Shown here one piece after another: positions 1-64,000 of a stretch of DNA of 64,000 nucleotides. The stretch is from a virus. Numbering within the stretch: position 1 is the first letter of the stretch; each line of letters starts with the position of its first letter. The stretch lies in the IMG/VR virus record IMGVR_UViG_3300010396_000048, positions 4,022 to 68,021 of that record. One strand, 5' to 3'. The position numbers were made by a program, and so were the translations under genes. Under the pieces are notes generated by a model. It had not been told where the DNA came from, ran no database searches, and saw only the letters and a program-made list of their open reading frames with translations.

Positions 1-170
1 TCCGCCGCTTCCACCATTTGCTCCGTAACGGCTGGCGAGGCTCGCTCGGCATCGCGCTTTGCTTGCCACTCTGCTCCAGCCACGAAGGCGCGTTCCAGGT
101 GCGGCGCTCGCGCAATGGTTTCGCGTTCCAGCATCGCGTAGGTCAACGCCGCTTCTCTCGCGTCATCCAT
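1..170 (-). CDS. Phage hypothetical protein, partial (runs off the left edge)
   Basis: Manual translation MDDAREAALTYAMLERE...VTEQMVEAA; overlaps the stop of 163..456 and shares its VTE.MV.AA motif. Confidence 0.6.
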   Translation of the reverse strand, partial: MDDAREAALTYAMLERETIARAPHLERAFVAGAEWQAKRDAERASPAVTEQMVEAA

Positions 171-456
171 GCTCAACCCTCGCTTTCTCTGCTGCTTCTA
201 GCGCAGCGCGCATCGGTTTCGGTTGCAGGCAAAGGTCGTCGTCGTCGCAGGCTGCGTAATAAGCATCCCGCGCGGCGTCAACCATCGCCTCTGTCACCTC
301 TCGCGGTTCTGACAGAGCATCGGTAAAGCCGAGAATGTAGGCTTCGCGAGCGCAACGAACGATTTCCGGATACCGTTCGGTATAGGTCTTTCCGTAGTGG
401 TACTCAGACATTGGATACGCCTGTTTGGCCCGCTCTTTGCCGCGCTCTTGGCTCAT
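163..456 (-). CDS. Phage hypothetical protein
   Basis: 97-aa ORF coupled by 4-bp overlap to the upstream gene. Confidence 0.7.
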   Translation of the reverse strand: MSQERGKERAKQAYPMSEYHYGKTYTERYPEIVRCAREAYILGFTDALSEPREVTEAMVDAARDAYYAACDDDDLCLQPKPMRAALEAAEKARVEHG

Positions 457-938
457 ACCGGTTCCTTTCCGTGAAGGATGCGACGAATAGCGCCAGATGG
501 AACGGGGACACTATCGCAGGTAGCTGCGTGTAAGTTTGATATGGCGTTCTCGTGTTCGATGCAGTACGCAACTGAAGCCGCGATCTTGCCGCGCAGTCGC
601 TCGTTCTCCGTAGCCAGGGATTCGAGAGCATCGGCTGCTTCCGTAAGCGTTGCCCAATCCGTCTTTTCGTAGACCGGCTCGCGGTCTTCAACGACGGCGA
701 GTTGGCCTTCTGTCAGCGTTGCCGCCCAACCCGAAAAGATATAGTCAGGCTCTCGGCCTAGAAGCCGCTGGAAGGCTTCGGATACCGCGTCCCTCATTGG
801 GCAATCGGACGCTGGCGCAAGCAGGTTGCGTGGAATCTCACCGACCTTGCACGACCATACGGCTGCGTCGGGGTTCGGTTCTTGCGGGATTCTAAGCGCG
901 CGAATCCGCGCTACGAGGTCCGCGACGTTATCGGCCAT
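453..938 (-). CDS. Phage hypothetical protein
   Basis: 161-aa ORF with GGAG RBS; C-terminal coiled segment AADALESLATENERLR typical of phage early proteins. Confidence 0.75.
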   Translation of the reverse strand: MADNVADLVARIRALRIPQEPNPDAAVWSCKVGEIPRNLLAPASDCPMRDAVSEAFQRLLGREPDYIFSGWAATLTEGQLAVVEDREPVYEKTDWATLTEAADALESLATENERLRGKIAASVAYCIEHENAISNLHAATCDSVPVPSGAIRRILHGKEPV

Positions 939-1077
939 CGGGTGTCTCCAATATGCTAATCACGAGGTCGCGCTCCGCCCGAGTTAACTTCACGCTGCGG
1001 TACTCGATGATGCCCTTGCGGCTAACAATCGGCGCGCGTCGCAGTTTGCGGAGGATGCGCTTTACGGGTTCAGTCAC
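928..1077 (-). CDS. Small basic hypothetical protein (49 aa)
   Basis: Manual translation MTEPVKRILRKLRRAPIVSRKGIIEYRSVKLTRAERDLVISILETPDGR; fills the gap in the operon. Confidence 0.55.
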   Translation of the reverse strand: MTEPVKRILRKLRRAPIVSRKGIIEYRSVKLTRAERDLVISILETPDGR

Positions 1078-1104
1078 GCTCTCGCCTCGCTCATTCGCTT
1101 GCCC

Positions 1105-1404
1105 TCATCCACGGTATTGAATCTCCTCTCGAATCTCGTTGGCTATGTCGATGCTGGTTTGCATCTCGCGCAACGAACGCTGCAGATGCTTTAGGGCCTC
1201 GTTTGGGCCACGCAGTTTCATGAACTCGGTGTCTCGAATCTCATAGGTCGTCCACCTATTGCTGCAGTCAGCGTTGGCGCACTTGCGGCGGCGCCGCACA
1301 TGCTCGCGGGCCTCGCGGGAGTCGATGACCGCCGACTCGGGACAGCCGCACTCGTCACAAGCGGCGCTGGTTCCCCGGCGCTTGCCCTCATCCGATGGAG
1401 TCAT
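1105..1404 (-). CDS. NrdR-like N-terminal zinc-ribbon protein (no ATP cone)
   Basis: CDECGCPESAVIDSR...VRRRRKC...C..RWTTYE matches the NrdR N-terminal pattern C..C....S.VIDSR....RRRR.C..C..RFTTYE; start moved to the ATGA-overlap ATG at 1404. Confidence 0.8.
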   Translation of the reverse strand: MTPSDEGKRRGTSAACDECGCPESAVIDSREAREHVRRRRKCANADCSNRWTTYEIRDTEFMKLRGPNEALKHLQRSLREMQTSIDIANEIREEIQYRG

Positions 1405-1589
1405 GCTCGACACCGCGGATGATTGCCGAGGCAGTCCGTGGCGCTCTCGTGGCCCTGAGGGCGACCGCATCCGCAAAGCGGCAGCGTCGAGCCCGTTACC
1501 ATGACAGGGACGTAACCCGGCCCGCAGGTGCATGACGCGACCCATCCAGCCCAAACTTTTCCGCAACGCGGGCAAATCCACGGTTCCAT
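1401..1589 (-). CDS. Small Cys-rich zinc-ribbon protein
   Basis: MEPWICPRCGKVWAGWVASCTC... (W.CP.CG.V.....C.C pattern common in phages). Confidence 0.65.
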   Translation of the reverse strand: MEPWICPRCGKVWAGWVASCTCGPGYVPVMVTGSTLPLCGCGRPQGHESATDCLGNHPRCRA

Positions 1590-1594
1590 CTTGG

Positions 1595-1957
1595 TTACGC
1601 CGGGACCAGCGTGTGCGCGGCGATGAAGGCTCGGATGCGCTCCGCTACCGCGTGAGGGTTTCGCTCCCATTCCGAGTACGCAAAGAGATGGAACAACTCA
1701 TACGCATCGGCCAACGCTATTTCATAGAACGACTCGACGGCGTTCCAATTCACCAGCGATGCGCCGTAGCAGGGCACCTCGCCGCGCCTAAAGTCTCTGA
1801 GTCGTAGCCCCTCGGCGTTGTGCGCCGCATCCTGGCAGGCGTGGCCGATGACGCACGCGGTGGTCCCGCACTTCCAGATTGCGAGGTCTACGGCTGCAGG
1901 GTCGAGCCGGTCGGCGAGATCGGCGGTCATCTTGAGGCGACGAATGTTTGGCATCAC
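1595..1957 (-). CDS. Phage hypothetical protein (CGTTAC.IG motif family)
   Basis: C-terminal part of track ORF 1595..2164; GGAGG RBS before GTG/ATG at 1957/1954. Confidence 0.75.
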   Translation of the reverse strand: MMPNIRRLKMTADLADRLDPAAVDLAIWKCGTTACVIGHACQDAAHNAEGLRLRDFRRGEVPCYGASLVNWNAVESFYEIALADAYELFHLFAYSEWERNPHAVAERIRAFIAAHTLVPA

Positions 1958-2706
1958 GCCGCCTCCAATAGTTCGATCAGCACGTCCGCCATGCGCGAAT
2001 ACGCCGCGCTCCACGCCGCGCCCGCCGCGCTCTCCGCGCTCTCCGCGCTCTCCGCCGCGCTCGCCGCGCTCTCCGCGCTCTCCGCCGCGCTCATCGCCGC
2101 GCTCATCGCCGCGCTCATCGCCGCGCTCCTCGCCTCGCTCCTCGCCGCGCTCGCCGCGCTCCACGCCGCGCTCCTCGCCGCGCTCGCCGCGCTCGCCGCG
2201 CTCCTCGCCTCGCTCGCCGCGCTCGCCGCGCTCATCGCCGCGCTCCTCGCCGCGCTCGCATCCATCGGGTCGCCCTTAGCCCAGGCCGCAACGAGCGCCG
2301 CAACATCCGAAACAGCCTGCTTCACCAGCGGATGGTTGATGCCAGGACTTATCGTTTCGTCAGTCAGTATTCGGTGTAAAAACTGCCATTGAACGGCCCC
2401 CAGGTCCGCTCCGGGTCGAATCGCGCCCATAAACCGCAACGGAAACTGTTTGGCAGCACCGTTGGGCAGCCCCTCAAAGAGCGTATCTTCGAGGTACGCG
2501 AGCGGTGCGGGAATCCCAAACAGAGCCTCATATCGCGAATGGTCCGAGTCGTGAATAGTGCAGCCGATGGCGCAGCCCTTGCCGTGCTCCCAATACTGAC
2601 CTTTGACGATCTCGTCGGCGGCAGCATGCAGGCGAAGTTGTTCGAGGATTGCGTCTTTTTCCACTTGCGAATCGTGATAGGCGATGAGTTTGGTTGCCGT
2701 CATCAT
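1954..2706 (-). CDS. Phage protein with Ala/Ser-rich (AAWSAA-type) C-terminal repeat
   Basis: AAGGA RBS before ATGATG at 2706; YWEHGKGCAIGC domain followed by SAASAARSAAWSAA repeats. Confidence 0.8.
   Translation of the reverse strand: MMTATKLIAYHDSQVEKDAILEQLRLHAAADEIVKGQYWEHGKGCAIGCTIHDSDHSRYEALFGIPAPLAYLEDTLFEGLPNGAAKQFPLRFMGAIRPGADLGAVQWQFLHRILTDETISPGINHPLVKQAVSDVAALVAAWAKGDPMDASAARSAAMSAASAASEARSAASAASAARSAAWSAASAARSEARSAAMSAAMSAAMSAAESAESAASAAESAESAESAAGAAWSAAYSRMADVLIELLEAA
2002..2258. repeat. Degenerate 9/12-bp tandem repeat (CCGCGCTC core) encoding the Ala/Ser tract
   Basis: Many copies of ccgcgctct / ccgcgctcatcg / ccgcgctcctcg visible directly. Confidence 0.9.
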
Positions 2707-2734
2707 TTCGTTCCTTTCGATTGCGGTGCAGGCG

Positions 2735-3133
2735 TCATGCCCACCGCTTTCCGACGTGGCAGTGACCTTGCGAGCAACGGTAAGCGTGGCAGGTTCGTCC
2801 CCGCGTGGACGCCGCCGAGTCGGCCTCCTGCATCGTTGCAAAGTGCTTTTTGGGTGAGCCATCTTTGCTCGAACATTCTCGGATTGACGACACCCACGAC
2901 CCATCGGGAGCGTAGTGGTGCGTTGCAATAATCGCAGCAATACGCTGACTGCTCAACGGGTGCGCGATCGACCGCTGCCCAGGCTTTAGCCCTGTGTGCC
3001 GCGTCGCAACCGTCCAAGGATGCTTCGCCTTCGCGTGATTGACGTAAGGGCGCACCCATCCTGGGCGCCGATGGTCGTGGTAGTCCCACCGGAGCAGCGC
3101 ATGGCATTCGACGCAGGAGAACCGGCCTTCCAC
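2735..3133 (-). CDS. Cys/His-rich hypothetical protein
   Basis: 132-aa ORF in operon; C..C at the N-terminus and AYRCSQGHCHVG at the C-terminus. Confidence 0.6.
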   Translation of the reverse strand: MEGRFSCVECHALLRWDYHDHRRPGWVRPYVNHAKAKHPWTVATRHTGLKPGQRSIAHPLSSQRIAAIIATHHYAPDGSWVSSIRECSSKDGSPKKHFATMQEADSAASTRGRTCHAYRCSQGHCHVGKRWA

Positions 3134-3148
3134 TATCTTGCGGGGCGC

Positions 3149-3391
3149 TCACGGGGAATACGGGTGCTCCAAAAGTTCGGCGATGCGGCTCAAGGACTCA
3201 GCCCAATGCGAATTTAGGTAACGCGCCAGGCTCTCGCGCGCTCCGGCAACAGGCTTTGGCGATCCGCCGCGACCATAGTTTCGCTTCGCCGCCAAACGTT
3301 CGCGCAAGCATGGTCGGCAGACCCAATACGGACTGTCCGGGCGACCAGCTCGCTCCTTGACTCGTCCGCAGCGGCAGATGGGATCCGTCAC
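3149..3391 (-). CDS. Small zinc-ribbon protein
   Basis: GTG start overlapping the upstream stop; CRCG...VCRPC. Confidence 0.55.
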   Translation of the reverse strand: MTDPICRCGRVKERAGRPDSPYWVCRPCLRERLAAKRNYGRGGSPKPVAGARESLARYLNSHWAESLSRIAELLEHPYSP

Positions 3392-3627
3392 GTCGCTGAA
3401 TCTCCGAATAGCGTCGGGCTTGCCAGCGAGCCCCAGGAGCCGTCCGCGCGGAGTCCTTCGAGGCAGGCGCAGCCCTTCACGCGGCACTTCGATTCGCTAC
3501 GCTTAAGCGAATACGAATGCTGAATGTCGTGGTGCCCGCAAAGGCACGCGACGACCGGAACCTGGCCGCACTCGTACTCGCGCACCTCGACGACAAGGCC
3601 GCCCATAAACACGTCTCCGACCTTCAC
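3388..3627 (-). CDS. Small Cys/His-rich protein
   Basis: GAGGAG RBS, GTG at 3627; CLCGH....H.....C....C.C motif. Confidence 0.6.
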   Translation of the reverse strand: MKVGDVFMGGLVVEVREYECGQVPVVACLCGHHDIQHSYSLKRSESKCRVKGCACLEGLRADGSWGSLASPTLFGDSAT

Positions 3628-3694
3628 TCGTTGCTCCTCGGTGAAGGCTGCGGCGTTGCGATCGCCACGAGGACAGCGAGGATGACGGCGCTCG

Positions 3695-3925
3695 TCATTC
3701 TTGCCCCATCGCGCGACGGTACGCGGCCTGCTCATCTTCCGGCGAGAAAACTCCAGCCGCCAATCGCGGACCCTGGAAGGCGTGAAACTCCCCGCCGACC
3801 CCCAACCCTTCCCACGGTCGCGCGCAATCGCCGCACAGTTGCGTATCATTGAATGGCTGGTGCGACGAATACGGATGACCGCACCCGGACGCCGAACAAA
3901 TACCAGCCTTCTCGTTGTCGCTCAC
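3695..3925 (-). CDS. Small Cys/His-rich protein
   Basis: GTG at 3925; C....CGH....H........C..C motif. Confidence 0.55.
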   Translation of the reverse strand: MSDNEKAGICSASGCGHPYSSHQPFNDTQLCGDCARPWEGLGVGGEFHAFQGPRLAAGVFSPEDEQAAYRRAMGQE

Positions 3926-4284
3926 CCCTTCACCGATGCCTTTCCGCGCTCCGTGCGCTGCGTAGATGATGTGGTCATGCGGCTCGGCGTTTCTTTGCAA
4001 ACAGTTCCATTAGGCGCTCGAACTCATCGGCATGCCGCGTCGCAATCGGCGTTTCCGGCCTGGTTGTATTCGGCTACTTATGCTTACCAATCCATCGCCG
4101 TCCGATTTTGCGTTTATAACGGCGCCCGCACCGCATCCGAATCTTTCGGCGCGCTTCACTTGCCGCTGCCATCTCGGGAGTAACGCCCAAAAGGCCGGCT
4201 AAGAATCCAACTTCGCGCGTCGATACGGCTTGAAGCGTTTTCACGGCTTCACCACGGGCCAGGGGATCGCAGTTGTCATGCGGT

Positions 4285-5157
4285 TTATCCGAACAGCGCT
4301 GGCGAATCGCGCTCGATCACGGCCGCCTCAAGATTACCAACAGCCTGCTCGAAGTACGATTCCTTGAGTTCGACCCCAACGAACCGCCGACGCATCTTGA
4401 CCGCGACATACCCTTCGCTGCCGATGCCGGCGAACGGAGACAGCACCACGTCGCCAGGATTAGACCAAAGCATCGTGGCGCGTTCGATCACGTCTAGTTG
4501 CAACGGCGCGATGTGGCGCTCGTCTTTCTCGTCGCGTGCCGAGTCACGTTGAAGCGTTCGGCTGGCGTTAATATCCATCCAGACCGGAGAAGCGTATCGC
4601 TGCCAAAGATCGACCGGGAAATCCTCTGCGCGATGCGCTACGGGTTGCGGATTGTCGCCCGGCTTGCGAACGGTTATGAGGTAGTCGGGGATGCCCTGGC
4701 GCGACATTGCCGAGTCTTTCTTGAGCTGCTTCCACAGTAGCCCTAAAGCCTTGGTGCGTTGCATCGCCGTCACCGGATCTTTCCAAATGCAGACGCCCGA
4801 ATGATAGATGAACCCGCCGTCCGAGAACGAGCGGAGCAGATCACCACGAAAGTCGTAGAGCCCGATGACCCCGTCCCGCGTTTTGCTTGTCGGCAGGTCC
4901 ATGCAATGGAAACTCAGATTGCGGCCGGGCATCATCACGCGATAGAGTTCCGCCACCAAAAATCGGAAGTGCTCGAAGAACTCCTTGGCGTCCTTACAGT
5001 TGCCCATGTCGCGATCGGAGGCAGAATAGGTGTAGAGGCTCGCGAAGGGTGGGCTAAAGATCGAGTAGCCGACCGAATCATCCGGCAGTTCACGCAAGAC
5101 TTCAATGCAGTCCCCGCGATACAAGGCGTAATCGTCGGTTACGATGCGGTCAGCCAC
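4285..5157 (-). CDS. DNA methyltransferase, N4/N6 beta class (SPPF motif, probably N4-cytosine)
   Basis: GDCIEVL, FSPPF (motif IV), H.APLQ, VLSPFAGIGSEG (motif I), GVELK..YF. Confidence 0.92.
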   Translation of the reverse strand: MADRIVTDDYALYRGDCIEVLRELPDDSVGYSIFSPPFASLYTYSASDRDMGNCKDAKEFFEHFRFLVAELYRVMMPGRNLSFHCMDLPTSKTRDGVIGLYDFRGDLLRSFSDGGFIYHSGVCIWKDPVTAMQRTKALGLLWKQLKKDSAMSRQGIPDYLITVRKPGDNPQPVAHRAEDFPVDLWQRYASPVWMDINASRTLQRDSARDEKDERHIAPLQLDVIERATMLWSNPGDVVLSPFAGIGSEGYVAVKMRRRFVGVELKESYFEQAVGNLEAAVIERDSPALFG

Positions 5158-6494
5158 GCGGGTACCTCTACTTTCGGATGGGCATAGTCACTGCGGATGG
5201 GAGCGTTTTCGTTGAAGCCGAGCATCGACTCGGCAACCATCGCGGCGCGCATCCGCTCTGCGTCCCGCTCCTTGCGCTTGAGATTTTCCAGAACGCTGCG
5301 CTCGCGTTCGGTCAGGACGAGGTGGCACTCGACGGGCCGCGTTTGCCCGAAGCGCCAACAACGCCGAATAGCCTGGTAAAACTGCTCCCACGAGTCCGTT
5401 ACGGACGCGAACATCATCTTGTGGCAGACCTGGAAATTCATTCCGAGCCCGGCGATCTTGGGTTTCGTGAGGAGAACGCGGATGCGCCCATGCGCGAAGT
5501 CGATCAGGCGACGTTCCTTTGCGTCGCGATCGTCCGAGCCGCGAATCTCCACGGCGTCCGGAATGCGTGCGCGAATCGCGTCGGCCTCGGCGTTGAGATC
5601 ACACCATATCAGCCACGGTCCATCGCCTTGTACCGTTTCCGCCACGCGGTCTGCCCGAATCTCGATACCCTCGCTACGCGCCTGCCGGCGCTCCACCAAG
5701 CCCTGCGCGGGCATGGCAAACAACATCCCTTCGGTCGTCGTGCCGGATTCGAGCAGGTGCTCGACCATCCGCAACTCCGGCAGATCGTATCGTGAATCAT
5801 CGAAGCCGAGATCGCTAGGCTTCTGCATCACAACCGCCCACAATGCCACCCACCGCCAGAACGCAGTCTCGGCGTGACCCTTAAGTCTCCACTTTTGCGT
5901 ATCGCCGCCGTCATGAACGAAGTACGTCGCGAGCATCTCAACCGCCGAGAGAATCCCAAGGAACTCGGCATGGTTGCCTAACTCCATCGTATCGTTCGGA
6001 GCGGGCGTAGCCGTGCAGCACAGACGGTATGGGGTGCGCGAGAACGCCTCGGTCAATGATCGGCGCGTCTTGCCATCGACCGACTTAAGAATGCTCGACT
6101 CGTCCAGGACGACGCCAGCAAAGCGTGAGGCGCTGAACCGATCGAGGCGGTCGTAGTTCGTGATATTTAGACCAGGGCGCAGGTCGCGTTCCTCTTTGCA
6201 GAGCGTTACCGTTTCGCCAAGGAGGGCGGCTTCTTCGACCGTCTGCTGCGCCACAGCCAGCGGAGCCAAGATGAGTACGTCGCCGGCTTTCTGCACGACG
6301 TTAGCGCCCCAGGAAACTTGCATCGCCGTTTTGCCGAGTCCGGTATTGGCGAAGATCGCCGCACGCCCGCGACGCAAGGCCCACCGTACAATCGCCTTCT
6401 GGAAATCGAATAAGCGGTCGTGGAGTATCTCTCCGTTGAATCCGGTCGCTTCCGCAGCACGCTGTTTGCGCGCTAAAAACTCCGCGTAGTTCAA
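5139..6494 (-). CDS. SNF2-like/superfamily II helicase
   Basis: LFDFQ, TGLGKT (Walker A), LDESS (Walker B variant), TATPAPND, QAIRRCWRFGQ (motif VI). Confidence 0.92.
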   Translation of the reverse strand: MNYAEFLARKQRAAEATGFNGEILHDRLFDFQKAIVRWALRRGRAAIFANTGLGKTAMQVSWGANVVQKAGDVLILAPLAVAQQTVEEAALLGETVTLCKEERDLRPGLNITNYDRLDRFSASRFAGVVLDESSILKSVDGKTRRSLTEAFSRTPYRLCCTATPAPNDTMELGNHAEFLGILSAVEMLATYFVHDGGDTQKWRLKGHAETAFWRWVALWAVVMQKPSDLGFDDSRYDLPELRMVEHLLESGTTTEGMLFAMPAQGLVERRQARSEGIEIRADRVAETVQGDGPWLIWCDLNAEADAIRARIPDAVEIRGSDDRDAKERRLIDFAHGRIRVLLTKPKIAGLGMNFQVCHKMMFASVTDSWEQFYQAIRRCWRFGQTRPVECHLVLTERERSVLENLKRKERDAERMRAAMVAESMLGFNENAPIRSDYAHPKVEVPAWLTAS

Positions 6495-6552
6495 TTTACG
6501 GTCCAGGGGATAGGCGCAGAGAAGGGATGCGCGTGAGGGGCGTACAGGATAC

Positions 6553-7143
6553 TCATTTGCGAATCAACTCCTTCGCGTAATCGAGCATTACCAACTTGCC
6601 GCCGAGCACCGCGCAGCCGTCAGGTATTGGGTCACCCGGGCGCCATGCGGCGAGCACCGACTCTCGCGATGGAGTTGCCGTGCGTGTGCCACCCGGCACG
6701 GCGTCGGGTGTCAGTGGCCGCGCCGCGCCGACGCTTCCAAGACGCTTTGCGGCTGGCACTTCTTGGCGTTGCTTGACGACGACGATCGCTAAACGGTGAC
6801 CGCCCTCGGGTGCATAGCAAACGCTGGAAACAAACGGCGTCGCGAGCGAATCGTCATCCCACACGCCCGCGGCCGTCAACGCATCAAGTTCGCATTTGCC
6901 CTGGTTGGAAGCGTCCCCACGACGACGGGTGACGACGTAGCGGACGATCATCGCGAAGCACTCGCAGCTCGCCTTCTGCCATCCGATCCGGGCCATCTCG
7001 GCTTCCGCCGCGGTCTTGACGTCGGCAAAGAGTCGTTTGTAGGCGTCGGACTTCTTGCCGGCGCGATGGCCGTTTGCACCGACACTGTTGACCGAGGCAT
7101 ACCGGCTTCCGAGCGGCACGGAGATCGCAAGCACGTCGCTCAC
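6553..7143 (-). CDS. rusA: RusA-like Holliday junction resolvase
   Basis: SVN..., RRGDASNQGKCELDALTAAGVWDDDS matches RusA D.DN..K...DAL..AG...DD. Confidence 0.8.
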   Translation of the reverse strand: MSDVLAISVPLGSRYASVNSVGANGHRAGKKSDAYKRLFADVKTAAEAEMARIGWQKASCECFAMIVRYVVTRRRGDASNQGKCELDALTAAGVWDDDSLATPFVSSVCYAPEGGHRLAIVVVKQRQEVPAAKRLGSVGAARPLTPDAVPGGTRTATPSRESVLAAWRPGDPIPDGCAVLGGKLVMLDYAKELIRK

Positions 7144-7277
7144 GCAGGGCCCTCCGGCAAGCGACGAAAGCGCTCTAGCTCGGCCTCGGCTTCCTTACGC
7201 GCTTCTTCTTCGCTACATCCGAATGAGCCATAGACCGTTACACCACGAAAGGAGGTGATCGTCACGATGTCACTCAC
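7140..7277 (-). CDS. Small hypothetical protein (45 aa)
   Basis: GGAG RBS and GTG overlapping the upstream stop; MSDIVTITSFRG... Confidence 0.55.
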   Translation of the reverse strand: MSDIVTITSFRGVTVYGSFGCSEEEARKEAEAELERFRRLPEGPA

Positions 7278-7681
7278 GATGCCTTCTCCCGAACGAGCGG
7301 ACGCGACGGCGGAAGTCTCCGTGCAATCCCAACTTTGCTCGCCATATTGATCGCTTTGAATGCCGTGAACTCGCGCTTTAGCGGCACACGGACCCGATCG
7401 CCGTGCCGATCGTATTCCTCGTGGCAATCGCGGCACGCCGTGAGCCCCACGATGGCTTCGAAGCGGATGGATGGCGGCAAGTGCGGACGCCCGTAAATAT
7501 GCGCTGCGTCCAGCGGGTTGCACGGATCGCCCTTGATGCCGTGCTCGACGTAACGAGATCCATCCCACCGCTCCATGCGGCAACGATGACCGTCGCGTTC
7601 CTTGACGTTCCGGGAGAAAGCAGCATCGAGCGCTGCTCCGTTGAAGGTTGCCGTCTTGCGACGCGCGCGCATCTGTTTCAT
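7274..7681 (-). CDS. HNH/NinG-like nuclease
   Basis: ERDGHRC...DAAHIYGR...RF...GLTACRDCH. Confidence 0.75.
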   Translation of the reverse strand: MKQMRARRKTATFNGAALDAAFSRNVKERDGHRCRMERWDGSRYVEHGIKGDPCNPLDAAHIYGRPHLPPSIRFEAIVGLTACRDCHEEYDRHGDRVRVPLKREFTAFKAINMASKVGIARRLPPSRPLVREKAS

Positions 7682-8016
7682 GCCGACGCCGCCTGCATGA
7701 CCTTCGCCCATCGGAGTAACCCCTCGAAGGTAAGGAATATGGGGATACCGATTCGCACGGCTTCGGCTTGCTCGATGTCGGCGCCGCGACTCTTACCAGG
7801 CAACCGCAAGAAGGCATCGCACGCCGGCAAAAACGCAAGATCGATTTTCATCCAATCTTCCCACGGACGTGGGGTCATTGTGTGCCAGAAGTGCGAAATA
7901 TGCGGAACGAACGGCACCAAGCCAGCATCGAGCAGTTGATTTCCGGCGACAATCGCGTTGTGCGTATTCTCGCAAGGATCCCCGTAGCTATACGGTCCGC
8001 TGACGTAAACTTTCAC
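7678..8016 (-). CDS. Nucleoside 2-deoxyribosyltransferase-like (DUF4406-type) protein
   Basis: KVYVSGPY...PFVPH...WMKIDLAFLPACDA.LRLPG.SRGADIE...A...GIP. Confidence 0.8.
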   Translation of the reverse strand: MKVYVSGPYSYGDPCENTHNAIVAGNQLLDAGLVPFVPHISHFWHTMTPRPWEDWMKIDLAFLPACDAFLRLPGKSRGADIEQAEAVRIGIPIFLTFEGLLRWAKVMQAASA

Positions 8017-8183
8017 GCCACACCTTTCTCGCGTTTGGAAAAACAAGTCCGACACATGTGCTTCATCCCGTTGGCAGTTCGCACGGTCCGCATGCTCGAC
8101 GGCGACGCTTGCGCCGGGCATGTCACGCAGGTTTCACTTCGATCGCTACGACGCCGCAGTGTGAGCCCATACCCCACCGTCAT
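8013..8183 (-). CDS. Small zinc-ribbon protein
   Basis: C..C...C..C; ATGA overlap with the upstream gene. Confidence 0.55.
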   Translation of the reverse strand: MTVGYGLTLRRRSDRSETCVTCPAQASPSSMRTVRTANGMKHMCRTCFSKREKGVA

Positions 8184-9028
8184 GCCGCGTGCTCCTGCTG
8201 CGAACACTCTCGGCAAACGAGCTTTTGCCGATCGTGAACGCTCGGAACCATGTCCAGCTCGCGCTTGAACGAATCACAACGACGGCACCGGGAGTACATC
8301 GTCGTTTGGGCGCCCGAGGGTTTGTCGGTCGGTTTCACCGGCTGCGGCAACGCCATACGCCCAAGTTGATCTTGCACGATCTGCAAGGTGCGCGGCGGGG
8401 TTCCCATGCGCTTCTCGGCGGCGCGATAGGCTGCGATGCATTGGTCAGCCGTGACGCCATTGGTCGCCAAGTCGAGAGCGACGCGAGAGTTGCGCCGGCC
8501 CCACTCGGTCTTGGTGATCGTTCGGGAGAATGGGGTGCGTCCGATGAGGTCCCACACGGCAGCGAGGATCGCTCGACGAGCGTCCTGGACCTGAGCGTCC
8601 AGCGGCAGCTTCAGCGGTCGGTGGGAGGGGGGTGGATTTCCCTGGGTGCTGGCCTGCGATTTTTTCGCAGGCAGAGCCGAAGGCTCTGCTAATAAACTAG
8701 GAATTACCTTATCGCGCGTGAGTCCGTTGGCGGTGCCGTTTAGGTGCCGATCCGGTGCCGATTCACATCCTTGCGGCACCTGATTTTCCTCATAGCCGCC
8801 CTCGTGCTGCGGCACCTGTATATCGGTGCCGACTTCAGGTGCCGCGAGCGGTGCCGATGACCGAGCGGCCGCAGCTGCGATGAACGGCTTGAGCCAATCG
8901 CTCGAGTCCTTGTTGGTGAACTTGTAGCCAAGCGAGCGAGCAGCGAGGCGAACTTTGTGAATGTTCCCCGAGCCTGTTGCCCTTTCGATCGCCAGATAGA
9001 GTTCGATCACAATCTTCTCTGCGCTCAC
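8180..9028 (-). CDS. Putative replication initiator (lambda O-like position)
   Basis: N-terminal helical domain, low-complexity linker encoded by an iteron-like cluster, helical C-domain plus C..C/C..C tail; start uncertain (GTG 9028). Confidence 0.55.
   Translation of the reverse strand: MSAEKIVIELYLAIERATGSGNIHKVRLAARSLGYKFTNKDSSDWLKPFIAAAAARSSAPLAAPEVGTDIQVPQHEGGYEENQVPQGCESAPDRHLNGTANGLTRDKVIPSLLAEPSALPAKKSQASTQGNPPPSHRPLKLPLDAQVQDARRAILAAVWDLIGRTPFSRTITKTEWGRRNSRVALDLATNGVTADQCIAAYRAAEKRMGTPPRTLQIVQDQLGRMALPQPVKPTDKPSGAQTTMYSRCRRCDSFKRELDMVPSVHDRQKLVCRECSQQEHAA
8732..8856. repeat. Iteron-like cluster, 8 copies of GGTGCCG (candidate replication origin)
   Basis: Direct copies at 8732, 8743, 8754, 8825, 8838, 8850; inverted copies at 8774, 8810; AT-rich patch at 8690-8713. 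Confidence 0.75.
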
Positions 9029-9053
9029 GAAACAATCCGGAATGGGAGTGCTA

Positions 9054-9368
9054 TCATGCGCCGTATCCTTGCGGTGCCCGGACCTGGGTCTGCAGCATCG
9101 ACGCCTGCTTGGAACGAGTCCGCACGGCAACCTCGACCTTCTTCAGATTGCGCTTGGCATCGATGACCCGGGCTTTATGCTCGCGCGACGGCTCGCGCGT
9201 AAATATCATCTCGGCATCCGCCAGGACATCGATCGCTAGCATCTGCACCCCGGCAAGTCGTCCCGTTTCGCCAATCAGATCGTCAAGCAATTGGCACTTG
9301 ACACCGTAGGCGAGCGTACGAAGCTCGGCGTTCGAGTAGCGGTCGATGTCCAAAGCAGATACGTCCAT
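9054..9368 (-). CDS. Hypothetical coiled-coil protein
   Basis: 104-aa ORF, start overlaps the upstream stop. Confidence 0.7.
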   Translation of the reverse strand: MDVSALDIDRYSNAELRTLAYGVKCQLLDDLIGETGRLAGVQMLAIDVLADAEMIFTREPSREHKARVIDAKRNLKKVEVAVRTRSKQASMLQTQVRAPQGYGA

Positions 9369-10237
9369 TAGAACGGGATGTCGTCGTCTTCGTCGTCGAA
9401 GGTTTCGGCCGGCGGCGGAGGCGCTGCGGCGGCCTGAACATCGCGCAGACGAACTTCGCCAATGCGAACCTCGTCCGGCTTACCTTCCTTGCCCACGACC
9501 GTTAGCCAAATGGGAATCGGAACGATCGCTTCGCCGGCGGGGCCTTGGCGCGTCGGCAGACTGTCGTACCAGGCTTTGATGTCCTCGGGGTCTTGCAGAC
9601 CCGAGATCGCACTGAGACGCACCCACATCGTCGACGCCTTGGCCACCTTGCCGTTTGGGAGTTGCTTCGGAGCGGCCAAAGACCGCGTCACCCACTCCTC
9701 TTGCACAGTGTTTTTTCCGGTGGCGTAACGCAGCGCGACTTTTTCTTGATGCTTCTTTCCCGTGCCGGCGCACGCGCGGCAGTCCTCGCCGTTCTTTATG
9801 CGTGAACCGCTGCAAATGCCGCAGGGGAACTGTGATTCTTCCTTGGAAATCTCGGGTCCGATCCCGAGGAAATAGGACTTGTGATCGCCGCGCGCGACCG
9901 TAATGACGGTTCGCTTGAAATCGGTGTTTCGTTCGCGCGGGATGGCTCCATCGAGAATGCTCATGGTGTGTTTGGGTTCCTTTTCAAGATTGCCGATGCA
10001 CCATTGGTTGACTGCGATCGCGTGGCGACAGATGTTGCCGTATTGAGACGCGACGCAGCTGCACCGGACTTCGTAGGTGTTTCTATCGACGGTAACGTCG
10101 TAGACCCCAGAACGGCCTGGAACGTGGAACGCAAGCTCGTGGCGCGTGTCCTTATCGACGTTCCGGTAGACCGTGAGTGTGAGCGCGCTGATCCGTGGGA
10201 TCCGCTGCAGGCTCTGAGAGAGGTGCCGAAAATGCAT
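9368..10237 (-). CDS. SWIM zinc finger + CxxCxGxG finger + SSB-like acidic tail protein
   Basis: YDVTV...CSC......CRH (SWIM); CGICSGS/CRACAGTG; C-terminus DDEDDDIPF; probable internal start at 9964. Confidence 0.7.
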   Translation of the reverse strand: MHFRHLSQSLQRIPRISALTLTVYRNVDKDTRHELAFHVPGRSGVYDVTVDRNTYEVRCSCVASQYGNICRHAIAVNQWCIGNLEKEPKHTMSILDGAIPRERNTDFKRTVITVARGDHKSYFLGIGPEISKEESQFPCGICSGSRIKNGEDCRACAGTGKKHQEKVALRYATGKNTVQEEWVTRSLAAPKQLPNGKVAKASTMWVRLSAISGLQDPEDIKAWYDSLPTRQGPAGEAIVPIPIWLTVVGKEGKPDEVRIGEVRLRDVQAAAAPPPPAETFDDEDDDIPF

Positions 10238-10245
10238 GGCATGGG

Positions 10246-10734
10246 TTAGGCCACGGCCGACAGCGCGGGAGGCTTCGGCGCGATAATGCCGGCGATCACG
10301 TCGAGCAACTCACGCTGCGACGTTACGAGATGGTCGGCCATCTTCCACATCAACTCCGGCTCGAATACCCGCCGGCCGTGGTCACCAATGTAGACGATCG
10401 TCGTCTTTCCCGCACCGACCGCATAGCCAAGTTCGAGATTCGCGCTGATACCGGCTGGCATCAAGAGCAGACAGACATCGCACTCGCGAAGCGCGGTCAT
10501 GTCGTAACTGAAGCCCTGCTCGGCGATCGGATCGGCCAGCGCAATCTTGAGGGATTCACCGTCCCACGGTTTGGCGCGGGCAGCGGTTTGATGCCATGCG
10601 AAGCCGTTGTCGCCGGGGACCGGATTGCGAAAATCGTAAACGCTCTGGTCGAGTTCGCGGAGCAGCTTGACGTAGGCGGGCTGCTCGTCATTGCGCCACG
10701 AGGACGCGACGTACCAACGCAACGTGCGACTCAT
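10246..10734 (-). CDS. Nucleoside 2-deoxyribosyltransferase/N-glycosidase-like protein
   Basis: YVASSWRN...YDFRNP...D..AL.ECD.CLL.MPAG.SA.LELGYA.G.GK. Confidence 0.8.
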   Translation of the reverse strand: MSRTLRWYVASSWRNDEQPAYVKLLRELDQSVYDFRNPVPGDNGFAWHQTAARAKPWDGESLKIALADPIAEQGFSYDMTALRECDVCLLLMPAGISANLELGYAVGAGKTTIVYIGDHGRRVFEPELMWKMADHLVTSQRELLDVIAGIIAPKPPALSAVA

Positions 10735-10937
10735 GCGCGCAGCCACCGATAGACCCCATAGCAAACACCAACTACTGCGAGAATGATCAATCCGAGAAGG
10801 ACGGATAACGCGATGCCGGTGTAAATATCACCGTCGGCGAAATTATCACGAATGAAGCCCAGCATGGCGGGCAGGGTGACGAGAACCCCGATCGTCATGG
10901 CAGCGGCAGCGCCTATTGCCAACAGTTGATCGCTCAT
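10731..10937 (-). CDS. Small membrane protein (2 TM)
   Basis: Two hydrophobic segments; coupled overlaps. Confidence 0.7.
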   Translation of the reverse strand: MSDQLLAIGAAAAMTIGVLVTLPAMLGFIRDNFADGDIYTGIALSVLLGLIILAVVGVCYGVYRWLRA

Positions 10938-11080
10938 CGAACCATCATCCTGTAGAACGGCTCAACCAGCCGGTAAAGGGGTACAAACAAGGCGTTCCAC
11001 TCCCACTCGAACAGCAGTGACGATAGGTACATGTCGAGCGTCAAGCCAACGGCTAAGAGACGTAGCTTGCGGTGCGTCAT
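10934..11080 (-). CDS. Small hydrophobic protein (48 aa)
   Basis: Manual translation MTHRKLRLLAVGLTLDMYLSSLLFEWEWNALFVPLYRLVEPFYRMMVR; ATGA overlaps at both ends. Confidence 0.55.
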   Translation of the reverse strand: MTHRKLRLLAVGLTLDMYLSSLLFEWEWNALFVPLYRLVEPFYRMMVR

Positions 11081-11340
11081 CGTTCGGGGTCCTCGACCTT
11101 CGAGCACACGACGTCAGGATTCGTGCGAACGTGCTTGTGATAGACCGTCCCGATCGACGCACCCGGCGCCATCATCATCTCGTACGCCGCTTTCAGGTCG
11201 GCCGTGGGGCCGTTCTCGCGGTACTCGTAAACGGTAAGCTCGCTGCCGGAAGAACGCACGAACTCAACGTGCATGATGCGGAGTTCCTCGTCGAAGCCGA
11301 CGGAAGCGAGCGACGTCGACGCGACCTTCACGCGGTTCAT
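11077..11340 (-). CDS. KTSC domain protein
   Basis: MNRVKVAST.LASVGFD....IMHVEF....VYEY....Y..MM.AP.ASIG.VY...VR. Confidence 0.85.
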   Translation of the reverse strand: MNRVKVASTSLASVGFDEELRIMHVEFVRSSGSELTVYEYRENGPTADLKAAYEMMMAPGASIGTVYHKHVRTNPDVVCSKVEDPER

Positions 11341-11900
11341 TTGGCCACCGACTTGCTCGGCTTCCACACCAGCTTCGTACCGAGTGATTCGCGCGTCTGA
11401 ATAGCTTTCAGCGCCGCACCTAAGCCCGGCGTATCGCCGTACTTCTTCACCAATGCCGTGATCGAGACGCGCGCGCCCAACTGATCGTGGGCAGGCTTGA
11501 CGATCGTCTCCTCGGGAATGTGCTTAATGATTTTGGCGGCTTCTTCGTCCTTGCCGGCGGCGCGTAAAAGCTCCGCGGCCGTACGAGCAGCGTCGAGGTT
11601 GTCCATGTACGCCGTGAACTGCTCCTCCAACGCCACCCGCTCCATTCCGGGCACGGCAAGCTCCGTCGCGTTGTTCTCGCGCATCCGGCGCTCGATCTCG
11701 GCTTTGCCGGCGTCTTCGATCGCCCGGAAGAAGTCCATCAAGCGATGGCGTTCCTCGGCTGCGGCGTTGACGTACAGAACGATGGCGTCGTTCGTCATCT
11801 CGCGCCATGCGATTTCCTTATTGCGCGGCAGGTCGATCAGTTGCGGCGGCTCCTCCGTAACGCGGAACTCGCCTTCGTGAACCTCTAGTTGTGCTGACAT
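11337..11900 (-). CDS. Phage hypothetical protein (recombination region)
   Basis: GGAGG RBS before ATG 11900; helical/coiled protein. Confidence 0.75.
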   Translation of the reverse strand: MSAQLEVHEGEFRVTEEPPQLIDLPRNKEIAWREMTNDAIVLYVNAAAEERHRLMDFFRAIEDAGKAEIERRMRENNATELAVPGMERVALEEQFTAYMDNLDAARTAAELLRAAGKDEEAAKIIKHIPEETIVKPAHDQLGARVSITALVKKYGDTPGLGAALKAIQTRESLGTKLVWKPSKSVAK

Positions 11901-12157
11901 GGGACACCTCCGCAAGTAAGCGCGGCTGCAACCTCAGTCGATACGCGGTCGGCAACGGTGTGGAGGCCGTAGGCCAAGCCACACAAGAGCGAAAGCAGAA
12001 TCAAAAGGTGCACCGCGAATGGATGAATAGATAGGTAGGCGCGCCCCATCGAAGGGGAAACGGCAGGACGCGCACAGCATGGACAGAGCGGCTCGTTCGA
12101 GCCTGGCAAAAATGAAATCCCGCACGCTAGACAAGTAACGAGATTGCGAGCGCTCAT
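11885..12157 (-). CDS. Zn-ribbon + TM small protein
   Basis: CLACG...CPCC followed by a hydrophobic helix. Confidence 0.6.
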   Translation of the reverse strand: MSARNLVTCLACGISFLPGSNEPLCPCCARPAVSPSMGRAYLSIHPFAVHLLILLSLLCGLAYGLHTVADRVSTEVAAALTCGGVPCQHN

Positions 12158-12510
12158 ACGTCACCTCGCATGGAAAGCCGGTAGGTCGTCACGAACGACG
12201 AACCAATGCCGGAACGAGCGATTCGCTCAGTGCGTTTCGTGGGACGCTGCCCAACCGCAATAAAGTCTTTCGTGTTGAACACGGTTCCGAGAATGCGGTT
12301 GTCGGCGTTAATCTCGTCGGGGAATGGAAAGCCGCGCTCTTTCATGACCTCGCGCAAACGGTCGATCGTGACGGAGCCCTCTTCAAGGCAGATGACTCGT
12401 GCGAACGAACGCAAGCTCGTCAGATAAACGGAATGGTTTTCTGCCATCGCGGCAAGGATGCGATTGCGCTCGCCAACGCCGTGAAAGAACGCGAGTTGCG
12501 TGGCGCTCAC
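12154..12510 (-). CDS. Phage hypothetical protein (possible winged helix)
   Basis: 118-aa ORF with coupled overlaps. Confidence 0.7.
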   Translation of the reverse strand: MSATQLAFFHGVGERNRILAAMAENHSVYLTSLRSFARVICLEEGSVTIDRLREVMKERGFPFPDEINADNRILGTVFNTKDFIAVGQRPTKRTERIARSGIGSSFVTTYRLSMRGDV

Positions 12511-12692
12511 GGCCGGTACGCCTTCGAAAGAAAGTAGGGGTCGGCAACCAACGCCTGCACGGAATCACCGCGTACATGAATGCCAACCTCGCGCGCTTGC
12601 GGACGAGAAGCCACCCAAAGGCGAGCAATGACCCAAGCGTTTGCGCCAATAAATGCGAGCAAGAGAACGCCGAGAATAAGGTGGAGCGCCAT
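12507..12692 (-). CDS. Small membrane protein
   Basis: N-terminal TM helix. Confidence 0.6.
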   Translation of the reverse strand: MALHLILGVLLLAFIGANAWVIARLWVASRPQAREVGIHVRGDSVQALVADPYFLSKAYRP

Positions 12693-12693
12693 G

Positions 12694-13287
12694 TCAGGCC
12701 GCCACGGAGGAGGCCGTACGCATCCGCACGATCTCGTCCCGATTCTCGACCGACCCGATCAGCGCGGCTTCCCAAATCTCTTTGAGCGTTTCTTGTACCG
12801 CAGCGCGCTTGGCCGAGTCGGTCTCTTTCTTCAGCAGTTCCAGCCCACGCTTCAGGTCTTCCGAAGCATGGGAAAGCGTTACCGGGAGAAGGTCATCCTC
12901 GCGCGATGCGCGGACGAGCTTTTCGTTTTCCAGGAACGCGCAATGCGGGCACAGGCCGGACGCGTCGCCTACCGTTTTGCCGCACCGCGGATGAATCACG
13001 CAGTCGGTGCAGGTCGAACAATGCGTCAGGTTCTCCGAGAGAACCGCGACATTGCGCGTTCCTTCGTAGTTTCGGTCGCCGTCGTCAAACTCGATGCCGT
13101 GGCATTTGGCGCAGAGGCGCGCGCTGGCGCCGCGGCCATCGGCGTTGGCAACGTGATCGTCTTCCGGCTCGCCCGTAACTCTGGCTGCCCACTCCGCCTC
13201 GTCGATGATGATGTCGAAGGGGATGTCATCGACCGCGGGCTTGGACGCTTGCGCGGTATAAGGAAGTGCGATATGGTCGTTATGCAT
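12694..13287 (-). CDS. Cys-rich hypothetical protein
   Basis: AAGGAG RBS before ATG 13287; several C..C pairs. Confidence 0.7.
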   Translation of the reverse strand: MHNDHIALPYTAQASKPAVDDIPFDIIIDEAEWAARVTGEPEDDHVANADGRGASARLCAKCHGIEFDDGDRNYEGTRNVAVLSENLTHCSTCTDCVIHPRCGKTVGDASGLCPHCAFLENEKLVRASREDDLLPVTLSHASEDLKRGLELLKKETDSAKRAAVQETLKEIWEAALIGSVENRDEIVRMRTASSVAA

Positions 13288-13300
13288 TGATGGCTCCTTA

Positions 13301-13507
13301 CTAGCCGTTGGTGCTCGCGGCACGATCGTTACGAGCGGTCGTGCCGTTTTTGTAGTTTTGCGCTGCTTCGGCGCGCAGAATCAAATCGACGATCTGCCGC
13401 ACGTTCGCGTCATCAGCGTTGTCGATGTAGATGCGAGCGCGGCCGGGTGCCGCGGTGGTGCCGCGTACCTTCCGCCCACTCGTAGCATCTGTTATGGTCA
13501 GCGACAT
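13301..13507 (-). CDS. Hypothetical protein
   Basis: 68-aa ORF in early operon. Confidence 0.6.
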   Translation of the reverse strand: MSLTITDATSGRKVRGTTAAPGRARIYIDNADDANVRQIVDLILRAEAAQNYKNGTTARNDRAASTNG

Positions 13508-13508
13508 G

Positions 13509-13736
13509 CTAAATCGTCGCTTTCACAAGTCGGACGGCGCCTTGGTGGTCGCGGAACGACTCGTAGGCGATGCCGGCGCGCGCGATGCGCGCCAGGTCAC
13601 TGTAATACGTACGGAGAGAGCGTTTGAAATGCCGCTGGTACGCGGTATAGTTCACTTCATGCTTCAGCAAGAGCTTTGCTGTAAGCCAGACGGCACGAGT
13701 CACTTGGCGCTCGACGGCCGCGGAGGCCAGCTTCAC
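13509..13736 (-). CDS. Small winged-helix-like protein
   Basis: GGAG RBS; F.RSLRTYYSDLA.I..AGI resembles wHTH S.RT..RD. Confidence 0.6.
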   Translation of the reverse strand: MKLASAAVERQVTRAVWLTAKLLLKHEVNYTAYQRHFKRSLRTYYSDLARIARAGIAYESFRDHQGAVRLVKATI

Positions 13737-13863
13737 GCCGCAATCTCCAGCCCAATCAGTCGGGCGAAACCGGGGACGGTCGCGATCAACGTGGCGATGT
13801 GCTTACCGCGAGGCGACCGCAAACCGGTGCGCCCGCCCTGGAAAGGGCCTCGGCAATAGTCAT
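13733..13863 (-). pseudogene. Cro-like gene, apparently frameshifted or internally deleted
   Basis: Leaderless ATG gives MTIAEALSRA; another frame gives RTGLRSPRGKHIATLI...EIAA* coupled to the next gene; 131 bp is not a multiple of 3. Confidence 0.4.
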
Positions 13864-13870
13864 TGGGGCC

Positions 13871-13900
13871 ATTATAGCCTAGTGGCTTACTGTTTGGCAA
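13871..13900 (-). promoter_or_regulatory. Early lytic promoter (PR-like)
   Basis: TTGCCA-N18-TATAAT, ATG 7 nt downstream (leaderless). Confidence 0.75.
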
Positions 13901-13924
13901 TCCCTTTGGCTGAGTTTTTAGCCC

Positions 13925-13936
13925 TAAGATTCAGGC
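13925..13936 (+). promoter_or_regulatory. Repressor promoter -10 (PRM-like, leaderless)
   Basis: TAAGAT-N6-ATG, no RBS, no clear -35. Confidence 0.55.
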
Positions 13937-14422
13937 ATGCCTAGCCGCGACGGAAAGACCGCCGAGAAGGGCGATTTGGAGCAGCAGACCTTCTACGGAA
14001 GGTTGACGATGGCGGCTAGCGAGGCCGGCAAGACCGAGTCCGAAGTCGCCGCCATGCTTGGCTATAAGAACTCCCAGAGCGCCAAGCGGGTGATGATGGG
14101 CGACCGCGGGTCGGTGAAGTTCCCGGCCGGCCTGAAGCTCTGCGAGGAGTTGGGGATCGACCCCTATTGGTTGGCGTTCGGGCGGCCTAGGCGGACCGTT
14201 TCCTCCGGTGCGATCGAAGCCAATCCTCCATCTGAATCACCACCGCGGGACCCGCTGCTGGCGATTCTGGCACACACGTTAGTGCAGATTGCCCAGCAGG
14301 TCGGGCTGAACATCGACACTCTGAAAGAGCACATTCCAGAGGCGTTTGACACCCCTCCGGAAGCTGGTACGCCCTCCGAATCTCCGACGAAATCAAAGCG
14401 CGGAAAGCGGGGAATTGCGTGA
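13937..14422 (+). CDS. XRE-family HTH repressor (CI-like)
   Basis: TFYGRL...GKTESEVAAMLGY......V..G.R.......KLCEELGIDPYWLAFG; divergent from the early operon; no S24 peptidase domain seen. Confidence 0.85.
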   Translation: MPSRDGKTAEKGDLEQQTFYGRLTMAASEAGKTESEVAAMLGYKNSQSAKRVMMGDRGSVKFPAGLKLCEELGIDPYWLAFGRPRRTVSSGAIEANPPSESPPRDPLLAILAHTLVQIAQQVGLNIDTLKEHIPEAFDTPPEAGTPSESPTKSKRGKRGIA

Positions 14423-14593
14423 TTGGGTTCGGGATGCCGTCCGAGGATACCAAACGTTCACCCTCCTTTAGGGCGAGAAGGAAACTTCAAAACGCCAACC
14501 TGGGCGCCTGTAAGCGCCCGCTCGGTTTCGACCATCAGCACTTAGCGTAATGGCGCACCGAACCTCGCACAACAAACAAGCGGGCGTTAACCC

Positions 14594-14611
14594 TGCAATA
14601 CATGTATTGCA
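14594..14611. promoter_or_regulatory. Perfect 18-bp palindrome TGCAATACATGTATTGCA (candidate operator)
   Basis: AT-rich perfect palindrome between the repressor and the next rightward gene. Confidence 0.55.
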
Positions 14612-14687
14612 CACTTTCTTAAGGTTCGCCCAAGCGGCTCTCGCTTGGAAGTTCCACCGTACGCGCCAATGGTGCCATACGCTCGGC

Positions 14688-15143
14688 ATGCTCGTCACGA
14701 CCGCCGGTCTTTTTTCATGCCTGGGCGCCGTCGCTCGAGCCGAAACGTGTCACTTTCCGGTAGCAGCTGCGATCAGCGTTGGCGGATTCGTGCAAGGACG
14801 TACCGCCCAAGATGCGGCCGTCGCCGTTGCGATCGCCGGCGGTCTCGGACCGAACGCGTACCGATACGGAAAGGCAGACGCACCGGTGACGGTGCTCGCG
14901 ATGCTTCCACCGGCCGTGTGGATCCCGCGCTATCACGACGTCATGGCCGCAGCGGTGCACAAACGCTGGCCGAAGATGACGCTGGGCGCATTCTTGGATC
15001 TCGATCAACTCGACCGAAATCCCTGGCTGTCACAAGTAGCAATGGGCAGCAGCACGGAATGGATCGCCGGCGCGAACGTCATCAACGCTCCAAGCCTCGG
15101 CGGCGTTCTAAGCGCCGGCCCAACGACTTGCACCGCTCCCTAG
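14688..15143 (+). CDS. Putative exported lysogeny-associated protein
   Basis: Signal-like N-terminus ...GAVARA-E; start uncertain (ORF open from 14550). Confidence 0.55.
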   Translation: MLVTTAGLFSCLGAVARAETCHFPVAAAISVGGFVQGRTAQDAAVAVAIAGGLGPNAYRYGKADAPVTVLAMLPPAVWIPRYHDVMAAAVHKRWPKMTLGAFLDLDQLDRNPWLSQVAMGSSTEWIAGANVINAPSLGGVLSAGPTTCTAP

Positions 15144-15147
15144 CGTC

Positions 15148-15339
15148 GTGCCGACTGACGAGGAGATACGGACCGCCCAACTCGCTGCAGCAAAAGCGTC
15201 GCTTGAACTGAGCAAAACGCAAGCCGGTTGCATGTCGATGGCTGGCGGCTGCGGCGCCCTGATTCTCCTCCCTATTGGCATCATCGTTATTCTGATCGCC
15301 GTCGCACTCATCGCCGACGGTTTTGGCCTCTGGAAATGA
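15148..15339 (+). CDS. Small single-TM membrane protein
   Basis: Long hydrophobic C-terminus; ATGA-coupled to the integrase. Confidence 0.7.
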   Translation: MPTDEEIRTAQLAAAKASLELSKTQAGCMSMAGGCGALILLPIGIIVILIAVALIADGFGLWK

Positions 15340-16829
15340 GCGCCACCGCGTGGTCGTACCTCGTCGTATCGAGCGATCAGCAAGCCGAAACCCTCGACGC
15401 ACAACAACGTTGGGCCGAGGAGACCGCCGCCGCGCAAGGCTGGCGCATCGAGCGCGTGTTTCGGGGCGTTTCCACAGGAAAACTCGGCGTCCGCAAACTC
15501 CTCTCGGACCTCATCTCCGAACTGCAAGCCATTCCGAAGGGCGCTCGGCCGGCGCGCATCCTCCTGACGCGCATCGATCGGTTAGGACGCGGCGACTCGC
15601 TCGACGTCATGGGGGCTATTGCTGAACTGCGGCGCCTTGGGCCGGTGCTTCACACACGCGAAGATGGCGACGTCCGCCTGCAGCGCGCAAGCGATGCGAT
15701 CTTGCCGGCCATCAAATCGATCGTGGCCGCCGTCGAAAACGAGGTGCGCGCCGACCGGGTGCGCGCTGGCCATGCCCGACGTCGGGCCGCCGGCAAGCAC
15801 CTTGGAGCCGTTCCCTACGGCGTGGTACTCGTCGACGGTAAACCGGTTCCCTACGAGCCCGAGGCAGCGATCGTGCGCGAGATATTCGACCTCTTGGCTC
15901 AGCGATGGGGGCTAACCCGTATTGCGAACCATATCCGCATGAAGGCGCCACCAAAGCGGCTGTACGACGGCGCCGAACGGCCCCTCACCTGGGGTGCGTC
16001 GACGATCCGCAGTCTTTATGCCTCGGAGGTCGTGCGGCGGGTCGTCGTGTCACCGGAAGCGGTTGCGCGCGCGGAAGCGGCCAGAGTCGACAACTTCCGC
16101 TTCGCCCCGACTGGCGAATGGGAGTGGCCGCTGCGCGGCGCCGTGCACTGCACCTGCGGGCACCTGCTCGTCGGTCACGCGACCGGGAACGCCCCCTACC
16201 GAATTCGGTACTACCGTTGCCGTCACCACCCGCAAGAGCCGGGGAAGGAGTCGACGAACCGGCCGGGCCATCGGGCGGACGCCTTGGAAGCGGCGTTCCT
16301 CCAGATCCTCCGGGAGATTGGGGTGCAACCCGACCTTCTGGCACCGGAGCCCTCGGCGCGGGACGCTGAGGCCATTGCCGTTCGAATCAACGAAGCGCGC
16401 AAGCGGCTGGCTAAGGTCGAGGCCCGTCGACGACGGGCATGTGAGTTCGCGGAAGACGGGGTCTATACCGCGACGGACCTGCGGGAACGGCTTCGCAAGA
16501 TCGACGCGGAAAAGCAAGGCGTCGTCGCGGAGTTGGAGCGGCTCGAGATCGATCACGCCGCGTTGGGTACCGATTCGGCCCTTCGGCAGCGGCTCTCAAC
16601 GGTTTTCGGGCGCCTGCCAGACCTCTGGAAGACGCAGTCGACGGAGTGGCGCCAGGACGTGGCTCGGGCCATTGGCAAACTCGCCTGCGGCCTCTGGGCG
16701 CATCCTAGCCGGCGCGGGGAGCTGTTTCTCGGGCATGACGCGGCCTTGCGAGGGTTCAAAATCAAGAGCACGTATGCGACACGCGAACGTATGTTTTCAC
16801 GTGAAATGCTTAAGATTTTGGAGCGGTAG
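15336..16829 (+). CDS. int: Large serine recombinase (integrase)
   Basis: YLVVSSDQQ (catalytic Ser), RIDRLGR, G..PYG, recombinase domain, LRGAVHC.CG...YYRC Zn ribbon, coiled coil; start at the ATGA overlap 15336. Confidence 0.9.
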   Translation: MSATAWSYLVVSSDQQAETLDAQQRWAEETAAAQGWRIERVFRGVSTGKLGVRKLLSDLISELQAIPKGARPARILLTRIDRLGRGDSLDVMGAIAELRRLGPVLHTREDGDVRLQRASDAILPAIKSIVAAVENEVRADRVRAGHARRRAAGKHLGAVPYGVVLVDGKPVPYEPEAAIVREIFDLLAQRWGLTRIANHIRMKAPPKRLYDGAERPLTWGASTIRSLYASEVVRRVVVSPEAVARAEAARVDNFRFAPTGEWEWPLRGAVHCTCGHLLVGHATGNAPYRIRYYRCRHHPQEPGKESTNRPGHRADALEAAFLQILREIGVQPDLLAPEPSARDAEAIAVRINEARKRLAKVEARRRRACEFAEDGVYTATDLRERLRKIDAEKQGVVAELERLEIDHAALGTDSALRQRLSTVFGRLPDLWKTQSTEWRQDVARAIGKLACGLWAHPSRRGELFLGHDAALRGFKIKSTYATRERMFSREMLKILER

Positions 16830-16840
16830 GAGACACCGAA

Positions 16841-16870
16841 AGGGGAGACCGGCGCAAGCCAGCCTCCCCT
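16841..16870 (-). terminator. Hairpin, probable terminator (possibly bidirectional)
   Basis: AGGGGAG...GGC-GCAA-GCC...CTCCCCT stem between convergent units. Confidence 0.55.
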
Positions 16871-16946
16871 TCTTCCGTAATCCTATGGCACCAGCACGGC
16901 ACCTACCTGGCGCTGCGGCCGGCGGCCTGCGTGGTAGTATCCGCGC

Positions 16947-17051
16947 ATGAACGCAACCAAATCCTTCGGCGTCGACCCCTCGCTGCTCGTTGTGGCGATT
17001 CCCGTCGCGGGCGCGATCGTCGGAGCCGTGTTAGCCCTGATTTTCCGCTAG
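16947..17051 (+). CDS. 34-aa single-TM peptide (leaderless)
   Basis: MNATKSFGVDPSLLVVAIPVAGAIVGAVLALIFR; TGG-TAGTAT-N6-ATG upstream; terminator downstream. Confidence 0.65.
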   Translation: MNATKSFGVDPSLLVVAIPVAGAIVGAVLALIFR

Positions 17052-17105
17052 GCCCCACACCGGACTGTCCTCCGAGTGTCCACCAACCCTCTCGGGGGAT
17101 AGCAC

Positions 17106-17144
17106 GACCCCTCGCCACCCATCCGGCGGGGGGTTCGCGTTTTT
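17106..17144 (+). terminator. Intrinsic terminator
   Basis: GACCCCTCGCC/GGCGGGGGGTT stem followed by CGCGTTTTT. Confidence 0.55.
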
Positions 17145-17529
17145 ACACCGTCGAGGGATCAGGCAAGATCACCGCTGCCGCCTGCCGTTGCTCGTACTCG
17201 TCGCGCAACGTCGTGTATACTGCGCGGTACGCGATCCCATCGACGAGCGAGTCTGGATTCCACTTGCCGATGAGGCGCGAATCCTTGACGTCGATGAGGC
17301 AGGCGAGCTGCAGTAGTCGCATTTCGTAAGCGTCGAGGCCACGAATGCCGAAGCGTTCGAGCGTGGCCCTTGTGACTGCGTCCGTGACGTTGGAAACGTC
17401 CCAACTGTCGCCGTAGCCGTTACCGCGTTCGGCGTAGGTCGCTCGCGTGCGGTCGAGCGTAGCGTCGGCCGTCCGTTCGAACGTCGGCGGCCGTGCAATA
17501 ATCGTTTTGGAACTGAGTTCCGCTGGCAA
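17143..17529 (-). CDS. All-alpha nucleotide-modification-associated protein (DUF6378/DUF1599-like)
   Basis: ER...YG.SW ... K.SR......DSL.D...Y pattern; AGGAG RBS before TTG. Confidence 0.65.
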   Translation of the reverse strand: MPAELSSKTIIARPPTFERTADATLDRTRATYAERGNGYGDSWDVSNVTDAVTRATLERFGIRGLDAYEMRLLQLACLIDVKDSRLIGKWNPDSLVDGIAYRAVYTTLRDEYEQRQAAAVILPDPSTV

Positions 17530-17544
17530 GCGTATCTCCTTGTG

Positions 17545-18276
17545 CTAGATCGTGCGGGTTGACGGCTTCGCGATGCTCCGCCTTGGGTGGTACGGTTGAA
17601 TCGGCGTCATCTTGTCGGCGAGGCCCTCGGACACCGCCTGGCGTGCGGTAAGATACCAGTCGCGTCGCTCCATTTTGCCGCGCCAATACTCAACCGGCTT
17701 TCCGCTGCGCGCCGAATACAGACCGTTGATGATCGTTTCCCAGGTCCGATTGAATGCAACGCGATCTTCGAGGTCGCAGTTCTTTGATTCAGGCGGAGCG
17801 TCGCTCATACCGTGAACCATCATCGCAGCGAACGGCTCGATTGTTCGAACGTCGCACGCCTGAGCAAGAATCGAACCCATGCTCATGGCGACGCCTTGAA
17901 TGTGGCAGTTCACCTTGCGACCTTGCCGGCGGATTTCTTGCACGGTCGAAAACAATGCGAGCCCCGACTCGACGCTTCCGCCGAGCGACGACAGGTACAC
18001 GAGAATCGGAATGCCGGCTTTGATATTGTGGTGGATCGCCATGAGTTCTTCATGGGAGTCCACACACGCGGCCTCAGTGAAGTCGCCGTGGAAATGAATG
18101 AGCCCGCGTTCCCAGATAGGCTTTGTGTCGAATGCCTCGGTCGGAATGTGCGCGACGAGCTTCGGAACGATGTCATCCGCAACCGTCTTCGCGCGAGGAA
18201 CCCTTAGCGACCGTAGCCGTGCGACGATCTCCTCCTGGAAAGCGTAGGCGATTTCGTGGGTCGTGATTCTCGCCAT
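17545..18276 (-). CDS. clpP: ClpP-like serine protease (S14)
   Basis: SSLGGSV..GLA, G.AMSMGS (Ser), MMVH (His), RDWYLTA.QAV..GL.D (Asp). Confidence 0.85.
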   Translation of the reverse strand: MARITTHEIAYAFQEEIVARLRSLRVPRAKTVADDIVPKLVAHIPTEAFDTKPIWERGLIHFHGDFTEAACVDSHEELMAIHHNIKAGIPILVYLSSLGGSVESGLALFSTVQEIRRQGRKVNCHIQGVAMSMGSILAQACDVRTIEPFAAMMVHGMSDAPPESKNCDLEDRVAFNRTWETIINGLYSARSGKPVEYWRGKMERRDWYLTARQAVSEGLADKMTPIQPYHPRRSIAKPSTRTI

Positions 18277-18363
18277 GGCATCTCCCCATAGTGGGCATCT
18301 CGCGGCCACTCACACCGCTTGCAGACGGTATCAGCGGCGTATCCGATCGGGAACTCGCACGGC

Positions 18364-19803
18364 TCAGGCTGCCGCACGCGCCGTCTTGCCGCCCGGAAGC
18401 GGCGCTCGCTTCGCCTCGAACTTCTGGCCCCGATAGAGCGCCACACCGTCGAGAATGGGAATGAACTCGACCCGGTGCTGCCCGGTATCTTCGAGGATCT
18501 CGACCACGGCGATGCCGTTCACCCACTCCGATACAAAGCCGCGGTCGGAAGGCGTGCGCGTGCGCTGAATGGCGCCCTTGGCCTTCACGCGTTCGAGCGA
18601 GCAGAGCGCGCCGATTTCGTACAGCGTAAAGGTTTGGTGGCCGAACGGCGTCCGAACGGTAAAGGTTTCTTCCCGGTGCCGGTGCGTGTGACCGGCGATC
18701 ACGGAGGCTTGATAGGCCCCCTTCTTCTTCGGGTCGTGCACGACGACGAGTGCATGGCGCCCTTCGATCAGCCACGCCTCCGATCCGGGCCACATACCGC
18801 ATTGCTCGAACCCGAGTTCGTCGAGTCGGAGCAGATGTGGAAACGAGAGGTCTGGCCACGATTCCGGCGTCGCGTTGGCCGGCCGTAGACCGAACGCCGC
18901 TCGGGCGTTCTGTTGAACGTAGGTCGCCAGGCGTTTCCAGTCGTGGTTCCCGTCAACCAATCTATAGCGTTTTGCTATAGTTTTGCCAGCGCGGCGGCGG
19001 GGCGAACCCATGGCGCTCTTGACGTTCGCGAGGTAGTTGTGGCCCCAATTGATCGACTCTTGCGTGACACGCCAGAACTCCTCAACCTGCAAATATTTTG
19101 AGAACTCGGACATGTCGAGCAGATCGCCGACGTGGGTGAAACCGTCCGGCTGAATCGCAGCCGTCAGTTGGAGTGCGACGTCGACGGCGTCCTCGTCGTG
19201 AATAGCCTGGAGGATGTAGCTTTCGCGGTGTCCGTCAAACTCTCGCGAGTCGAGCACGCGTTGGAATCCGCCCTGGGTGTCGGGGTGCACGACCTCGATA
19301 CGTAAGCCTCGCGGAACGATGATGGTCGGTGCCGTGTATTTTATGGTGGCTGGTTTAGCTGGCTGAACGACGGGCCACGCTGGACCGCTCTCCCATTTCG
19401 GGCTGAGCATGACGGTGACGTTCTTGGAACTCAGGCGCGTAACAACCGGCTCGTCGTCCGGGCCTTTGGTCAAACCTTCGTGGAAACCGCTCTTGATCTT
19501 GACGTTGTCGATCTTGTCGATCGCGTCGAGTGGGATGTTCGCTTCGTCGAGCAGGTTCTTGATTTGGTTCAGCTTATCGGCTTCGGCGCCGTCGTAAATC
19601 TTCGGAACGTCAGCGGCACCCTGCCCGTCCAGGGCTCTCCGCATACAGTGGATGACGGCTTCGAGTGACGGCTTGCGACCGTGCTCATCGCGAAACTGCG
19701 CATGAATGGCGCGCGCGGCCGCAGTCTTATTACCGTACTGCGCGACGAGATCGAGCGCGATGCGTTTTGTCAGGGTTCTCGAGGTGTACTGGGGTTCGCT
19801 CAC
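18364..19803 (-). CDS. Calcineurin-like metallophosphoesterase with N-terminal HTH-like extension
   Basis: PDTQ, GDLLD, GNHD, VVHD, GHTHR motifs. Confidence 0.85.
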   Translation of the reverse strand: MSEPQYTSRTLTKRIALDLVAQYGNKTAAARAIHAQFRDEHGRKPSLEAVIHCMRRALDGQGAADVPKIYDGAEADKLNQIKNLLDEANIPLDAIDKIDNVKIKSGFHEGLTKGPDDEPVVTRLSSKNVTVMLSPKWESGPAWPVVQPAKPATIKYTAPTIIVPRGLRIEVVHPDTQGGFQRVLDSREFDGHRESYILQAIHDEDAVDVALQLTAAIQPDGFTHVGDLLDMSEFSKYLQVEEFWRVTQESINWGHNYLANVKSAMGSPRRRAGKTIAKRYRLVDGNHDWKRLATYVQQNARAAFGLRPANATPESWPDLSFPHLLRLDELGFEQCGMWPGSEAWLIEGRHALVVVHDPKKKGAYQASVIAGHTHRHREETFTVRTPFGHQTFTLYEIGALCSLERVKAKGAIQRTRTPSDRGFVSEWVNGIAVVEILEDTGQHRVEFIPILDGVALYRGQKFEAKRAPLPGGKTARAAA

Positions 19804-19822
19804 GTATTTCCACCCGTGCCGT

Positions 19823-19851
19823 CAATATGTAACCGGGATGGCAACATATTG
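19823..19851. promoter_or_regulatory. Inverted repeat CAATATGT-N13-ACATATTG upstream of the phosphoesterase
   Basis: Seen directly, 20 bp upstream of the start. Confidence 0.45.
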
Positions 19852-19890
19852 GCAGCGGTTGGCTCCGGGATGATTCCCGGCGCGAGAGAC

Positions 19891-19938
19891 AAAACGAGCC
19901 CGCACCACGCCGGAAAATCGGGTGGATACGGGCTCGTT
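19891..19938 (-). terminator. Terminator after lysis cassette
   Basis: AACGAGCCCG/CGGGCTCGTT stem with TTTT on the minus strand. Confidence 0.6.
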
Positions 19939-19964
19939 CCGCACGCTAAGTGCCGAAATGGGAC

Positions 19965-20198
19965 TTACGGGTTCGGGGTCCAAGTAATGACGACTTTGCC
20001 GTTCTCCTCGGCTTCCGTGAGGGTGCCGTTCAGCACTTGCTGACTGACCTTCTCGGCCGGGATGGCGACGGCGAACTTCGCCGGCAAACGCAGAGCAACG
20101 TTCTCGACGAACTTCTCCGCCTTTTGCAGCAGCGTTTCGGTGTCGGGTTGCGCGGCGGGAGCCGCTTGAGCGGCCGGAGCCGGATCGGTAGTGGACAT
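19965..20198 (-). CDS. Hypothetical protein (lysis region)
   Basis: AGGAG RBS, 77 aa. Confidence 0.7.
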   Translation of the reverse strand: MSTTDPAPAAQAAPAAQPDTETLLQKAEKFVENVALRLPAKFAVAIPAEKVSQQVLNGTLTEAEENGKVVITWTPNP

Positions 20199-20210
20199 GA
20201 ATACTCCTAG

Positions 20211-20519
20211 CTAGTGAGTGTTGGGGGAATCCGGCGGTATCGTCGTTGGCATGCCGAAGTACGATGCGAAAAGTGCCAGGATGATGCCGCCGAAAATGGC
20301 CATGCCGGCGCCAATCAACTGCGCGAACGTCTGAACGTCCGCAGGCGTCGATGAATGCGAGCCGGCACGGATGACCGCGCCGTACAGCGCGACCAAAAAA
20401 CTCGGATCGGAAAGCAGCTTAAAGAGTGCGGCTATGGCTCCAAGAATGGAGAATCCGCCCACGCTGACGCCGATGTAACCGACGAGATGCGTGTTCAAAC
20501 TGCGAAGCAATGCGTTCAT
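20211..20519 (-). CDS. Holin-like membrane protein
   Basis: 2-3 hydrophobic helices, in the lysis cassette. Confidence 0.6.
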   Translation of the reverse strand: MNALLRSLNTHLVGYIGVSVGGFSILGAIAALFKLLSDPSFLVALYGAVIRAGSHSSTPADVQTFAQLIGAGMAIFGGIILALFASYFGMPTTIPPDSPNTH

Positions 20520-20818
20520 TTCGATAAGTTCTGGAAGGTAAAGATTTGCATGCGCTCGACTGGCTTGGCGATGCCGGAAAGGAACTCGTCAAAAAGAAAG
20601 CGGCGCGCCGGATCGGTGAGCGTGAACCGCCCGATGATGCCGTCGCCGTATATGTGGACCTTCTCACGCGTGACGGCCACCTTAATCGACTTGCCGACTT
20701 CGCGGTGGTGCCGTTCGAGCGCAATGGCGAGCGGATTGTGCCAGGCGTGGACGGAGAGCATACTTTTCGACCGGGCATACGCTTGAAGAATGTCGTCGCG
20801 CGTAATGTCGATATGCAT
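20516..20818 (-). CDS. Hypothetical protein
   Basis: GAGG RBS; coupled to the holin-like gene. Confidence 0.65.
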   Translation of the reverse strand: MHIDITRDDILQAYARSKSMLSVHAWHNPLAIALERHHREVGKSIKVAVTREKVHIYGDGIIGRFTLTDPARRFLFDEFLSGIAKPVERMQIFTFQNLSK

Positions 20819-20824
20819 GGGCCT

Positions 20825-21208
20825 CTACTTGCAAACGAGAAGGGCGTGTGTCGGGAGGTCAAGGATGCAGGGAGCCGGCGGCGGCTGGCGGCAGGTCAAC
20901 GGTGGTGGAGCGCGATGGCACCGACCGGCGACACCGATCGAACGATAGACCACCACGCTCGCAAGACCGTCCATTCCAAGTCGGTCGCGCACGGCAGGAG
21001 AAACATCCAGAATACGACCAGGAACAAATGGGCCCGTCCCTATCACAACGCAGGGTGAAGTTTTGTGAGTGTCGACGTTCTCGACGTAAATGCGCGTACC
21101 GGGAACGACCATATTCGACGCGCACACCAGCGCGTTCGATCCGTACAGCCCGGTGTCGATGTTGAACCACGACGCAATGCCAGCAACGAGGAACACGAAG
21201 ATATGCAC
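20825..21208 (-). CDS. RlpA-like double-psi beta-barrel (lytic transglycosylase-like)
   Basis: GIASWF...LVCAS..V.PGTRI.VEN...V..TGPF..GRILDVS......LG; AAGGAGG RBS before GTG 21208. Confidence 0.75.
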   Translation of the reverse strand: MHIFVFLVAGIASWFNIDTGLYGSNALVCASNMVVPGTRIYVENVDTHKTSPCVVIGTGPFVPGRILDVSPAVRDRLGMDGLASVVVYRSIGVAGRCHRAPPPLTCRQPPPAPCILDLPTHALLVCK

Positions 21209-21244
21209 GGGGCGCCTCCTTGCGGAAGCCACCCCAGCGGGCGA

Positions 21245-21385
21245 CTACGCGGGCTTGTATCGCACGAACGCCTTCAGAAAGACGCCATGCGAGATTTCTT
21301 TGCGAACGATGATGCCATCGTCGGTATAGGAGTAGACGCGGAACCCTTCGCGGATCGCGTCTGCGAGCGTCGGTAGTTCTTCCAA
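21245..21385 (-). CDS. Small hypothetical protein (46 aa)
   Basis: Manual translation MEELPTLADAIREGFRVYSYTDDGIIVRKEISHGVFLKAFVRYKPA. Confidence 0.55.
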   Translation of the reverse strand: MEELPTLADAIREGFRVYSYTDDGIIVRKEISHGVFLKAFVRYKPA

Positions 21386-21387
21386 GG

Positions 21388-22008
21388 CTAACGCATCAAC
21401 TCGGCCAGGGAGTCAGCAAGCGCGACGTCACGATCGACGTTCGTGGAGAATCCTGGAATGACGCCGGCGTTACTGAATTGGTGCATCTGTGCCGATCGCC
21501 AGCCGTCAGGAAGCGCGAAGTGCCCCGGCTCGCGCGGGTAGTTGGCAACCCAAAGCGTATGGCCGGCAAAGGCGTCCGAGCCGGCGAACCGCGTGGCCCA
21601 CGTATCGGCGTTGGTATAGATGATCGGATCGCATCCGAGCTGCCGCCGAATCTCCGAGTTGAATGCTGCCAGCCGTGTAATGTTTTCCGTGACGCTGCCG
21701 GCGCTGCCGGACTGCTCCTCGACGTCGACCATCGGTCGCAGTTGACCGTATCGGCCGTTCGCCTGAGCAAGGAAGTGCTGCGCTTCGGCCACCGGGTCTT
21801 CGCTGGACAGGAAGAAGCAGTAGGCGCCGAATGGGATGCCCAACCGCTTGCACTCGTCGTGGTTCCGGTTGAAGATCGAGCCGTCGTCGTCGACCGGATT
21901 GTCGCCAAAGCAGACGCGGGAAAAGACGAACTTGACGAGCGGAGATTTCACTGCCAGGTCCCAATCGGGGTTGCCCTGAGCGAACGAAATATCAATGCCG
22001 TAAATCAA
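21388..22008 (-). CDS. Endolysin, GH25 muramidase
   Basis: GIDISFAQG, GAYCF, PMVDVE, IIYT, LWVANY, HQFS..G..PG....VD.D. Confidence 0.92.
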   Translation of the reverse strand: MIYGIDISFAQGNPDWDLAVKSPLVKFVFSRVCFGDNPVDDDGSIFNRNHDECKRLGIPFGAYCFFLSSEDPVAEAQHFLAQANGRYGQLRPMVDVEEQSGSAGSVTENITRLAAFNSEIRRQLGCDPIIYTNADTWATRFAGSDAFAGHTLWVANYPREPGHFALPDGWRSAQMHQFSNAGVIPGFSTNVDRDVALADSLAELMR

Positions 22009-22021
22009 CGGGCGGCTCTCC

Positions 22022-22321
22022 TTAATGGGTCACCGGAGCATGATAGAAGAATTGGAAGTAGATCGTCAGCGCGGCAAACACGGCGCTCACCACGAGCGAG
22101 GTGATCGCGATGAGGTTTTGCCGGCGAATCTTGTGAGCTTCGCGCGAGTCTTTAATACGGTCTTCGATCGCCTTGACGCGACCCTCGATCTTTTCGAGTT
22201 CCGTAATTTTCTCGGAATGCTCGCCCACTGAATCGGCGACACCGTCGAGTCGAGCGGAGGTTGTCGCGAGTGCTTCTCCGAGACGAATGACTTTATCGAG
22301 CAGGAACTGGAGCTGATCCAT
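22022..22321 (-). CDS. Coiled-coil + C-terminal TM lysis accessory (XhlA-like)
   Basis: Heptad coiled coil then one TM helix, directly upstream of the endolysin. Confidence 0.65.
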   Translation of the reverse strand: MDQLQFLLDKVIRLGEALATTSARLDGVADSVGEHSEKITELEKIEGRVKAIEDRIKDSREAHKIRRQNLIAITSLVVSAVFAALTIYFQFFYHAPVTH

Positions 22322-22718
22322 CGCTGCCCACCCCGACGGCACGGAAATAGAAGCAGTAAATGCGGGCGATCGGCTCGAGTGCGGTTACCGAGCGACCTGG
22401 ACCGGCCGTGACGACCATGAAATGCCGGCCGACGAGCGTCGTCGAGACGCGACCGGCATCCACGCGGATGGAGCCCTCCTGAACGGCGACGGCCACCTCC
22501 GCATCGTCCGGGAGAAAAAATGGAGCGTGCTCCTCGGGTTTTGAGCGAGCCTGAACGATTCGAAACTCCGAGTTGACTTCGATGATCGTCGGCTTGCTAA
22601 TCGTCCACCCAGGAACGTCCTCGTCGGAAATGTCTTTTTGAAACCCCACCAAGTCGTCGAGGATTGCCCGTACTTGTGGGGTTACCGGTTCGCGAGGGAC
22701 CTCGCACCCATCACTCAT
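22293..22718 (-). CDS. Cupin-like beta-barrel protein
   Basis: EVAVAVQEGSIRV...TTL pattern; GGAGG RBS before ATG 22718. Confidence 0.5.
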   Translation of the reverse strand: MSDGCEVPREPVTPQVRAILDDLVGFQKDISDEDVPGWTISKPTIIEVNSEFRIVQARSKPEEHAPFFLPDDAEVAVAVQEGSIRVDAGRVSTTLVGRHFMVVTAGPGRSVTALEPIARIYCFYFRAVGVGSDGSAPVPAR

Positions 22719-22734
22719 GGCCGAAGCCCTCCGC

Positions 22735-23709
22735 CTAGAGGAAGCATTGGTAGTTGTAGGCGAGCGTACCGGTCGCCGAAGACGTCTGCAGCGTGAACGT
22801 CGCTGTGCTGGAACTGACGGCGGAAATCGCGGCCGGCTCGAGACCGGAAAGATCCACGGTCGTATCGGTAGCGTTATAGGCTCCGCCGCAGACCGATCCA
22901 TTGGGTGCCGTTGCCGTCGCACTGCATGAGGTGGCCGCGGCCACCGTGCAACTGACCTCGCCGTATGTCACCGTAGTCAAACCGCCAAAGACGGCGCCTG
23001 CGGAGATCATGCCGGTGGTAATCGTCGACGTTCCGCTCGGAACGAGTACGTAAGCGAAGGCGACCCACCCGCTATCGACCGCGGGCTTTGCCGGCGATAC
23101 CCCCGGGGTGCCTTCCTTGGTTTGGAAAACGATTGCGTCTTGCCGCTGCGTATTTACCGACTGCGAGGCGATCGCGCCGGTGATCGGATTGAAGAAACCA
23201 CGCGAGTCGACGGCGCCGTCCGACGTCTGAAGTTGACCTTCGAGCAGCCAATAGACGGAGTTGGAGCCGGGCGGCGTGAGGGGTCCGATTTGCGATGTAG
23301 ATCCGGTTTGCAACGCCTGCACCACGATAAGCGTCGGGTCGGCGGCTAGTTGCGGCGTGTATCCCACGGGTATCGGATTGGCGTCGTCGGGCTGGACTTG
23401 GTAGAGCCCGCAGACCGATCCGGAAACCGTTGGGGATACCTCAACGTACAGGCCAGATGCGGGAGCGGTCGTGCAACCAGCGTACACGCCGTCGCCGGAC
23501 GCTGTGAGGTTCAACTCTTGCATGAGCCACGCGCCGATCGCCAAGCGCGTGAAGCGCGCCGGTTGCGTAACCGTGTCGGTCGACGGAGGATTCTCAAGCG
23601 GGTAGACGATCGTTCGTCCTGAAACCGGCACGGCTTGCGCCGACGCTGGCGCCATAATAAGGCCCACCAGCAGGGCCAGCATCCCCGCGAGCGCTGCGAT
23701 CTTCTTCAT
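22735..23709 (-). CDS. Signal-peptide-bearing paralog of the tail-fibre N-terminal domain
   Basis: MKKIAALAGMLALLVGLIMAPASA-Q; GWVAFAYVLVPSGTSTI aligns with GWEVFAYVNVPDSATSI of 24905..26314. Confidence 0.75.
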   Translation of the reverse strand: MKKIAALAGMLALLVGLIMAPASAQAVPVSGRTIVYPLENPPSTDTVTQPARFTRLAIGAWLMQELNLTASGDGVYAGCTTAPASGLYVEVSPTVSGSVCGLYQVQPDDANPIPVGYTPQLAADPTLIVVQALQTGSTSQIGPLTPPGSNSVYWLLEGQLQTSDGAVDSRGFFNPITGAIASQSVNTQRQDAIVFQTKEGTPGVSPAKPAVDSGWVAFAYVLVPSGTSTITTGMISAGAVFGGLTTVTYGEVSCTVAAATSCSATATAPNGSVCGGAYNATDTTVDLSGLEPAAISAVSSSTATFTLQTSSATGTLAYNYQCFL

Positions 23710-23717
23710 GGTGTCCT

Positions 23718-24905
23718 TTACGGTGGCGAAAGGAAGTCGAAGTTCGTGATGCTGATCGTTCCGAGGTCGGACGAGTCGCTACTCGTCCATGTCGGAGCGC
23801 CATTGATGTCGTTGATGAAGATCAACTCGTTACTCGATGCGGTGTCCATCGCGTATGCACCGTAGTGCTGCAGCGCGGTGCAGACGATCGCGGCCTCGCG
23901 GTGCATCGCGGCGCAGTTCACGGATGCCTTCAACCGAATATGCGCGCCGTATGGTGCGGGTGTATCGCTTGGAGGACCATTGTAGGTAAGCCCATCGGTA
24001 CAGTCCGTAGAGCCAGCCGGCGATACGCAGGCGGTCTTGGAGAGCGATCCCTTGGTGGCGTCCCAACACAGTGCGTGTGAGATGACGCCGGCCGTCAGTT
24101 CTTCGGGCCGTACGGCGCAGAGTCCAAGCGCGACGCCAGACGCCGTTGACGTGGCGCCAGTTGGCGGCCGCACGAACGGAGCCGTAAGGTCGACGTGCTG
24201 GTTGTTGTAGGCCGAGAGTGTCGTGCCGCTGACCTTCGTTCCGTACTGCTCGTAGTATTGGCAGGTATCGGTTTGTAGAACGAGCGAGTGCGCGTCGGAC
24301 AAGGGTTCGATGTAGAACGGCGGGCTGAACATCCACGGAATCGGAGAGTACGGGATGTGCCACGCCACCTGCTTATTGACCGTCACCAGCGGCGTAGAAT
24401 TGTTGGCGCTGTTGACCTTCTCGTTCGTCGTCGGTGCGTACGCGCCGAACGAACCGCCGCCCCCGCCCTGGGCCGTTGCCGTAACATAGGCAGCGCTGTT
24501 GGGATCGGGCGAAGCGGAGAAGATGTCGGTCTGCCAAACGTCGCCTGACGGGTACGGACAGCCGAGGAATCCCGCTGGTGTCGGCGTTGCCGTTGGAGTC
24601 GGTGTCGGGGTGGGAGTCGGCGTTGCGGTCGGCACGGGCGTCGGCGTAGCCGTTGGCGAACTCGTTGGCGTCGGAGATGCCGTCGGTGAACTTGTGGGCG
24701 ATGTGGTGGGCGACGTCGTCGGCGACGCGGTTGGAACCGGAGTCGGCGTTCCCGTGGGCATCGGCGTCGGGGTCGGCCGATGCGAGGTGTTGTAGTTCGT
24801 AGCCGGCGTGCAGCAGTTTGGCGGAATTGAGGCGGCCCGACTGAGGCGCCCGAACGCGAGTGCTAAGCAAAGCATCGCGAATGCGGAAAACAATGCACGA
24901 CGCAT
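23718..24905 (-). CDS. Secreted protein with Pro/Thr-rich linker and conserved C-terminal domain
   Basis: Signal peptide, (PT)n tract, W.TDI.SA..DPNS...IE..SD.H...VR.EE...G.I.HAL...G..IRLK...L..YG domain. Confidence 0.8.
   Translation of the reverse strand: MRRALFSAFAMLCLALAFGRLSRAASIPPNCCTPATNYNTSHRPTPTPMPTGTPTPVPTASPTTSPTTSPTSSPTASPTPTSSPTATPTPVPTATPTPTPTPTPTATPTPAGFLGCPYPSGDVWQTDIFSASPDPNSAAYVTATAQGGGGGSFGAYAPTTNEKVNSANNSTPLVTVNKQVAWHIPYSPIPWMFSPPFYIEPLSDAHSLVLQTDTCQYYEQYGTKVSGTTLSAYNNQHVDLTAPFVRPPTGATSTASGVALGLCAVRPEELTAGVISHALCWDATKGSLSKTACVSPAGSTDCTDGLTYNGPPSDTPAPYGAHIRLKASVNCAAMHREAAIVCTALQHYGAYAMDTASSNELIFINDINGAPTWTSSDSSDLGTISITNFDFLSPP
24571..24778. repeat. Low-complexity tract encoding the PTPT/SPT linker
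   Basis: Repeated gtcggc/gttggc hexamers. Confidence 0.8.
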
Positions 24906-26314
24906 TAGTAGCCCATCGCGATCCAGCCGATGTCGCCGGTTCCGGTTGCGTTGACGGTAAAGCCGCCTGCGCTCTTAGAGGTATAGTAAGGGGCCGAAAC
25001 GCCGGCGCTGCCCTTGCACGTCAGAACAATCTCGTAACTCGAACTGCTGAAGAAATTTGCCCCGCCAGAGCCGGCAAACGTGACGTCCACGGGGGCGCCG
25101 CTGGTAATCGTGACCGTCCCCTTTTTGACCCGAAGTGGTTGCGTTGGATTCAGGAATCCGCCGTTGTCCTGATCTTCTTCGATAATTCCTGGTGGCGCGC
25201 ACGAGTTGATCGTCGAGCCGGGCAGCAGCGTCGAGCCCAAAAGCGATGGTCCGCCCTGCGCGATGCCAATGAGCGTGCATTGCAGTTGCGTCGCCGAGTT
25301 CTGATTGGTAACCAGGAAGTACGCGCCCTTGCCGTGCACTCGGCCGGTAATCAAACCGTACGATCCTGGCGTATATTGCCCGGTGCTAGACATGTCGATC
25401 GTGAACGAATCCCCGATATTAGCGGGAATGTCAGTGACCGTCATCGAGCACACGACCGGAGCAATACCGGCCGGAACGACCAACGCACCGATCGGCATAG
25501 TTCCGCTGCCATTGATCGCCGTATTCAGGTTTTCAACCGTCAACGTGTTAGCGTTGCCGTCAACTCCGCCAGATACGATTTGCGCGAGGAACCCATTGTC
25601 CGAGTGTGGGCCGACAATGTAGGCGAGATCGAGTTCTTTCCATACCGACGTATCGTTCACGTTGACCGTGACCTGCGAACCTTCGGCTGGAACCGTGGTG
25701 CTGGTAGTCGTTACCGTGAACGCGTTAGGATTCATGTACGGGAACTGCACGTCGATGTCGCCGTCCACGATCGACGTCGCACTGTCCGGTACGTTTACGT
25801 ACGCGAAAACCTCCCAACCGGTCGGAATGGTCGGATTGCCGCCGCCATCCGGGCCCTCGACGTATTGGAACGCGAGCCCTTGGATGACGATGGGGATGTC
25901 TTGCGTCGGAGTGCTGCCGCCGGGTTGCTCAACTTTGCGGGAGGCCGTATCGACTTGCGGATAGTCCGGTTGGCAGCAAATCGCGTCGACGCGCGTCTCG
26001 CCGGTCGAGTTCGCCGGCACCGTGAGCGTGACTTGGGTTCCCGGCGGATCGCCAACGGACGCGCAGAGCAATCCCTGACACAACGTCCACTGCGGATGGT
26101 CCGTATCCGGTCCACCGATATTGATCTCGAGGACACCGCTGACGGGAGCCGCCTGCACCGGTTGAATCGGCGGCAGTGCGTTCGTCACGCCCTGTTGCAG
26201 GGCAAGACCGATGCTCGACATCGACTCCGTTAAGGAGACGAGCTGGTTCCAATCCTCAAAGGAAATCTGCGTGCCCATGATCGGTTGGAGCACGGCTGGA
26301 GCGATCAGCTTCAC
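24905..26314 (-). CDS. Tail fibre protein
   Basis: Directly downstream of baseplate wedge genes; beta-rich, two internal repeats, C-terminal lectin-like end (GWIAMGY). Confidence 0.75.
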   Translation of the reverse strand: MKLIAPAVLQPIMGTQISFEDWNQLVSLTESMSSIGLALQQGVTNALPPIQPVQAAPVSGVLEINIGGPDTDHPQWTLCQGLLCASVGDPPGTQVTLTVPANSTGETRVDAICCQPDYPQVDTASRKVEQPGGSTPTQDIPIVIQGLAFQYVEGPDGGGNPTIPTGWEVFAYVNVPDSATSIVDGDIDVQFPYMNPNAFTVTTTSTTVPAEGSQVTVNVNDTSVWKELDLAYIVGPHSDNGFLAQIVSGGVDGNANTLTVENLNTAINGSGTMPIGALVVPAGIAPVVCSMTVTDIPANIGDSFTIDMSSTGQYTPGSYGLITGRVHGKGAYFLVTNQNSATQLQCTLIGIAQGGPSLLGSTLLPGSTINSCAPPGIIEEDQDNGGFLNPTQPLRVKKGTVTITSGAPVDVTFAGSGGANFFSSSSYEIVLTCKGSAGVSAPYYTSKSAGGFTVNATGTGDIGWIAMGY

Positions 26315-26322
26315 GGGATCTC

Positions 26323-27354
26323 CTATGAAGTAGCGAGGAACGTGGTCAAGTAAATCGGCTTGGTGCCCTCGGCTTTAACGAAGTTCACCAACTCGCCAAG
26401 ACGCGGGTCGGGAGGCGTCGTCGACGCGTTCCAATTGTTGATGTCGATCAGGAATGAGTCGTAGTCGACGTACCCGTAGTCGAGATACCACGCGCGCAGC
26501 GCCGGTAAATTGAAACCGGCCTGAATGACGAACCAGCCAACGCCAAAGCGTTTGGATATTTTGTAGAGCGCATCGAGGTCGGGGCGCGAGTGGTGATCCC
26601 ACACGGAGATCGACGGCAGCGATCCGCCGCCGGCCGTCGATAGGTCGAAGGCTCCGACCGGAGCATCGAACGCTCCAAACGGGGCATCGAACGCGAGGGC
26701 GCCGCCGGCCGACGTTTCCACGGCCGTGTAAAAGGCCAAGACCATTGCGTAGATCGAAGCGAGCGTCGTCTTTGGATTGGCGAGCGCCGCATAGATGCGG
26801 TTCTTGAACGATTGATCGCTCTCGCCGGTAAACCGCGGAACGTACTGGCCAAGGAAATCGAAAGCCCAGGTATCGACGTCGCCGCCGGCCGACGATTGGA
26901 GCCGCGCGGCTTGCAAGCGGTCTTGCGTGGAACTATCGAAGAATTGCAGCATCGCGCCCATGGCGCGCGCCATCGCCCAGGCGATACCACCGCCGGGCTG
27001 CAAATACTGATCGCCCCACCACGATACGCCCTTGGGCAGCAGACGCTGTGTAATGAGCGAAGCGTAGTTGTCAGTCGTCAGTGACGGCGCCCGGTACGGC
27101 AAGCAGTCGACAACGGTCGGATTAGTTCCGTCCCCGGTGAACTCTTGGGCCGTGGCCGGGCCCTGTCGTCCGGTAAAGAATGCGACGTAGCTTTGGCCGT
27201 CAACGGCAAAAAGGTTGGGGCACAGACCGCCGGATTGCGTCCAATCGGTGCCGATCAGATTGGCATCTGACGGTGGCACGCCTTCAGGGTAGAGTTTCAC
27301 CTCTACGCCTGCGGCCATTGGGTTGCCGTCCTCGTCGAGAAAGAGCAACGCCAT
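26323..27354 (-). CDS. Baseplate wedge protein (P2 gpI-like)
   Basis: ARLQS..G..VD.WA.DF.G....RF.GESD.SF..RI motif; follows baseplate J. Confidence 0.75.
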   Translation of the reverse strand: MALLFLDEDGNPMAAGVEVKLYPEGVPPSDANLIGTDWTQSGGLCPNLFAVDGQSYVAFFTGRQGPATAQEFTGDGTNPTVVDCLPYRAPSLTTDNYASLITQRLLPKGVSWWGDQYLQPGGGIAWAMARAMGAMLQFFDSSTQDRLQAARLQSSAGGDVDTWAFDFLGQYVPRFTGESDQSFKNRIYAALANPKTTLASIYAMVLAFYTAVETSAGGALAFDAPFGAFDAPVGAFDLSTAGGGSLPSISVWDHHSRPDLDALYKISKRFGVGWFVIQAGFNLPALRAWYLDYGYVDYDSFLIDINNWNASTTPPDPRLGELVNFVKAEGTKPIYLTTFLATS

Positions 27355-27357
27355 AAA

Positions 27358-28569
27358 CTAGCCCACCGTGAAGTTTGGAGATCCTGCGATGAACTGATTG
27401 CCGAATGGCAGCGAGAGATCGACGCTCGAACCGTTCAGTGTGAGACCCTTGACATCGAAGATGCAGGGGACGCCGTTGATCGTCGCGCCCAAGAGTGCTG
27501 CGTAGCAACGCGCGATTGAACAAATCGTTGGCGACGTATCGGCGTTCAAGCCGATCGCGTTAACAAACGTCTGATACGCGAGATTCGCAGCGGCAATGAC
27601 CGCAGTCGGTTGGTTCGCGAACTGTGGCGTCGGCACGAGCACGGCAGAGCCGGCGACGGCTTCCACCGCAGGACCGAGAACTTGATAGTCGATGCCGGCC
27701 GACCGCACGGCTTCGATCGCAGCTTCCGTATCGACGATGAGACCGCTCGGAGCGGCTGCTCCGGTGTTGGCCAGATTGACGATGAACGTGAAATACGCAT
27801 CGTGCTCGGTGAGATCGAGGTCGACGCGATCGCCCATCGAGTAGATGATGCCGGCCTGCCCGGCGAGCACCGCGGCGATGATGGCATTCGCCGTGCCAAC
27901 GCGGCCGCTCGAGACGGTGATTGTAAAGCGGGTCTTGTAGGCCGCATCGCTCTCGGCGGATTGGGCCGAATCGAAAGCGTCGGCGTTCGTGATCGAGTTG
28001 ACCGACGGCGGAAGTGGACCACCGATGCCGGTAGCCGTAAAGACGGTGCCGGCGAGCACGTTTCCGACGATGCCGGGCGTGAGGCAGACCACCGGAACGT
28101 CGACGCTCGACTGCCCCGAGGGGATGTCGTAGCCGCCAGTGTCTGGGTCGTAGCCGGCGCCGCCGGGCTGAATCTGGAATTGGACGCCCAGGGGGGTCGA
28201 GAGAATGGCACCTGCCGGGACGGTGATCTGCTGCGAGCCGGGCGACGGCGTCGAACAGGTGACCGTACCGTCAGCGAAGGTTGCCGGAAGGCGCGGGACG
28301 CCGAATGGGGCGCAAAACGAGTCGACGTCGGGATTGGGCTGGCCGTTCGACAGCGCACGGATGCTTGCTAGGCGCTCGATCGAGAGAACGTAGAGGATCT
28401 CGTTTTGGATCAGCGTGCCGCCGAAGGCGCCGGCTTGGAAATATCCGCCAAGTGCTGAGCCGGCGTCCGTATTGGGCGCCTTGACGCCGTTCTTACCGAC
28501 CAGGGAGGCGAAGTTGGTCGCCATCAATTGGGCGAGGTCGGCCTGACTAATCGGCGTGAATCCGGACAC
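27358..28569 (-). CDS. Baseplate J-like protein
   Basis: FGVPRLPAT.A.G.V, PG..GNV, ESDAAY..RF motifs; start GTG 28569 (ORF open to 28611). Confidence 0.88.
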   Translation of the reverse strand: MSGFTPISQADLAQLMATNFASLVGKNGVKAPNTDAGSALGGYFQAGAFGGTLIQNEILYVLSIERLASIRALSNGQPNPDVDSFCAPFGVPRLPATFADGTVTCSTPSPGSQQITVPAGAILSTPLGVQFQIQPGGAGYDPDTGGYDIPSGQSSVDVPVVCLTPGIVGNVLAGTVFTATGIGGPLPPSVNSITNADAFDSAQSAESDAAYKTRFTITVSSGRVGTANAIIAAVLAGQAGIIYSMGDRVDLDLTEHDAYFTFIVNLANTGAAAPSGLIVDTEAAIEAVRSAGIDYQVLGPAVEAVAGSAVLVPTPQFANQPTAVIAAANLAYQTFVNAIGLNADTSPTICSIARCYAALLGATINGVPCIFDVKGLTLNGSSVDLSLPFGNQFIAGSPNFTVG

Positions 28570-28625
28570 GAAGGACCCCCCTGCGAAATAGGTAGCCGAA
28601 CCCGCTCCCAATGGGGCGGGAAGTG

Positions 28626-28640
28626 TGGTAGGATGCCTGC
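28626..28640 (+). promoter_or_regulatory. Extended -10 promoter for moron gene
   Basis: TGG-TAGGAT-N6-GTG (leaderless). Confidence 0.55.
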
Positions 28641-29003
28641 GTGCTACGGATGCGCGTCGCTCGGGTAAGCCGCTGGGCCCAGCCCTTCGTCGACGCCGAG
28701 GACGACGAACCGATCAATGTCACGCCCGGACGCCATCAACCGCGTCGACCGCGTTCGGATAGCGCGCTCCGCGACCGAATCGACGCTTTCCACGACGAGC
28801 AAGCCGCTAAAGCCCAACGGCTATCGCGCTGCTCGCTTCAGGGGTGGGCGTTGTCTGCGCTGTTTTTCGCGTTCACGTACTCAACGCTGCCGGGACCGCA
28901 CGTTTTGGGATACTTCCTCGGATCGCTGAGCGGTGGGCTCGCGCTCTATGCGTGGTTCCAAGGCAAGCTCGCGCGCGAGTTCAGCCGCATGGAAGTCGAC
29001 TAG
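28641..29003 (+). CDS. Moron membrane protein (2 TM), antisense to the baseplate operon
   Basis: Only plausible ORF in the gap; two TM helices; own promoter. Confidence 0.65.
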   Translation: MLRMRVARVSRWAQPFVDAEDDEPINVTPGRHQPRRPRSDSALRDRIDAFHDEQAAKAQRLSRCSLQGWALSALFFAFTYSTLPGPHVLGYFLGSLSGGLALYAWFQGKLAREFSRMEVD

Positions 29004-29422
29004 CTCGGAAGCGAGAACTGCACCGTCTGGCCCTGCACCGTCTTTGCCGTGATTTGCACGCTCACGGTCGATGTATTGACCAGCGTCACGACGACCTGGG
29101 GCGCAGGATTCTGCACGATCGTCGGGTCCATTGAAAGACCCTTGAGAATGCGCGCCTGAAGATCGGCGATGAACGCCTGCGTTACCGGCTGGTCGACGAG
29201 CGCGGGTTCGCTCGCACCATAGTCGGGATGAAAGAGATCACCCGGCGTCGAGATTGGGTTACCGGCCGGATCGACAATGCGCGCGTTGGTCGTCAGTAGA
29301 CGGCAAATGCGCTGAATCGTCGCGGGAGCACTGTCGGCATCGTCCACCGCAAGCAGCAGGTCGCCGTTGTCGGTTTGAATGAAGTCGCCGCCCGGAGCGA
29401 GCCAGATTTCCGTTGCGCTCAC
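29000..29422 (-). CDS. Baseplate wedge subunit (gp25/gpW-like)
   Basis: GDL.L...IQRI...L.T....GDLFHPDYGA; position before J. Confidence 0.75.
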   Translation of the reverse strand: MSATEIWLAPGGDFIQTDNGDLLLAVDDADSAPATIQRICRLLTTNARIVDPAGNPISTPGDLFHPDYGASEPALVDQPVTQAFIADLQARILKGLSMDPTIVQNPAPQVVVTLVNTSTVSVQITAKTVQGQTVQFSLPS

Positions 29423-29431
29423 AGCGACTCC

Positions 29432-30334
29432 TTACGATCCGGTAGCAATGCGAACGATCGAAGAACCTTCAGGCGTCTCTAACGAGGCGACCGATGAGGT
29501 GATGTCCTCGAAAGACAGGGACGGCAGTCCGGCTTGAATGCCTGCAAGCCATTCCGTCGCGTTGGTCATGCTGGCTGCAATCGCCGCCTTGGCCATCTGT
29601 TGCGCGACGTTACCGACCATCGTTCGGATGTTCGTGGCGAATGTTTCGAGGATGTCCTTATTGATGGCCGCGGTGCTACTATCGAGCGAACCGGCGAGCC
29701 CGCCAAGATTTAGAAGCGGAGCCGAACGGCTTAAGTTCGGAACGATTGAGATTGCGTTTCGGACGTCGTCGAAAATCTGCGTCTGGCCACCAGCGGTGAC
29801 CGTTTCCACGACCTGCGCGGTGTCGTCGATCGTGTGGCGCGCACCGGAAGCCGTTTGCGATTGGGTGAGCGCACCGGTTCCACCGACGAGCGTACCGCCA
29901 AGACCGTCGCCGGCTGTGGCCGCGTCGTTTTGCAGGCGCACGGCAGCGTCCCATTGCGGCGATTCCGGCAATGTACCGACTTTGCGATGCTGAATCCACC
30001 GCTCGCCGGCCGGAACGGGTGAGGTATCATCCGGCCCGTGATAGAGCCAGCAGTTCCAGCCGCCTTCGGTCTCCCAAATCAGCGCGCGTTCACCGCCCAC
30101 CGGGGCGTATTGGTCCCCGATCGCGGGAGAGATCATACGGCATACGGGCATTAACGGTTGGTTGCCATCCGCGAAGAACGCGTTCTCAAATCCGAGCGTA
30201 CTGCCAATAAAGACCTGGCAAACACCCTCACTGGCAATCCACGAACCCGGTAGCACCCAGCCTTCGACGGCGTCGTCGGGCGGCCGGAACGCGGCGACTG
30301 CGGACTGCAGCGCAATATCATCCAGGCGCCCCAT
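29432..30334 (-). CDS. Baseplate spike (gpV-like)
   Basis: N-terminal OB-like AP..GE motif, beta-repeat middle; position after hub. Confidence 0.65.
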   Translation of the reverse strand: MGRLDDIALQSAVAAFRPPDDAVEGWVLPGSWIASEGVCQVFIGSTLGFENAFFADGNQPLMPVCRMISPAIGDQYAPVGGERALIWETEGGWNCWLYHGPDDTSPVPAGERWIQHRKVGTLPESPQWDAAVRLQNDAATAGDGLGGTLVGGTGALTQSQTASGARHTIDDTAQVVETVTAGGQTQIFDDVRNAISIVPNLSRSAPLLNLGGLAGSLDSSTAAINKDILETFATNIRTMVGNVAQQMAKAAIAASMTNATEWLAGIQAGLPSLSFEDITSSVASLETPEGSSIVRIATGS

Positions 30335-30335
30335 G

Positions 30336-31724
30336 TCAGACCGCTCCCTGCGGCAATTCGTGATTCACCGCGTCGATCTCCCAAAAGAAGCCAGTCTTTG
30401 TATCGAACGTCTCGACGATCTCGCGGGGCCAGAAATACGAAAAAGGCTCGTTGAACAGCGCCCACGGATGCCCGCTCAGCACGATCTTCGCCGTGACATC
30501 CATCACCTTGAGGTCTGCTGGCGTTACTGGTGCACGTAGCTTAATGGCGTATTCGTGCATCGAGATTTGGCGCCAAATCTGCTGCGCGATTACTTCGCAC
30601 TGAGCAAGCGTCTTGTTTTTGACGAAGAAAATATGCTTTTGGATGCCCGATTCCGACTCGGAACCCGTGCCACCATTCGCTCCGCCGCCGCTGCTCGTGC
30701 TCTCGCTCGTCGTCACGGTTCCGTTCGACGAAATCGTGGTGATAATACTGGAGGTCGTTCCAAAGATCGGGGTCGAGCTGGTCTGCCGCGTGTACGATGA
30801 CGTCTTGATGCCGCCATTGAGGTCTGTTTGCACGCGCGTCACGCTGCCGGTACGCGTCCTGGGCGTGTACGAGTGGACTTCGACCCGAACGTTCTTTGAG
30901 AACTGCGGGGAATGGGTCGACGCGAGGCCCTTACAGTTCGAGCCCCATTGATAGTAGACTTTCGCGCGTTGCCCATTGGGATTGCCGACGAGCGATGCGG
31001 CCTCGTAGTGGATCGTTCCGGTACGATCGACCCAGATGTCGACGTCGTCCATAAGCGCGCACTGCAGCATCAAATCCCAGATATACCAGCCCTTCACGCC
31101 GGTGATGAACTCGCTGCCGAGAACGTCGATCATGAGAAACGGCGGGTTGGCGAGCTTGGGCGGAGCGAGCTTCAACCCGAAACGCGCGGCCTGCTGCTGA
31201 ATGAACGCAATTGTGGTAACGGAATCTTCGCGCGGGAATGGGGTAACGATCTTCGTCGATGTCAACGGAAACGCTAGCGATCGACAACTGAAGGTCGTCT
31301 GGTTTTCCTCGAGCACGCCCGAGTACATGTCCACGCAGCCGCGAAAACGCAGGTACAGCCCGTCGAGGCTCTTTTGCGAGACGCCAGCGAGGTTGGTCGG
31401 GAAACCGGCCCAAATCTCGGCGACCACGGGCTGACCAGCGTTACCGGCTTCGTCAGAACGCTGAATACTGACGGTCCAATCGGGATAGAGGCTCGAGAGC
31501 CCACCGCCGGAGATGCCAGCAAAGTTCGCCTTACCATCGATCGGGAGCGTGATCGTCGCTTCGTCCGTCGCGCCGTGCGCGTTTTGGGTGTACGTGTAGG
31601 ACTTTGGGAAGTAAATGTTGCCGTCGATCTTGACCAGGCACCGCGGAGCCTGCCGGAGATATACCGGCTTCCAGACGACTTTATTTAGAGGTGCCTGATA
31701 GCCCGGCGATGGCGAGGTATTCAT
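30336..31724 (-). CDS. Baseplate hub (gpD/Mu gp44-like)
   Basis: Size, position; RF.G.VD, W.L....A..DD..WVD..G. Confidence 0.7.
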   Translation of the reverse strand: MNTSPSPGYQAPLNKVVWKPVYLRQAPRCLVKIDGNIYFPKSYTYTQNAHGATDEATITLPIDGKANFAGISGGGLSSLYPDWTVSIQRSDEAGNAGQPVVAEIWAGFPTNLAGVSQKSLDGLYLRFRGCVDMYSGVLEENQTTFSCRSLAFPLTSTKIVTPFPREDSVTTIAFIQQQAARFGLKLAPPKLANPPFLMIDVLGSEFITGVKGWYIWDLMLQCALMDDVDIWVDRTGTIHYEAASLVGNPNGQRAKVYYQWGSNCKGLASTHSPQFSKNVRVEVHSYTPRTRTGSVTRVQTDLNGGIKTSSYTRQTSSTPIFGTTSSIITTISSNGTVTTSESTSSGGGANGGTGSESESGIQKHIFFVKNKTLAQCEVIAQQIWRQISMHEYAIKLRAPVTPADLKVMDVTAKIVLSGHPWALFNEPFSYFWPREIVETFDTKTGFFWEIDAVNHELPQGAV

Positions 31725-32687
31725 CTACGGTCCCTGTTGCGGCGGTGGAATCGCGACGCTCGTTTGCAACCCAGTCGGGAGAATCGGATACACCAGGCTG
31801 TTGGCAGCGGCGATCGCAAAGCATTGCGTGATGTCGCCGTACTCAAGCGCAGCCACTTCAAAGAGGTCTCCGCCGTCGAATGGTACAGTCTTTTGTACCA
31901 TCCCGGCCTGGACGTTCGAATAGATGCCCTGCAACGAGGACAGCAATCCAACCGTGTTGGGATACTGCGAATCGGTTGGGGCAATCGAGCCCTGATACGT
32001 CTGCACCGCATTCATCGCGAGTTGCGCCGCGGTAAGGATCTCCGCACCGTATTGTACGATGTTCTGCGACAGCGGCGAAGCGTCCGAAAGCAGTTCCCAC
32101 AGGTCTATGAGGTATTGGGCATAGACTTGGTTACCGGTTTGGTCCGGCACGGTACTCGCGAACTGCTCGGCCTGCTGAACGCCGTTCTGCTGAACGATCG
32201 CCTGCGACTGCAGTTGCGTCACGGCCTGGTCGATCGATTGACCTTGCGACACCGTTAAGGCGCCGTTGAGGTCTTGGATGACGACGAGCGTAATCGTGTA
32301 CTCGTTGCGGCCGCCCATGTAGCCTGGATCGAAGGACTTGATCTGAACGCTGTAGCGCTCGTTCCACCACGTTAGCGGAATCTCGGCACTATTGACCTGG
32401 TAGAGCCGAATCTGTTGAACGCGCGGCCAGATGTTCGGTCCGTACAAACGGCCGTTCCAGGTGACCTCGTGCGCGGAGTTCCCGAAGTCATCGATGACGC
32501 GGCCACCGCCCGGCATATCGTCAACGACGAGCATTTGCTCACTCGAGCCGATGTTCCACTTGTCGGGCAATTCTTCGGTGGAAAACAGGATGCCGCCGAG
32601 GTTGACGGGGTACTTCCCCGGCCGGATCACCATCTGCGGTGATTGCGGCGCATCCTGTGGGGGCGATGGCAACTGTACGACGGACAC
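31725..32687 (-). CDS. Tail tube initiator / Mu gp43-like with LysM-like (gpX) C-terminus
   Basis: PGG.R.ID..G; GDLFEVAA.EYGD.....IA.AN.L. Confidence 0.7.
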   Translation of the reverse strand: MSVVQLPSPPQDAPQSPQMVIRPGKYPVNLGGILFSTEELPDKWNIGSSEQMLVVDDMPGGGRVIDDFGNSAHEVTWNGRLYGPNIWPRVQQIRLYQVNSAEIPLTWWNERYSVQIKSFDPGYMGGRNEYTITLVVIQDLNGALTVSQGQSIDQAVTQLQSQAIVQQNGVQQAEQFASTVPDQTGNQVYAQYLIDLWELLSDASPLSQNIVQYGAEILTAAQLAMNAVQTYQGSIAPTDSQYPNTVGLLSSLQGIYSNVQAGMVQKTVPFDGGDLFEVAALEYGDITQCFAIAAANSLVYPILPTGLQTSVAIPPPQQGP

Positions 32688-32695
32688 GATGCCCC

Positions 32696-34657
32696 CTAGC
32701 GCGGTTTAGTGGTCAGTGGCCGCGGCAATCCTTTGGACGTCCGGGTGCCGCCGGAGTTGTAGAGCGGCGAGCGTGGGTCGGAAAGCTCGTTGACAAACTC
32801 GCGCGCATTCGTGACATGCGGAAGGTGGACGTTCTGAATCGTAATGTGCGTCGCACGATCGAAGGCGTGGACCGCCTTGGGGGAGGCCCCGAGAGCATGC
32901 CCCGTACGCATGAGGTTTTGGTACGCCATCCACGCTTTTGAACCGTAGGGGGCATTCGGATCCGGAACGACCGGAGCGTTCCCCTCGGCGGACGCATTAT
33001 TGAAAGCGGTGAGGATGTCGGATGGAAGATTCGCGAGCGATGCGAGCTTCGCAATGATACCACCGAGCAATCGAAGCGCCGGAGACGCCTCCGTCGCCGC
33101 GCGCCCTACGTCGCGGATGGTACCGAGCATTTCCTGCCCGACGCCGCGAAGAAAGATGTTGTCGATGGTCTTGCCGGTGCTCACGGCAAACTTTCCAATG
33201 TCTAGCAAGCCGCCGCCGATGAACTTCAACGCCGGAACGATGATTTTAGCGCCGGCACCGATCGCCGCGATGCCCGTACCGATTTCGATACCGCGGAAGA
33301 TTCCGCTTGCGGTTGCCGGGTGCCGCTCGAGGTTCATCGTCGCGTGATAGAGCGCGTTGCCAAACCGTTGGAGGACCGGTGTGAGGTTCTTGATCTCCGG
33401 GCCGGCGAGTGCTGCACCCAAGCTGCCAATACCGCGGGAATCGCGCTGTAGCGCGCCCCAGAAGGTATTCAGGCGCATCGCCTGGTCCTGAGCGATCGAT
33501 GGAATCTTCTCCATCCGCTTCAGAACGTTCATCATCTGCTGGTTGCCACCACCGGCGGCGACGAGCCCAACCAGCGAACCCTGAATACCAAGCGCCGAGA
33601 AGGCGTTGCGGAGGAAGATTTCCTCGGCGTGGGACCTCGCCGTGCCGGTGAGGCCCTGCGTTTGCGACTCGGCGTACTTCTGCACTTGGCGCAGCGCGCC
33701 GATGACGTCGAAATAGGTCTGATTCTGGGCGTTCGTCCGAACGAACGGCGTATTGCCGTGCTCGTCGATCAGGCCCATCTTCAGCAAGGCTTCGCGCCGG
33801 CCGCTCTGGGCGTGGCTCGTCATCGCGAGGCCCTGAATGATCTGCCGCTCGAATGCCGCGACGCCCGTACCACCACGACCGCGGCCAAGGCCCGTCTGCT
33901 GCAGCAGGATGCCCAAGAGCACCGACTGACGCATGGCGTCCACGTTGCCGGCCGAGAGGGCCAGCAGTGGGGTGAAATACTTCGATTGCGTGAGGAACTG
34001 CGACATGCCGCCCGGCATGAAGTACGTCGCCTTGTGCAGCATCTCGGCAAATGTGCCGATCTGCTGAGGCGTATACGCCCGGTATTGGTGGGCAAGCTCG
34101 ATCAGCTGCGTGGCCGCCTCGAGCGCCGTGTACTCGTGCTGAGTCCCGGCGGACTTCATCTGCACGATCTCGCCGAACTTCGTGACGGTCGAGAGGAACC
34201 GCGGCGTCAGCGATGACGCCGGCAGGCCGGAAGTCGAAGCGATCGCACCGTAGATGGCAGCAATGTCGGGGGCGCTTTGCGCCGTCGCGAATGCGGTCTG
34301 ATAGACCGAATCGCGGAAGGCGTCCATCGTCTTGCGCGAGGAGTGCGTAGCGATCTGCAGGTTCAACATGGCGCGTTCCATGTTGGCGGCCTGCGTGACC
34401 GAGTAGGCCAGCACGCCGGCACCGGCGAGCGCGACGCCACCGGATACCGCAGAGAAGGCGGCGAGACGCGCCTTTTCGACGCCTGTAATACGATTCTGGA
34501 GCCGGAGGTAGGCGGCTTCCTGAGCGGTGATTTGGCCGCGAAGTTCTGCTTCTCGGATCGCTGTCGCCTTGGTCGCAACGCCGAGGCGCTCCATGTACGA
34601 GATGCCGTTGCCGCCGAACCGAATCGCAGCTTCGACCACCCAGCCGCCTATAGCCAC
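32696..34657 (-). CDS. Tape measure protein
   Basis: 653 aa, Ala/Gly-rich helical; G..G..GGT core; downstream of tail chaperones. Confidence 0.8.
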   Translation of the reverse strand: MAIGGWVVEAAIRFGGNGISYMERLGVATKATAIREAELRGQITAQEAAYLRLQNRITGVEKARLAAFSAVSGGVALAGAGVLAYSVTQAANMERAMLNLQIATHSSRKTMDAFRDSVYQTAFATAQSAPDIAAIYGAIASTSGLPASSLTPRFLSTVTKFGEIVQMKSAGTQHEYTALEAATQLIELAHQYRAYTPQQIGTFAEMLHKATYFMPGGMSQFLTQSKYFTPLLALSAGNVDAMRQSVLLGILLQQTGLGRGRGGTGVAAFERQIIQGLAMTSHAQSGRREALLKMGLIDEHGNTPFVRTNAQNQTYFDVIGALRQVQKYAESQTQGLTGTARSHAEEIFLRNAFSALGIQGSLVGLVAAGGGNQQMMNVLKRMEKIPSIAQDQAMRLNTFWGALQRDSRGIGSLGAALAGPEIKNLTPVLQRFGNALYHATMNLERHPATASGIFRGIEIGTGIAAIGAGAKIIVPALKFIGGGLLDIGKFAVSTGKTIDNIFLRGVGQEMLGTIRDVGRAATEASPALRLLGGIIAKLASLANLPSDILTAFNNASAEGNAPVVPDPNAPYGSKAWMAYQNLMRTGHALGASPKAVHAFDRATHITIQNVHLPHVTNAREFVNELSDPRSPLYNSGGTRTSKGLPRPLTTKPR

Positions 34658-34660
34658 GGG

Positions 34661-35194
34661 CTACTCCTTCTGGATGGCCTCCGTGAGATAGGAGGCCGTG
34701 CCCGATTCGATCGCGCTCGACAACGTCGGAAGCGAGGTCGCGAAGCCCAGCTGAATGCCGAGGGCACCTTCGATGAGTTTGACGACGCCCGCAGCCGAAC
34801 GCTCGAGCGCATACTTGTAGACCGCGCGCGCGACAACAAACTTTTGCGCGCGAACGTTCCAGTAGCCGAATTCGTGATAACCCGCAATCGGCTCGGACGT
34901 TCCGGCTGCGGCTACGTCTGGACCGACGCGCATTTCGGTCGAGTCGCGCAGTAGCGCGCCGTCCCGCAACAGCGGATCATCCGGCGAGTAGCCCTTTGCC
35001 ACACGATCGGCTTGCGTGGCTTCCGCGAGTTCCGGCAACAGATGGTCGCCGTAGCCCTTGCGGACTTCTTGAGCAAGAATACGAGCAGACTCGCCGACAA
35101 CGAGCTGGCCCGTGGGGATCATGACGGCCGGCCGCGCCTCGAGAAACTCTGCAAATTGCATGAGCCCCTCGAAAACCTTCAACGCGCCGCTCAC
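34661..35194 (-). CDS. Virion morphogenesis / tail completion protein (Mu gpG, HK97 gp10-like)
   Basis: LAEAT...R......PLL..G.L.DS...GT....A.YHEFG. Confidence 0.75.
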   Translation of the reverse strand: MSGALKVFEGLMQFAEFLEARPAVMIPTGQLVVGESARILAQEVRKGYGDHLLPELAEATQADRVAKGYSPDDPLLRDGALLRDSTEMRVGPDVAAAGTSEPIAGYHEFGYWNVRAQKFVVARAVYKYALERSAAGVVKLIEGALGIQLGFATSLPTLSSAIESGTASYLTEAIQKE

Positions 35195-35198
35195 GACT

Positions 35199-35384
35199 TC
35201 ACTCCTTAGAAGGTTTGATGAAGTCCCACTCGTCGTAATCCCAGGTGAGTCCCTGCGCCTCTCCCATAGCGATGTGCGTCTGCCAGAGTTCCGGTTCGGT
35301 CATCCGTTCAGCGCGCTCGTAGGGAATGCCGGCGGCGACTACTGCGTAGAAGAGTCGCTCGAGGGGGGACTGTTTTCGTTTTTT
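35199..35384 (-). CDS. -1 frameshift extension of tail assembly chaperone (gpGT-like)
   Basis: Slippery A AAA AAC at 35378-35384; -1 frame continues KRKQSPLERLFYAVV...KPSKE* to just before the next gene. Confidence 0.75.
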   Translation of the reverse strand, partial: KKRKQSPLERLFYAVVAAGIPYERAERMTEPELWQTHIAMGEAQGLTWDYDEWDFIKPSKE

Positions 35385-36055
35385 AGGACTTCCGGTTTCA
35401 CGGAGAACACGACGGTATAGGCCGAACCGAGTTCGTCCAGGTCGAGACCCGTGAACCGGCGCAACACACCGTCGAGCGCCTCGATTGTTTCCGGAGGCGG
35501 CACTTCCTGGCCATCGATCGACGCGACGGCAATGCCCGTCCGGTAGTACCCGATCCGCGCCACCTCGCCGCGCGTCCACGAATCGGCCTGCATCTGCTGG
35601 CGTGCCGTGATCTCGCGCATGGCGACCTTTTTACCCGACGTCAGTTCGAACACGCGGTTCCCATCCGGTCCGAGTTCCGTGATGAAGTCGAGGACCGACT
35701 CCAGCGTGCTCGCGGACTCCATGCCTTCTTCGCCGATCTCGACGAACTTCTTCAGGATCGCGTCCTTGAACGGGGTCCACTGCGCCTTGTATGCGTCGCG
35801 GAGTTCGTCCTGATCGCGTCCGGAAAGGCGTTCGATCATCATCTCGAGATTCGCCGATGAGAGCACCGGCCCAATCAGGACTTCCGTACCGTCCTCAAGC
35901 GTCAGTTTCTTGATCGATGCGGCGATGCGGTAGTATTCGGTCCTCATCGGATCCGACATAGCGCAGCAGTCCGCTCGGACTTGCTCTGCGCTCGAGAGTG
36001 GATGCAGTTCGGCGACCTTTCCGGTGGAAAGGCGCACGGTGATCTTGTCGCTCAA
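35339..36055 (-). CDS. Tail assembly chaperone (tandem-duplicated domain)
   Basis: Between tube and tape measure; two similar halves; GGAGG RBS before TTG. Confidence 0.75.
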   Translation of the reverse strand: MSDKITVRLSTGKVAELHPLSSAEQVRADCCAMSDPMRTEYYRIAASIKKLTLEDGTEVLIGPVLSSANLEMMIERLSGRDQDELRDAYKAQWTPFKDAILKKFVEIGEEGMESASTLESVLDFITELGPDGNRVFELTSGKKVAMREITARQQMQADSWTRGEVARIGYYRTGIAVASIDGQEVPPPETIEALDGVLRRFTGLDLDELGSAYTVVFSVKPEVLKNENSPPSSDSSTQ

Positions 36056-36073
36056 GGCGATACGGGTCCTCCC

Positions 36074-36526
36074 TTAGACGCGCTGCGAGCAGGAGAAGTC
36101 GACGTGCGGCAACGTGATTGACGTGCGCGACCACTGGCCTGCTTTGTATCCGTGAAACACGACGTCGACGAACGTGTTCTGCTCGACGGCGTCGCCCGGC
36201 TTAACCGGAAGGATCGTTTCGACGATTGTGAACCGCCTCGAAGAAAGGCCGGCGTAAAACGCGGCGTCGAGCAGCTTCACGTAGGTCGAGAAGTTGGCGT
36301 TGGCCTTTTCGACTTCGATCGAGCCGGTCCAACCGCCAGGGATTTGCTCGTGATCGACAACGCCGCCGCCGTCGATCGGGGCAGACGTTACGACCTCGTC
36401 CTTTGCGCTCGACTCCATCATACGGCGTTTGCCGTCGAGTTGGACCTGCGCTCCGGTCGTGTTGTCGATGATGACGATCGACTGCTTGGTGCCGGTCAGA
36501 AACGTACCGGTAGCGGTGACGCTCAT
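36074..36526 (-). CDS. Tail tube protein
   Basis: 150 aa beta-rich (GW.GSIE), directly after sheath. Confidence 0.8.
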   Translation of the reverse strand: MSVTATGTFLTGTKQSIVIIDNTTGAQVQLDGKRRMMESSAKDEVVTSAPIDGGGVVDHEQIPGGWTGSIEVEKANANFSTYVKLLDAAFYAGLSSRRFTIVETILPVKPGDAVEQNTFVDVVFHGYKAGQWSRTSITLPHVDFSCSQRV

Positions 36527-36555
36527 GGTTGGTGCTCCCTAACGATGTGGGCTTG

Positions 36556-36585
36556 AAAAAGAAAAAGGAGCGCGTGAAGCGCCCC
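36556..36585 (-). terminator. Intrinsic terminator between sheath and tube
   Basis: GGGGCGC-TTCAC-GCGCTCC-TTTTTCTTTTT. Confidence 0.6.
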
Positions 36586-36609
36586 CGAGGGGTGGAGAAC
36601 CGAGAGCGG

Positions 36610-38568
36610 TTAGCCGCCCTGTGCGACGACGACTTGGACGTTCGGGCCGACCTGAACGAGGTTCAGGATGTATTGCGCGGACGAGAGCGTCGTCACGCTG
36701 ACCGAGATGATCAGGAAGCCCTGACCAACGGTCTGCGGCGTGTTCTGCGAGCCGAGCACGAACGAGAAGTCGCTGATCTGTTTCGGCTGGCCGTTCTTCA
36801 TCTGATTGAAGAAGGCAACCGCGGCCGACTGAATCAGCCCGAACGTGGGCTGACCGAGGTTCGCCGGGTTGGTGTCGATCGGTCCGTCGACGAACTGCCC
36901 TTCGATCTGCTGCAACAGGTCGGTGACGAGGCACAGCATGCGGAAGTCGAGGATGCGCGTGATGCCATCGGACGCCATGCCGTGCGGCAGTCCGAGCAGC
37001 GGGCCGCGCAACGAACGCGGCGGACGACCGATGTACTCGATGCCGTTTTGCTGCCGACGGCCGGCCTCGGCTTGCGTGACCGAGTTGATACCGTTGACGA
37101 TGCGCTCGGTGCCGAGCAGTCCCGCGACGCCATTGACGGGTTGGTTACCCGGCGAGTACGCCGCCGTTTGACCGGCGATCACCGCGGCGATCTTCGCCGA
37201 GGGATACGAGAGAATCGGCTGGCCGACGAAGACGTCGTTCACGCGCAGCCAATCGATGCCGAGTACGAGGCCCGGGTTCGAGAGCGAGTATGCCTGCCGC
37301 GTGGCAATCGCGACGTCGGTGGTCGTCCCTTGCGGGAACGAGAAGTGAATGAGGCAGTTCTCGCGCGTACGCCAGGCGACCATGTCCTGCACGATCGTCG
37401 GGTCGGTGAGGCCAGCGATCATCGCCTGTCCGCCCGAGACCTGGCCGTTGAAGGCGTACAGGCCCGTGGGACCGACTTCGAGGTCTTGGCCGAGCAGAAT
37501 CTCCGGCGTGAGACCGGAGGTGCCGTCCGTGCCGCCGTCGGCCGCTTGCGGCTCGTTCAGCGTGGGCGGAATCGCAGCGTTGCCGGCGACTGCCGTCCAA
37601 TAGGCCGAGCCCGATACGTTGCTGAGCGCGCCGTTGATCGCGGCGATGGCGTTGGTTTGCGCCGTGGCGGAATCGTAACCGCCGCCGGCCGTCGCGTACG
37701 CAACGATATTCGCAAAGACTTCCGTTTGGAAGCCCGGGAAGTTGAGCGAGATCGACAGCACCGGCTGATAGTTCATCGAGCCGGACTGCAAGGTCACGAG
37801 CCCCGACGCGCCGGCGTTGCTCGGGTTGGGCAGCGAACCGGTGAACTTGTTCGTGAGGATGAGGAAGTTGACGTCGCTGCCGTTCGTGCCGCCGGTGAGT
37901 GCCGTCGGGCTGTTGGGCGTGATCGTTGCACCGCCACCCGTGGCTGTACCGGAGATGACGATGGAGTTGCCGCCCGTTCCGGGTTTCAACGCTGCAATGC
38001 CGATCGTATCGGAGCCTCCGGGGAACACCGGTTGAACGAAGGCTTTGCCGCCAACGACCGCGCCCGTCTGATTGAACAGCGCGCATACTGCTGCGACGAT
38101 GTCGTCCAGCGAATCGTCGGCTTGCACCGTGTAGGGCGCCGAAGTGTACGAAAGCGCACCGCTAGCGTTTGATGCCGCGACCGTCATCGTGACGGTGTTG
38201 CCTGCTGCGGGCGAGCCGCCGATGGTTAGTTCGCCGGCTGCGTAGTTTCCGGACGTACCGAGGTCCATGACCGCGGCAACGTCGGTGCCATCCGTACGGC
38301 GCGAGCCGAGGAACTGCTGGCACTCGGGCATGGCGGTCAAACCGGCACGCACGAGCGAATACGGCGAGGCCGTATCGTTACCGAATAGCGCCAGAAGTGA
38401 CGGCCCGTCGGTAAACGGCTGAGGGTCGTCGACGGGTCCGTAGTTGCCGCCGCCTTCGATGGCGATCAGGCCCGTTGCTGGTCCGACCGGAGTCGGTGGA
38501 ACGGTGACCGGACTGGTGAAGACGCCGTCCGTGGTGAAGTTCCCGGGGTTGGTATCCGTGATAATCAT
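36610..38568 (-). CDS. Tail sheath protein
   Basis: 652 aa; GG.NYGPV..P, GGTDG repeats, C-terminal sheath domain. Confidence 0.88.
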   Translation of the reverse strand: MIITDTNPGNFTTDGVFTSPVTVPPTPVGPATGLIAIEGGGNYGPVDDPQPFTDGPSLLALFGNDTASPYSLVRAGLTAMPECQQFLGSRRTDGTDVAAVMDLGTSGNYAAGELTIGGSPAAGNTVTMTVAASNASGALSYTSAPYTVQADDSLDDIVAAVCALFNQTGAVVGGKAFVQPVFPGGSDTIGIAALKPGTGGNSIVISGTATGGGATITPNSPTALTGGTNGSDVNFLILTNKFTGSLPNPSNAGASGLVTLQSGSMNYQPVLSISLNFPGFQTEVFANIVAYATAGGGYDSATAQTNAIAAINGALSNVSGSAYWTAVAGNAAIPPTLNEPQAADGGTDGTSGLTPEILLGQDLEVGPTGLYAFNGQVSGGQAMIAGLTDPTIVQDMVAWRTRENCLIHFSFPQGTTTDVAIATRQAYSLSNPGLVLGIDWLRVNDVFVGQPILSYPSAKIAAVIAGQTAAYSPGNQPVNGVAGLLGTERIVNGINSVTQAEAGRRQQNGIEYIGRPPRSLRGPLLGLPHGMASDGITRILDFRMLCLVTDLLQQIEGQFVDGPIDTNPANLGQPTFGLIQSAAVAFFNQMKNGQPKQISDFSFVLGSQNTPQTVGQGFLIISVSVTTLSSAQYILNLVQVGPNVQVVVAQGG

Positions 38569-38586
38569 GTGGGCCTCTCAATGGGC

Positions 38587-38611
38587 AAACAAAAAGAGGC
38601 CGGTAGGCCCC
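38587..38611 (-). terminator. Intrinsic terminator upstream of sheath
   Basis: GGGGCC-TACC-GGCCTC-TTTTTGTTT. Confidence 0.6.
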
Positions 38612-38645
38612 TCGGACGTGCTGAAGTGCGGGGTTGAAACGAGGT

Positions 38646-38912
38646 TTACGTTGCGCGCAAGATCACGAGACCGTGCGCGTACGGTGACGCATTGGAAAAG
38701 GTCGCGACGATGACGTCGCCAGCAGCCACCGGAATCTTTCCGATAAAGACGCAACGCCTGCCGGTCGATTGCACGACCACCGTGCCGTTTTTCGTCATGG
38801 TCAGTTGGGCGTTTTTATCCTCGGAGCGTGCCATGATGCGACGGACGGCCCCAGTCGCAGAAGCGGTCCAGGTGAGAGCCGTACCGTTGCCGTACGTTGC
38901 GCCGTGAATCAT
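38646..38912 (-). CDS. Small beta-rich virion accessory protein
   Basis: AGGAG upstream, 88 aa, VAAGDVI motif. Confidence 0.6.
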   Translation of the reverse strand: MIHGATYGNGTALTWTASATGAVRRIMARSEDKNAQLTMTKNGTVVVQSTGRRCVFIGKIPVAAGDVIVATFSNASPYAHGLVILRAT

Positions 38913-38924
38913 GCGTCGGGGCTC

Positions 38925-39452
38925 CTACGAAAGCGTGAAGGTAACGTTCCAGGTGCTCGTCGCACCGCCCGATGTCGTCACGGTGAGGGTTGCGGTGTAC
39001 GTTCCCGTGGAACCGTACGTATGGCTGGGGCTCGGCAACGCAGAGGTGTTGGAATCGCCAAAATCCCAGGCGTACGTAATAATCGAACCCTGCGATCCGT
39101 CGACGATCGACAGATTCGTGAAGTCGACCGTAAGGCCGGAGATTTCGATGTCCGCGATCGCGGCGACGGAGCCTTCCGGGCTATCCGTGAATCCGATGTC
39201 GGACTCGACGCTTTGGCTCTCAATGGTGAGGAGACCATCGTCGACCGTGAAAACGGCTTCGCTCGCTTCGGTCGGACCGTCGAGATTGAGCGAACCGCCG
39301 GCACCGATGTGCACGACCGGATCACCGGTTGTTCCACCGTACAACTGTGCGTAGTTCTGAATCTTGAGATCGCCGCCGTTATCAACGAGCACGTCGCAGG
39401 TCAGCTTGGCGTTGAAGGTAAGGTCGGTCGATGCCTGTATGAGTACGGCCAT
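38925..39452 (-). CDS. PKD-domain protein
   Basis: VDFT..S......Y.WDFGD.....P.HTY...G.Y..TLTVT. Confidence 0.85.
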   Translation of the reverse strand: MAVLIQASTDLTFNAKLTCDVLVDNGGDLKIQNYAQLYGGTTGDPVVHIGAGGSLNLDGPTEASEAVFTVDDGLLTIESQSVESDIGFTDSPEGSVAAIADIEISGLTVDFTNLSIVDGSQGSIITYAWDFGDSNTSALPSPSHTYGSTGTYTATLTVTTSGGATSTWNVTFTLS

Positions 39453-39453
39453 G

Positions 39454-40530
39454 TTAGCTCACCACGACCGGACGCTTGGTGACGCAGACTTTCCCATTCC
39501 CGCTGGTGACCGTTAGCGTTACGAGATACGAACCCGCATCGGCATATGCGTAAGTTGGGTTCCGATCGGCACTCGTGCCGGATCCGTCGCCGAAGTCCCA
39601 TGCCCATGACGCTTCGCCGTCGGCGCTTGCATCGGTATAAGTACCGTCTGTGAAGTCGACCGTGTGGCCGCCAACATCTTCGTAGTCGAAGTACGCCAGC
39701 ACGCCGCCGTTCTTCATGTTGATGCTGGCGTCGACGTGCGTGAGGCTCACACCGGCAATGTCAAGCGTTCCACCGCCAAGATTGACGGTCGGTCCAAACC
39801 AGTGGCCGATGAACATCGCCTGGCTCGGCGTGACCGCGCTCATAATCCAACTCGCGTCGGATTCTACCGTTACGTCAACGTCTGAGGCGCCGCTGCCGTC
39901 ATAGCCAGGCTCGACAAAGACCTCATTGCCGTCCGTCGGCAGACCGATCTTCATCACGCCCTTGACGAGGAGCGTGCCGACGCCGGGTCCGAACGACAGC
40001 GAGTTTCCCGCGTCGTCCTGAGCGTCGATAATGAGCGTGCCGCCATCGACGGTGATCGAGTCGCCATCGACGCCGATGTCGAACGCTGGCTCTGCGCCAG
40101 AAGCGGTCGCATTCCCAATGAGGAACGTGCCGCCGTTCTTGACGTAGACCGGCGTGACGCCGCCCATGAGGTTGAACGAGCCGGGGTACGAGTAGTAGAT
40201 GCCGTTTGTATCTACGGTGAAATCGCAGCCTTCGGCTTGGATGTCCAAGCCGGCATCGTCGAACGTAGCCTGAGCGCCGCCGTCCGTATCGACGAAACAG
40301 CGGCCGCTCTCGACGACGAAGATTCCCGAAAAGTTCTTTGCGAGAAAGAATCCGGTCGGCGCGTGAATGACCTCAGCGGTCAGGTCGCCTTCAAGTCCGA
40401 GCGTTGCATCGAGATCTTCGGCCGGTGGTCCAGGAGGAGTCGGCGAAGTCTGTCGTAGGTAGACGTTGGGGCCTTGGACCTGAACGCCCGTGACCTTACG
40501 GTTGGCGACGTTACGGTTGAACTGAATCAT
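39454..40530 (-). CDS. Beta-rich protein with C-terminal PKD domain
   Basis: WAWDFGDG...S...NP.Y.Y...G.Y.VTLTVT; start at ATG 40530 after AGGA. Confidence 0.8.
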   Translation of the reverse strand: MIQFNRNVANRKVTGVQVQGPNVYLRQTSPTPPGPPAEDLDATLGLEGDLTAEVIHAPTGFFLAKNFSGIFVVESGRCFVDTDGGAQATFDDAGLDIQAEGCDFTVDTNGIYYSYPGSFNLMGGVTPVYVKNGGTFLIGNATASGAEPAFDIGVDGDSITVDGGTLIIDAQDDAGNSLSFGPGVGTLLVKGVMKIGLPTDGNEVFVEPGYDGSGASDVDVTVESDASWIMSAVTPSQAMFIGHWFGPTVNLGGGTLDIAGVSLTHVDASINMKNGGVLAYFDYEDVGGHTVDFTDGTYTDASADGEASWAWDFGDGSGTSADRNPTYAYADAGSYLVTLTVTSGNGKVCVTKRPVVVS

Positions 40531-40541
40531 CGGCCATCGTC

Positions 40542-40841
40542 CTAGATCGACTGGCCGACATAGAGCGGACGCAACGGCGTCTGAATGAACGGGCTCGAAC
40601 CATACTGTGCCTGCACCTGCCATTGGTACGTGCCATACTCGCTGGCCGGAAAATCGTTCGGAACGGTCGTGTATGTGGCGTACGTTCCATCGTCCGATGG
40701 CGTCATGTCGAATACTTTGCGCGTATGCGTTACGGGCGAAATCGTCACAAGTTGGACGACAGTCGCTCCAGTGAGGTTGCGGAACCCGGTGCCGACGGTG
40801 GGCGTGAAGGTGATCTCTACGCCGTAGTCGCCTGCCTGCAT
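40542..40841 (-). CDS. Small Ig-like (BppU N-terminal-like) virion protein
   Basis: NLTGAT.......P....G.Y..Y.T...DF....G.Y..Q; AAGGA RBS. Confidence 0.65.
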   Translation of the reverse strand: MQAGDYGVEITFTPTVGTGFRNLTGATVVQLVTISPVTHTRKVFDMTPSDDGTYATYTTVPNDFPASEYGTYQWQVQAQYGSSPFIQTPLRPLYVGQSI

Positions 40842-40852
40842 CGGGTGATTCC

Positions 40853-41518
40853 TTACGCCATGAGCGGAGCGGTGAGATCGACTTGCGCGACGAGTGCGCC
40901 TTCAAAGGCGAGCACGGAAGTGAGGCCACCGCTGAAACTGAGCTGATCGACCAACGGCGCGGACAGTGCGAGCTTAGCTGGTGGCGAACCGCCGCCGGTG
41001 ACTAGACGGCCGACAAACGAAAGCGCTGCCCGGAGAGAGCGGGAGATGAGGCGTGCGATGCCGCCCGCGGGTGCGACGACTGCGGTCAGACGCTTGCGAA
41101 TGGACTTGGCGATCGTAGCGGCCGGAATGATCGCGGCCGTGAACGCCTTACCGATGGCCTTGCCGAGCGCTGAGCTTGCAGCGATTTGCGCTGCCAGGAC
41201 GACACTGTGAACCGTTCCCGTAACCAAAGAGCCAGCCGGGGCGATGACCGCGCTCTGGAGCAATCCTACGGCTTTGGAAAGGGTCGCGGACGATTGAACT
41301 TCAGCCGTCAGAAGCGCAAAGACGGTGCGGGTTAACCCACCGGCCGAGACCGACGCGGCCAGGTTCCTGAAAATCGACCGAACGAGACTTCCGACCGGGG
41401 TGACCGATGCGGCGAGCCGTTTCTCGGTGTTCTTTGCGAGGGAGCCGACCGAGTCGATTTCAGCGGTGAGGTCCTGGATGATGGGGCCCGTATCGTGAGG
41501 CCAAAGGAGTAGTGGCAT
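40853..41518 (-). CDS. Repeat-containing fibre-like virion protein
   Basis: ~20-aa repeats L.A.V...G.L.K.I.K. Confidence 0.65.
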   Translation of the reverse strand: MPLLLWPHDTGPIIQDLTAEIDSVGSLAKNTEKRLAASVTPVGSLVRSIFRNLAASVSAGGLTRTVFALLTAEVQSSATLSKAVGLLQSAVIAPAGSLVTGTVHSVVLAAQIAASSALGKAIGKAFTAAIIPAATIAKSIRKRLTAVVAPAGGIARLISRSLRAALSFVGRLVTGGGSPPAKLALSAPLVDQLSFSGGLTSVLAFEGALVAQVDLTAPLMA

Positions 41519-41576
41519 CCCTTAGCCTCCGAGAAAATCCGATGGGTTTAGAGCAGCGCGCTTATCGCCTGTCTCA

Positions 41577-42974
41577 TCAAATCGGGAGCCACAGGTTTAT
41601 CGTGGATGAACCAGCGCCGACTTCGACCATGCCCGCGAAGTTCGTACCATTGAATATCGACGTGCATATATCCGCGCCGTTGTAAACGGGCGGAACTACC
41701 GGGATGCCGTACACGATTTGATTGTTCGCGCCACCATCGGAACCAATCCAAGGAGTGGGCATAGAGCCATGAGGAGCAAAAGCCTGGCCGCCTGACGACG
41801 AGTTGGGGGACAGCAGCACCAAATCGTTCGCCGCAACGCCCCCAAGGCAGGAGCTGTTTGCGCTTTGCACGATGGGTGTGCCGGTATTGAAGTTTGCGAC
41901 CTCAACGACCGTAATTGATACGTCGCTGTTTCCTAGAGCAAAAGGCGTGATTGTCGTGCCAACGTCACCAGGGCCAGCGACCTTATAGGCAGCGCCGGCA
42001 GCGGGCGTGCAGCATCCGTTTGCGTAAATACTCGTCCAACCGCTTTGCACGGACCATTGGACTGTGTTGCAGCAAGAAATGAACGCCACCAACAAATCGC
42101 CCTGTACGATAGTGCGCTGCATGGGGACCGCTGGCGCGGCAGTCGCGCCTGGGTCAGCCGATACGCCGTAGTTCGCGACATACGGCGTATCGTATTGGCC
42201 GACGTAACCGTACAGTTGCGCACCCGGTCCACCATCAGTCAGGGAAACGACCTGCCCAACGGTCCCGGCACCCGTTGGGACACCCGTCGTCGTAGGGACA
42301 CCCCCGCCGCTGGAGCACCCCGCCGGAATGTTTATTTGTGCTCCCGGTCCTACGCTTGGAGCAGCCGCACACGCGGTTGGGCTCACGATGGGCGAAGGCA
42401 GAGGCGATGGCTGACACCCGGCCGGAATCGACAGCGCCCAACTCGGCCAGGTACCGCTAAGACCAGGCGATGCCGCGCAAGCGGTCGCCGTTACCGTAGG
42501 GTTTGGAGAGGCAGTTCCCGTACCCCCCTTCGCGACAGCGAGAGGGAGCGGAAGTATCTGCGCGATCGACGGGGCCAGCGTATTGCAGTCCACTGTCAAC
42601 GTGGTCGAACTCGACCCACCCGTACCAATGAACTGCAGCGTTCCCTGCGCGCTCGGATAGATGATGTAGCCGGAAGCACCAGAACTCGGTGTGAAGGCCG
42701 TGAGCGGAGCCGCACCAGAATCCAGATTCAGATTCAGAACGATGGGCACCGTTGTGTTCGACGGCTCAAACTTCACCGCCACCGACCCTGTGTACCCCGT
42801 ACCCGGATTGGTAATGCGGCACTGCGACGATGCGGGGATAGAAACCGGGGCCGTGGTCGCCGAAACGGAAACGGTCGCATGGTACGGAGCCGTGACCTGC
42901 GCCACGCCGTTCTGCGCCAACCCAAGTGCAATAACCGCCGCCGCAAAGAGCGACAGCCCTAAACCCTTCTTCAT
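41577..42974 (-). CDS. Signal-peptide-bearing, Pro/Thr-rich fibre/adhesin-like protein
   Basis: MKKGLGLSLFAAAVIALGLAQNGVA-Q; PLAVAKGGTG fibre motif; GDLLVA...GW C-terminal domain. Confidence 0.75.
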   Translation of the reverse strand: MKKGLGLSLFAAAVIALGLAQNGVAQVTAPYHATVSVSATTAPVSIPASSQCRITNPGTGYTGSVAVKFEPSNTTVPIVLNLNLDSGAAPLTAFTPSSGASGYIIYPSAQGTLQFIGTGGSSSTTLTVDCNTLAPSIAQILPLPLAVAKGGTGTASPNPTVTATACAASPGLSGTWPSWALSIPAGCQPSPLPSPIVSPTACAAAPSVGPGAQINIPAGCSSGGGVPTTTGVPTGAGTVGQVVSLTDGGPGAQLYGYVGQYDTPYVANYGVSADPGATAAPAVPMQRTIVQGDLLVAFISCCNTVQWSVQSGWTSIYANGCCTPAAGAAYKVAGPGDVGTTITPFALGNSDVSITVVEVANFNTGTPIVQSANSSCLGGVAANDLVLLSPNSSSGGQAFAPHGSMPTPWIGSDGGANNQIVYGIPVVPPVYNGADICTSIFNGTNFAGMVEVGAGSSTINLWLPI

Positions 42975-42983
42975 TCGATCTCC

Positions 42984-43463
42984 CTAGAAGTCGCAGACGT
43001 TAACGCCGGAATCGGTACCATCCCAGATGCCGTAGAGCGCTCCGGTATAAGCCACCGGGAGCGTCCACTGACCACCGCCGGGAATCTTCCACAGCACAGC
43101 CGTACCGGACGCCGCGACGGAGCTTGAGAGGCCGACGTACAGGTTATCCTGAGACAAGTTGTTTAGCACGACGCCAACGCGCGCTGCTCGCGCAGCCAAA
43201 ATCTGTGTGGCCGAGGTGGCAGCGGCGACGTTCGTAACTGTACCGCTGGAAACGCGCCCAACGATGACGTGAGCGTTCCCGTCTGAATCGACCGCCTGAA
43301 ACTGCTCCGAGCCATCCGTGCCGTCACCAATCGCTACGACCTGACGCAGTGAAGCGGGGGGCGTGGGATTGGCCAGGCTCGACCCACCAAGGATGCCCTC
43401 AATGGGTACCAGCGCGGAGGATGATGCGTCTTTTACCGCTGCTTCACTTGGAGTTACCGCCAT
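42984..43463 (-). CDS. Virion decoration/spike-like protein
   Basis: R.GV.L.N.S...LYVG......IPGG....L...G.LYGI jelly-roll pattern. Confidence 0.65.
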   Translation of the reverse strand: MAVTPSEAAVKDASSSALVPIEGILGGSSLANPTPPASLRQVVAIGDGTDGSEQFQAVDSDGNAHVIVGRVSSGTVTNVAAATSATQILAARAARVGVVLNNLSQDNLYVGLSSSVAASGTAVLWKIPGGGQWTLPVAYTGALYGIWDGTDSGVNVCDF

Positions 43464-43466
43464 AAC

Positions 43467-44282
43467 TCAATTTCCGCTTTGCAATAAAAGCGTATATTGC
43501 CACTGAATACTGTCGCCACTCGAAACGTTCACGGCGCTGAAAACTTTATGGTCGAGCATCACCGGGCGAATCACCAGCGCATCGGCGTTCGCAGGGAACG
43601 TGCCGGCCGCCGTCCCATCCGTGACCTTGTACCACGCCGGAACGGTGACGGTGCTCGTCGTATTCGACAGCGCCAACCCGTAGATGTTCGGGCTCTTGGT
43701 GGTGTCAACAAAGATAAACTGCTGCTCGCCCTGCGCCGTTGAACTCGATGCCGTATAAGGCGTTCCGGTTGCGATACCTGTCGTTGCCGAGCCGCCCGTC
43801 CACGGGGTTCCGGTCGTCGCCGACAGTGTGCCGTTCGTAAACAGCCCAAACTCCGTCACCGCCTCCGTGCCAGTGTAGCTAATCGTGCAGGTGACGCGAT
43901 AGGACTGCGAGTTCGCCGCGGAAACGAGAGCCTGCGTTCCGGCGACCGGAGCGATCGAATCCCACGTCTGCAAGGAAATGTCCGTCGCCGCGGCAGCCGT
44001 CGTTCCCGTACCACTCGCGCAATACTTCGCCAGAGCCAAGGTGTTGATTGGGGCGCCGGAAGGACCGGCCCACGCGAAGTCGTTGGCCATCGCCGTAACG
44101 CCCGCGTTCGTGACCGCACCCGTGCCCAAGTCTCTACGGCCGAGCAGTTTGCCATGCCGGTAGTGGGCGACCCAAACGTGACCGATCGGACGCCAATGCG
44201 CCGTCTTAAGTCCTGAGTCTTTCGGGGCAGCGCAGCCCGCAATCAGCAGGGCCGATAGGAGGCCAAGTACGAGCTTCTTCAC
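43467..44282 (-). CDS. Lipoprotein with phage collar/fibre-base-like fold
   Basis: GTG 44282: MKKLVLGLLSALLIAG-C lipobox; VTNAG, GTGTTA....D..L, VTEFGLF, VF..VN..SGDS.Q..Y. Confidence 0.75.
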   Translation of the reverse strand: MKKLVLGLLSALLIAGCAAPKDSGLKTAHWRPIGHVWVAHYRHGKLLGRRDLGTGAVTNAGVTAMANDFAWAGPSGAPINTLALAKYCASGTGTTAAAATDISLQTWDSIAPVAGTQALVSAANSQSYRVTCTISYTGTEAVTEFGLFTNGTLSATTGTPWTGGSATTGIATGTPYTASSSTAQGEQQFIFVDTTKSPNIYGLALSNTTSTVTVPAWYKVTDGTAAGTFPANADALVIRPVMLDHKVFSAVNVSSGDSIQWQYTLLLQSGN

Positions 44283-44431
44283 GGTTTGAGCCACTCCAAG
44301 AGACTAGAGAGAAAGGTGATGAATGGGTGCTCGACCTTGCCGTCCTTACGGATGACCGTGACGTCAAGAGAACCCGAAGGGCCGACGGAACCGTGCGAGG
44401 GATCGTCGGGCGGTGTCGGTTGAGCCGGCAC
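44279..44431 (-). CDS. Small hypothetical protein (50 aa)
   Basis: Manual translation MPAQPTPPDDPSHGSVGPSGSLDVTVIRKDGKVEHPFITFLSSLLEWLKP; GTGA-coupled to the lipoprotein. Confidence 0.55.
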   Translation of the reverse strand: MPAQPTPPDDPSHGSVGPSGSLDVTVIRKDGKVEHPFITFLSSLLEWLKP

Positions 44432-44433
44432 GC

Positions 44434-44652
44434 TTAGGCGCCGATGCGGCGGACCGAGCCGTCAGTTTTGACCACGGCTTCGATCATCCAACCGGGGCGC
44501 AGATGCCCAACGTGCGATTCATGCACGCGCACCGTATGCTTCGCAAAGATTGGATTGCTCGCGACGGCCTCGGCCTCGGCGTCGAATAGCACGGTTCCGG
44601 GCGAGAAAGTCTTGCCGTCCTTGGTGAACGACGATTTGACGACGAGAGGCAT
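44434..44652 (-). CDS. Small virion-associated protein
   Basis: AAGGAG RBS, 72 aa. Confidence 0.7.
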   Translation of the reverse strand: MPLVVKSSFTKDGKTFSPGTVLFDAEAEAVASNPIFAKHTVRVHESHVGHLRPGWMIEAVVKTDGSVRRIGA

Positions 44653-44663
44653 GGGGGATCTCC

Positions 44664-45569
44664 TTAGCCGACGTAGATGTCTCGCTCGGTATCGCCGAGC
44701 GTGGTTTCGTTTTTGACCGCGCCGAGTTGGGCGACCGGCGACGTGAGAATGAGGCCGTACTCGACTAGGAACGAGATACGGGAAATGAAAGCGGAATAGC
44801 TGGATTGCGAGTCGTCGTCGTAGGCTTCGCCGGTCGAGTTTTCAATGTAGAACATCGAGCCATCAGCGAACGGTAGGAACTGTGAGAATACTGTGCCTAT
44901 TCGATCAACGAGCGCTCCACTCAAAAAGGAGCGGCCGTACGGATCGTTCGTCCAAATGGTCGCGACGATCTGTCGTTGGTACCGGCCGACCTCATAGCCG
45001 ACGGTAGCTCCAGGTCCGCCGATATTGCATTCGAGTAAGGACGCGCCGGTCGGAACGACCGTATTGCCTTCTGCTACTGCAGACACGCCGTCGAGGCCGA
45101 GTCCATTGATGGCATCGGCCACGGCTGTAGCGAGGTCCGCCAAAGATTGGTTCGGCGTCGTTTGGACGAATGCGTCACCGTCGCCATTGACGACCGTGTG
45201 CACGTTGTACTGCTGCGTGCCGATTGAGCCCTCGAACGTGATGACACCGCTCGCGAACGAGGCAGTTACGGAAGGCGCTGGGCCTGGCGTATAGAGCGGA
45301 TTGTCGAACGGACTAAACCGCGTGGCGTTCTTTGCTTGGCCTACCGGGAAGACCGAGATTTGCCAGGTGCCAGGCGGATTCGCGAGGATCTTAATGAGTT
45401 CCGGCACGAGCGGTTCGCCAGCGTAGACCTGTCCATCGGTTGAGAGGATGGCGTCAACGGCGCCTGACGGTGTCGGGCACTCGTAGGCCGTGCCGAGAAC
45501 GTTGCTCGACTCAAGCGCTGCCTTGATCGCGTCGCAAAGGGAGCCGCAAACATCATCTATCCGTCCCAC
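44664..45569 (-). CDS. Tail terminator / neck protein
   Basis: Position; Y.G.P....L, ISVFP, R.Q.....TIW, F.VEY pattern. Confidence 0.65.
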   Translation of the reverse strand: MGRIDDVCGSLCDAIKAALESSNVLGTAYECPTPSGAVDAILSTDGQVYAGEPLVPELIKILANPPGTWQISVFPVGQAKNATRFSPFDNPLYTPGPAPSVTASFASGVITFEGSIGTQQYNVHTVVNGDGDAFVQTTPNQSLADLATAVADAINGLGLDGVSAVAEGNTVVPTGASLLECNIGGPGATVGYEVGRYQRQIVATIWTNDPYGRSFLSGALVDRIGTVFSQFLPFADGSMFYIENSTGEAYDDDSQSSYSAFISRISFLVEYGLILTSPVAQLGAVKNETTLGDTERDIYVG

Positions 45570-45915
45570 CTAGCAACTCCCTAACATCTTTGGCTAGTTT
45601 TTGGCGCTTGTACGGTTTCGGTACAGCCTTCATTCCGAGCGCACGGTACGCGGCCACCATGTGCTCAGCGCCGGTCGCCAAGATGACGTTGCCAGCATAG
45701 CCCTTTGCGAGAATCACCTTTGCCGCGTCGTCGCCGCTGGTGGGCTCCATGTTGACATCCAGAATCGCAATGTCCGGGCGTTTCTTGCGGCATAGTTCGA
45801 TCGCTTCGTCGCCGCTTGCGGCCTGTCCAACGACCTCCCAGCCAAGATCGGAAACCACAAGTCCGAAAAGGATACCGCGGCAGATGCCATTGTCGTCGGC
45901 GATGACACAGCGCAC
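45553..45915 (-). CDS. Stand-alone response regulator receiver protein
   Basis: IADD, EVVGQA..G.EA, PDIAILDVNM (phospho-Asp), ILAT, KP; AAGGAG RBS before GTG 45915. Confidence 0.9.
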   Translation of the reverse strand: MRCVIADDNGICRGILFGLVVSDLGWEVVGQAASGDEAIELCRKKRPDIAILDVNMEPTSGDDAAKVILAKGYAGNVILATGAEHMVAAYRALGMKAVPKPYKRQKLAKDVRELLGGTDR

Positions 45916-45925
45916 GGTGGCTCCT

Positions 45926-46705
45926 TTACGTGGCGAGTTTCTCGACAATGCAGATGTAACCGCTCAGGCCCACTTCGACTGTTGAGTGAACCTCCATAAT
46001 CTCATAGCGATCCCCGGTAGCCGCGTTGATGCGGTCTTGCTCGTTCAGCTGCTCGCCAATGACGAGTGGAACGAATACAAGATGGTGCGTCCGGTATTGT
46101 TTCGTCGGAACCTTCGGAATCGTTCCATCGCGCACGCGGTTGAGGGGCTGAATCCCGATTGGAATGGTCGCGCCCATCGTTGCATCCGGCGGGCTCTTGA
46201 ACGTGTAGACTCCGCCAGCGAGCGTGAGATATTCCTCGATCCCTTTGTACGTAGCGCCCCACGCGCGCGACACGACCACGCCTGAGCCGGCGACCTGCTG
46301 CGCTGAGGAGCCTGCCCCGGTGTTTGGCCTCGAGATGAAGCATTTTGTTTCGACCCGCATGAACACCGACTCGCGGGTCGGCCGGTCCTGGGCGAACATC
46401 CAGATGCCGTTGTCGCTCTTGTAGCCCGTTTCAACGAGGATGTCTCCCCGCTCGAGCTTCAGGTTGTCGACTTCGAACGTAAAGGCGAGGAGGTCAAAGG
46501 TGGCATTCTCTAGCGCCTTCTTCGACGACTTTTCCCCGCGCATCTGAAACTTGTTGTAAACGGGCTTGCCGTTCAGGATCGAGCCGTTAGACTTCGGGCC
46601 AAGCCGGTACACCGTGTACGTTTGGCCGAGGACGTTCGCCGCGCGCCCGCGACCATACTGAATCTTGCCGTCGACATACTTGACGCGCGTCGGTCCGGTG
46701 GCCAC
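45926..46705 (-). CDS. Head closure / head-tail joining protein
   Basis: Position after adaptor; D.I....G.RYEI beta-barrel pattern. Confidence 0.6.
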   Translation of the reverse strand: MATGPTRVKYVDGKIQYGRGRAANVLGQTYTVYRLGPKSNGSILNGKPVYNKFQMRGEKSSKKALENATFDLLAFTFEVDNLKLERGDILVETGYKSDNGIWMFAQDRPTRESVFMRVETKCFISRPNTGAGSSAQQVAGSGVVVSRAWGATYKGIEEYLTLAGGVYTFKSPPDATMGATIPIGIQPLNRVRDGTIPKVPTKQYRTHHLVFVPLVIGEQLNEQDRINAATGDRYEIMEVHSTVEVGLSGYICIVEKLAT

Positions 46706-46717
46706 GGTTTACGCCTC

Positions 46718-47560
46718 CTAGACGACTCGCTGTATGCTTCGCGATTGGTTCCCGGCGATGTCAGGGTCGAGTGGAACGGAAATGCGATCGGCCAACTCTG
46801 CGCGATACTTGCGCCACAACGCGGCGCGCACTGACAGTTCGTCCTGACGCGGTTCCCAAACGTCCGCCTTAAGCGTGTCCAGATTGATGCGCGCGTTGAT
46901 GAGGTCAGACTCGAGGATCCGAATGATCGGTACGTAGCCGTAGATCGGTTCGGTTGCCTCTGGGTCGAGAAACCGCGGGCCGGGCGGGTTCGTACCACCG
47001 CCCGTCGCACCGGTCGCAACCTGAGCCGGCGTGCCAACACCCACGACTTGGATCTGAAGGTTTGAGTCGCTGGAGGCGGCGATACACTGAAAGCCGTTGC
47101 CACTGCCGCCGAGGCCAGCCGTGTAGAACGCCGTAATTGTCGTGCCGATCCCATTCACCATGAACGAATCGGTGATATTAACGTCGTTCATCGCGAGCGC
47201 GAACAGCGCCGCCACGACAGTCGCGGGGGTGTCTCCAGTCTCAATCGTGTACTCGATAGTTTCGCCGTTTAGGTTCATCTGCACGACTGAACCTGCGGTC
47301 AGCGAACCCGTGGAGGAGAACACGAAACCTATCTGCGCTGGAATGAACATGCCGGCGAAAAGCGGACTTTCGGCGCCGAAGTATTGCACTTCGTCGTCGG
47401 GACTCGCCTGCGACAGGCGGTTCAGCAGCATTGCGTAGGGCTGAAACATCGCCAACTGCGACGAAAAGTACGGGTATCCAACCTGCAAACTCGACATCGG
47501 CGAGAGATTGGGAAAGCCGAGGATTCGAGCGACCTCGCCCATCTGCTGCTTGGTGATCAC
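46718..47560 (-). CDS. Head-tail adaptor with inserted beta domain
   Basis: AAGGAG RBS before GTG 47560; helical N/C parts (DT.KA.VW...E...R..L) with a central insertion. Confidence 0.65.
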   Translation of the reverse strand: MITKQQMGEVARILGFPNLSPMSSLQVGYPYFSSQLAMFQPYAMLLNRLSQASPDDEVQYFGAESPLFAGMFIPAQIGFVFSSTGSLTAGSVVQMNLNGETIEYTIETGDTPATVVAALFALAMNDVNITDSFMVNGIGTTITAFYTAGLGGSGNGFQCIAASSDSNLQIQVVGVGTPAQVATGATGGGTNPPGPRFLDPEATEPIYGYVPIIRILESDLINARINLDTLKADVWEPRQDELSVRAALWRKYRAELADRISVPLDPDIAGNQSRSIQRVV

Positions 47561-47576
47561 GTCGGGCTCCTTGCGG

Positions 47577-47870
47577 CTATTTCTTGGGTGCTTTCGCTTC
47601 CGCCGGATAGCGCAGCGCGACGCCAAAATGCTTTGCCATGTTGACGAGATGCTCGGTCTTGAGTTTCTGATTCGGCCGGAAGATGTACGTCGAGTGTGCG
47701 ACCTGAACCGCGCGAGATTTTTCCTCGTCGACGATCGCCAATACTTTGGCTGACTTCGTGAACCTGGGCTGTAAGCCAGGTCGAATTCCGACGCGCGCAC
47801 GTTCTCCGGCTTCGATAGCTCGCGCCTCGGCGAGCTTCGCGGGATCGGGTAGACGAATGGGACCGTTCAC
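47577..47870 (-). CDS. Small basic protein downstream of capsid
   Basis: GGAG RBS before GTG 47870. Confidence 0.6.
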   Translation of the reverse strand: MNGPIRLPDPAKLAEARAIEAGERARVGIRPGLQPRFTKSAKVLAIVDEEKSRAVQVAHSTYIFRPNQKLKTEHLVNMAKHFGVALRYPAEAKAPKK

Positions 47871-47884
47871 GTTGTCTCCATGGG

Positions 47885-47921
47885 AAATGAAGAGGAGGGG
47901 ACCGCTTTCGCGCTCCCCTCC
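47885..47921 (-). terminator. Terminator after major capsid gene
   Basis: GGAGGGGA-GCGC-GAAA-GCGG-TCCCCTCC-TCTTCATTT. Confidence 0.6.
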
Positions 47922-47938
47922 AGCTGTATTGCCAGCGC

Positions 47939-49438
47939 TTACGTCGCGCTGAAGGTCCAGATGCCGACCGCACGCGCGCGCCGACCGGCCGTGCCGGTCA
48001 GAACGACGCTCGAGCGAGTGACGTCCGTCGGGCACACCATATCGCGGATGGTCATCCAGTCGATGTGGATGCGCCGGCCCTGACGATCGGCATATGCCGG
48101 CATCAGGATCTGCACGATACCGCGGTCGAGTGCGACGTAGCCCGGGTTCAGACCGTTCGTGGCCCAATCCTCGATGCCGGCGTACCACGCATCGATCAGG
48201 GCGCCTTGACCCGTCACGATCGTCAAGTACGCAAAGCCGGAACCGCCATACGGTGCCAGCGCGATGCGCGGAGCGTTGGTATTCGGCAGGAAGGTAACGC
48301 CGACGTACTCGGAGACTTTACCGCGCTGGTAAATCTGCGACAGACCCAACGTTTGGTTGGCCTGTTTGAAGTCGTCGTCGTTGTACAGCGAACGCATGAT
48401 CGACGGAGCGATGTGCGCGATGTACGTGCCTTCGTCGTCGCCAGCGTAGTTCCGAGCGAACGGAACTGCGTTGTTCTGCAAGCCGCCGACCGCATCCAGC
48501 AGGAGTGCCTGGGTCAGGCCCTCGGTAACCTGCGAGAAGTGGACGACGCCGCCAGAGAACAACTGCGTCGGGGCATCGCCAGCGACAATGACGTCACCGG
48601 ATTGCACCGAGTAGCTGCCTTCTACGTCGGCGAGCGTGAGGGTTCCGGAGATTCCGTTGCCGCGAGCAGCCGTGGGAGCGCCGGCCGAACCGTACATCGA
48701 GCCGTACAGGACGTAGTCCGATACGTTAGTGACGTCCGGTGTGGCAAGGGTCACGTTGGCCGTGATCGGGCCGGCGAAGGACGCCGACTTCTTATAGATC
48801 AAAACCGGCAACGGGGTGCTGCCCGAAACGGGCGTGAGGACGCCATTCGTCGAGCCGGCGCCGACGGTGATGACCGTCGACAGGCCGCGGATGTCGTCGA
48901 CCTGTACTGTCGCGCCCGAGGCGTTGGCCATCGCGACGGTATACGACGCGCCGTAGCCAGCGATGTACGTGTCGCGAGCGAGCAAGTCAACCGATTGGTA
49001 TGCCTGCTTGAACGAGACCGTGACGTCGTGCGTGAAGCGATCGACGATACCGAAGTTGGTGCCGACCAAGTCGAGGTCGATACCGTCCGTCAGCTCGAAG
49101 GGAGCGAACGTATACTGCTCGATGTCGAAGTCGGATGGGGTGACGCCGTCGTCCGGTGGCGTTTGAGCTGCGGTCGGATCGGCCGCGACAACTACGGGCG
49201 CCTTGAGTCCCGGACGGGTGCGGGTGATCGTCGTGCCGCGGTTCTTCTCGAAGACTTTCTCTTCGAATGACTCGCCGTCGACGGCCTCCCAATACCCGTT
49301 GTTGGATTCGAGGAAGTCCTCGAACTCGGTCTCCAGGTAGCCCTGCTGGATCATGGGCTGCAACTGCGCCGGGAACTGCGCGATGTCGAAGATCGCAAGC
49401 ACGTACTCGGGCAGGGCAACGCCGTGCGAATTACGCAT
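47939..49438 (-). CDS. Major capsid protein
   Basis: 499 aa after scaffold; G.T.T.TR.G, Y...I.P.....L..D..F, G.V..Y.GV.F HK97-fold patterns. Confidence 0.85.
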   Translation of the reverse strand: MRNSHGVALPEYVLAIFDIAQFPAQLQPMIQQGYLETEFEDFLESNNGYWEAVDGESFEEKVFEKNRGTTITRTRPGLKAPVVVAADPTAAQTPPDDGVTPSDFDIEQYTFAPFELTDGIDLDLVGTNFGIVDRFTHDVTVSFKQAYQSVDLLARDTYIAGYGASYTVAMANASGATVQVDDIRGLSTVITVGAGSTNGVLTPVSGSTPLPVLIYKKSASFAGPITANVTLATPDVTNVSDYVLYGSMYGSAGAPTAARGNGISGTLTLADVEGSYSVQSGDVIVAGDAPTQLFSGGVVHFSQVTEGLTQALLLDAVGGLQNNAVPFARNYAGDDEGTYIAHIAPSIMRSLYNDDDFKQANQTLGLSQIYQRGKVSEYVGVTFLPNTNAPRIALAPYGGSGFAYLTIVTGQGALIDAWYAGIEDWATNGLNPGYVALDRGIVQILMPAYADRQGRRIHIDWMTIRDMVCPTDVTRSSVVLTGTAGRRARAVGIWTFSAT

Positions 49439-49494
49439 GGTGTGAACCTTTGCAAGGGGAGTGAAAGTAGAAATGCGCGCCGAGCGTTAAATCG

Positions 49495-49625
49495 ACGGCG
49501 TCAATACGCAGGGCGTTAGCCCGCTTCGGTGAGCGTCTCGCTCGCTTCGTTGGGCATCTCGCCCATTTGCGTGCGGGCATCGCGCCCGCCGTTCTCTCTC
49601 GTACACCTTGCAGCGCTCACGCTGC
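49495..49625 (-). ncRNA. Candidate structured cis-RNA (multibranch, GNRA-type pentaloop hairpins) in the capsid 5' leader
   Basis: Five short hairpins plus two enclosing helices identified by eye in the scaffold-capsid intergenic region. Confidence 0.5.
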
Positions 49626-49636
49626 GGCCACACGCC

Positions 49637-50542
49637 TTAGCGGCGCAAAGTGGCCTTGTAGTCCTTGAGCGCTTGCGCGCGCTGCTTGCGGTCGAGACCG
49701 CGCAGATCTGGCAGACCGAACGTGTTGCCGCCAGTACCGGAGCCGTTTGCGGATCCCCCAGCTGGCGATGCTCCACCACTCGTGGAGTTCCGCCGCGTGC
49801 CCGAGCCGTTTGCACTGCCCTGGCCGCCAGCGGCATTCCCGCCGGCCGCTCCATTGTGTCCGACACCCGCGCTCGAGCCAGAGCCCGAACCGTCGCTTGA
49901 GCCAGCGCCAGCACCCGAGCCTCCGTCACCGGAACTCGAGCCGTCGCCAGCACCGCTGCCATCTCCACTGGCGGCCGCCGCTTTGAACAGAGCCGCGTGG
50001 GACGACTTGAACGCGGCTACCGCCTCGCTCAAACCTTTGATGTCGCCCGTCTTTGAATCGATGCTGATCTTGCCCTCGTTGTCGGAGAGCATGAGATTGG
50101 TTACGGTCGGATCGAGTACTCCCGCTTCCACCATCATGGCACGCGCTTCGCCGTGGATGGCGCGACGCTCCATGGTGGAAACACGGCCATTCAGCGCGCC
50201 GTTCTCCTTCTTTAGTTCGCGGGTCTCGTGGCGACGTTGTGCGGCTTCGCGACTGACCTCTTCGAACCGCCGATTGGCCTCTTCGATCGAAGCAAACCGC
50301 CCGTCGTTGCCGCGCGCGTCGTGCCGTGTTCCGCCGCGATCACCGTCACTTCCCGACCTATCGCCAGGCGCACCGGCGTCGCCGCCGGCCGCGCCGCTGG
50401 ATGCGCTTCCTGCGCTCGAGCCGGCGTCTGAACCGGTTGAACCGTTAGCATCGCTCTGGCTCGAACCGCCGCTAGCATCGCCACCTTGCTCGCCATCGAA
50501 CAAAGCGAGAACATAGTCAGGCAGTTCCTTATTGAATTTCAC
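49637..50542 (-). CDS. Capsid scaffold protein
   Basis: Gly/Ser-rich ends, central coiled coil (EAAQRR.E.REL), between portal and capsid. Confidence 0.8.
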   Translation of the reverse strand: MKFNKELPDYVLALFDGEQGGDASGGSSQSDANGSTGSDAGSSAGSASSGAAGGDAGAPGDRSGSDGDRGGTRHDARGNDGRFASIEEANRRFEEVSREAAQRRHETRELKKENGALNGRVSTMERRAIHGEARAMMVEAGVLDPTVTNLMLSDNEGKISIDSKTGDIKGLSEAVAAFKSSHAALFKAAAASGDGSGAGDGSSSGDGGSGAGAGSSDGSGSGSSAGVGHNGAAGGNAAGGQGSANGSGTRRNSTSGGASPAGGSANGSGTGGNTFGLPDLRGLDRKQRAQALKDYKATLRR

Positions 50543-52330
50543 TTAGGCGGGTACTCCTTCTTTCGCTGGAGGTGTTACCTTGTTGAGCGCTTCCTGACGC
50601 GTGACTTCTTGCGCGACGTCGTTCGCCTGGTCGGCTTCGATTCGCTCACGCTCGTCGGATACGTTTTGCACGTCGTACATCGCGCCGACGTTGGCAATGC
50701 CGGTCTCTTGCGAGATGAAGTTGTTGTCCTTAGAAATCGCCGCGGCTTGAACTTCGAACAACTTCTCCTGACCGTGCAACTCGTAGTAGTCTGGCCATTG
50801 CCATTCGAGGTTCGCTTCAGCGTCGGGCTTCACGGAGGAGGCGTCTTGCAATGACGGAAGCGCGACGTCGACCTTGTCCGCCATACGCATAGCCAGGCGT
50901 AGGAGGCGCGAACCGGCGTGTTCACCGCATGTTTGCCGCAAAATACCGCAGAGAACGAGTTGGGCGAAGTTTAGGAGCTTCATCGCGGCCGCCGAAAGCG
51001 GGCCAGAGGCTCCGGTTTTGGAGTCGGGGGTCACGCGGGACATCGCGCCGGCTTCGCGCGCGAGATCGCGCAGCGTTTCCACGTACGTATCGATCGCGAC
51101 CTCGAGCCCCTGGCCCGTGATCTCGACAAACTTTAAGTCGCCGCCGGCCGAGGACTCAAGGACATCGGATGCCGTTCCACCCATGGCAACGTCCGTGCCG
51201 AATCCGAACTTGCCTGCAGCCGCTTCCGGGCCAGCGGCCAAAATACGCGCCATCTGTGGATCGCCGGCGTAGTCCAATGCGCGGCCGGTCTGCGACACCG
51301 TGCGGTCGATTCGGAATTGATAGTCGATGACAGCGTCGAAGATGCACGCGCCGTCTGGATACAGGTCGTCCGCGTCGATCGGGAAGGGCCGCACCCACTG
51401 CCCAGGCACCTCGCCGAGCTCATGGTCGAACGTTCTTCCTGTATCGAGGATCCAACTCGACTGTTTCCAATCGCGACGCTCGTAGATGAAGCGAGGGACG
51501 GGTTCGTACCATGTCTCGGCCTTAGTGTCGAGCGTCACGCGCAAGACCCAATCCTGCTTCGCGTTCATCCCGACTTGAGACTGAGCATATATCCGGGCAG
51601 CGTTCTTCCATGCACGGTTGCCCTTGGCGTTCCACTGCTGAACGATCGCGTCGACGTCGTAGCCCTGTGCACGTAGCGAGTCCTCGGAAATGAAATACTC
51701 CCGATTTACTGAGATCAGGTCATCGGGCGACTGCCGATCGAAGACCGGCGTGCATTGTTCGGCCGGCCACAATTCGAAAAAATACTTGCCCGGACCGTCT
51801 GGCTCCCGACGCGATGTCGGTTCCCCGCTTTCGGGATCGGGATCTCCGGGAACGTCTTTCTGCTTGCCGAGAACGCGCAATACGACGAATGCCGAGCCAA
51901 CCGAGCCCTGCCAGGTCGCGTCCATCATCGTCAGCCAGAATTGGGTATCCTTGATGAAGGCGGCAATCCAATCGGTCGTAGGCGTCTCGCGCCTCGCCGT
52001 CGACTGTCCGCCGCTGCCTTGCGATTCCCTGGGAGTCTTCTCATCCTTTGAAATGACGAGCGGTCGATGGTCCTCGCCGAAAAGCAACCCCACGACGTCG
52101 CGTACGAGCTCGATCGGGAGCGGATACTGCGTAGCGGGGCGCCGGTTATCAAGCAGGATACGCTTGCCGCTGAACCCGTCGCCGTCACGCTCCTGCGAAA
52201 ACGCATTGGCGATATGAGCATAAAGTTTACCCTTGAGCGCGCGACGATATGCATCGAGCCTTTTCTGTCGCTCCGTCCACCGAGCGCACTGTGTGCGAGC
52301 GATTGCGGCGCGGTATGCCTGGAAGTCGAT
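50543..52330 (-). CDS. Portal protein (SPP1 gp6-like), probable ATC start
   Basis: After terminase; SA.AMKL, W..Y, ISQET motifs; frame open 79 codons upstream of the first GTG, to an ATC 7 nt after AAAGGAG. Confidence 0.85.
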   Translation of the reverse strand: MDFQAYRAAIARTQCARWTERQKRLDAYRRALKGKLYAHIANAFSQERDGDGFSGKRILLDNRRPATQYPLPIELVRDVVGLLFGEDHRPLVISKDEKTPRESQGSGGQSTARRETPTTDWIAAFIKDTQFWLTMMDATWQGSVGSAFVVLRVLGKQKDVPGDPDPESGEPTSRREPDGPGKYFFELWPAEQCTPVFDRQSPDDLISVNREYFISEDSLRAQGYDVDAIVQQWNAKGNRAWKNAARIYAQSQVGMNAKQDWVLRVTLDTKAETWYEPVPRFIYERRDWKQSSWILDTGRTFDHELGEVPGQWVRPFPIDADDLYPDGACIFDAVIDYQFRIDRTVSQTGRALDYAGDPQMARILAAGPEAAAGKFGFGTDVAMGGTASDVLESSAGGDLKFVEITGQGLEVAIDTYVETLRDLAREAGAMSRVTPDSKTGASGPLSAAAMKLLNFAQLVLCGILRQTCGEHAGSRLLRLAMRMADKVDVALPSLQDASSVKPDAEANLEWQWPDYYELHGQEKLFEVQAAAISKDNNFISQETGIANVGAMYDVQNVSDERERIEADQANDVAQEVTRQEALNKVTPPAKEGVPA

Positions 52331-52349
52331 GACTCGGCTCCTTTCGGGC

Positions 52350-52853
52350 TTACATGCTCAGGGCAGGACTGCGTCCCGGGACGACGGCGTCGGCCGTATC
52401 GGCCGAGCGAACGCGCCGATTTCGGCGCAAAGGTGGTGACCCGCGAACTGGGTCGATGCGCTGCGCGGCGCCCGTGATCGGGACGACGTTGTCCGCTTCC
52501 GGGGGCGCGGCTTCTTCTTCTGTCGGCTGGATCTCGCCGTCGCCGACCATCCGCGAGACATCCGGAGCGACTACGCTATTCGGGTCGAGTGCCGCCGCCA
52601 TTTGAGCGCGCCTTGGCCTCTCGCCGACGGTCTCAATAACCTGTGCAGGCTTAGGGTGGCTATTCATCGCGACAGCCGCCGCAAGACACAGTGCGTTCTT
52701 TAGGTCCGTTTCCGAGGAGAACTCCAAACGCGTGCCGCAAGCCAATGCCTGCATAGCGACAACCGATTCCCCGGTCTCGTAGTCGTACCGTTCGGTGCGG
52801 TAGACTTGAAGCGGTATCCTCTCTTTGATCACAGAGAGATATTTACTTGCCAT
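52350..52853 (-). CDS. Hypothetical protein between terminase and portal
   Basis: 167 aa with low-complexity C-terminus. Confidence 0.65.
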   Translation of the reverse strand: MASKYLSVIKERIPLQVYRTERYDYETGESVVAMQALACGTRLEFSSETDLKNALCLAAAVAMNSHPKPAQVIETVGERPRRAQMAAALDPNSVVAPDVSRMVGDGEIQPTEEEAAPPEADNVVPITGAAQRIDPVRGSPPLRRNRRVRSADTADAVVPGRSPALSM

Positions 52854-52889
52854 TTCCCCGAAACAAGTCGCCAAGCGAACAGTCCTTTC

Positions 52890-54299
52890 TTAGCGAATCG
52901 TGCTGACGGACGCGAGATGCCGCTCAGCGATCGGGTATTCATACACGATCGGATACGACCACGCGTCCGCAAGGTGCGTCACGAGGCGGACGGGCTTGCC
53001 GTCTTTGATCTTCGGCACCTCGACGATCGATGTGCCAGGCCTGAAGTACATGCGCTCGAGGTCGAGCGGCAGATTCACACAACGTTCGTGGATCACGACG
53101 CCGAGGTTGCCGTTGGCGTCCTCGAGCATCCGGTTTCCAGACTTGTACCGCAGCGTGCGATCGGGGTTTGCCGCTGGCACCTTTGCCGTTCCAGAGAAGC
53201 CGAGGTCGGCCAGCGCCATCCGCAGACTCTCCCAATCGGATAGGCCGGTCTGCCGATTGCCCTGATAGCCAGAGGCATCGCCGTACAGCAGGATGCCGTT
53301 GCGTTTCGCGATGCGCGCGAGATCCCCGCGGTTCAGCAACTCCTTCGCTACCAGGTCGATCGTCGAATCGCGAATATAGAACTCATCGAGAACATACATC
53401 ACGTCCTCTTGGTATCCATTCACGCGAACGCGGCGCCATTGGAACAGCACTGAGCAGAGCGGGTCGATGTTGAAGTCTTGCCCGAGGCACAGCGGCAATG
53501 TCGGGTCCGGCCGTAAGGCCGGCAGACCGCGGCGCCTTGCTTCGGTTTCGCCGAGAACATGTCGGCCACGGTTGAACCGACGCCAGACGCGACCGCGCTG
53601 AATGTCGCCAAACTTCCCGCCGAGTTCAATATCAGCGACTTCAGGGTCGTAGTTCCGACGGAGACTTTGAATGTAAGCCGCAGGCAAAAACGGGTTGTCT
53701 TCCGTGGCCGCCGAGATCAGGCGCACCGCTGGCTTGCCGGTTTCCGGCAGAGGCTTCGTGCACTTGTCAACGAGCCAATGATCCATCGTGTGGGGCGGAT
53801 TAGCCGTGATCCGAAGATTCAGCGGCATATTCGGGTAAAGTCGACGCTGGCGATCGGTGCCACGACGTCTGGCCAGTACAAAATGGTACGCCATCTCGGA
53901 CCATGCTTGCGCCTCATCGATCCACACGTAGCAGAGCTCGAGAGACTTGAAGTCGAGCGGGTTATCGACCGACCAGACGGCCAACCAGCAATCGAAGGTC
54001 GAGAGGTAGACCTTGTGTTCCGAGCGGATCTTGTCGACGTACTGAACGCCCCAATGATCGCAACGCTCGAAGAACGAGCCCATCGTGCCCTGCGACAGCT
54101 GCGGATAGGTGTTCGAGAAGATGCCGATGCCGGGCTTCTCGCGTGTCCCGCACCGCGGATATGTGGCCGCCATCTTCAGGACGTCATCGGACGCGACGAC
54201 TGTCTTGCCCGTCCCGACTCCGCCGACGAAGGCAACCTCGGCTTCCGGCGCGTTGTAAAAGTCATCTTGCGCCGGCAAGTGCTCAAGAATTACGTTCAT
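52890..54299 (-). CDS. terL: Terminase large subunit
   Basis: GGVGTGKT (Walker A), WIDEAQ (Walker B), TANP, DNPFLP, GQDFN, YGDASG, HLADA..Y. Confidence 0.95.
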   Translation of the reverse strand: MNVILEHLPAQDDFYNAPEAEVAFVGGVGTGKTVVASDDVLKMAATYPRCGTREKPGIGIFSNTYPQLSQGTMGSFFERCDHWGVQYVDKIRSEHKVYLSTFDCWLAVWSVDNPLDFKSLELCYVWIDEAQAWSEMAYHFVLARRRGTDRQRRLYPNMPLNLRITANPPHTMDHWLVDKCTKPLPETGKPAVRLISAATEDNPFLPAAYIQSLRRNYDPEVADIELGGKFGDIQRGRVWRRFNRGRHVLGETEARRRGLPALRPDPTLPLCLGQDFNIDPLCSVLFQWRRVRVNGYQEDVMYVLDEFYIRDSTIDLVAKELLNRGDLARIAKRNGILLYGDASGYQGNRQTGLSDWESLRMALADLGFSGTAKVPAANPDRTLRYKSGNRMLEDANGNLGVVIHERCVNLPLDLERMYFRPGTSIVEVPKIKDGKPVRLVTHLADAWSYPIVYEYPIAERHLASVSTIR

Positions 54300-54661
54300 C
54301 TGGTGGTGCTCGGCGGTGGTGGCGCCAGCACGCGGTTCGCGCGCAATGGCTTCGCCAGGCGATCGTCATCGCGCATATTTGCTCGCCGCCCCGCTTCGAT
54401 CACGTCGGTAATGTTCACACGCACCGCAACATAGGCGACCGTCCTGCCGGTTGGCATGTCGGGGTTGAAGTCGTCGGGGCTGTCTTCGTGAAACACGCGT
54501 CCAACGACGCACCCGATGATGCCTTCCCAGAGGTACACCTGGTGAGACATCTGCCGCTGCGGCTCAAGATCGAACACGACGTGCGTGTGGCCAAGCTCCC
54601 GCTGCTTCAGCGCATAGGCGAATGCCGCGCGGAGCGAATCAAGGCTTCCGTTTACGACCAT
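54296..54661 (-). CDS. Hypothetical protein
   Basis: ATGA-coupled to terL; start uncertain. Confidence 0.6.
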   Translation of the reverse strand: MVVNGSLDSLRAAFAYALKQRELGHTHVVFDLEPQRQMSHQVYLWEGIIGCVVGRVFHEDSPDDFNPDMPTGRTVAYVAVRVNITDVIEAGRRANMRDDDRLAKPLRANRVLAPPPPSTTR

Positions 54662-55064
54662 CGTGTACTTCGAGTGATCCCGGCGCCGTGCGCTCGATTC
54701 CGGCCATCGAAACCACCAATCCAAAGATGCAACGGTCCGATGCCGGTCCGGGGATAAAATACACGCGATAGAGCGGTTCGGTGTGCTCGCCGCGCTCGAG
54801 CACGACCTCTTCCACGCACTCGAACTGCTTGCCGATCGCGGCCATCGTCTGCGCCGCCGCTGAGATCGCTATGCAAGCGGCACGATTCTTCGAGTGGCCG
54901 ATGATGGTGACTTCCGAATCGCCGATGAGGCAACGCGTCTTAAACTTCGCCGGATCAGTCGGCTCCTGGTAGTTGTCCTCGACGAACGATCGAACCGGAA
55001 TACTGCCAGCTTCGGGAATCGGCGGCTCAGGATTTCCCGCCGGCGTGTTTTCTTGCAACGTCAT
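54639..55064 (-). CDS. prp: Prp-like (ribosomal-processing/YsxB family) cysteine protease
   Basis: VTIIGH...AACIAISAAAQT resembles Prp GHA...VCA.VS; C-terminal LVVSM..IE...P..LEV resembles Prp LVSL..IE..Y...I. Confidence 0.65.
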   Translation of the reverse strand: MTLQENTPAGNPEPPIPEAGSIPVRSFVEDNYQEPTDPAKFKTRCLIGDSEVTIIGHSKNRAACIAISAAAQTMAAIGKQFECVEEVVLERGEHTEPLYRVYFIPGPASDRCIFGLVVSMAGIERTAPGSLEVHDGRKRKP

Positions 55065-55345
55065 CCTCTCGTTGGGTCGACTGTCCGGCTCTCCAGAGAG
55101 TTGAGCCTATTTATTAGCACGTCAATCGTTGCCAGAAGGTTCCGATAGTCAGTCTGGTTAATGTGGCGCAGCCTCGCAAGGGCATCAGCCGTTAGTGGCG
55201 CGCCAGGGATATTTGGAAATCTTTCCGCGAACTCGGAGCTCCCGGCCAGCCACTCCAACTCCTCGGTCGGTAGCGATCTCGCAATAGTGTCGGCCAAGGC
55301 ACAACGACGCGCCAACTCGGCAGCGGTGTAAACTGCACCGCCCAT
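55061..55345 (-). CDS. Hypothetical protein
   Basis: 94 aa, coupled overlap. Confidence 0.6.
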   Translation of the reverse strand: MGGAVYTAAELARRCALADTIARSLPTEELEWLAGSSEFAERFPNIPGAPLTADALARLRHINQTDYRNLLATIDVLINRLNSLESRTVDPTRG

Positions 55346-55346
55346 A

Positions 55347-55661
55347 TTACGGATCGATGGCTTGGCTTTGAAGCTCTGGCTCGCCGGCCGACTGCAACGC
55401 GTACCCGCCGAAAGGCGGCGATACCGAACCGTCCGAACTGCCGGCGACGACCGCGGCGTAAATCGCCTCTTTGGCGTTGTCGACGATCGCCTGAGCGATC
55501 TCGGGAGCCTTGCGGGGGTCTAAACTGATGATTACCTCGTCCGGTAATCCGTCCTCATGCGCGTACGTGACCTTGAGCACGAGCACATCCGGTGCCCATC
55601 CGACCTCGAACTTCTCGGGCGGTCGCAGCATCGTCACCTTTGTATCGATCGGCTTATCCAA
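55347..55661 (-). CDS. Hypothetical protein
   Basis: GAGGAGG upstream of TTG, 104 aa. Confidence 0.65.
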   Translation of the reverse strand: MDKPIDTKVTMLRPPEKFEVGWAPDVLVLKVTYAHEDGLPDEVIISLDPRKAPEIAQAIVDNAKEAIYAAVVAGSSDGSVSPPFGGYALQSAGEPELQSQAIDP

Positions 55662-56064
55662 CCGCGCGACCCTCCTCGTCGACGTTTACCCTTGATGGCT
55701 CGAGGCGTCGCTGCGTAATCGTCAGCGTACCATCGGGCTCGACGACCTGCTCTTTGGCACCGTAGTCCGCTCGGTAGCGACGCTCCAAGAACCAGGTCGC
55801 CGTCGAGCTACCCTTACCACTGGCCAATGCAATCTTTGTCAGATTTTGCACGGCCTTCGCGCGCGCGCACGTCACGGCTTTACGGAAGCTGAGATACGGT
55901 TCTATGCCGCGGTCGCCCTTACGCATCCAATCGTGGAAGGCCATCTCGGAAACGCCATTTGCTTCGGCCGCATATTTCTCGGGGACCGAAATCTCTAGCG
56001 CCTCACAAATTGCCTTTTGCACCGATGGCGTCAGACTGGTCGGCGTTCCCGGCTTTCTGCCCAT
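55654..56064 (-). CDS. terS: Terminase small subunit-like HTH protein
   Basis: GR...LTP.....IC.AL......AA...GVS..AF..W, A.WFLERR...DYG; upstream of terL. Confidence 0.7.
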   Translation of the reverse strand: MGRKPGTPTSLTPSVQKAICEALEISVPEKYAAEANGVSEMAFHDWMRKGDRGIEPYLSFRKAVTCARAKAVQNLTKIALASGKGSSTATWFLERRYRADYGAKEQVVEPDGTLTITQRRLEPSRVNVDEEGRAVG

Positions 56065-56073
56065 GAAAATCTG

Positions 56074-56745
56074 CTACTTCTTGCTCCGAGCGGTCGTCTT
56101 CGCCGCCGGCTTGCGCTTCGTGGTCTCGGCCGGAGGGGTAGCGTAGGTTCGGCCGAGTGGGCCGCCCTTACGCTTGGGGAAGCCGCGGAAAAACTGGCCA
56201 GTGCCGCGGACCGGAGCAGCCGGTTCGCAGAGCCCCGCCATGGTACGCTTGCCGTCGAGCGTCCAGACCTCGGCGAATTGATGAAACGACTTGGCCGTGC
56301 CCCATTCGCCCATCCGAAGCACGAGCGATCGGAATGAAGGTACCCAGCGAGCCATCCGGTTCTCGCGCTTTTTGGCTTCGGCCAACATTCGAACGAGCCA
56401 ATCGGCTAACTCGGCATCGCCCACGTTCGGAAGCTGGTCGGCAGCAATCACGCCGCCTACACCCTGATCAGTGAGAATCGCTTGACGCAGGATCGCGAAG
56501 GCCGACAGTTCGGCGTCGCAGACGAAGGCCGGCGATTGAATCGGGGGCAGCGTGAGGGCATCGAACCGCCGCCAGGTCGCCCACACCCGGGTAACTATGC
56601 GGCGATAGATCTCCGTCAGTAACGCCCGCTCGCCCTCGATGAATACCTTGGCATCTGGGGATGCGTACGGTGCGCCTTCGATCGGCTTCAGCGCGTAGGT
56701 TGGGGCGCTGGCCTTGCGACTGCGGAGGAAACCGAAGATACCCAA
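56074..56745 (-). CDS. Hypothetical protein, first gene of the packaging operon
   Basis: AAGGAG RBS 6 nt before TTG 56745 (alternative GTG 56760). Confidence 0.65.
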   Translation of the reverse strand: MGIFGFLRSRKASAPTYALKPIEGAPYASPDAKVFIEGERALLTEIYRRIVTRVWATWRRFDALTLPPIQSPAFVCDAELSAFAILRQAILTDQGVGGVIAADQLPNVGDAELADWLVRMLAEAKKRENRMARWVPSFRSLVLRMGEWGTAKSFHQFAEVWTLDGKRTMAGLCEPAAPVRGTGQFFRGFPKRKGGPLGRTYATPPAETTKRKPAAKTTARSKK

Positions 56746-56785
56746 ATCGTGCTCCTTCACCCGGGAAAATCTTTGCTCGCAGGTG

Positions 56786-56826
56786 TTGACATAGTAGGCG
56801 GGAAGCAGTATGATGTGGACATAGTA
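56786..56826 (+). promoter_or_regulatory. Consensus sigma70 promoter with two GACATAGTA direct repeats
   Basis: TTGACA(56786)-N17-TATGAT(56809); repeats at 56788-56796 and 56818-56826; AAGGAG RBS follows. Confidence 0.8.
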
Positions 56827-56840
56827 AGGAGTCCACCAAC

Positions 56841-57101
56841 ATGCTGATCCAAATCGAAGTTCGCAACGTCTACGGCAACGAAATGATCTACCCGGCCAAC
56901 GACACAGCCGCGACGTTCGCGCACCAAGAGCGGCGATGGCTATGGCAGGAGCGTCGCGGGGAGGTCGATCGGGCGCCGGTCGCGCTCTGCGCATGCGGTC
57001 ACGCCGCGCGCTGGCACGCGTCGCAGCACTCCGAATACCGCAGCTGCGAGCTATGCGACTGCGAGCGCTCGCGGGAGGCCGTCCGTGCCGCCAACGCCTG
57101 A
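56841..57101 (+). CDS. Phage protein with C-terminal Cys/His finger
   Basis: AAGGAG RBS; I.V.NVYGN..IYP N-terminus; CACGH...H......C..C.C. Confidence 0.75.
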   Translation: MLIQIEVRNVYGNEMIYPANDTAATFAHQERRWLWQERRGEVDRAPVALCACGHAARWHASQHSEYRSCELCDCERSREAVRAANA

Positions 57102-57396
57102 CGATCGGCTCGCGCGCGTCGCTGCGGGGCTCGATGCGGCCCTCGCCCGAGTCGAGCATCGCTGCGAGGTCTGCGGCGCTCCGTGCGAGGCCGATCACGC
57201 GGAGGTGCTAGAGACACCGTCGAATGGCGCCCCGATGGGGGATCGTACCGACTACTTCCGCCAATACAAACGCGACCAACGCAAAGAAGCGCGGAAGGCC
57301 GGCCTCTGCATCATCTGCTGCACGCAGCAGCCCCGTAAGGGGAACGTTACCTGTGATCCGTGTCAGAAGCGGGCCAATGAGGCGAAGCGATCGTGA
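57085..57396 (+). CDS. Zinc-ribbon protein
   Basis: CEVCG; GLCIIC......TCDPC; GTGA-coupled to the TPR regulator. Confidence 0.6.
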   Translation: MPPTPDDRLARVAAGLDAALARVEHRCEVCGAPCEADHAEVLETPSNGAPMGDRTDYFRQYKRDQRKEARKAGLCIICCTQQPRKGNVTCDPCQKRANEAKRS

Positions 57397-58781
57397 CCAA
57401 CGATAACCATCGCCTCGCGGCGATCGAACGGCTACGCAGTCTACCCAATACCGGAGAGCGCCTGCACGCCATCATCTCACGCTGCGACCTGCAAGGTGAA
57501 CTCCACCGCTCGGTAGCCCAAGACCTCGGCATCTCCCGTAGACAGTTCTACCGGGACCTCTCAGCCGCGCGCGCTATCGTCAAGCAAACCTCAGTCGAAA
57601 TCGCTTCAGGGCCACGGATGACCGCAACGGAGTCGAGGGTTCACACCGCGCTCTCGCTTTCGGCTACAGGACACGGGCAAGCCGCTATCCTGCACCTCTC
57701 ACCCTTCGTTGCATCCCTTCGTGGGGATGAAGCGGTGTGGGGGAATGCGGTCCTGGCCGAACTATCGCTTGAGGCCGGCGACCTGAAAAGCGCGGAGATC
57801 GTCCTGCGCGTGGCCGAATCGTTCTGTATCGACCCGTGCGGTCCACACGCGGCGTATGCCTTGCACGTTTGGGCGAAAATCCTTCACGCCAAAGGCGTGG
57901 CCAACGAAGCCCACAAGACCCTTGAACACGCCGTCGCCATGCTCGAACGTTGCACGCCGACGCAGCTCGCACGCGATACTCTCAGCGATGCCCGTTCGCT
58001 CCTAGCCTTCTGCCATCACGAACGCGGGAACTTTGCCGAAGCCGCGGCGATCGACGCCCGCAACGCCGCAAGTCTCCCAAGCCTATCACCGCTCGGCAAG
58101 CGGCAATATCTCAACGTCCACGCCATATTGGCGTGTGATAGCCCACACGGGCCCGAGTTGGGCCGGGAAGCCTCTCATGCCTACCACGCCTATGCCGTGC
58201 AGCACGGGCTCCTGGACGACGTTTCCAATGCACTCTTGCAAATGGGCGGGATTGCGCGGTTCGAGAATCGGCTCGAAGAAGCCGAAGGCCACTTACAAGA
58301 CGCCCTGAACCTCAAACACGCCATCGGTCAGCCCACCGCTACCACACTAAGTATGATGACGGGGACCGCGATCGAAGCGGGCAAGGTGCAACTCGCCACC
58401 GCTCTCGCCAAGAATACCAGGGCAACGTCCCCCGAAGGGTCCTATGCCTGGGGGGCCTCCCACCTGCACGAAGCCGAAGCACTCATCGCATCGGGGAGGC
58501 ACCTGGAAGCCCAAACGGCGTGCGACACCGCTCGGGAATTCAATAACGGACGCAATACCCGTTTAGCATCGTGGAACCGTAGAGTCTCAGCTCTTATCCA
58601 CAAACGCTCGGGCGAAACGCGCAAGGCATTGCACGAAGCCGAAGAATCGTTAGAGATTCTTGGCGAGCATGGGCCGCCGTTTCACCGATTGAAGGGGTTA
58701 CTCGCAGCGGAAATCATCAAGCCATCGAACAACCGGGCAAGCAAAATCCGCGAACTTAAAAGCGTGCTGCGCTGGCCCTAG
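57393..58781 (+). CDS. HTH + TPR-repeat transcriptional regulator
   Basis: HRSVAQDLGISRRQFYRD HTH, then several TPR-like helix pairs (A...G...EA...L..A). Confidence 0.8.
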   Translation: MTNDNHRLAAIERLRSLPNTGERLHAIISRCDLQGELHRSVAQDLGISRRQFYRDLSAARAIVKQTSVEIASGPRMTATESRVHTALSLSATGHGQAAILHLSPFVASLRGDEAVWGNAVLAELSLEAGDLKSAEIVLRVAESFCIDPCGPHAAYALHVWAKILHAKGVANEAHKTLEHAVAMLERCTPTQLARDTLSDARSLLAFCHHERGNFAEAAAIDARNAASLPSLSPLGKRQYLNVHAILACDSPHGPELGREASHAYHAYAVQHGLLDDVSNALLQMGGIARFENRLEEAEGHLQDALNLKHAIGQPTATTLSMMTGTAIEAGKVQLATALAKNTRATSPEGSYAWGASHLHEAEALIASGRHLEAQTACDTAREFNNGRNTRLASWNRRVSALIHKRSGETRKALHEAEESLEILGEHGPPFHRLKGLLAAEIIKPSNNRASKIRELKSVLRWP

Positions 58782-58891
58782 ACGGTGCCACCGAACGGCT
58801 CGTCATCGTCCCACGGTTTCACGAACCGCGACACCGTAAGCACCCCGAGCGCCAGCAGAATCAAGCCGAACACCAGGAAGCGCCGTATCAC
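58778..58891 (-). CDS. 37-aa peptide with signal/TM segment and acidic tail
   Basis: MIRRFLVFGLILLALGVLTVSRFVKPWDDDEPFGGTV; GTGA-coupled to the lipoprotein; stop overlaps the regulator stop. Confidence 0.65.
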   Translation of the reverse strand: MIRRFLVFGLILLALGVLTVSRFVKPWDDDEPFGGTV

Positions 58892-59817
58892 GGCCCAACC
58901 ACCGCCCCACCAGGGAATGCCCCGGCCGGCAGGGTGATAACATACGGAACGGACGCCGAATCCGATTCGACCACCACGATCGCGGGTTGTCCCGTGTGGA
59001 TGTTCGAGAACGGAATGGCCACCGCGCCGTCGTTAGCCGTTAGGAATTTAATGTCGGCGTAGGGCTGGAAATCTTGCCACCGCTCGCGCTTGTAGAGCGA
59101 GGAGAACGTCGCCACCACGCTCAGGTCGCCCTGGATGATGTTGTCGCCGTTGTAGACCGCTACACCACCGCAGCCGCCGCTGGCCCAAATCACCTGGTAA
59201 ATCGGGTAGACCTCGGCCAGAAACACGGTCTGCCCAGGAACATTGACATCCGAGAACACCGTGCCGTCTTGGTTCACTGCCACGCCACCGCATAGCGTGT
59301 TGGTGCCGGGAGCCGAGATGGAGCGTATCTGCGTATAGTTGTCCGGTGCGTACTCACGGATGACCGGAGGCCCATCTGCGGGCTCGTTGCCTACGAACAA
59401 GTCCCCGTTAGCGTCGGCCGTGACGCTCGTCGGGTGCTCGACGTTCGTGGTAATCGTTCCGGTCTGAGCCGTTGCACCGTCGTTGAAGACGGCAATCTTT
59501 GAATCGGCCCACTGCGTGACGTAGACGCTGCCATCTGCGTCAACCGTTACCCCGAGCGGCACGTTGAGGTCCGCCGAGCGAACGGGCTGCGGGTTCGTCA
59601 CCCCGTAGGGGTACACCCACAGCTTCATGTTGCCGCGGTCGGTCACATAGACGTATCGCGGAACGCCCGAACTGTACACGCGCTTGTGGCGCGCAATCAA
59701 AGACGGCGGAGTCGATTGCTGCGGCGCAGGGGGAATGTACGACTGCCCGGATCCACCGAGATCCCAACAGCCGGCCAACGCCAAGAGCGCCAGAGGCAAT
59801 AGAAAACGCAAGCGCAT
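58888..59817 (-). CDS. Lipoprotein with NHL-like beta-propeller repeats
   Basis: LALAG-C lipobox; P.GVTVD..G.VYV / P.SVTAD..GDLFV repeats. Confidence 0.85.
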   Translation of the reverse strand: MRLRFLLPLALLALAGCWDLGGSGQSYIPPAPQQSTPPSLIARHKRVYSSGVPRYVYVTDRGNMKLWVYPYGVTNPQPVRSADLNVPLGVTVDADGSVYVTQWADSKIAVFNDGATAQTGTITTNVEHPTSVTADANGDLFVGNEPADGPPVIREYAPDNYTQIRSISAPGTNTLCGGVAVNQDGTVFSDVNVPGQTVFLAEVYPIYQVIWASGGCGGVAVYNGDNIIQGDLSVVATFSSLYKRERWQDFQPYADIKFLTANDGAVAIPFSNIHTGQPAIVVVESDSASVPYVITLPAGAFPGGAVVGP

Positions 59818-59858
59818 AACAGCACCGCCCTAACACCCGGGATGAAGGAAACTTTATT

Positions 59859-60977
59859 TCAGGCCGCTATCGTCTCCGATAACGCATGGGCGTAACCGAG
59901 CACTCCTGCACGCCACTTCGGCAGCACCGCCGACATGACGTACTTCTCTCGAATGAACGAGCGGCTCGTATCGACCAACGCCTTGCGGAGCGCGCCGTCA
60001 TCGACCAGGGCCAGTACCGCACGCACCCACGCTCGACCGTCGTCCGGCGCAACCGTTACGATCCCGTCGGGGCTTTCCCGACCGTACGCCTCGTACGGAC
60101 CGTACCGCGTCGCCACGACCGGCACGCCGGCCATCGAATACTCCAGCACCTTCACGTTCGACTTCGACCGATTGAAGATGTGGCGTTCAAGCGGAGCCAA
60201 ACCAATGTCGAGATCAAGATTGGCCAATGCCTCGTAATAGCGAGGCATCAACGATTGCCCGTAAAGGCTCGGCATTTGGTTTTCGGTCGCGCGAGCGGCG
60301 GTTGCGCCGCCGAACGACATCCGCGACCAATACTGCCGAGCAAACAGCCCGCGCAAATCCTGGCCGTAGAACACGGCGCGAACCTGCGGGCGTTCGTCCA
60401 TCACCTTCTGCAAGGGCTTGACGATCGTCGCAACGTCGCCGACGTGCGACATAGAGCCGACGTACCCAACGCGAATCTGTCCAACCCGCTTGGGGCTCTC
60501 GCAATACGACGATGGGAAGCGCGCACAGTACGCCTCGAAGGTCTTGTCCTCGATCGCGTTCGGACACACGACCGCGCGGAGGTTTTCCTTTGCGTAGACC
60601 TCGAGGAGATCTTCCGTCGAGAGAATCAGGAAGTCCGCGGCGCGAGCTGCGCGCTGGAACCGAACCGTATTGGGGCGCCCGTTGCCAAAGACTTGGTAGT
60701 AGCCCGAACGCGGAGGCAGCGATTTCAGGTTGTCGTCAGCCTCGATCGCAATGATCGGCCGCTCTTTACGCTGCGCCAGATCCTCGATGAATGCGACGAC
60801 GTGCTCGGTGTGGGCACGTTGGAATATGACGAGGTCGGCCGCCGGAATAGCCGGATGCTTGATCGTGTCCACGATCGTCACGTCTAGCCCGTCATGCTCG
60901 GCCAACGCTCGGAACGGCACCATCAGGCGATAATGGCCGCATCCGCCTACGTCACCAGGCGCAATGACCACCTTCAC
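59859..60977 (-). CDS. Glycosyltransferase, GT-B/GT4-like
   Basis: GGCGHYR...P, IEADD, PNAI, VGYVGS.SH..D, DIGLAPL...FN.SKS..K.LEY...G.PVVA. Confidence 0.88.
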   Translation of the reverse strand: MKVVIAPGDVGGCGHYRLMVPFRALAEHDGLDVTIVDTIKHPAIPAADLVIFQRAHTEHVVAFIEDLAQRKERPIIAIEADDNLKSLPPRSGYYQVFGNGRPNTVRFQRAARAADFLILSTEDLLEVYAKENLRAVVCPNAIEDKTFEAYCARFPSSYCESPKRVGQIRVGYVGSMSHVGDVATIVKPLQKVMDERPQVRAVFYGQDLRGLFARQYWSRMSFGGATAARATENQMPSLYGQSLMPRYYEALANLDLDIGLAPLERHIFNRSKSNVKVLEYSMAGVPVVATRYGPYEAYGRESPDGIVTVAPDDGRAWVRAVLALVDDGALRKALVDTSRSFIREKYVMSAVLPKWRAGVLGYAHALSETIAA

Positions 60978-61801
60978 GCCGGCACCGCCTCGGCTTTTGC
61001 CTTCTCTTGCTCGGCAGCCTCGATGACTGCCAAGAGGTCGCGTGTGCGCCATTGATGTGGCTCGGCGTAAACCACCGACGCCTTGGGATGCATTTGCCAG
61101 GTCAACGGTGTCAACGCCGTGGCGATCAACGCGTGGTTAAGGATGCCGGCGGCATGCGCCAGGCGATTGCAGGCGGAGTCCGTCGTGATGACGGCCTTTT
61201 TGCACGCGCGCATGATACGAACGACGTCGGCCAGATCGCGACCGTACTCTCGCTCAATATACCAAGAATCAACAAATGGGCCTGTTGGCCACGGATCCCC
61301 GACCGCACCAAGAATGGCAATGCGGGTCTCTCTAGGGTCGATCTCCGCCAGCAACGCGCCGGCCTCGTCGGTCGTCATGCCGCGCGCTGGGTCTTTCGAC
61401 CACGGAGCGACCACATAGTCGTAGGCGGGATACTTGTCGTTCGGCTCGAGTCCGTCGATCAGCTCAGGCTGAGGCGGCATCTCGGGAACATCTAAGCCGG
61501 CCCACGCGAAGAAGTGCTGCGTGAGGTGCATCTGCTCGCGCCGGAACTCGCCAGCGATCGACGCATACGCCTGCAAAACAAAGACGTCGGGTTGCCCATA
61601 CGCAAACGGCGGATGGCAATCGAACAGGTCCTGCACACCCTCCGGCCACTTCATGATCTTGCCGACGTCGCGGTTCGCCAACGCCAGGTAGACGTCGGAT
61701 TCCTCACGGAACTGCTCGACTAAGGCGTGGATCGCCGGAAACGCGCAGATCGCATCCCCGATACGGTCATCCCGACCAACGATGATAAGGGGCGACTTCA
61801 T
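60974..61801 (-). CDS. Glycosyltransferase, GT9 (heptosyltransferase)-like
   Basis: RIGD.I...PAI.AL, VITTDS...LAHA.G. Confidence 0.8.
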   Translation of the reverse strand: MKSPLIIVGRDDRIGDAICAFPAIHALVEQFREESDVYLALANRDVGKIMKWPEGVQDLFDCHPPFAYGQPDVFVLQAYASIAGEFRREQMHLTQHFFAWAGLDVPEMPPQPELIDGLEPNDKYPAYDYVVAPWSKDPARGMTTDEAGALLAEIDPRETRIAILGAVGDPWPTGPFVDSWYIEREYGRDLADVVRIMRACKKAVITTDSACNRLAHAAGILNHALIATALTPLTWQMHPKASVVYAEPHQWRTRDLLAVIEAAEQEKAKAEAVPA

Positions 61802-61920
61802 GTATTCGCCGACCCTAGCGGCTCACTTAATCCGCAATAGTGGCAACGCGATACCACACGCCCATCGTGCAGGCGGTACAGATGGATTGCTTGCAAATGA
61901 CAGCTGGGGCAGAACAATCG

Positions 61921-62772
61921 TTACCCTTTCGGATAGAGTTCGGCAACCTTGGCGATGACCAGGTGCGGCGATAGCGTCGCCAAATTCGTGAAGATCGTGT
62001 GCGCCTCGGGGTACGCTCCCCAATCGCGCGCCACATCGTTATTGCATAGAAGCAAATGATGGCAACCAACCGCGTGAGCCAATCGAGCCGGCCCGCTATC
62101 GACCGTCACAACCAGCTTCGCACGCCGCATCATGTTCGCCACAACGCGAAGCGGTAAATCGAGATAGTGCTTCAGGTTCGGATGCGCCAGGGACGGCTGC
62201 ATCTTGGCGTGATTCTGTGCGAAGTGTGCCTGCGTGTGGGGATTGATCTTCTTTAGACCCTCAAGGTCCGGCATGCGAGCCGATCCAACGCAGGCGATTG
62301 ACACTTTCGCATCGACGGCGTCGACGACGGTTTGCCAATTGCTCAACGCCCAAAATCTCGGGATCTCGGCCAAGACGTACGGAGCAATCAGAAGGTCGGC
62401 GTACGGAACGTCAACGTGAGCCGGCAACTCGTCGTCTATTTCCGGACGGTGAATCTCGCCGGATAGTTCCGGAAAGCCCACCCAAGCGAGGAACTGCGAC
62501 GTCGGATGCTCGCGCTTGGCTCCAAATGGCACCCCGTTGCGCCGGTGCACCATGTCGTGAATGGAAATCTTCTCGACGCATGCGGGCCGCTTGCCGGTCA
62601 ACCGGTGGAAACCGTACTTCCGGTGTGGGAACAACTCCGCGACATCGGCGTTCGTCCACGCGATCGCAACGTCTTTGCCTTCGGCCTGACGCTTTTTCGC
62701 AAGCCCTAAGGTGCCTGGAAAGGAGACCAACGTATCGCCGAGACTGACGCAGTCATTCCAAACGACATGCAT
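61921..62772 (-). CDS. Glycosyltransferase, GT9 (heptosyltransferase)-like
   Basis: SLGDTL...P, W...NW, VVTVDSGP..LAHAVG. Confidence 0.82.
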   Translation of the reverse strand: MHVVWNDCVSLGDTLVSFPGTLGLAKKRQAEGKDVAIAWTNADVAELFPHRKYGFHRLTGKRPACVEKISIHDMVHRRNGVPFGAKREHPTSQFLAWVGFPELSGEIHRPEIDDELPAHVDVPYADLLIAPYVLAEIPRFWALSNWQTVVDAVDAKVSIACVGSARMPDLEGLKKINPHTQAHFAQNHAKMQPSLAHPNLKHYLDLPLRVVANMMRRAKLVVTVDSGPARLAHAVGCHHLLLCNNDVARDWGAYPEAHTIFTNLATLSPHLVIAKVAELYPKG

Positions 62773-63990
62773 CTACGCTGGCTTTCGGTAGAGCATCAAG
62801 AAGCCGTAGCCCTCGGGCTCGTCGCGTTCGAATTCTTTCTGCAGTCCAAAGCCTTCCAGCACCGGACGCATGTACTCCAGCGACATGTCGAGGCAGCGGT
62901 GGTGCGGGTTGTAGCCCTGCCCGGTTTCCTCGCACACCCTACGAAAACGCTGTTCGTTCGGAAGGTAGAGCGATAGAATGCCGCCCGGCTTGAGAACGCG
63001 CAGCCACTCCGTTAACACAGGGCGCGGGTCCTCGAAATCTTCGAGCAGGTGGCTGCTGTGGATCACGTCGACGACGCCGTCGCGAAACCACACCAGATTG
63101 CGCGCGTCGCCAGTCAGATGCTGCGGATCGCAGCCCATGTTTGCATAGCGCTCTACCTGGTCGAGCGTGATCGCCGCCGGGCATAGACTGTCGCCCCCGA
63201 ATCCGAGGTCGAGGATAGTCATACCGGGCTTGATAAACGGTAGAACGAACTCGCGGATGCGCGAAGTCTCACCGCCTGCAGGCACGAATCCACCCTCTAC
63301 GACAATCTTGCCGTCGATACGTCGAATGATCGGAAACTGCGCGTCGTCGAAGCGGGCGTCGTCAGGAACCTGCGTATAGTAATCCATGCCGACTTCATAG
63401 TCGATCCATGGATTCGCCTTGAACTCGCCGAAGCGATCGCCCCAATGTCCCTTCACCACACGGGTAAACGGCAGCGAGATTTCTTCCCAAAGTCCGTTGA
63501 AACGGTCGGGGTTACACTCGCCGGAAAAGAAGTTTTCGAACTCCCGGCATCCTCGCGTGATGACCTGGATCTCCGACGCCGGGCACTCGTAGACCGGGCA
63601 CCATAACGTGGTCCAGCCTGACTCGATCGCTTCGAGATAGTCCATGAGCCGCTGGCTCACGATGTACGCGTCCGTGGCGAGGAAATACAGCTTGTCGTAC
63701 TCGGCAAGCAGTTCTTTCAACTGCCAATAGGCGCGCCAGACGTTCTTATAATCGTGCTCGGCGAACCGCCCGCGGGCGTAGTTCGGCTGAAGGTTGCGAA
63801 CATCGACGCCGTGCTTTTTCGAAAAGCGTTCACACGTTGTCGGGCTTGATCCGTTGTCCAGCAGAATGATCGGATAGATGTCGCCGTAGTGCCGCAAGAA
63901 CCGCTCGACGCGACGGCATCCGTCACCATAACCACGATAGTCGGGAATGGGGCAGTCTAGCCACGCGTGCGTTATTAGTGCGGTTTTCAC
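62773..63990 (-). CDS. GT-A-like domain fused to class I SAM methyltransferase
   Basis: ILLDNGS / ATDAY N-domain; ILDLGFGG, SSHLLE.F, EW.RVLKPGG C-domain. Confidence 0.8.
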   Translation of the reverse strand: MKTALITHAWLDCPIPDYRGYGDGCRRVERFLRHYGDIYPIILLDNGSSPTTCERFSKKHGVDVRNLQPNYARGRFAEHDYKNVWRAYWQLKELLAEYDKLYFLATDAYIVSQRLMDYLEAIESGWTTLWCPVYECPASEIQVITRGCREFENFFSGECNPDRFNGLWEEISLPFTRVVKGHWGDRFGEFKANPWIDYEVGMDYYTQVPDDARFDDAQFPIIRRIDGKIVVEGGFVPAGGETSRIREFVLPFIKPGMTILDLGFGGDSLCPAAITLDQVERYANMGCDPQHLTGDARNLVWFRDGVVDVIHSSHLLEDFEDPRPVLTEWLRVLKPGGILSLYLPNEQRFRRVCEETGQGYNPHHRCLDMSLEYMRPVLEGFGLQKEFERDEPEGYGFLMLYRKPA

Positions 63991-64000
63991 CAGCGCGCCA

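What the first reader, a model, noticed from the sequence alone, without database searches (positions are those of the whole stretch)
49385..55064. Phage-encoded Prp-like protease with a matching new leader motif on scaffold and capsid
Seen: scaffold begins MKFNKELPDYVLALF-DG and capsid begins MRNSHGVALPEYVLAIF-DI, so two otherwise unrelated proteins share LP[DE]YVLA[LI]F-D. Between terS and terL, 54639..55064 has the Prp-like GH...C-x-A-x-S dyad with a shortened His-Cys loop, and no protease lies between portal and capsid. Established: Prp cleaves after Phe in the L27 leader (LNLQFF-A); Staphylococcus phage 80alpha scaffold and capsid carry that motif, and pneumococcal phage Cp-1 encodes its own Prp. 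Inference: a self-contained head-maturation system with a different recognition sequence, likely orthogonal to host L27 processing, in a probably non-Firmicute phage; cleavage predicted at F-D.
Basis: partly seen in the sequence, partly recalled or inferred. Interest (0 to 1): 0.85.

Follow-up and report, generated by a model that had tools for sequence, protein, structure and literature searches.

The report
Phage short-loop Prp protease with tagged head proteins
This phage carries its own small relative of the bacterial protease Prp, and its scaffold and coat proteins both begin with a matching tag ending in phenylalanine that this enzyme most likely cuts off, a new variant of a known scheme that nobody has tested at the bench.

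Summary
Scaffold (49637-50542, minus) and capsid (47939-49438, minus) share an N-terminal tag, LP[DE]YVLA[LI]F-D. It occurs only twice in six frames (0 of 200 shuffles reach 2).

The 141-aa ORF at 54639-55064 has a Prp fold. By VIA-align the four Prp representatives score Z 11.9-14.6 and the next chain 7.6. His57 and Cys64 are invariant in 23 relatives. The His-x6-Cys spacing matches Thermotoga TM1457. No member reaches Pfam's Prp cut-off.

One capsid family shows three states:
- no tag and no Prp, in proteobacterial phages;
- an L27-type tag (F[ND]LQLF) with a canonical mini-Prp (L091);
- this tag with the short-loop Prp.

Tag and short-loop Prp occur together in 5 of 6 informative lineages and in 0 of 24 tagless loci. 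Scaffold and capsid tags co-vary within genomes. The Phe is the only invariant residue among the first 30.

The host is probably Eremiobacterota. One prophage sits in such a chromosome, which has its own canonical Prp and long L27 (MFRFDLQLF-A).

Cleavage is inferred, not shown, and orthogonality to the host system is untested. A ClpP-like protease at 17545-18309 is a weak rival. This scan has already met phage Prp-plus-tag systems on other DNA, so this is a new variant of a known kind.

The parts
54639..55064 (-). Short-loop Prp-fold cysteine protease gene (141 aa). Core residues about 42-136, putative dyad His57/Cys64, Ser68 four residues after the Cys. The start ATG overlaps the stop of the upstream ORF (ATGA).
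   Evidence: ORF and sequence. AlphaFold2 pLDDT 85.6, order strand-strand-helix-strand-strand-helix-strand. Foldseek top 14 hits are all Prp structures. VIA-align: 1s12 Z 14.6, 2g0i 12.6, 2idl 12.5, 4peo 11.9, next 7.6. H57, C64, A66, Q72, D135, R137 invariant in 23 sequences. Family profile hits TM1457 at E 1.9e-4 with GH...C in register.
54296..54661 (-). Conserved small partner ORF that overlaps the 3' end of the protease gene (about 121 aa from ATG 54661; the longest frame starts at TTG 54724). Function unknown.
   Evidence: Homologues directly follow the Prp-like gene in L002 (E 6e-24) and L005 (E 6.5e-12). An ORF of 137 aa sits in the same position in L044, by position only. Only weak Pfam hits below cut-off.
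49637..50542 (-). Scaffolding protein gene (301 aa). The tag is residues 1-15, ending ELPDYVLALF. Predicted cut F15|D16 (codons 50500-50498 | 50497-50495).
   Evidence: PF06810 E 7.2e-8 (33 bits, cut-off 35) and phrog_194. Motif position. The tag is kept on scaffolds of relatives.
47939..49438 (-). Major capsid protein gene (499 aa). The tag is residues 1-17, ending ALPEYVLAIF. Predicted cut F17|D18 (codons 49390-49388 | 49387-49385). Predicted mature start DIAQFPAQ.
   Evidence: phrog_1357 E 3.1e-8. 7 cultured-phage capsids match from residue 16-22 onward. Tagless relatives begin M[GASP]I[QS]NFPAALQ. F17 is the only invariant residue among the first 30 in 31 tagged capsids.
55654..56064 (-). 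Small terminase subunit (context).
   Evidence: phrog_4102 E 7.5e-16.
52890..54299 (-). Large terminase subunit (context).
   Evidence: PF03237 E 3.4e-12 and phrog_2 E 2e-31.
50543..52093 (-). Portal protein (context). The true start probably lies further upstream.
   Evidence: phrog_64 E 4.5e-6 and PF05133 E 1.8e-4 (below cut-off). Portals of relatives are 561-583 aa with about 60-80 more N-terminal residues.
17545..18309 (-). ClpP-family serine protease gene outside the head module. It is the rival candidate for head maturation.
   Evidence: PF00574, 64.6 bits. phrog_94 'head maturation protease' E 1.6e-27. Neighbours are a metallophosphoesterase, a serine recombinase and a GH25 lysozyme. 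No PF00574 match in the records of 5 relatives.

Best explanation
The 141-aa protein is a phage-encoded cysteine protease of the Prp fold, of the short-loop kind (His-x6-Cys, as in Thermotoga TM1457). It acts as the head-maturation leader peptidase of this phage. It recognises the N-terminal tag shared by scaffold and capsid: an aromatic residue at P6, hydrophobic residues at P4 and P2, and Phe at P1. It cuts after the Phe (scaffold F15|D16, capsid F17|D18).

Shown here: the fold, the invariant His and Cys, the shared tag, and the joint occurrence and joint change of tag and protease across relatives.

Inferred: catalysis, the exact cut site, when cutting happens during assembly, and whether cutting or only binding of the tag matters.
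For: Fold:
- Foldseek against PDB: the 14 hits with E <= 0.001 are all Prp structures (7kld, 1s12, 2g0j, 2idl, 2g0i, 7jvs, 4peo; E 1.8e-5 to 4e-4). The next hit has E 1.6e-2.
- VIA-align against 48,161 chains: the four Prp representatives lead with Z 11.9-14.6 (1s12: 93 of 94 residues, rmsd 2.3). The next chain has Z 7.6.
- The secondary-structure order is the one a review gives for family C108.

Active site:
- H57 and C64 are invariant in 23 sequences. The residue four after the Cys is Ser or Thr in 22 of 23.
- The family profile matches TM1457 at E 1.9e-4, with GH and C in register.

Tag:
- Two hits in the window against 0.015 expected.
- It is on both proteins in 10 of 10 tagged lineages read.
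- Scaffold-to-capsid tag identity is 6.9 of 10 within a genome and 4.1 of 10 between genomes. 3 of 20,000 permutations reach this.
- F17 is the only invariant residue in the first 30 of 31 tagged capsids.
- The junction after the Phe varies in length (F-DIA, F-SGDIA, F-STDIA, F-ADIA, F-DDALA).

Natural comparison:
- Of 120 capsid N-termini read, 59 carry this kind of tag and 59 carry none (2 of these have six extra residues). One is truncated in the database and one carries an L27-type tag.
- Tagless capsids begin M[GASP]I[QS]NFPA, which lines up with D18-IAQFPA.

Linkage:
- The Prp-like gene is present in 5 of 6 tagged lineages in which the DNA upstream of terL is held (window, L002, L005, L014, L044; missing in L001).
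- It is present in 0 of 24 tagless loci.
- It has no tblastn match in 50,697 phage records.

Co-variation of protease and tag: L091, a capsid relative, has F[ND]LQLF tags on scaffold and capsid. It has a canonical mini-Prp (PF04327, 56 bits) between portal and scaffold, and no short-loop Prp.

Not a host housekeeping gene: the family profile hits 2 of 201 genomes of the probable host phylum. One is the prophage. The other is a weak hit with an internal stop and no capsid nearby.
Against: - No cleavage data exist.
- By sequence the protein is not a Pfam Prp. The window protein has no hit at E <= 1. 0 of 23 members reach the cut-off and 1 of 23 has E 0.049. hhalign against six canonical Prps gives only 14% probability (E 0.0019), although it aligns the Cys.
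- L001 keeps the tag on both proteins but shows no Prp-like gene in its 18-kb record (24% complete by CheckV).
- The probable host has a canonical Prp and an L27 leader with the same hydrophobic stripe, so a host enzyme could cut the tag.
- The genome also holds a ClpP-like protease that PHROGs label as head maturation protease.
- In phage 80alpha, cutting of capsid and scaffold is dispensable, while the scaffold's N-terminus is needed for assembly (passages of PMC5744158). The tag may therefore matter more as a binding handle than as a cut site.
Confidence: 0.7

Rival explanations
1. The host's own canonical Prp removes the tags, as Staphylococcus aureus Prp does for phage 80alpha. The phage Prp-like protein then has another task, such as acting on a host protein, serving as a back-up, or holding the tags as a chaperone.
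For: - The chromosome that carries prophage L044 has a canonical Prp (PF04327, 40.7 bits) beside the L21 gene, and a long L27 starting MFRFDLQLF-ASKK.
- Canonical Prp is found in 34 of 41 genomes of that phylum. 27 of 30 L27 N-termini read are long.
- The tag shares aromatic P6, Leu P4, aliphatic P2 and Phe P1 with that leader (my comparison).
Against: - The tag lacks the conserved [DN]-L-Q of the L27 leader and has Asp, Ser, Gly, Ala or Thr rather than Ala at P1'.
- A relative that uses the L27-type tag (L091) carries a canonical-type Prp. The clade with the altered tag carries the short-loop type.
- The short-loop gene travels with the tag in 5 of 6 informative lineages.
Confidence: 0.12
2. 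The shared N-terminal segment is an assembly or folding handle that is not removed. The Prp-like protein binds it without cutting, or is unrelated to it.
For: In 80alpha, uncleavable capsid and scaffold give viable phage, but a pre-cut scaffold gives no capsids (passages of PMC5744158). A review reports that Prp holds L27 tightly after cutting and may act as a chaperone (passages of PMC9405229).
Against: His57 and Cys64 are invariant in all 23 relatives. The one invariant tag residue is the Phe at the junction, followed by a linker of variable length. Tagless relatives start exactly at the predicted mature end.
Confidence: 0.1
3. The ClpP-like protease at 17545-18309 is the head maturation protease, and the Prp-like protein is a bystander.
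For: PF00574, 64.6 bits. The best PHROG is 'head maturation protease', phrog_94, E 1.6e-27.
Against: It lies about 30 kb from the head genes, beside a metallophosphoesterase, a serine recombinase and a lysozyme. No PF00574 match was found in 5 of 5 relatives' records searched. These include the 80.8-kb record (83% complete) that keeps the tags and the Prp-like gene. Prohead proteases of that family usually sit between portal and capsid (recalled, not tested).
Confidence: 0.05

Closest known systems
Thermotoga maritima TM1457 (PDB 1s12), a short-loop Prp of a bacterium without long L27
   Same: Best structural match (Z 14.6, 93 of 94 residues, rmsd 2.3). It is the only PDB sequence hit of the family profile (E 1.9e-4). 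The His-x6-Cys spacing is the same.
   Different: TM1457 is a bacterial protein whose substrate is not known, according to the review passages read (PMC9405229). Here the gene is phage-borne, has about 40 extra N-terminal residues, and sits in a genome with two obvious candidate substrates. Sequence identity is 17%.
Staphylococcus aureus Prp (YsxB; PF04327; MEROPS C108) acting on L27 and on phage 80alpha scaffold and capsid
   Same: Same fold (7kld, 4peo). Same logic of one short N-terminal tag ending in Phe on scaffold and capsid, cut between Phe and the next residue (passages of PMC5744158 and PMC9405229).
   Different: There the protease is a host gene between the L21 and L27 genes, has an 11-residue His-Cys loop, and the tag copies the host L27 leader (LNLQFF-A). 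Here the protease is phage-encoded, has a 6-residue loop, fails the Pfam cut-off, and the tag reads LPxYxLA[IL]F-D.
Phage-encoded canonical or mini Prp with L27-type tags
   Same: The phage carries its own Prp-fold enzyme and tags both scaffold and capsid. L091 even shares the capsid family (34% identity to the window's capsid for P0100).
   Different: In L091 the enzyme is recognised by Pfam (56 bits), has the long loop, is 78 aa, and lies between portal and scaffold. Its tags are F[ND]LQLF-T. Here the enzyme is a separate sequence family of 21 clusters among 1.84 billion representatives. It lies upstream of terL with a conserved partner ORF, and the tag differs.
Capsid-trimming cysteine protease of phage Cp-1 (the other member of MEROPS clan CR)
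   Same: A phage cysteine protease that removes an N-terminal extension from the capsid protein (review passage). A protein of the Cp-1-like Streptococcus phage SOCP is a weak structural match (E 1.8e-3).
   Different: About 40 residues are said to be removed there. No sequence or tag comparison was made here.

Membership tests
Prp / Peptidase_Prp (PF04327, MEROPS C108) | Fold with the order strand-strand-helix-strand-strand-helix-strand | tested here: met
   DSSP order of the models: E43-47, E51-55, H61-80, E84-90, E98-103, H107-126, E131-135. The Prp structures are the top matches by Foldseek and by VIA-align.
Prp / Peptidase_Prp (PF04327, MEROPS C108) | His-Cys dyad (Gly-His after strand 2, Cys at the start of helix 1) with Ser four residues after the Cys | tested here: met
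   H57 and C64 are invariant and G56 nearly so. Ser or Thr stands at C+4 in 22 of 23 sequences. They are in register with GH...C of TM1457. hhalign aligns C64 with the Cys of six canonical Prps.
Prp / Peptidase_Prp (PF04327, MEROPS C108) | Sequence score above Pfam's gathering cut-off (27 bits) | tested here: not met
   The window protein has no hit at E <= 1. 0 of 23 family members reach the cut-off and 1 of 23 has E 0.049. The L044 member scores 18.7 bits.
L27-cleaving Prp subgroup | Long flexible loop of about 11 residues between His and Cys | tested here: not met
   There are six residues between H57 and C64 in all 23 sequences. Canonical Prps of the probable host phylum have 11 (H22, C34).
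L27-cleaving Prp subgroup | Gene lies between the genes for L21 and L27 | tested here: not met
   The gene lies between terS and terL of a virus record that has no L27 gene.
Prp / Peptidase_Prp (PF04327, MEROPS C108) | Cuts a leader after Phe; activity is lost on changing the Cys | not testable with these tools
   This needs an enzyme assay.
80alpha-type tagged head proteins | The same short N-terminal tag on scaffold and capsid, ending in Phe | tested here: met
   Found in 10 of 10 tagged lineages read.
80alpha-type tagged head proteins | The tag copies the host's L27 leader | tested here: not met
   L27 of the probable host starts MFRFDLQLF-A, whereas the tag is LP[DE]YVLA[LI]F-D. Only the P6, P4, P2 and P1 character is shared. 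The host assignment itself is only probable.
ClpP/S14-type prohead protease (for ORF 17545-18309) | Encoded in the head module and kept among relatives with the same head genes | tested here: not met
   It lies about 30 kb from the portal. No match was found in 5 of 5 relatives' records.

The most novel reading that the evidence does not exclude
Short-loop Prps as a class are leader peptidases for tags of the form aromatic-x-hydrophobic-x-hydrophobic-Phe. That class includes the bacterial ones whose substrates are unknown. In cells infected by this phage, two Prp systems would then run side by side without cross-talk: the host's long-loop enzyme on L27, and the phage's short-loop enzyme on scaffold and capsid. 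The pair would be a natural orthogonal tag-and-protease set, and would give a first substrate handle on the short-loop branch.
Probability: 0.25. Interest if true: 0.7.

Novelty: new variant of a known kind. Interest (0 to 1): 0.55.

Why it matters
According to the review passages I read, short-loop Prps have no known substrate. This family comes with two clear candidate substrates, so the short-loop branch becomes testable with a simple co-expression assay.

One capsid family shows three states: no tag; an L27-type tag with a canonical mini-Prp; an altered tag with a short-loop Prp. That is a natural experiment on how head-protein tags and their proteases are gained and change together.

It also points to Eremiobacterota, a phylum with few studied phages, as the host. 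That phylum has long L27 plus Prp, and it is not on the list of such phyla in the review passages I read.

The general scheme is known from 80alpha, and this scan has met it on other DNA. What is new is the enzyme family, the loop type and the tag.

Tried and rejected
- Single-sequence searches of the protease against Pfam, PHROGs and PDB gave nothing. Only the 23-sequence profile reached TM1457.
- The word-indexed protein search found one relative only. The exhaustive search found 21.
- The pattern scan of viral contigs with the two-sequence alignment found nothing. The first genome-contig scan with the protease profile also found nothing. The metagenome scan added only a duplicate, a 2.6-kb fragment and one weak hit.
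- Complex prediction (two copies of the protease core plus capsid residues 1-45, both with alignments) returned 'no answer', score 0.02. Its controls were not run. It counts neither for nor against binding.
- PF04586 (HK97-type protease) has no match in the record.
- The second hit of the protease profile in the host phylum (G122, E 6e-4) has an internal stop and no capsid relative within 10 kb either side. I set it aside as unrelated.
- I considered that L011 lacks the protease. Its contig starts 493 bases before terL, so it says nothing. L013, L016 and L026 are too short to judge. L004, L006 and L012 duplicate L005, L003 and L042 duplicate L002, and L015 duplicates L014. These were counted once.
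- Literature. Searches (Prp, L27, phage, capsid, scaffolding, prohead protease; Eremiobacterota, prophage) listed no paper whose title or abstract describes a phage-encoded short-loop Prp or this tag. I read passages only of PMC9405229, PMC5744158, PMC9261936 and bioRxiv 10.64898/2026.08.10.744006. Wall et al. 2015 (PMC4418427) is not held. It may discuss phage-encoded Prp relatives, and I know it only through citations. Supplements were not opened.
- Our-findings look-ups by sequence found nothing for the protease or the capsid outside this window.

Full report
WHAT IS THERE

The window is bases 4022-68021 of a 68,021-base virus record that CheckV rates 69% complete. On the minus strand lies a head and packaging module:
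- terS, 55654-56064
- two small ORFs
- the 141-aa candidate, 54639-55064
- an overlapping small ORF
- terL, 52890-54299
- a 174-aa ORF
- portal, 50543-52093
- scaffold, 49637-50542
- capsid, 47939-49438

The names rest on PHROG and Pfam hits, some of them weak:
- terS: phrog_4102, E 7.5e-16
- terL: phrog_2, E 2e-31
- portal: phrog_64, E 4.5e-6
- scaffold: PF06810, E 7.2e-8, just under its cut-off
- capsid: phrog_1357, E 3.1e-8

A loose pattern for the shared motif hits twice in all six frames of the window, at these two N-termini. 200 shuffles gave a mean of 0.015 hits and none reached 2.

THE PROTEASE CANDIDATE

Alone, the sequence hits nothing in Pfam (E <= 1), PHROGs or PDB. An exhaustive search of 1.84 billion representatives found 21 relatives.

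In the 23-sequence alignment, H57, C64, A66, Q72, D135 and R137 are invariant. G56, S58, N60, A62, A63 and T73 are nearly so. His and Cys are always six residues apart.

AlphaFold2 with this alignment gives pLDDT 85.6 and the order strand-strand-helix-strand-strand-helix-strand. A review gives this order for the Prp family.

- Foldseek on the first, shallower model returned only Prp structures among its 14 significant hits, then a gap to E 1.6e-2.
- VIA-align against 48,161 representative chains put the four Prp representatives on top (1s12 Z 14.6, 2g0i 12.6, 2idl 12.5, 4peo 11.9) and the next chain at 7.6.
- The family profile finds TM1457 (1s12) at E 1.9e-4, with Gly-His and Cys aligned without a gap between them.
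- Against viral models the best matches are 'YsxB-like protein' and 'Cysteine protease' of uncultured phages.

By sequence, however, the family stands outside Pfam's Prp model. 0 of 23 members reach the cut-off and 1 of 23 has E 0.049. hhalign against six canonical Prps gives 14% probability, though it pairs the two Cys residues.

It is therefore a Prp-fold protein of the short-loop kind, and a separate sequence family. The review passages say that short loops mark Prps of bacteria without long L27, whose substrates are unknown.

THE TAG ACROSS RELATIVES

I read the N-termini of the 120 best capsid relatives:
- 59 carry an extension that ends in Phe just before the conserved core.
- 59 have no extension and begin M[GASP]I[QS]NFPAALQ. 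Two of these have six extra residues.
- 1 is truncated in the database. Its tag is visible in locus L044.
- 1 (P0100) carries an L27-like extension.

In 31 tagged capsids, F17 is the only invariant residue among the first 30. What follows the Phe varies in length: F-DIA, F-SGDIA, F-AGDIA, F-STDIA, F-TDIA, F-ADIA, F-DDALA. This is what one expects if the bond after the Phe is the one that matters.

Cultured relatives (Komagataeibacter phage phiKX1 and Ralstonia phage Hyacinthe) start at MAIANFPAS and MPISNFPAA. That is exactly where the window's capsid would start after a cut at F17|D18. Their scaffolds have no tag.

In all 10 tagged lineages where both N-termini can be read, the scaffold carries the tag too: window, L001, L002, L005, L011, L013, L014, L016, L026 and L044.

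Scaffold and capsid tags change together. Examples:
- L014: WVPSFNMYLF and WVPTFNPYLF
- L044: AALPFAVALF and AALPFVVALF

Over nine of these lineages (L016 was left out because my pattern missed its scaffold), identity is 6.9 of 10 within a genome and 4.1 of 10 between genomes. 3 of 20,000 permutations reach this. Related lineages inflate this test somewhat.

LINKAGE OF TAG AND PROTEASE

An HMM of the protease family was run over all fetched loci.
- Among tagged lineages it hits the window, L002, L005, L014 and L044.
- It hits none of the 24 tagless loci. Twelve of these hold a full 10 kb upstream of the capsid.
- The protease has no tblastn match in 50,697 phage records.
- L001 is the exception. 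Its tags are present, but there is no protease gene in the 18-kb record, which is 24% complete.
- L011 starts 493 bases before terL, and L013, L016 and L026 are short, so they are uninformative.

The score is therefore 5 of 6 informative tagged lineages against 0 of 24 tagless loci. Most of this probably reflects one gain in one clade.

The strongest single result came late. L091 is a relative of the capsid with the L27-like tag.
- It has AVFNLQLF-T on its scaffold (PF06810, 58.6 bits) and AKFDLQLF-T on its capsid.
- Between portal and scaffold it has a 78-aa canonical Prp (PF04327, 56 bits, matching model positions 1-57 of 90).
- It has no short-loop Prp.

So within one capsid family the kind of tag follows the kind of protease.

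HOST

- L044 is a prophage in a 3.56-Mb chromosome titled Candidatus Eremiobacteraeota. Its order is terS, short-loop Prp (GHAWNRDAC; profile E 2.3e-10; PF04327 18.7 bits), partner ORF, terL, portal, tagged scaffold, tagged capsid.
- A 64%-identical capsid (P0053) is labelled as from the same phylum, but it sits on a 3-kb contig.
- Tagless relatives sit in Luteibacter, Ralstonia and Dyella genomes.

The Eremiobacterota chromosome has a canonical Prp beside the L21 gene, seemingly frameshifted in this assembly. Its L27 starts MFRFDLQLF-ASKK. In its phylum, 34 of 41 genomes have PF04327 above cut-off. 27 of 30 L27 N-termini read are long. The three short ones belong to genomes in which no Prp was found.

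The short-loop family is found in 2 of 201 genomes of the phylum, one of them a doubtful hit. It is therefore phage cargo.

The host assignment for the window's own phage remains probable, not shown.

HOW IT MOST LIKELY WORKS

By analogy with S. aureus Prp, which cuts between Phe and Ala of L27 and of the 80alpha scaffold and capsid (passages), the phage enzyme would bind the tag as an extended strand and cut after the Phe.

The tag Y-V-L-A-I-F and the probable host's L27 leader F-D-L-Q-L-F share aromatic P6, Leu P4, aliphatic P2 and Phe P1. They differ at P5, P3 and P1'. I read this as a variant of the Prp recognition pattern rather than a new one. It leaves open whether the host and phage enzymes cross-react.

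The role of the invariant Asp135 and Arg137, and of the conserved partner ORF, is unknown.

RIVALS

The rivals are host Prp doing the cutting, an uncut assembly handle, and the ClpP-like protease at 17545-18309.

The ClpP-like gene scores well as 'head maturation protease' in PHROGs. But it lies among an integrase, a phosphoesterase and a lysozyme. It is also missing from 5 of 5 relatives' records searched, including the 83%-complete record that keeps tags and the short-loop Prp.

COMPARISON AND NOVELTY

The scheme of a Prp plus tags on scaffold and capsid is established for 80alpha with a host enzyme. Phage-borne Prp-like proteins are annotated in virome data.

This scan has already reported two such systems on other DNA: half-size Prps with WFxLxRH tags in Streptomyces-type phages, and gut phages with LQLFA tags (I did not check those).

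New here are the short-loop enzyme family invisible to Pfam, its place upstream of terL with a partner ORF, the altered tag, the probable Eremiobacterota host, and the three-state series within one capsid family.

I found no paper on this among the listings of searches. Wall et al. 2015 could not be read.

VERDICT

This is a new variant of a known kind, with interest 0.55.

Noticed in passing
window 17545-18309 (-), with 18364-19803 (-), 15228-16829 (+), 21388-22008 (-): A ClpP-family protease (PF00574, 64.6 bits; phrog_94) sits beside a metallophosphoesterase (phrog_20266, E 4.9e-42), a large serine recombinase (PF00239) and a GH25 lysozyme. It is absent from the records of five relatives. 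Its role is unknown.
   Followed up: partly
window 45553-45948 (-); L001 13919-14296; L002 10179-10526: A stand-alone response-regulator receiver domain (PF00072, E 3.5e-14) lies inside the structural module. Similar small ORFs beginning M(I/R)VVIADD lie at the same place in L001 and L002.
   Followed up: partly
window 54296-54724 (-); L002 1718-2083; L005 10377-10781; L044 4911-5321: A conserved ORF of 121-142 aa always follows and overlaps the short-loop Prp gene. It has no family assignment and could be a partner or regulator of the protease.
   Followed up: partly
L091 8497-8730 (+), 8565-9443 (+), 9532 onward (+): A related phage has a 78-aa Prp covering only the first 57 of 90 Pfam model positions, between portal and scaffold. 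It has F[ND]LQLF-T tags on scaffold and capsid. This looks like the half-size Prp type that this scan reported in other phages.
   Followed up: partly
L011 494-2848 (+): The large terminase of this relative is 784 aa, against 469 aa in the window. It has a long insertion that begins with Cys and ends in His-Asn-Cys, which looks like an intein.
   Followed up: no
window 52094-52345 (-): The portal frame from the first GTG gives 516 aa, but portals of relatives are 561-583 aa with an extra N-terminal stretch. The true start or an upstream frame break was not resolved.
   Followed up: no
L048, L051 (genome G006); L054-L088: The phylum of the Eremiobacteraeota MAG has canonical Prp in 34 of 41 genomes and long L27 in 27 of 30 read. 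The phylum is not on the list of long-L27 phyla in the review passages read. In G006 the Prp gene follows the L21 gene, but the L27 gene lies elsewhere beside obg. The Prp frame appears broken in that assembly.
   Followed up: partly
L044 5344-6836 and 9838-11446: In the prophage of the MAG chromosome, terL and the capsid gene are each split over two frames. These are either assembly errors or a decaying prophage.
   Followed up: no
window 39454-40929 (-): A 491-aa protein in the tail region ends in a PKD domain (PF18911, E 1.6e-13).
   Followed up: no
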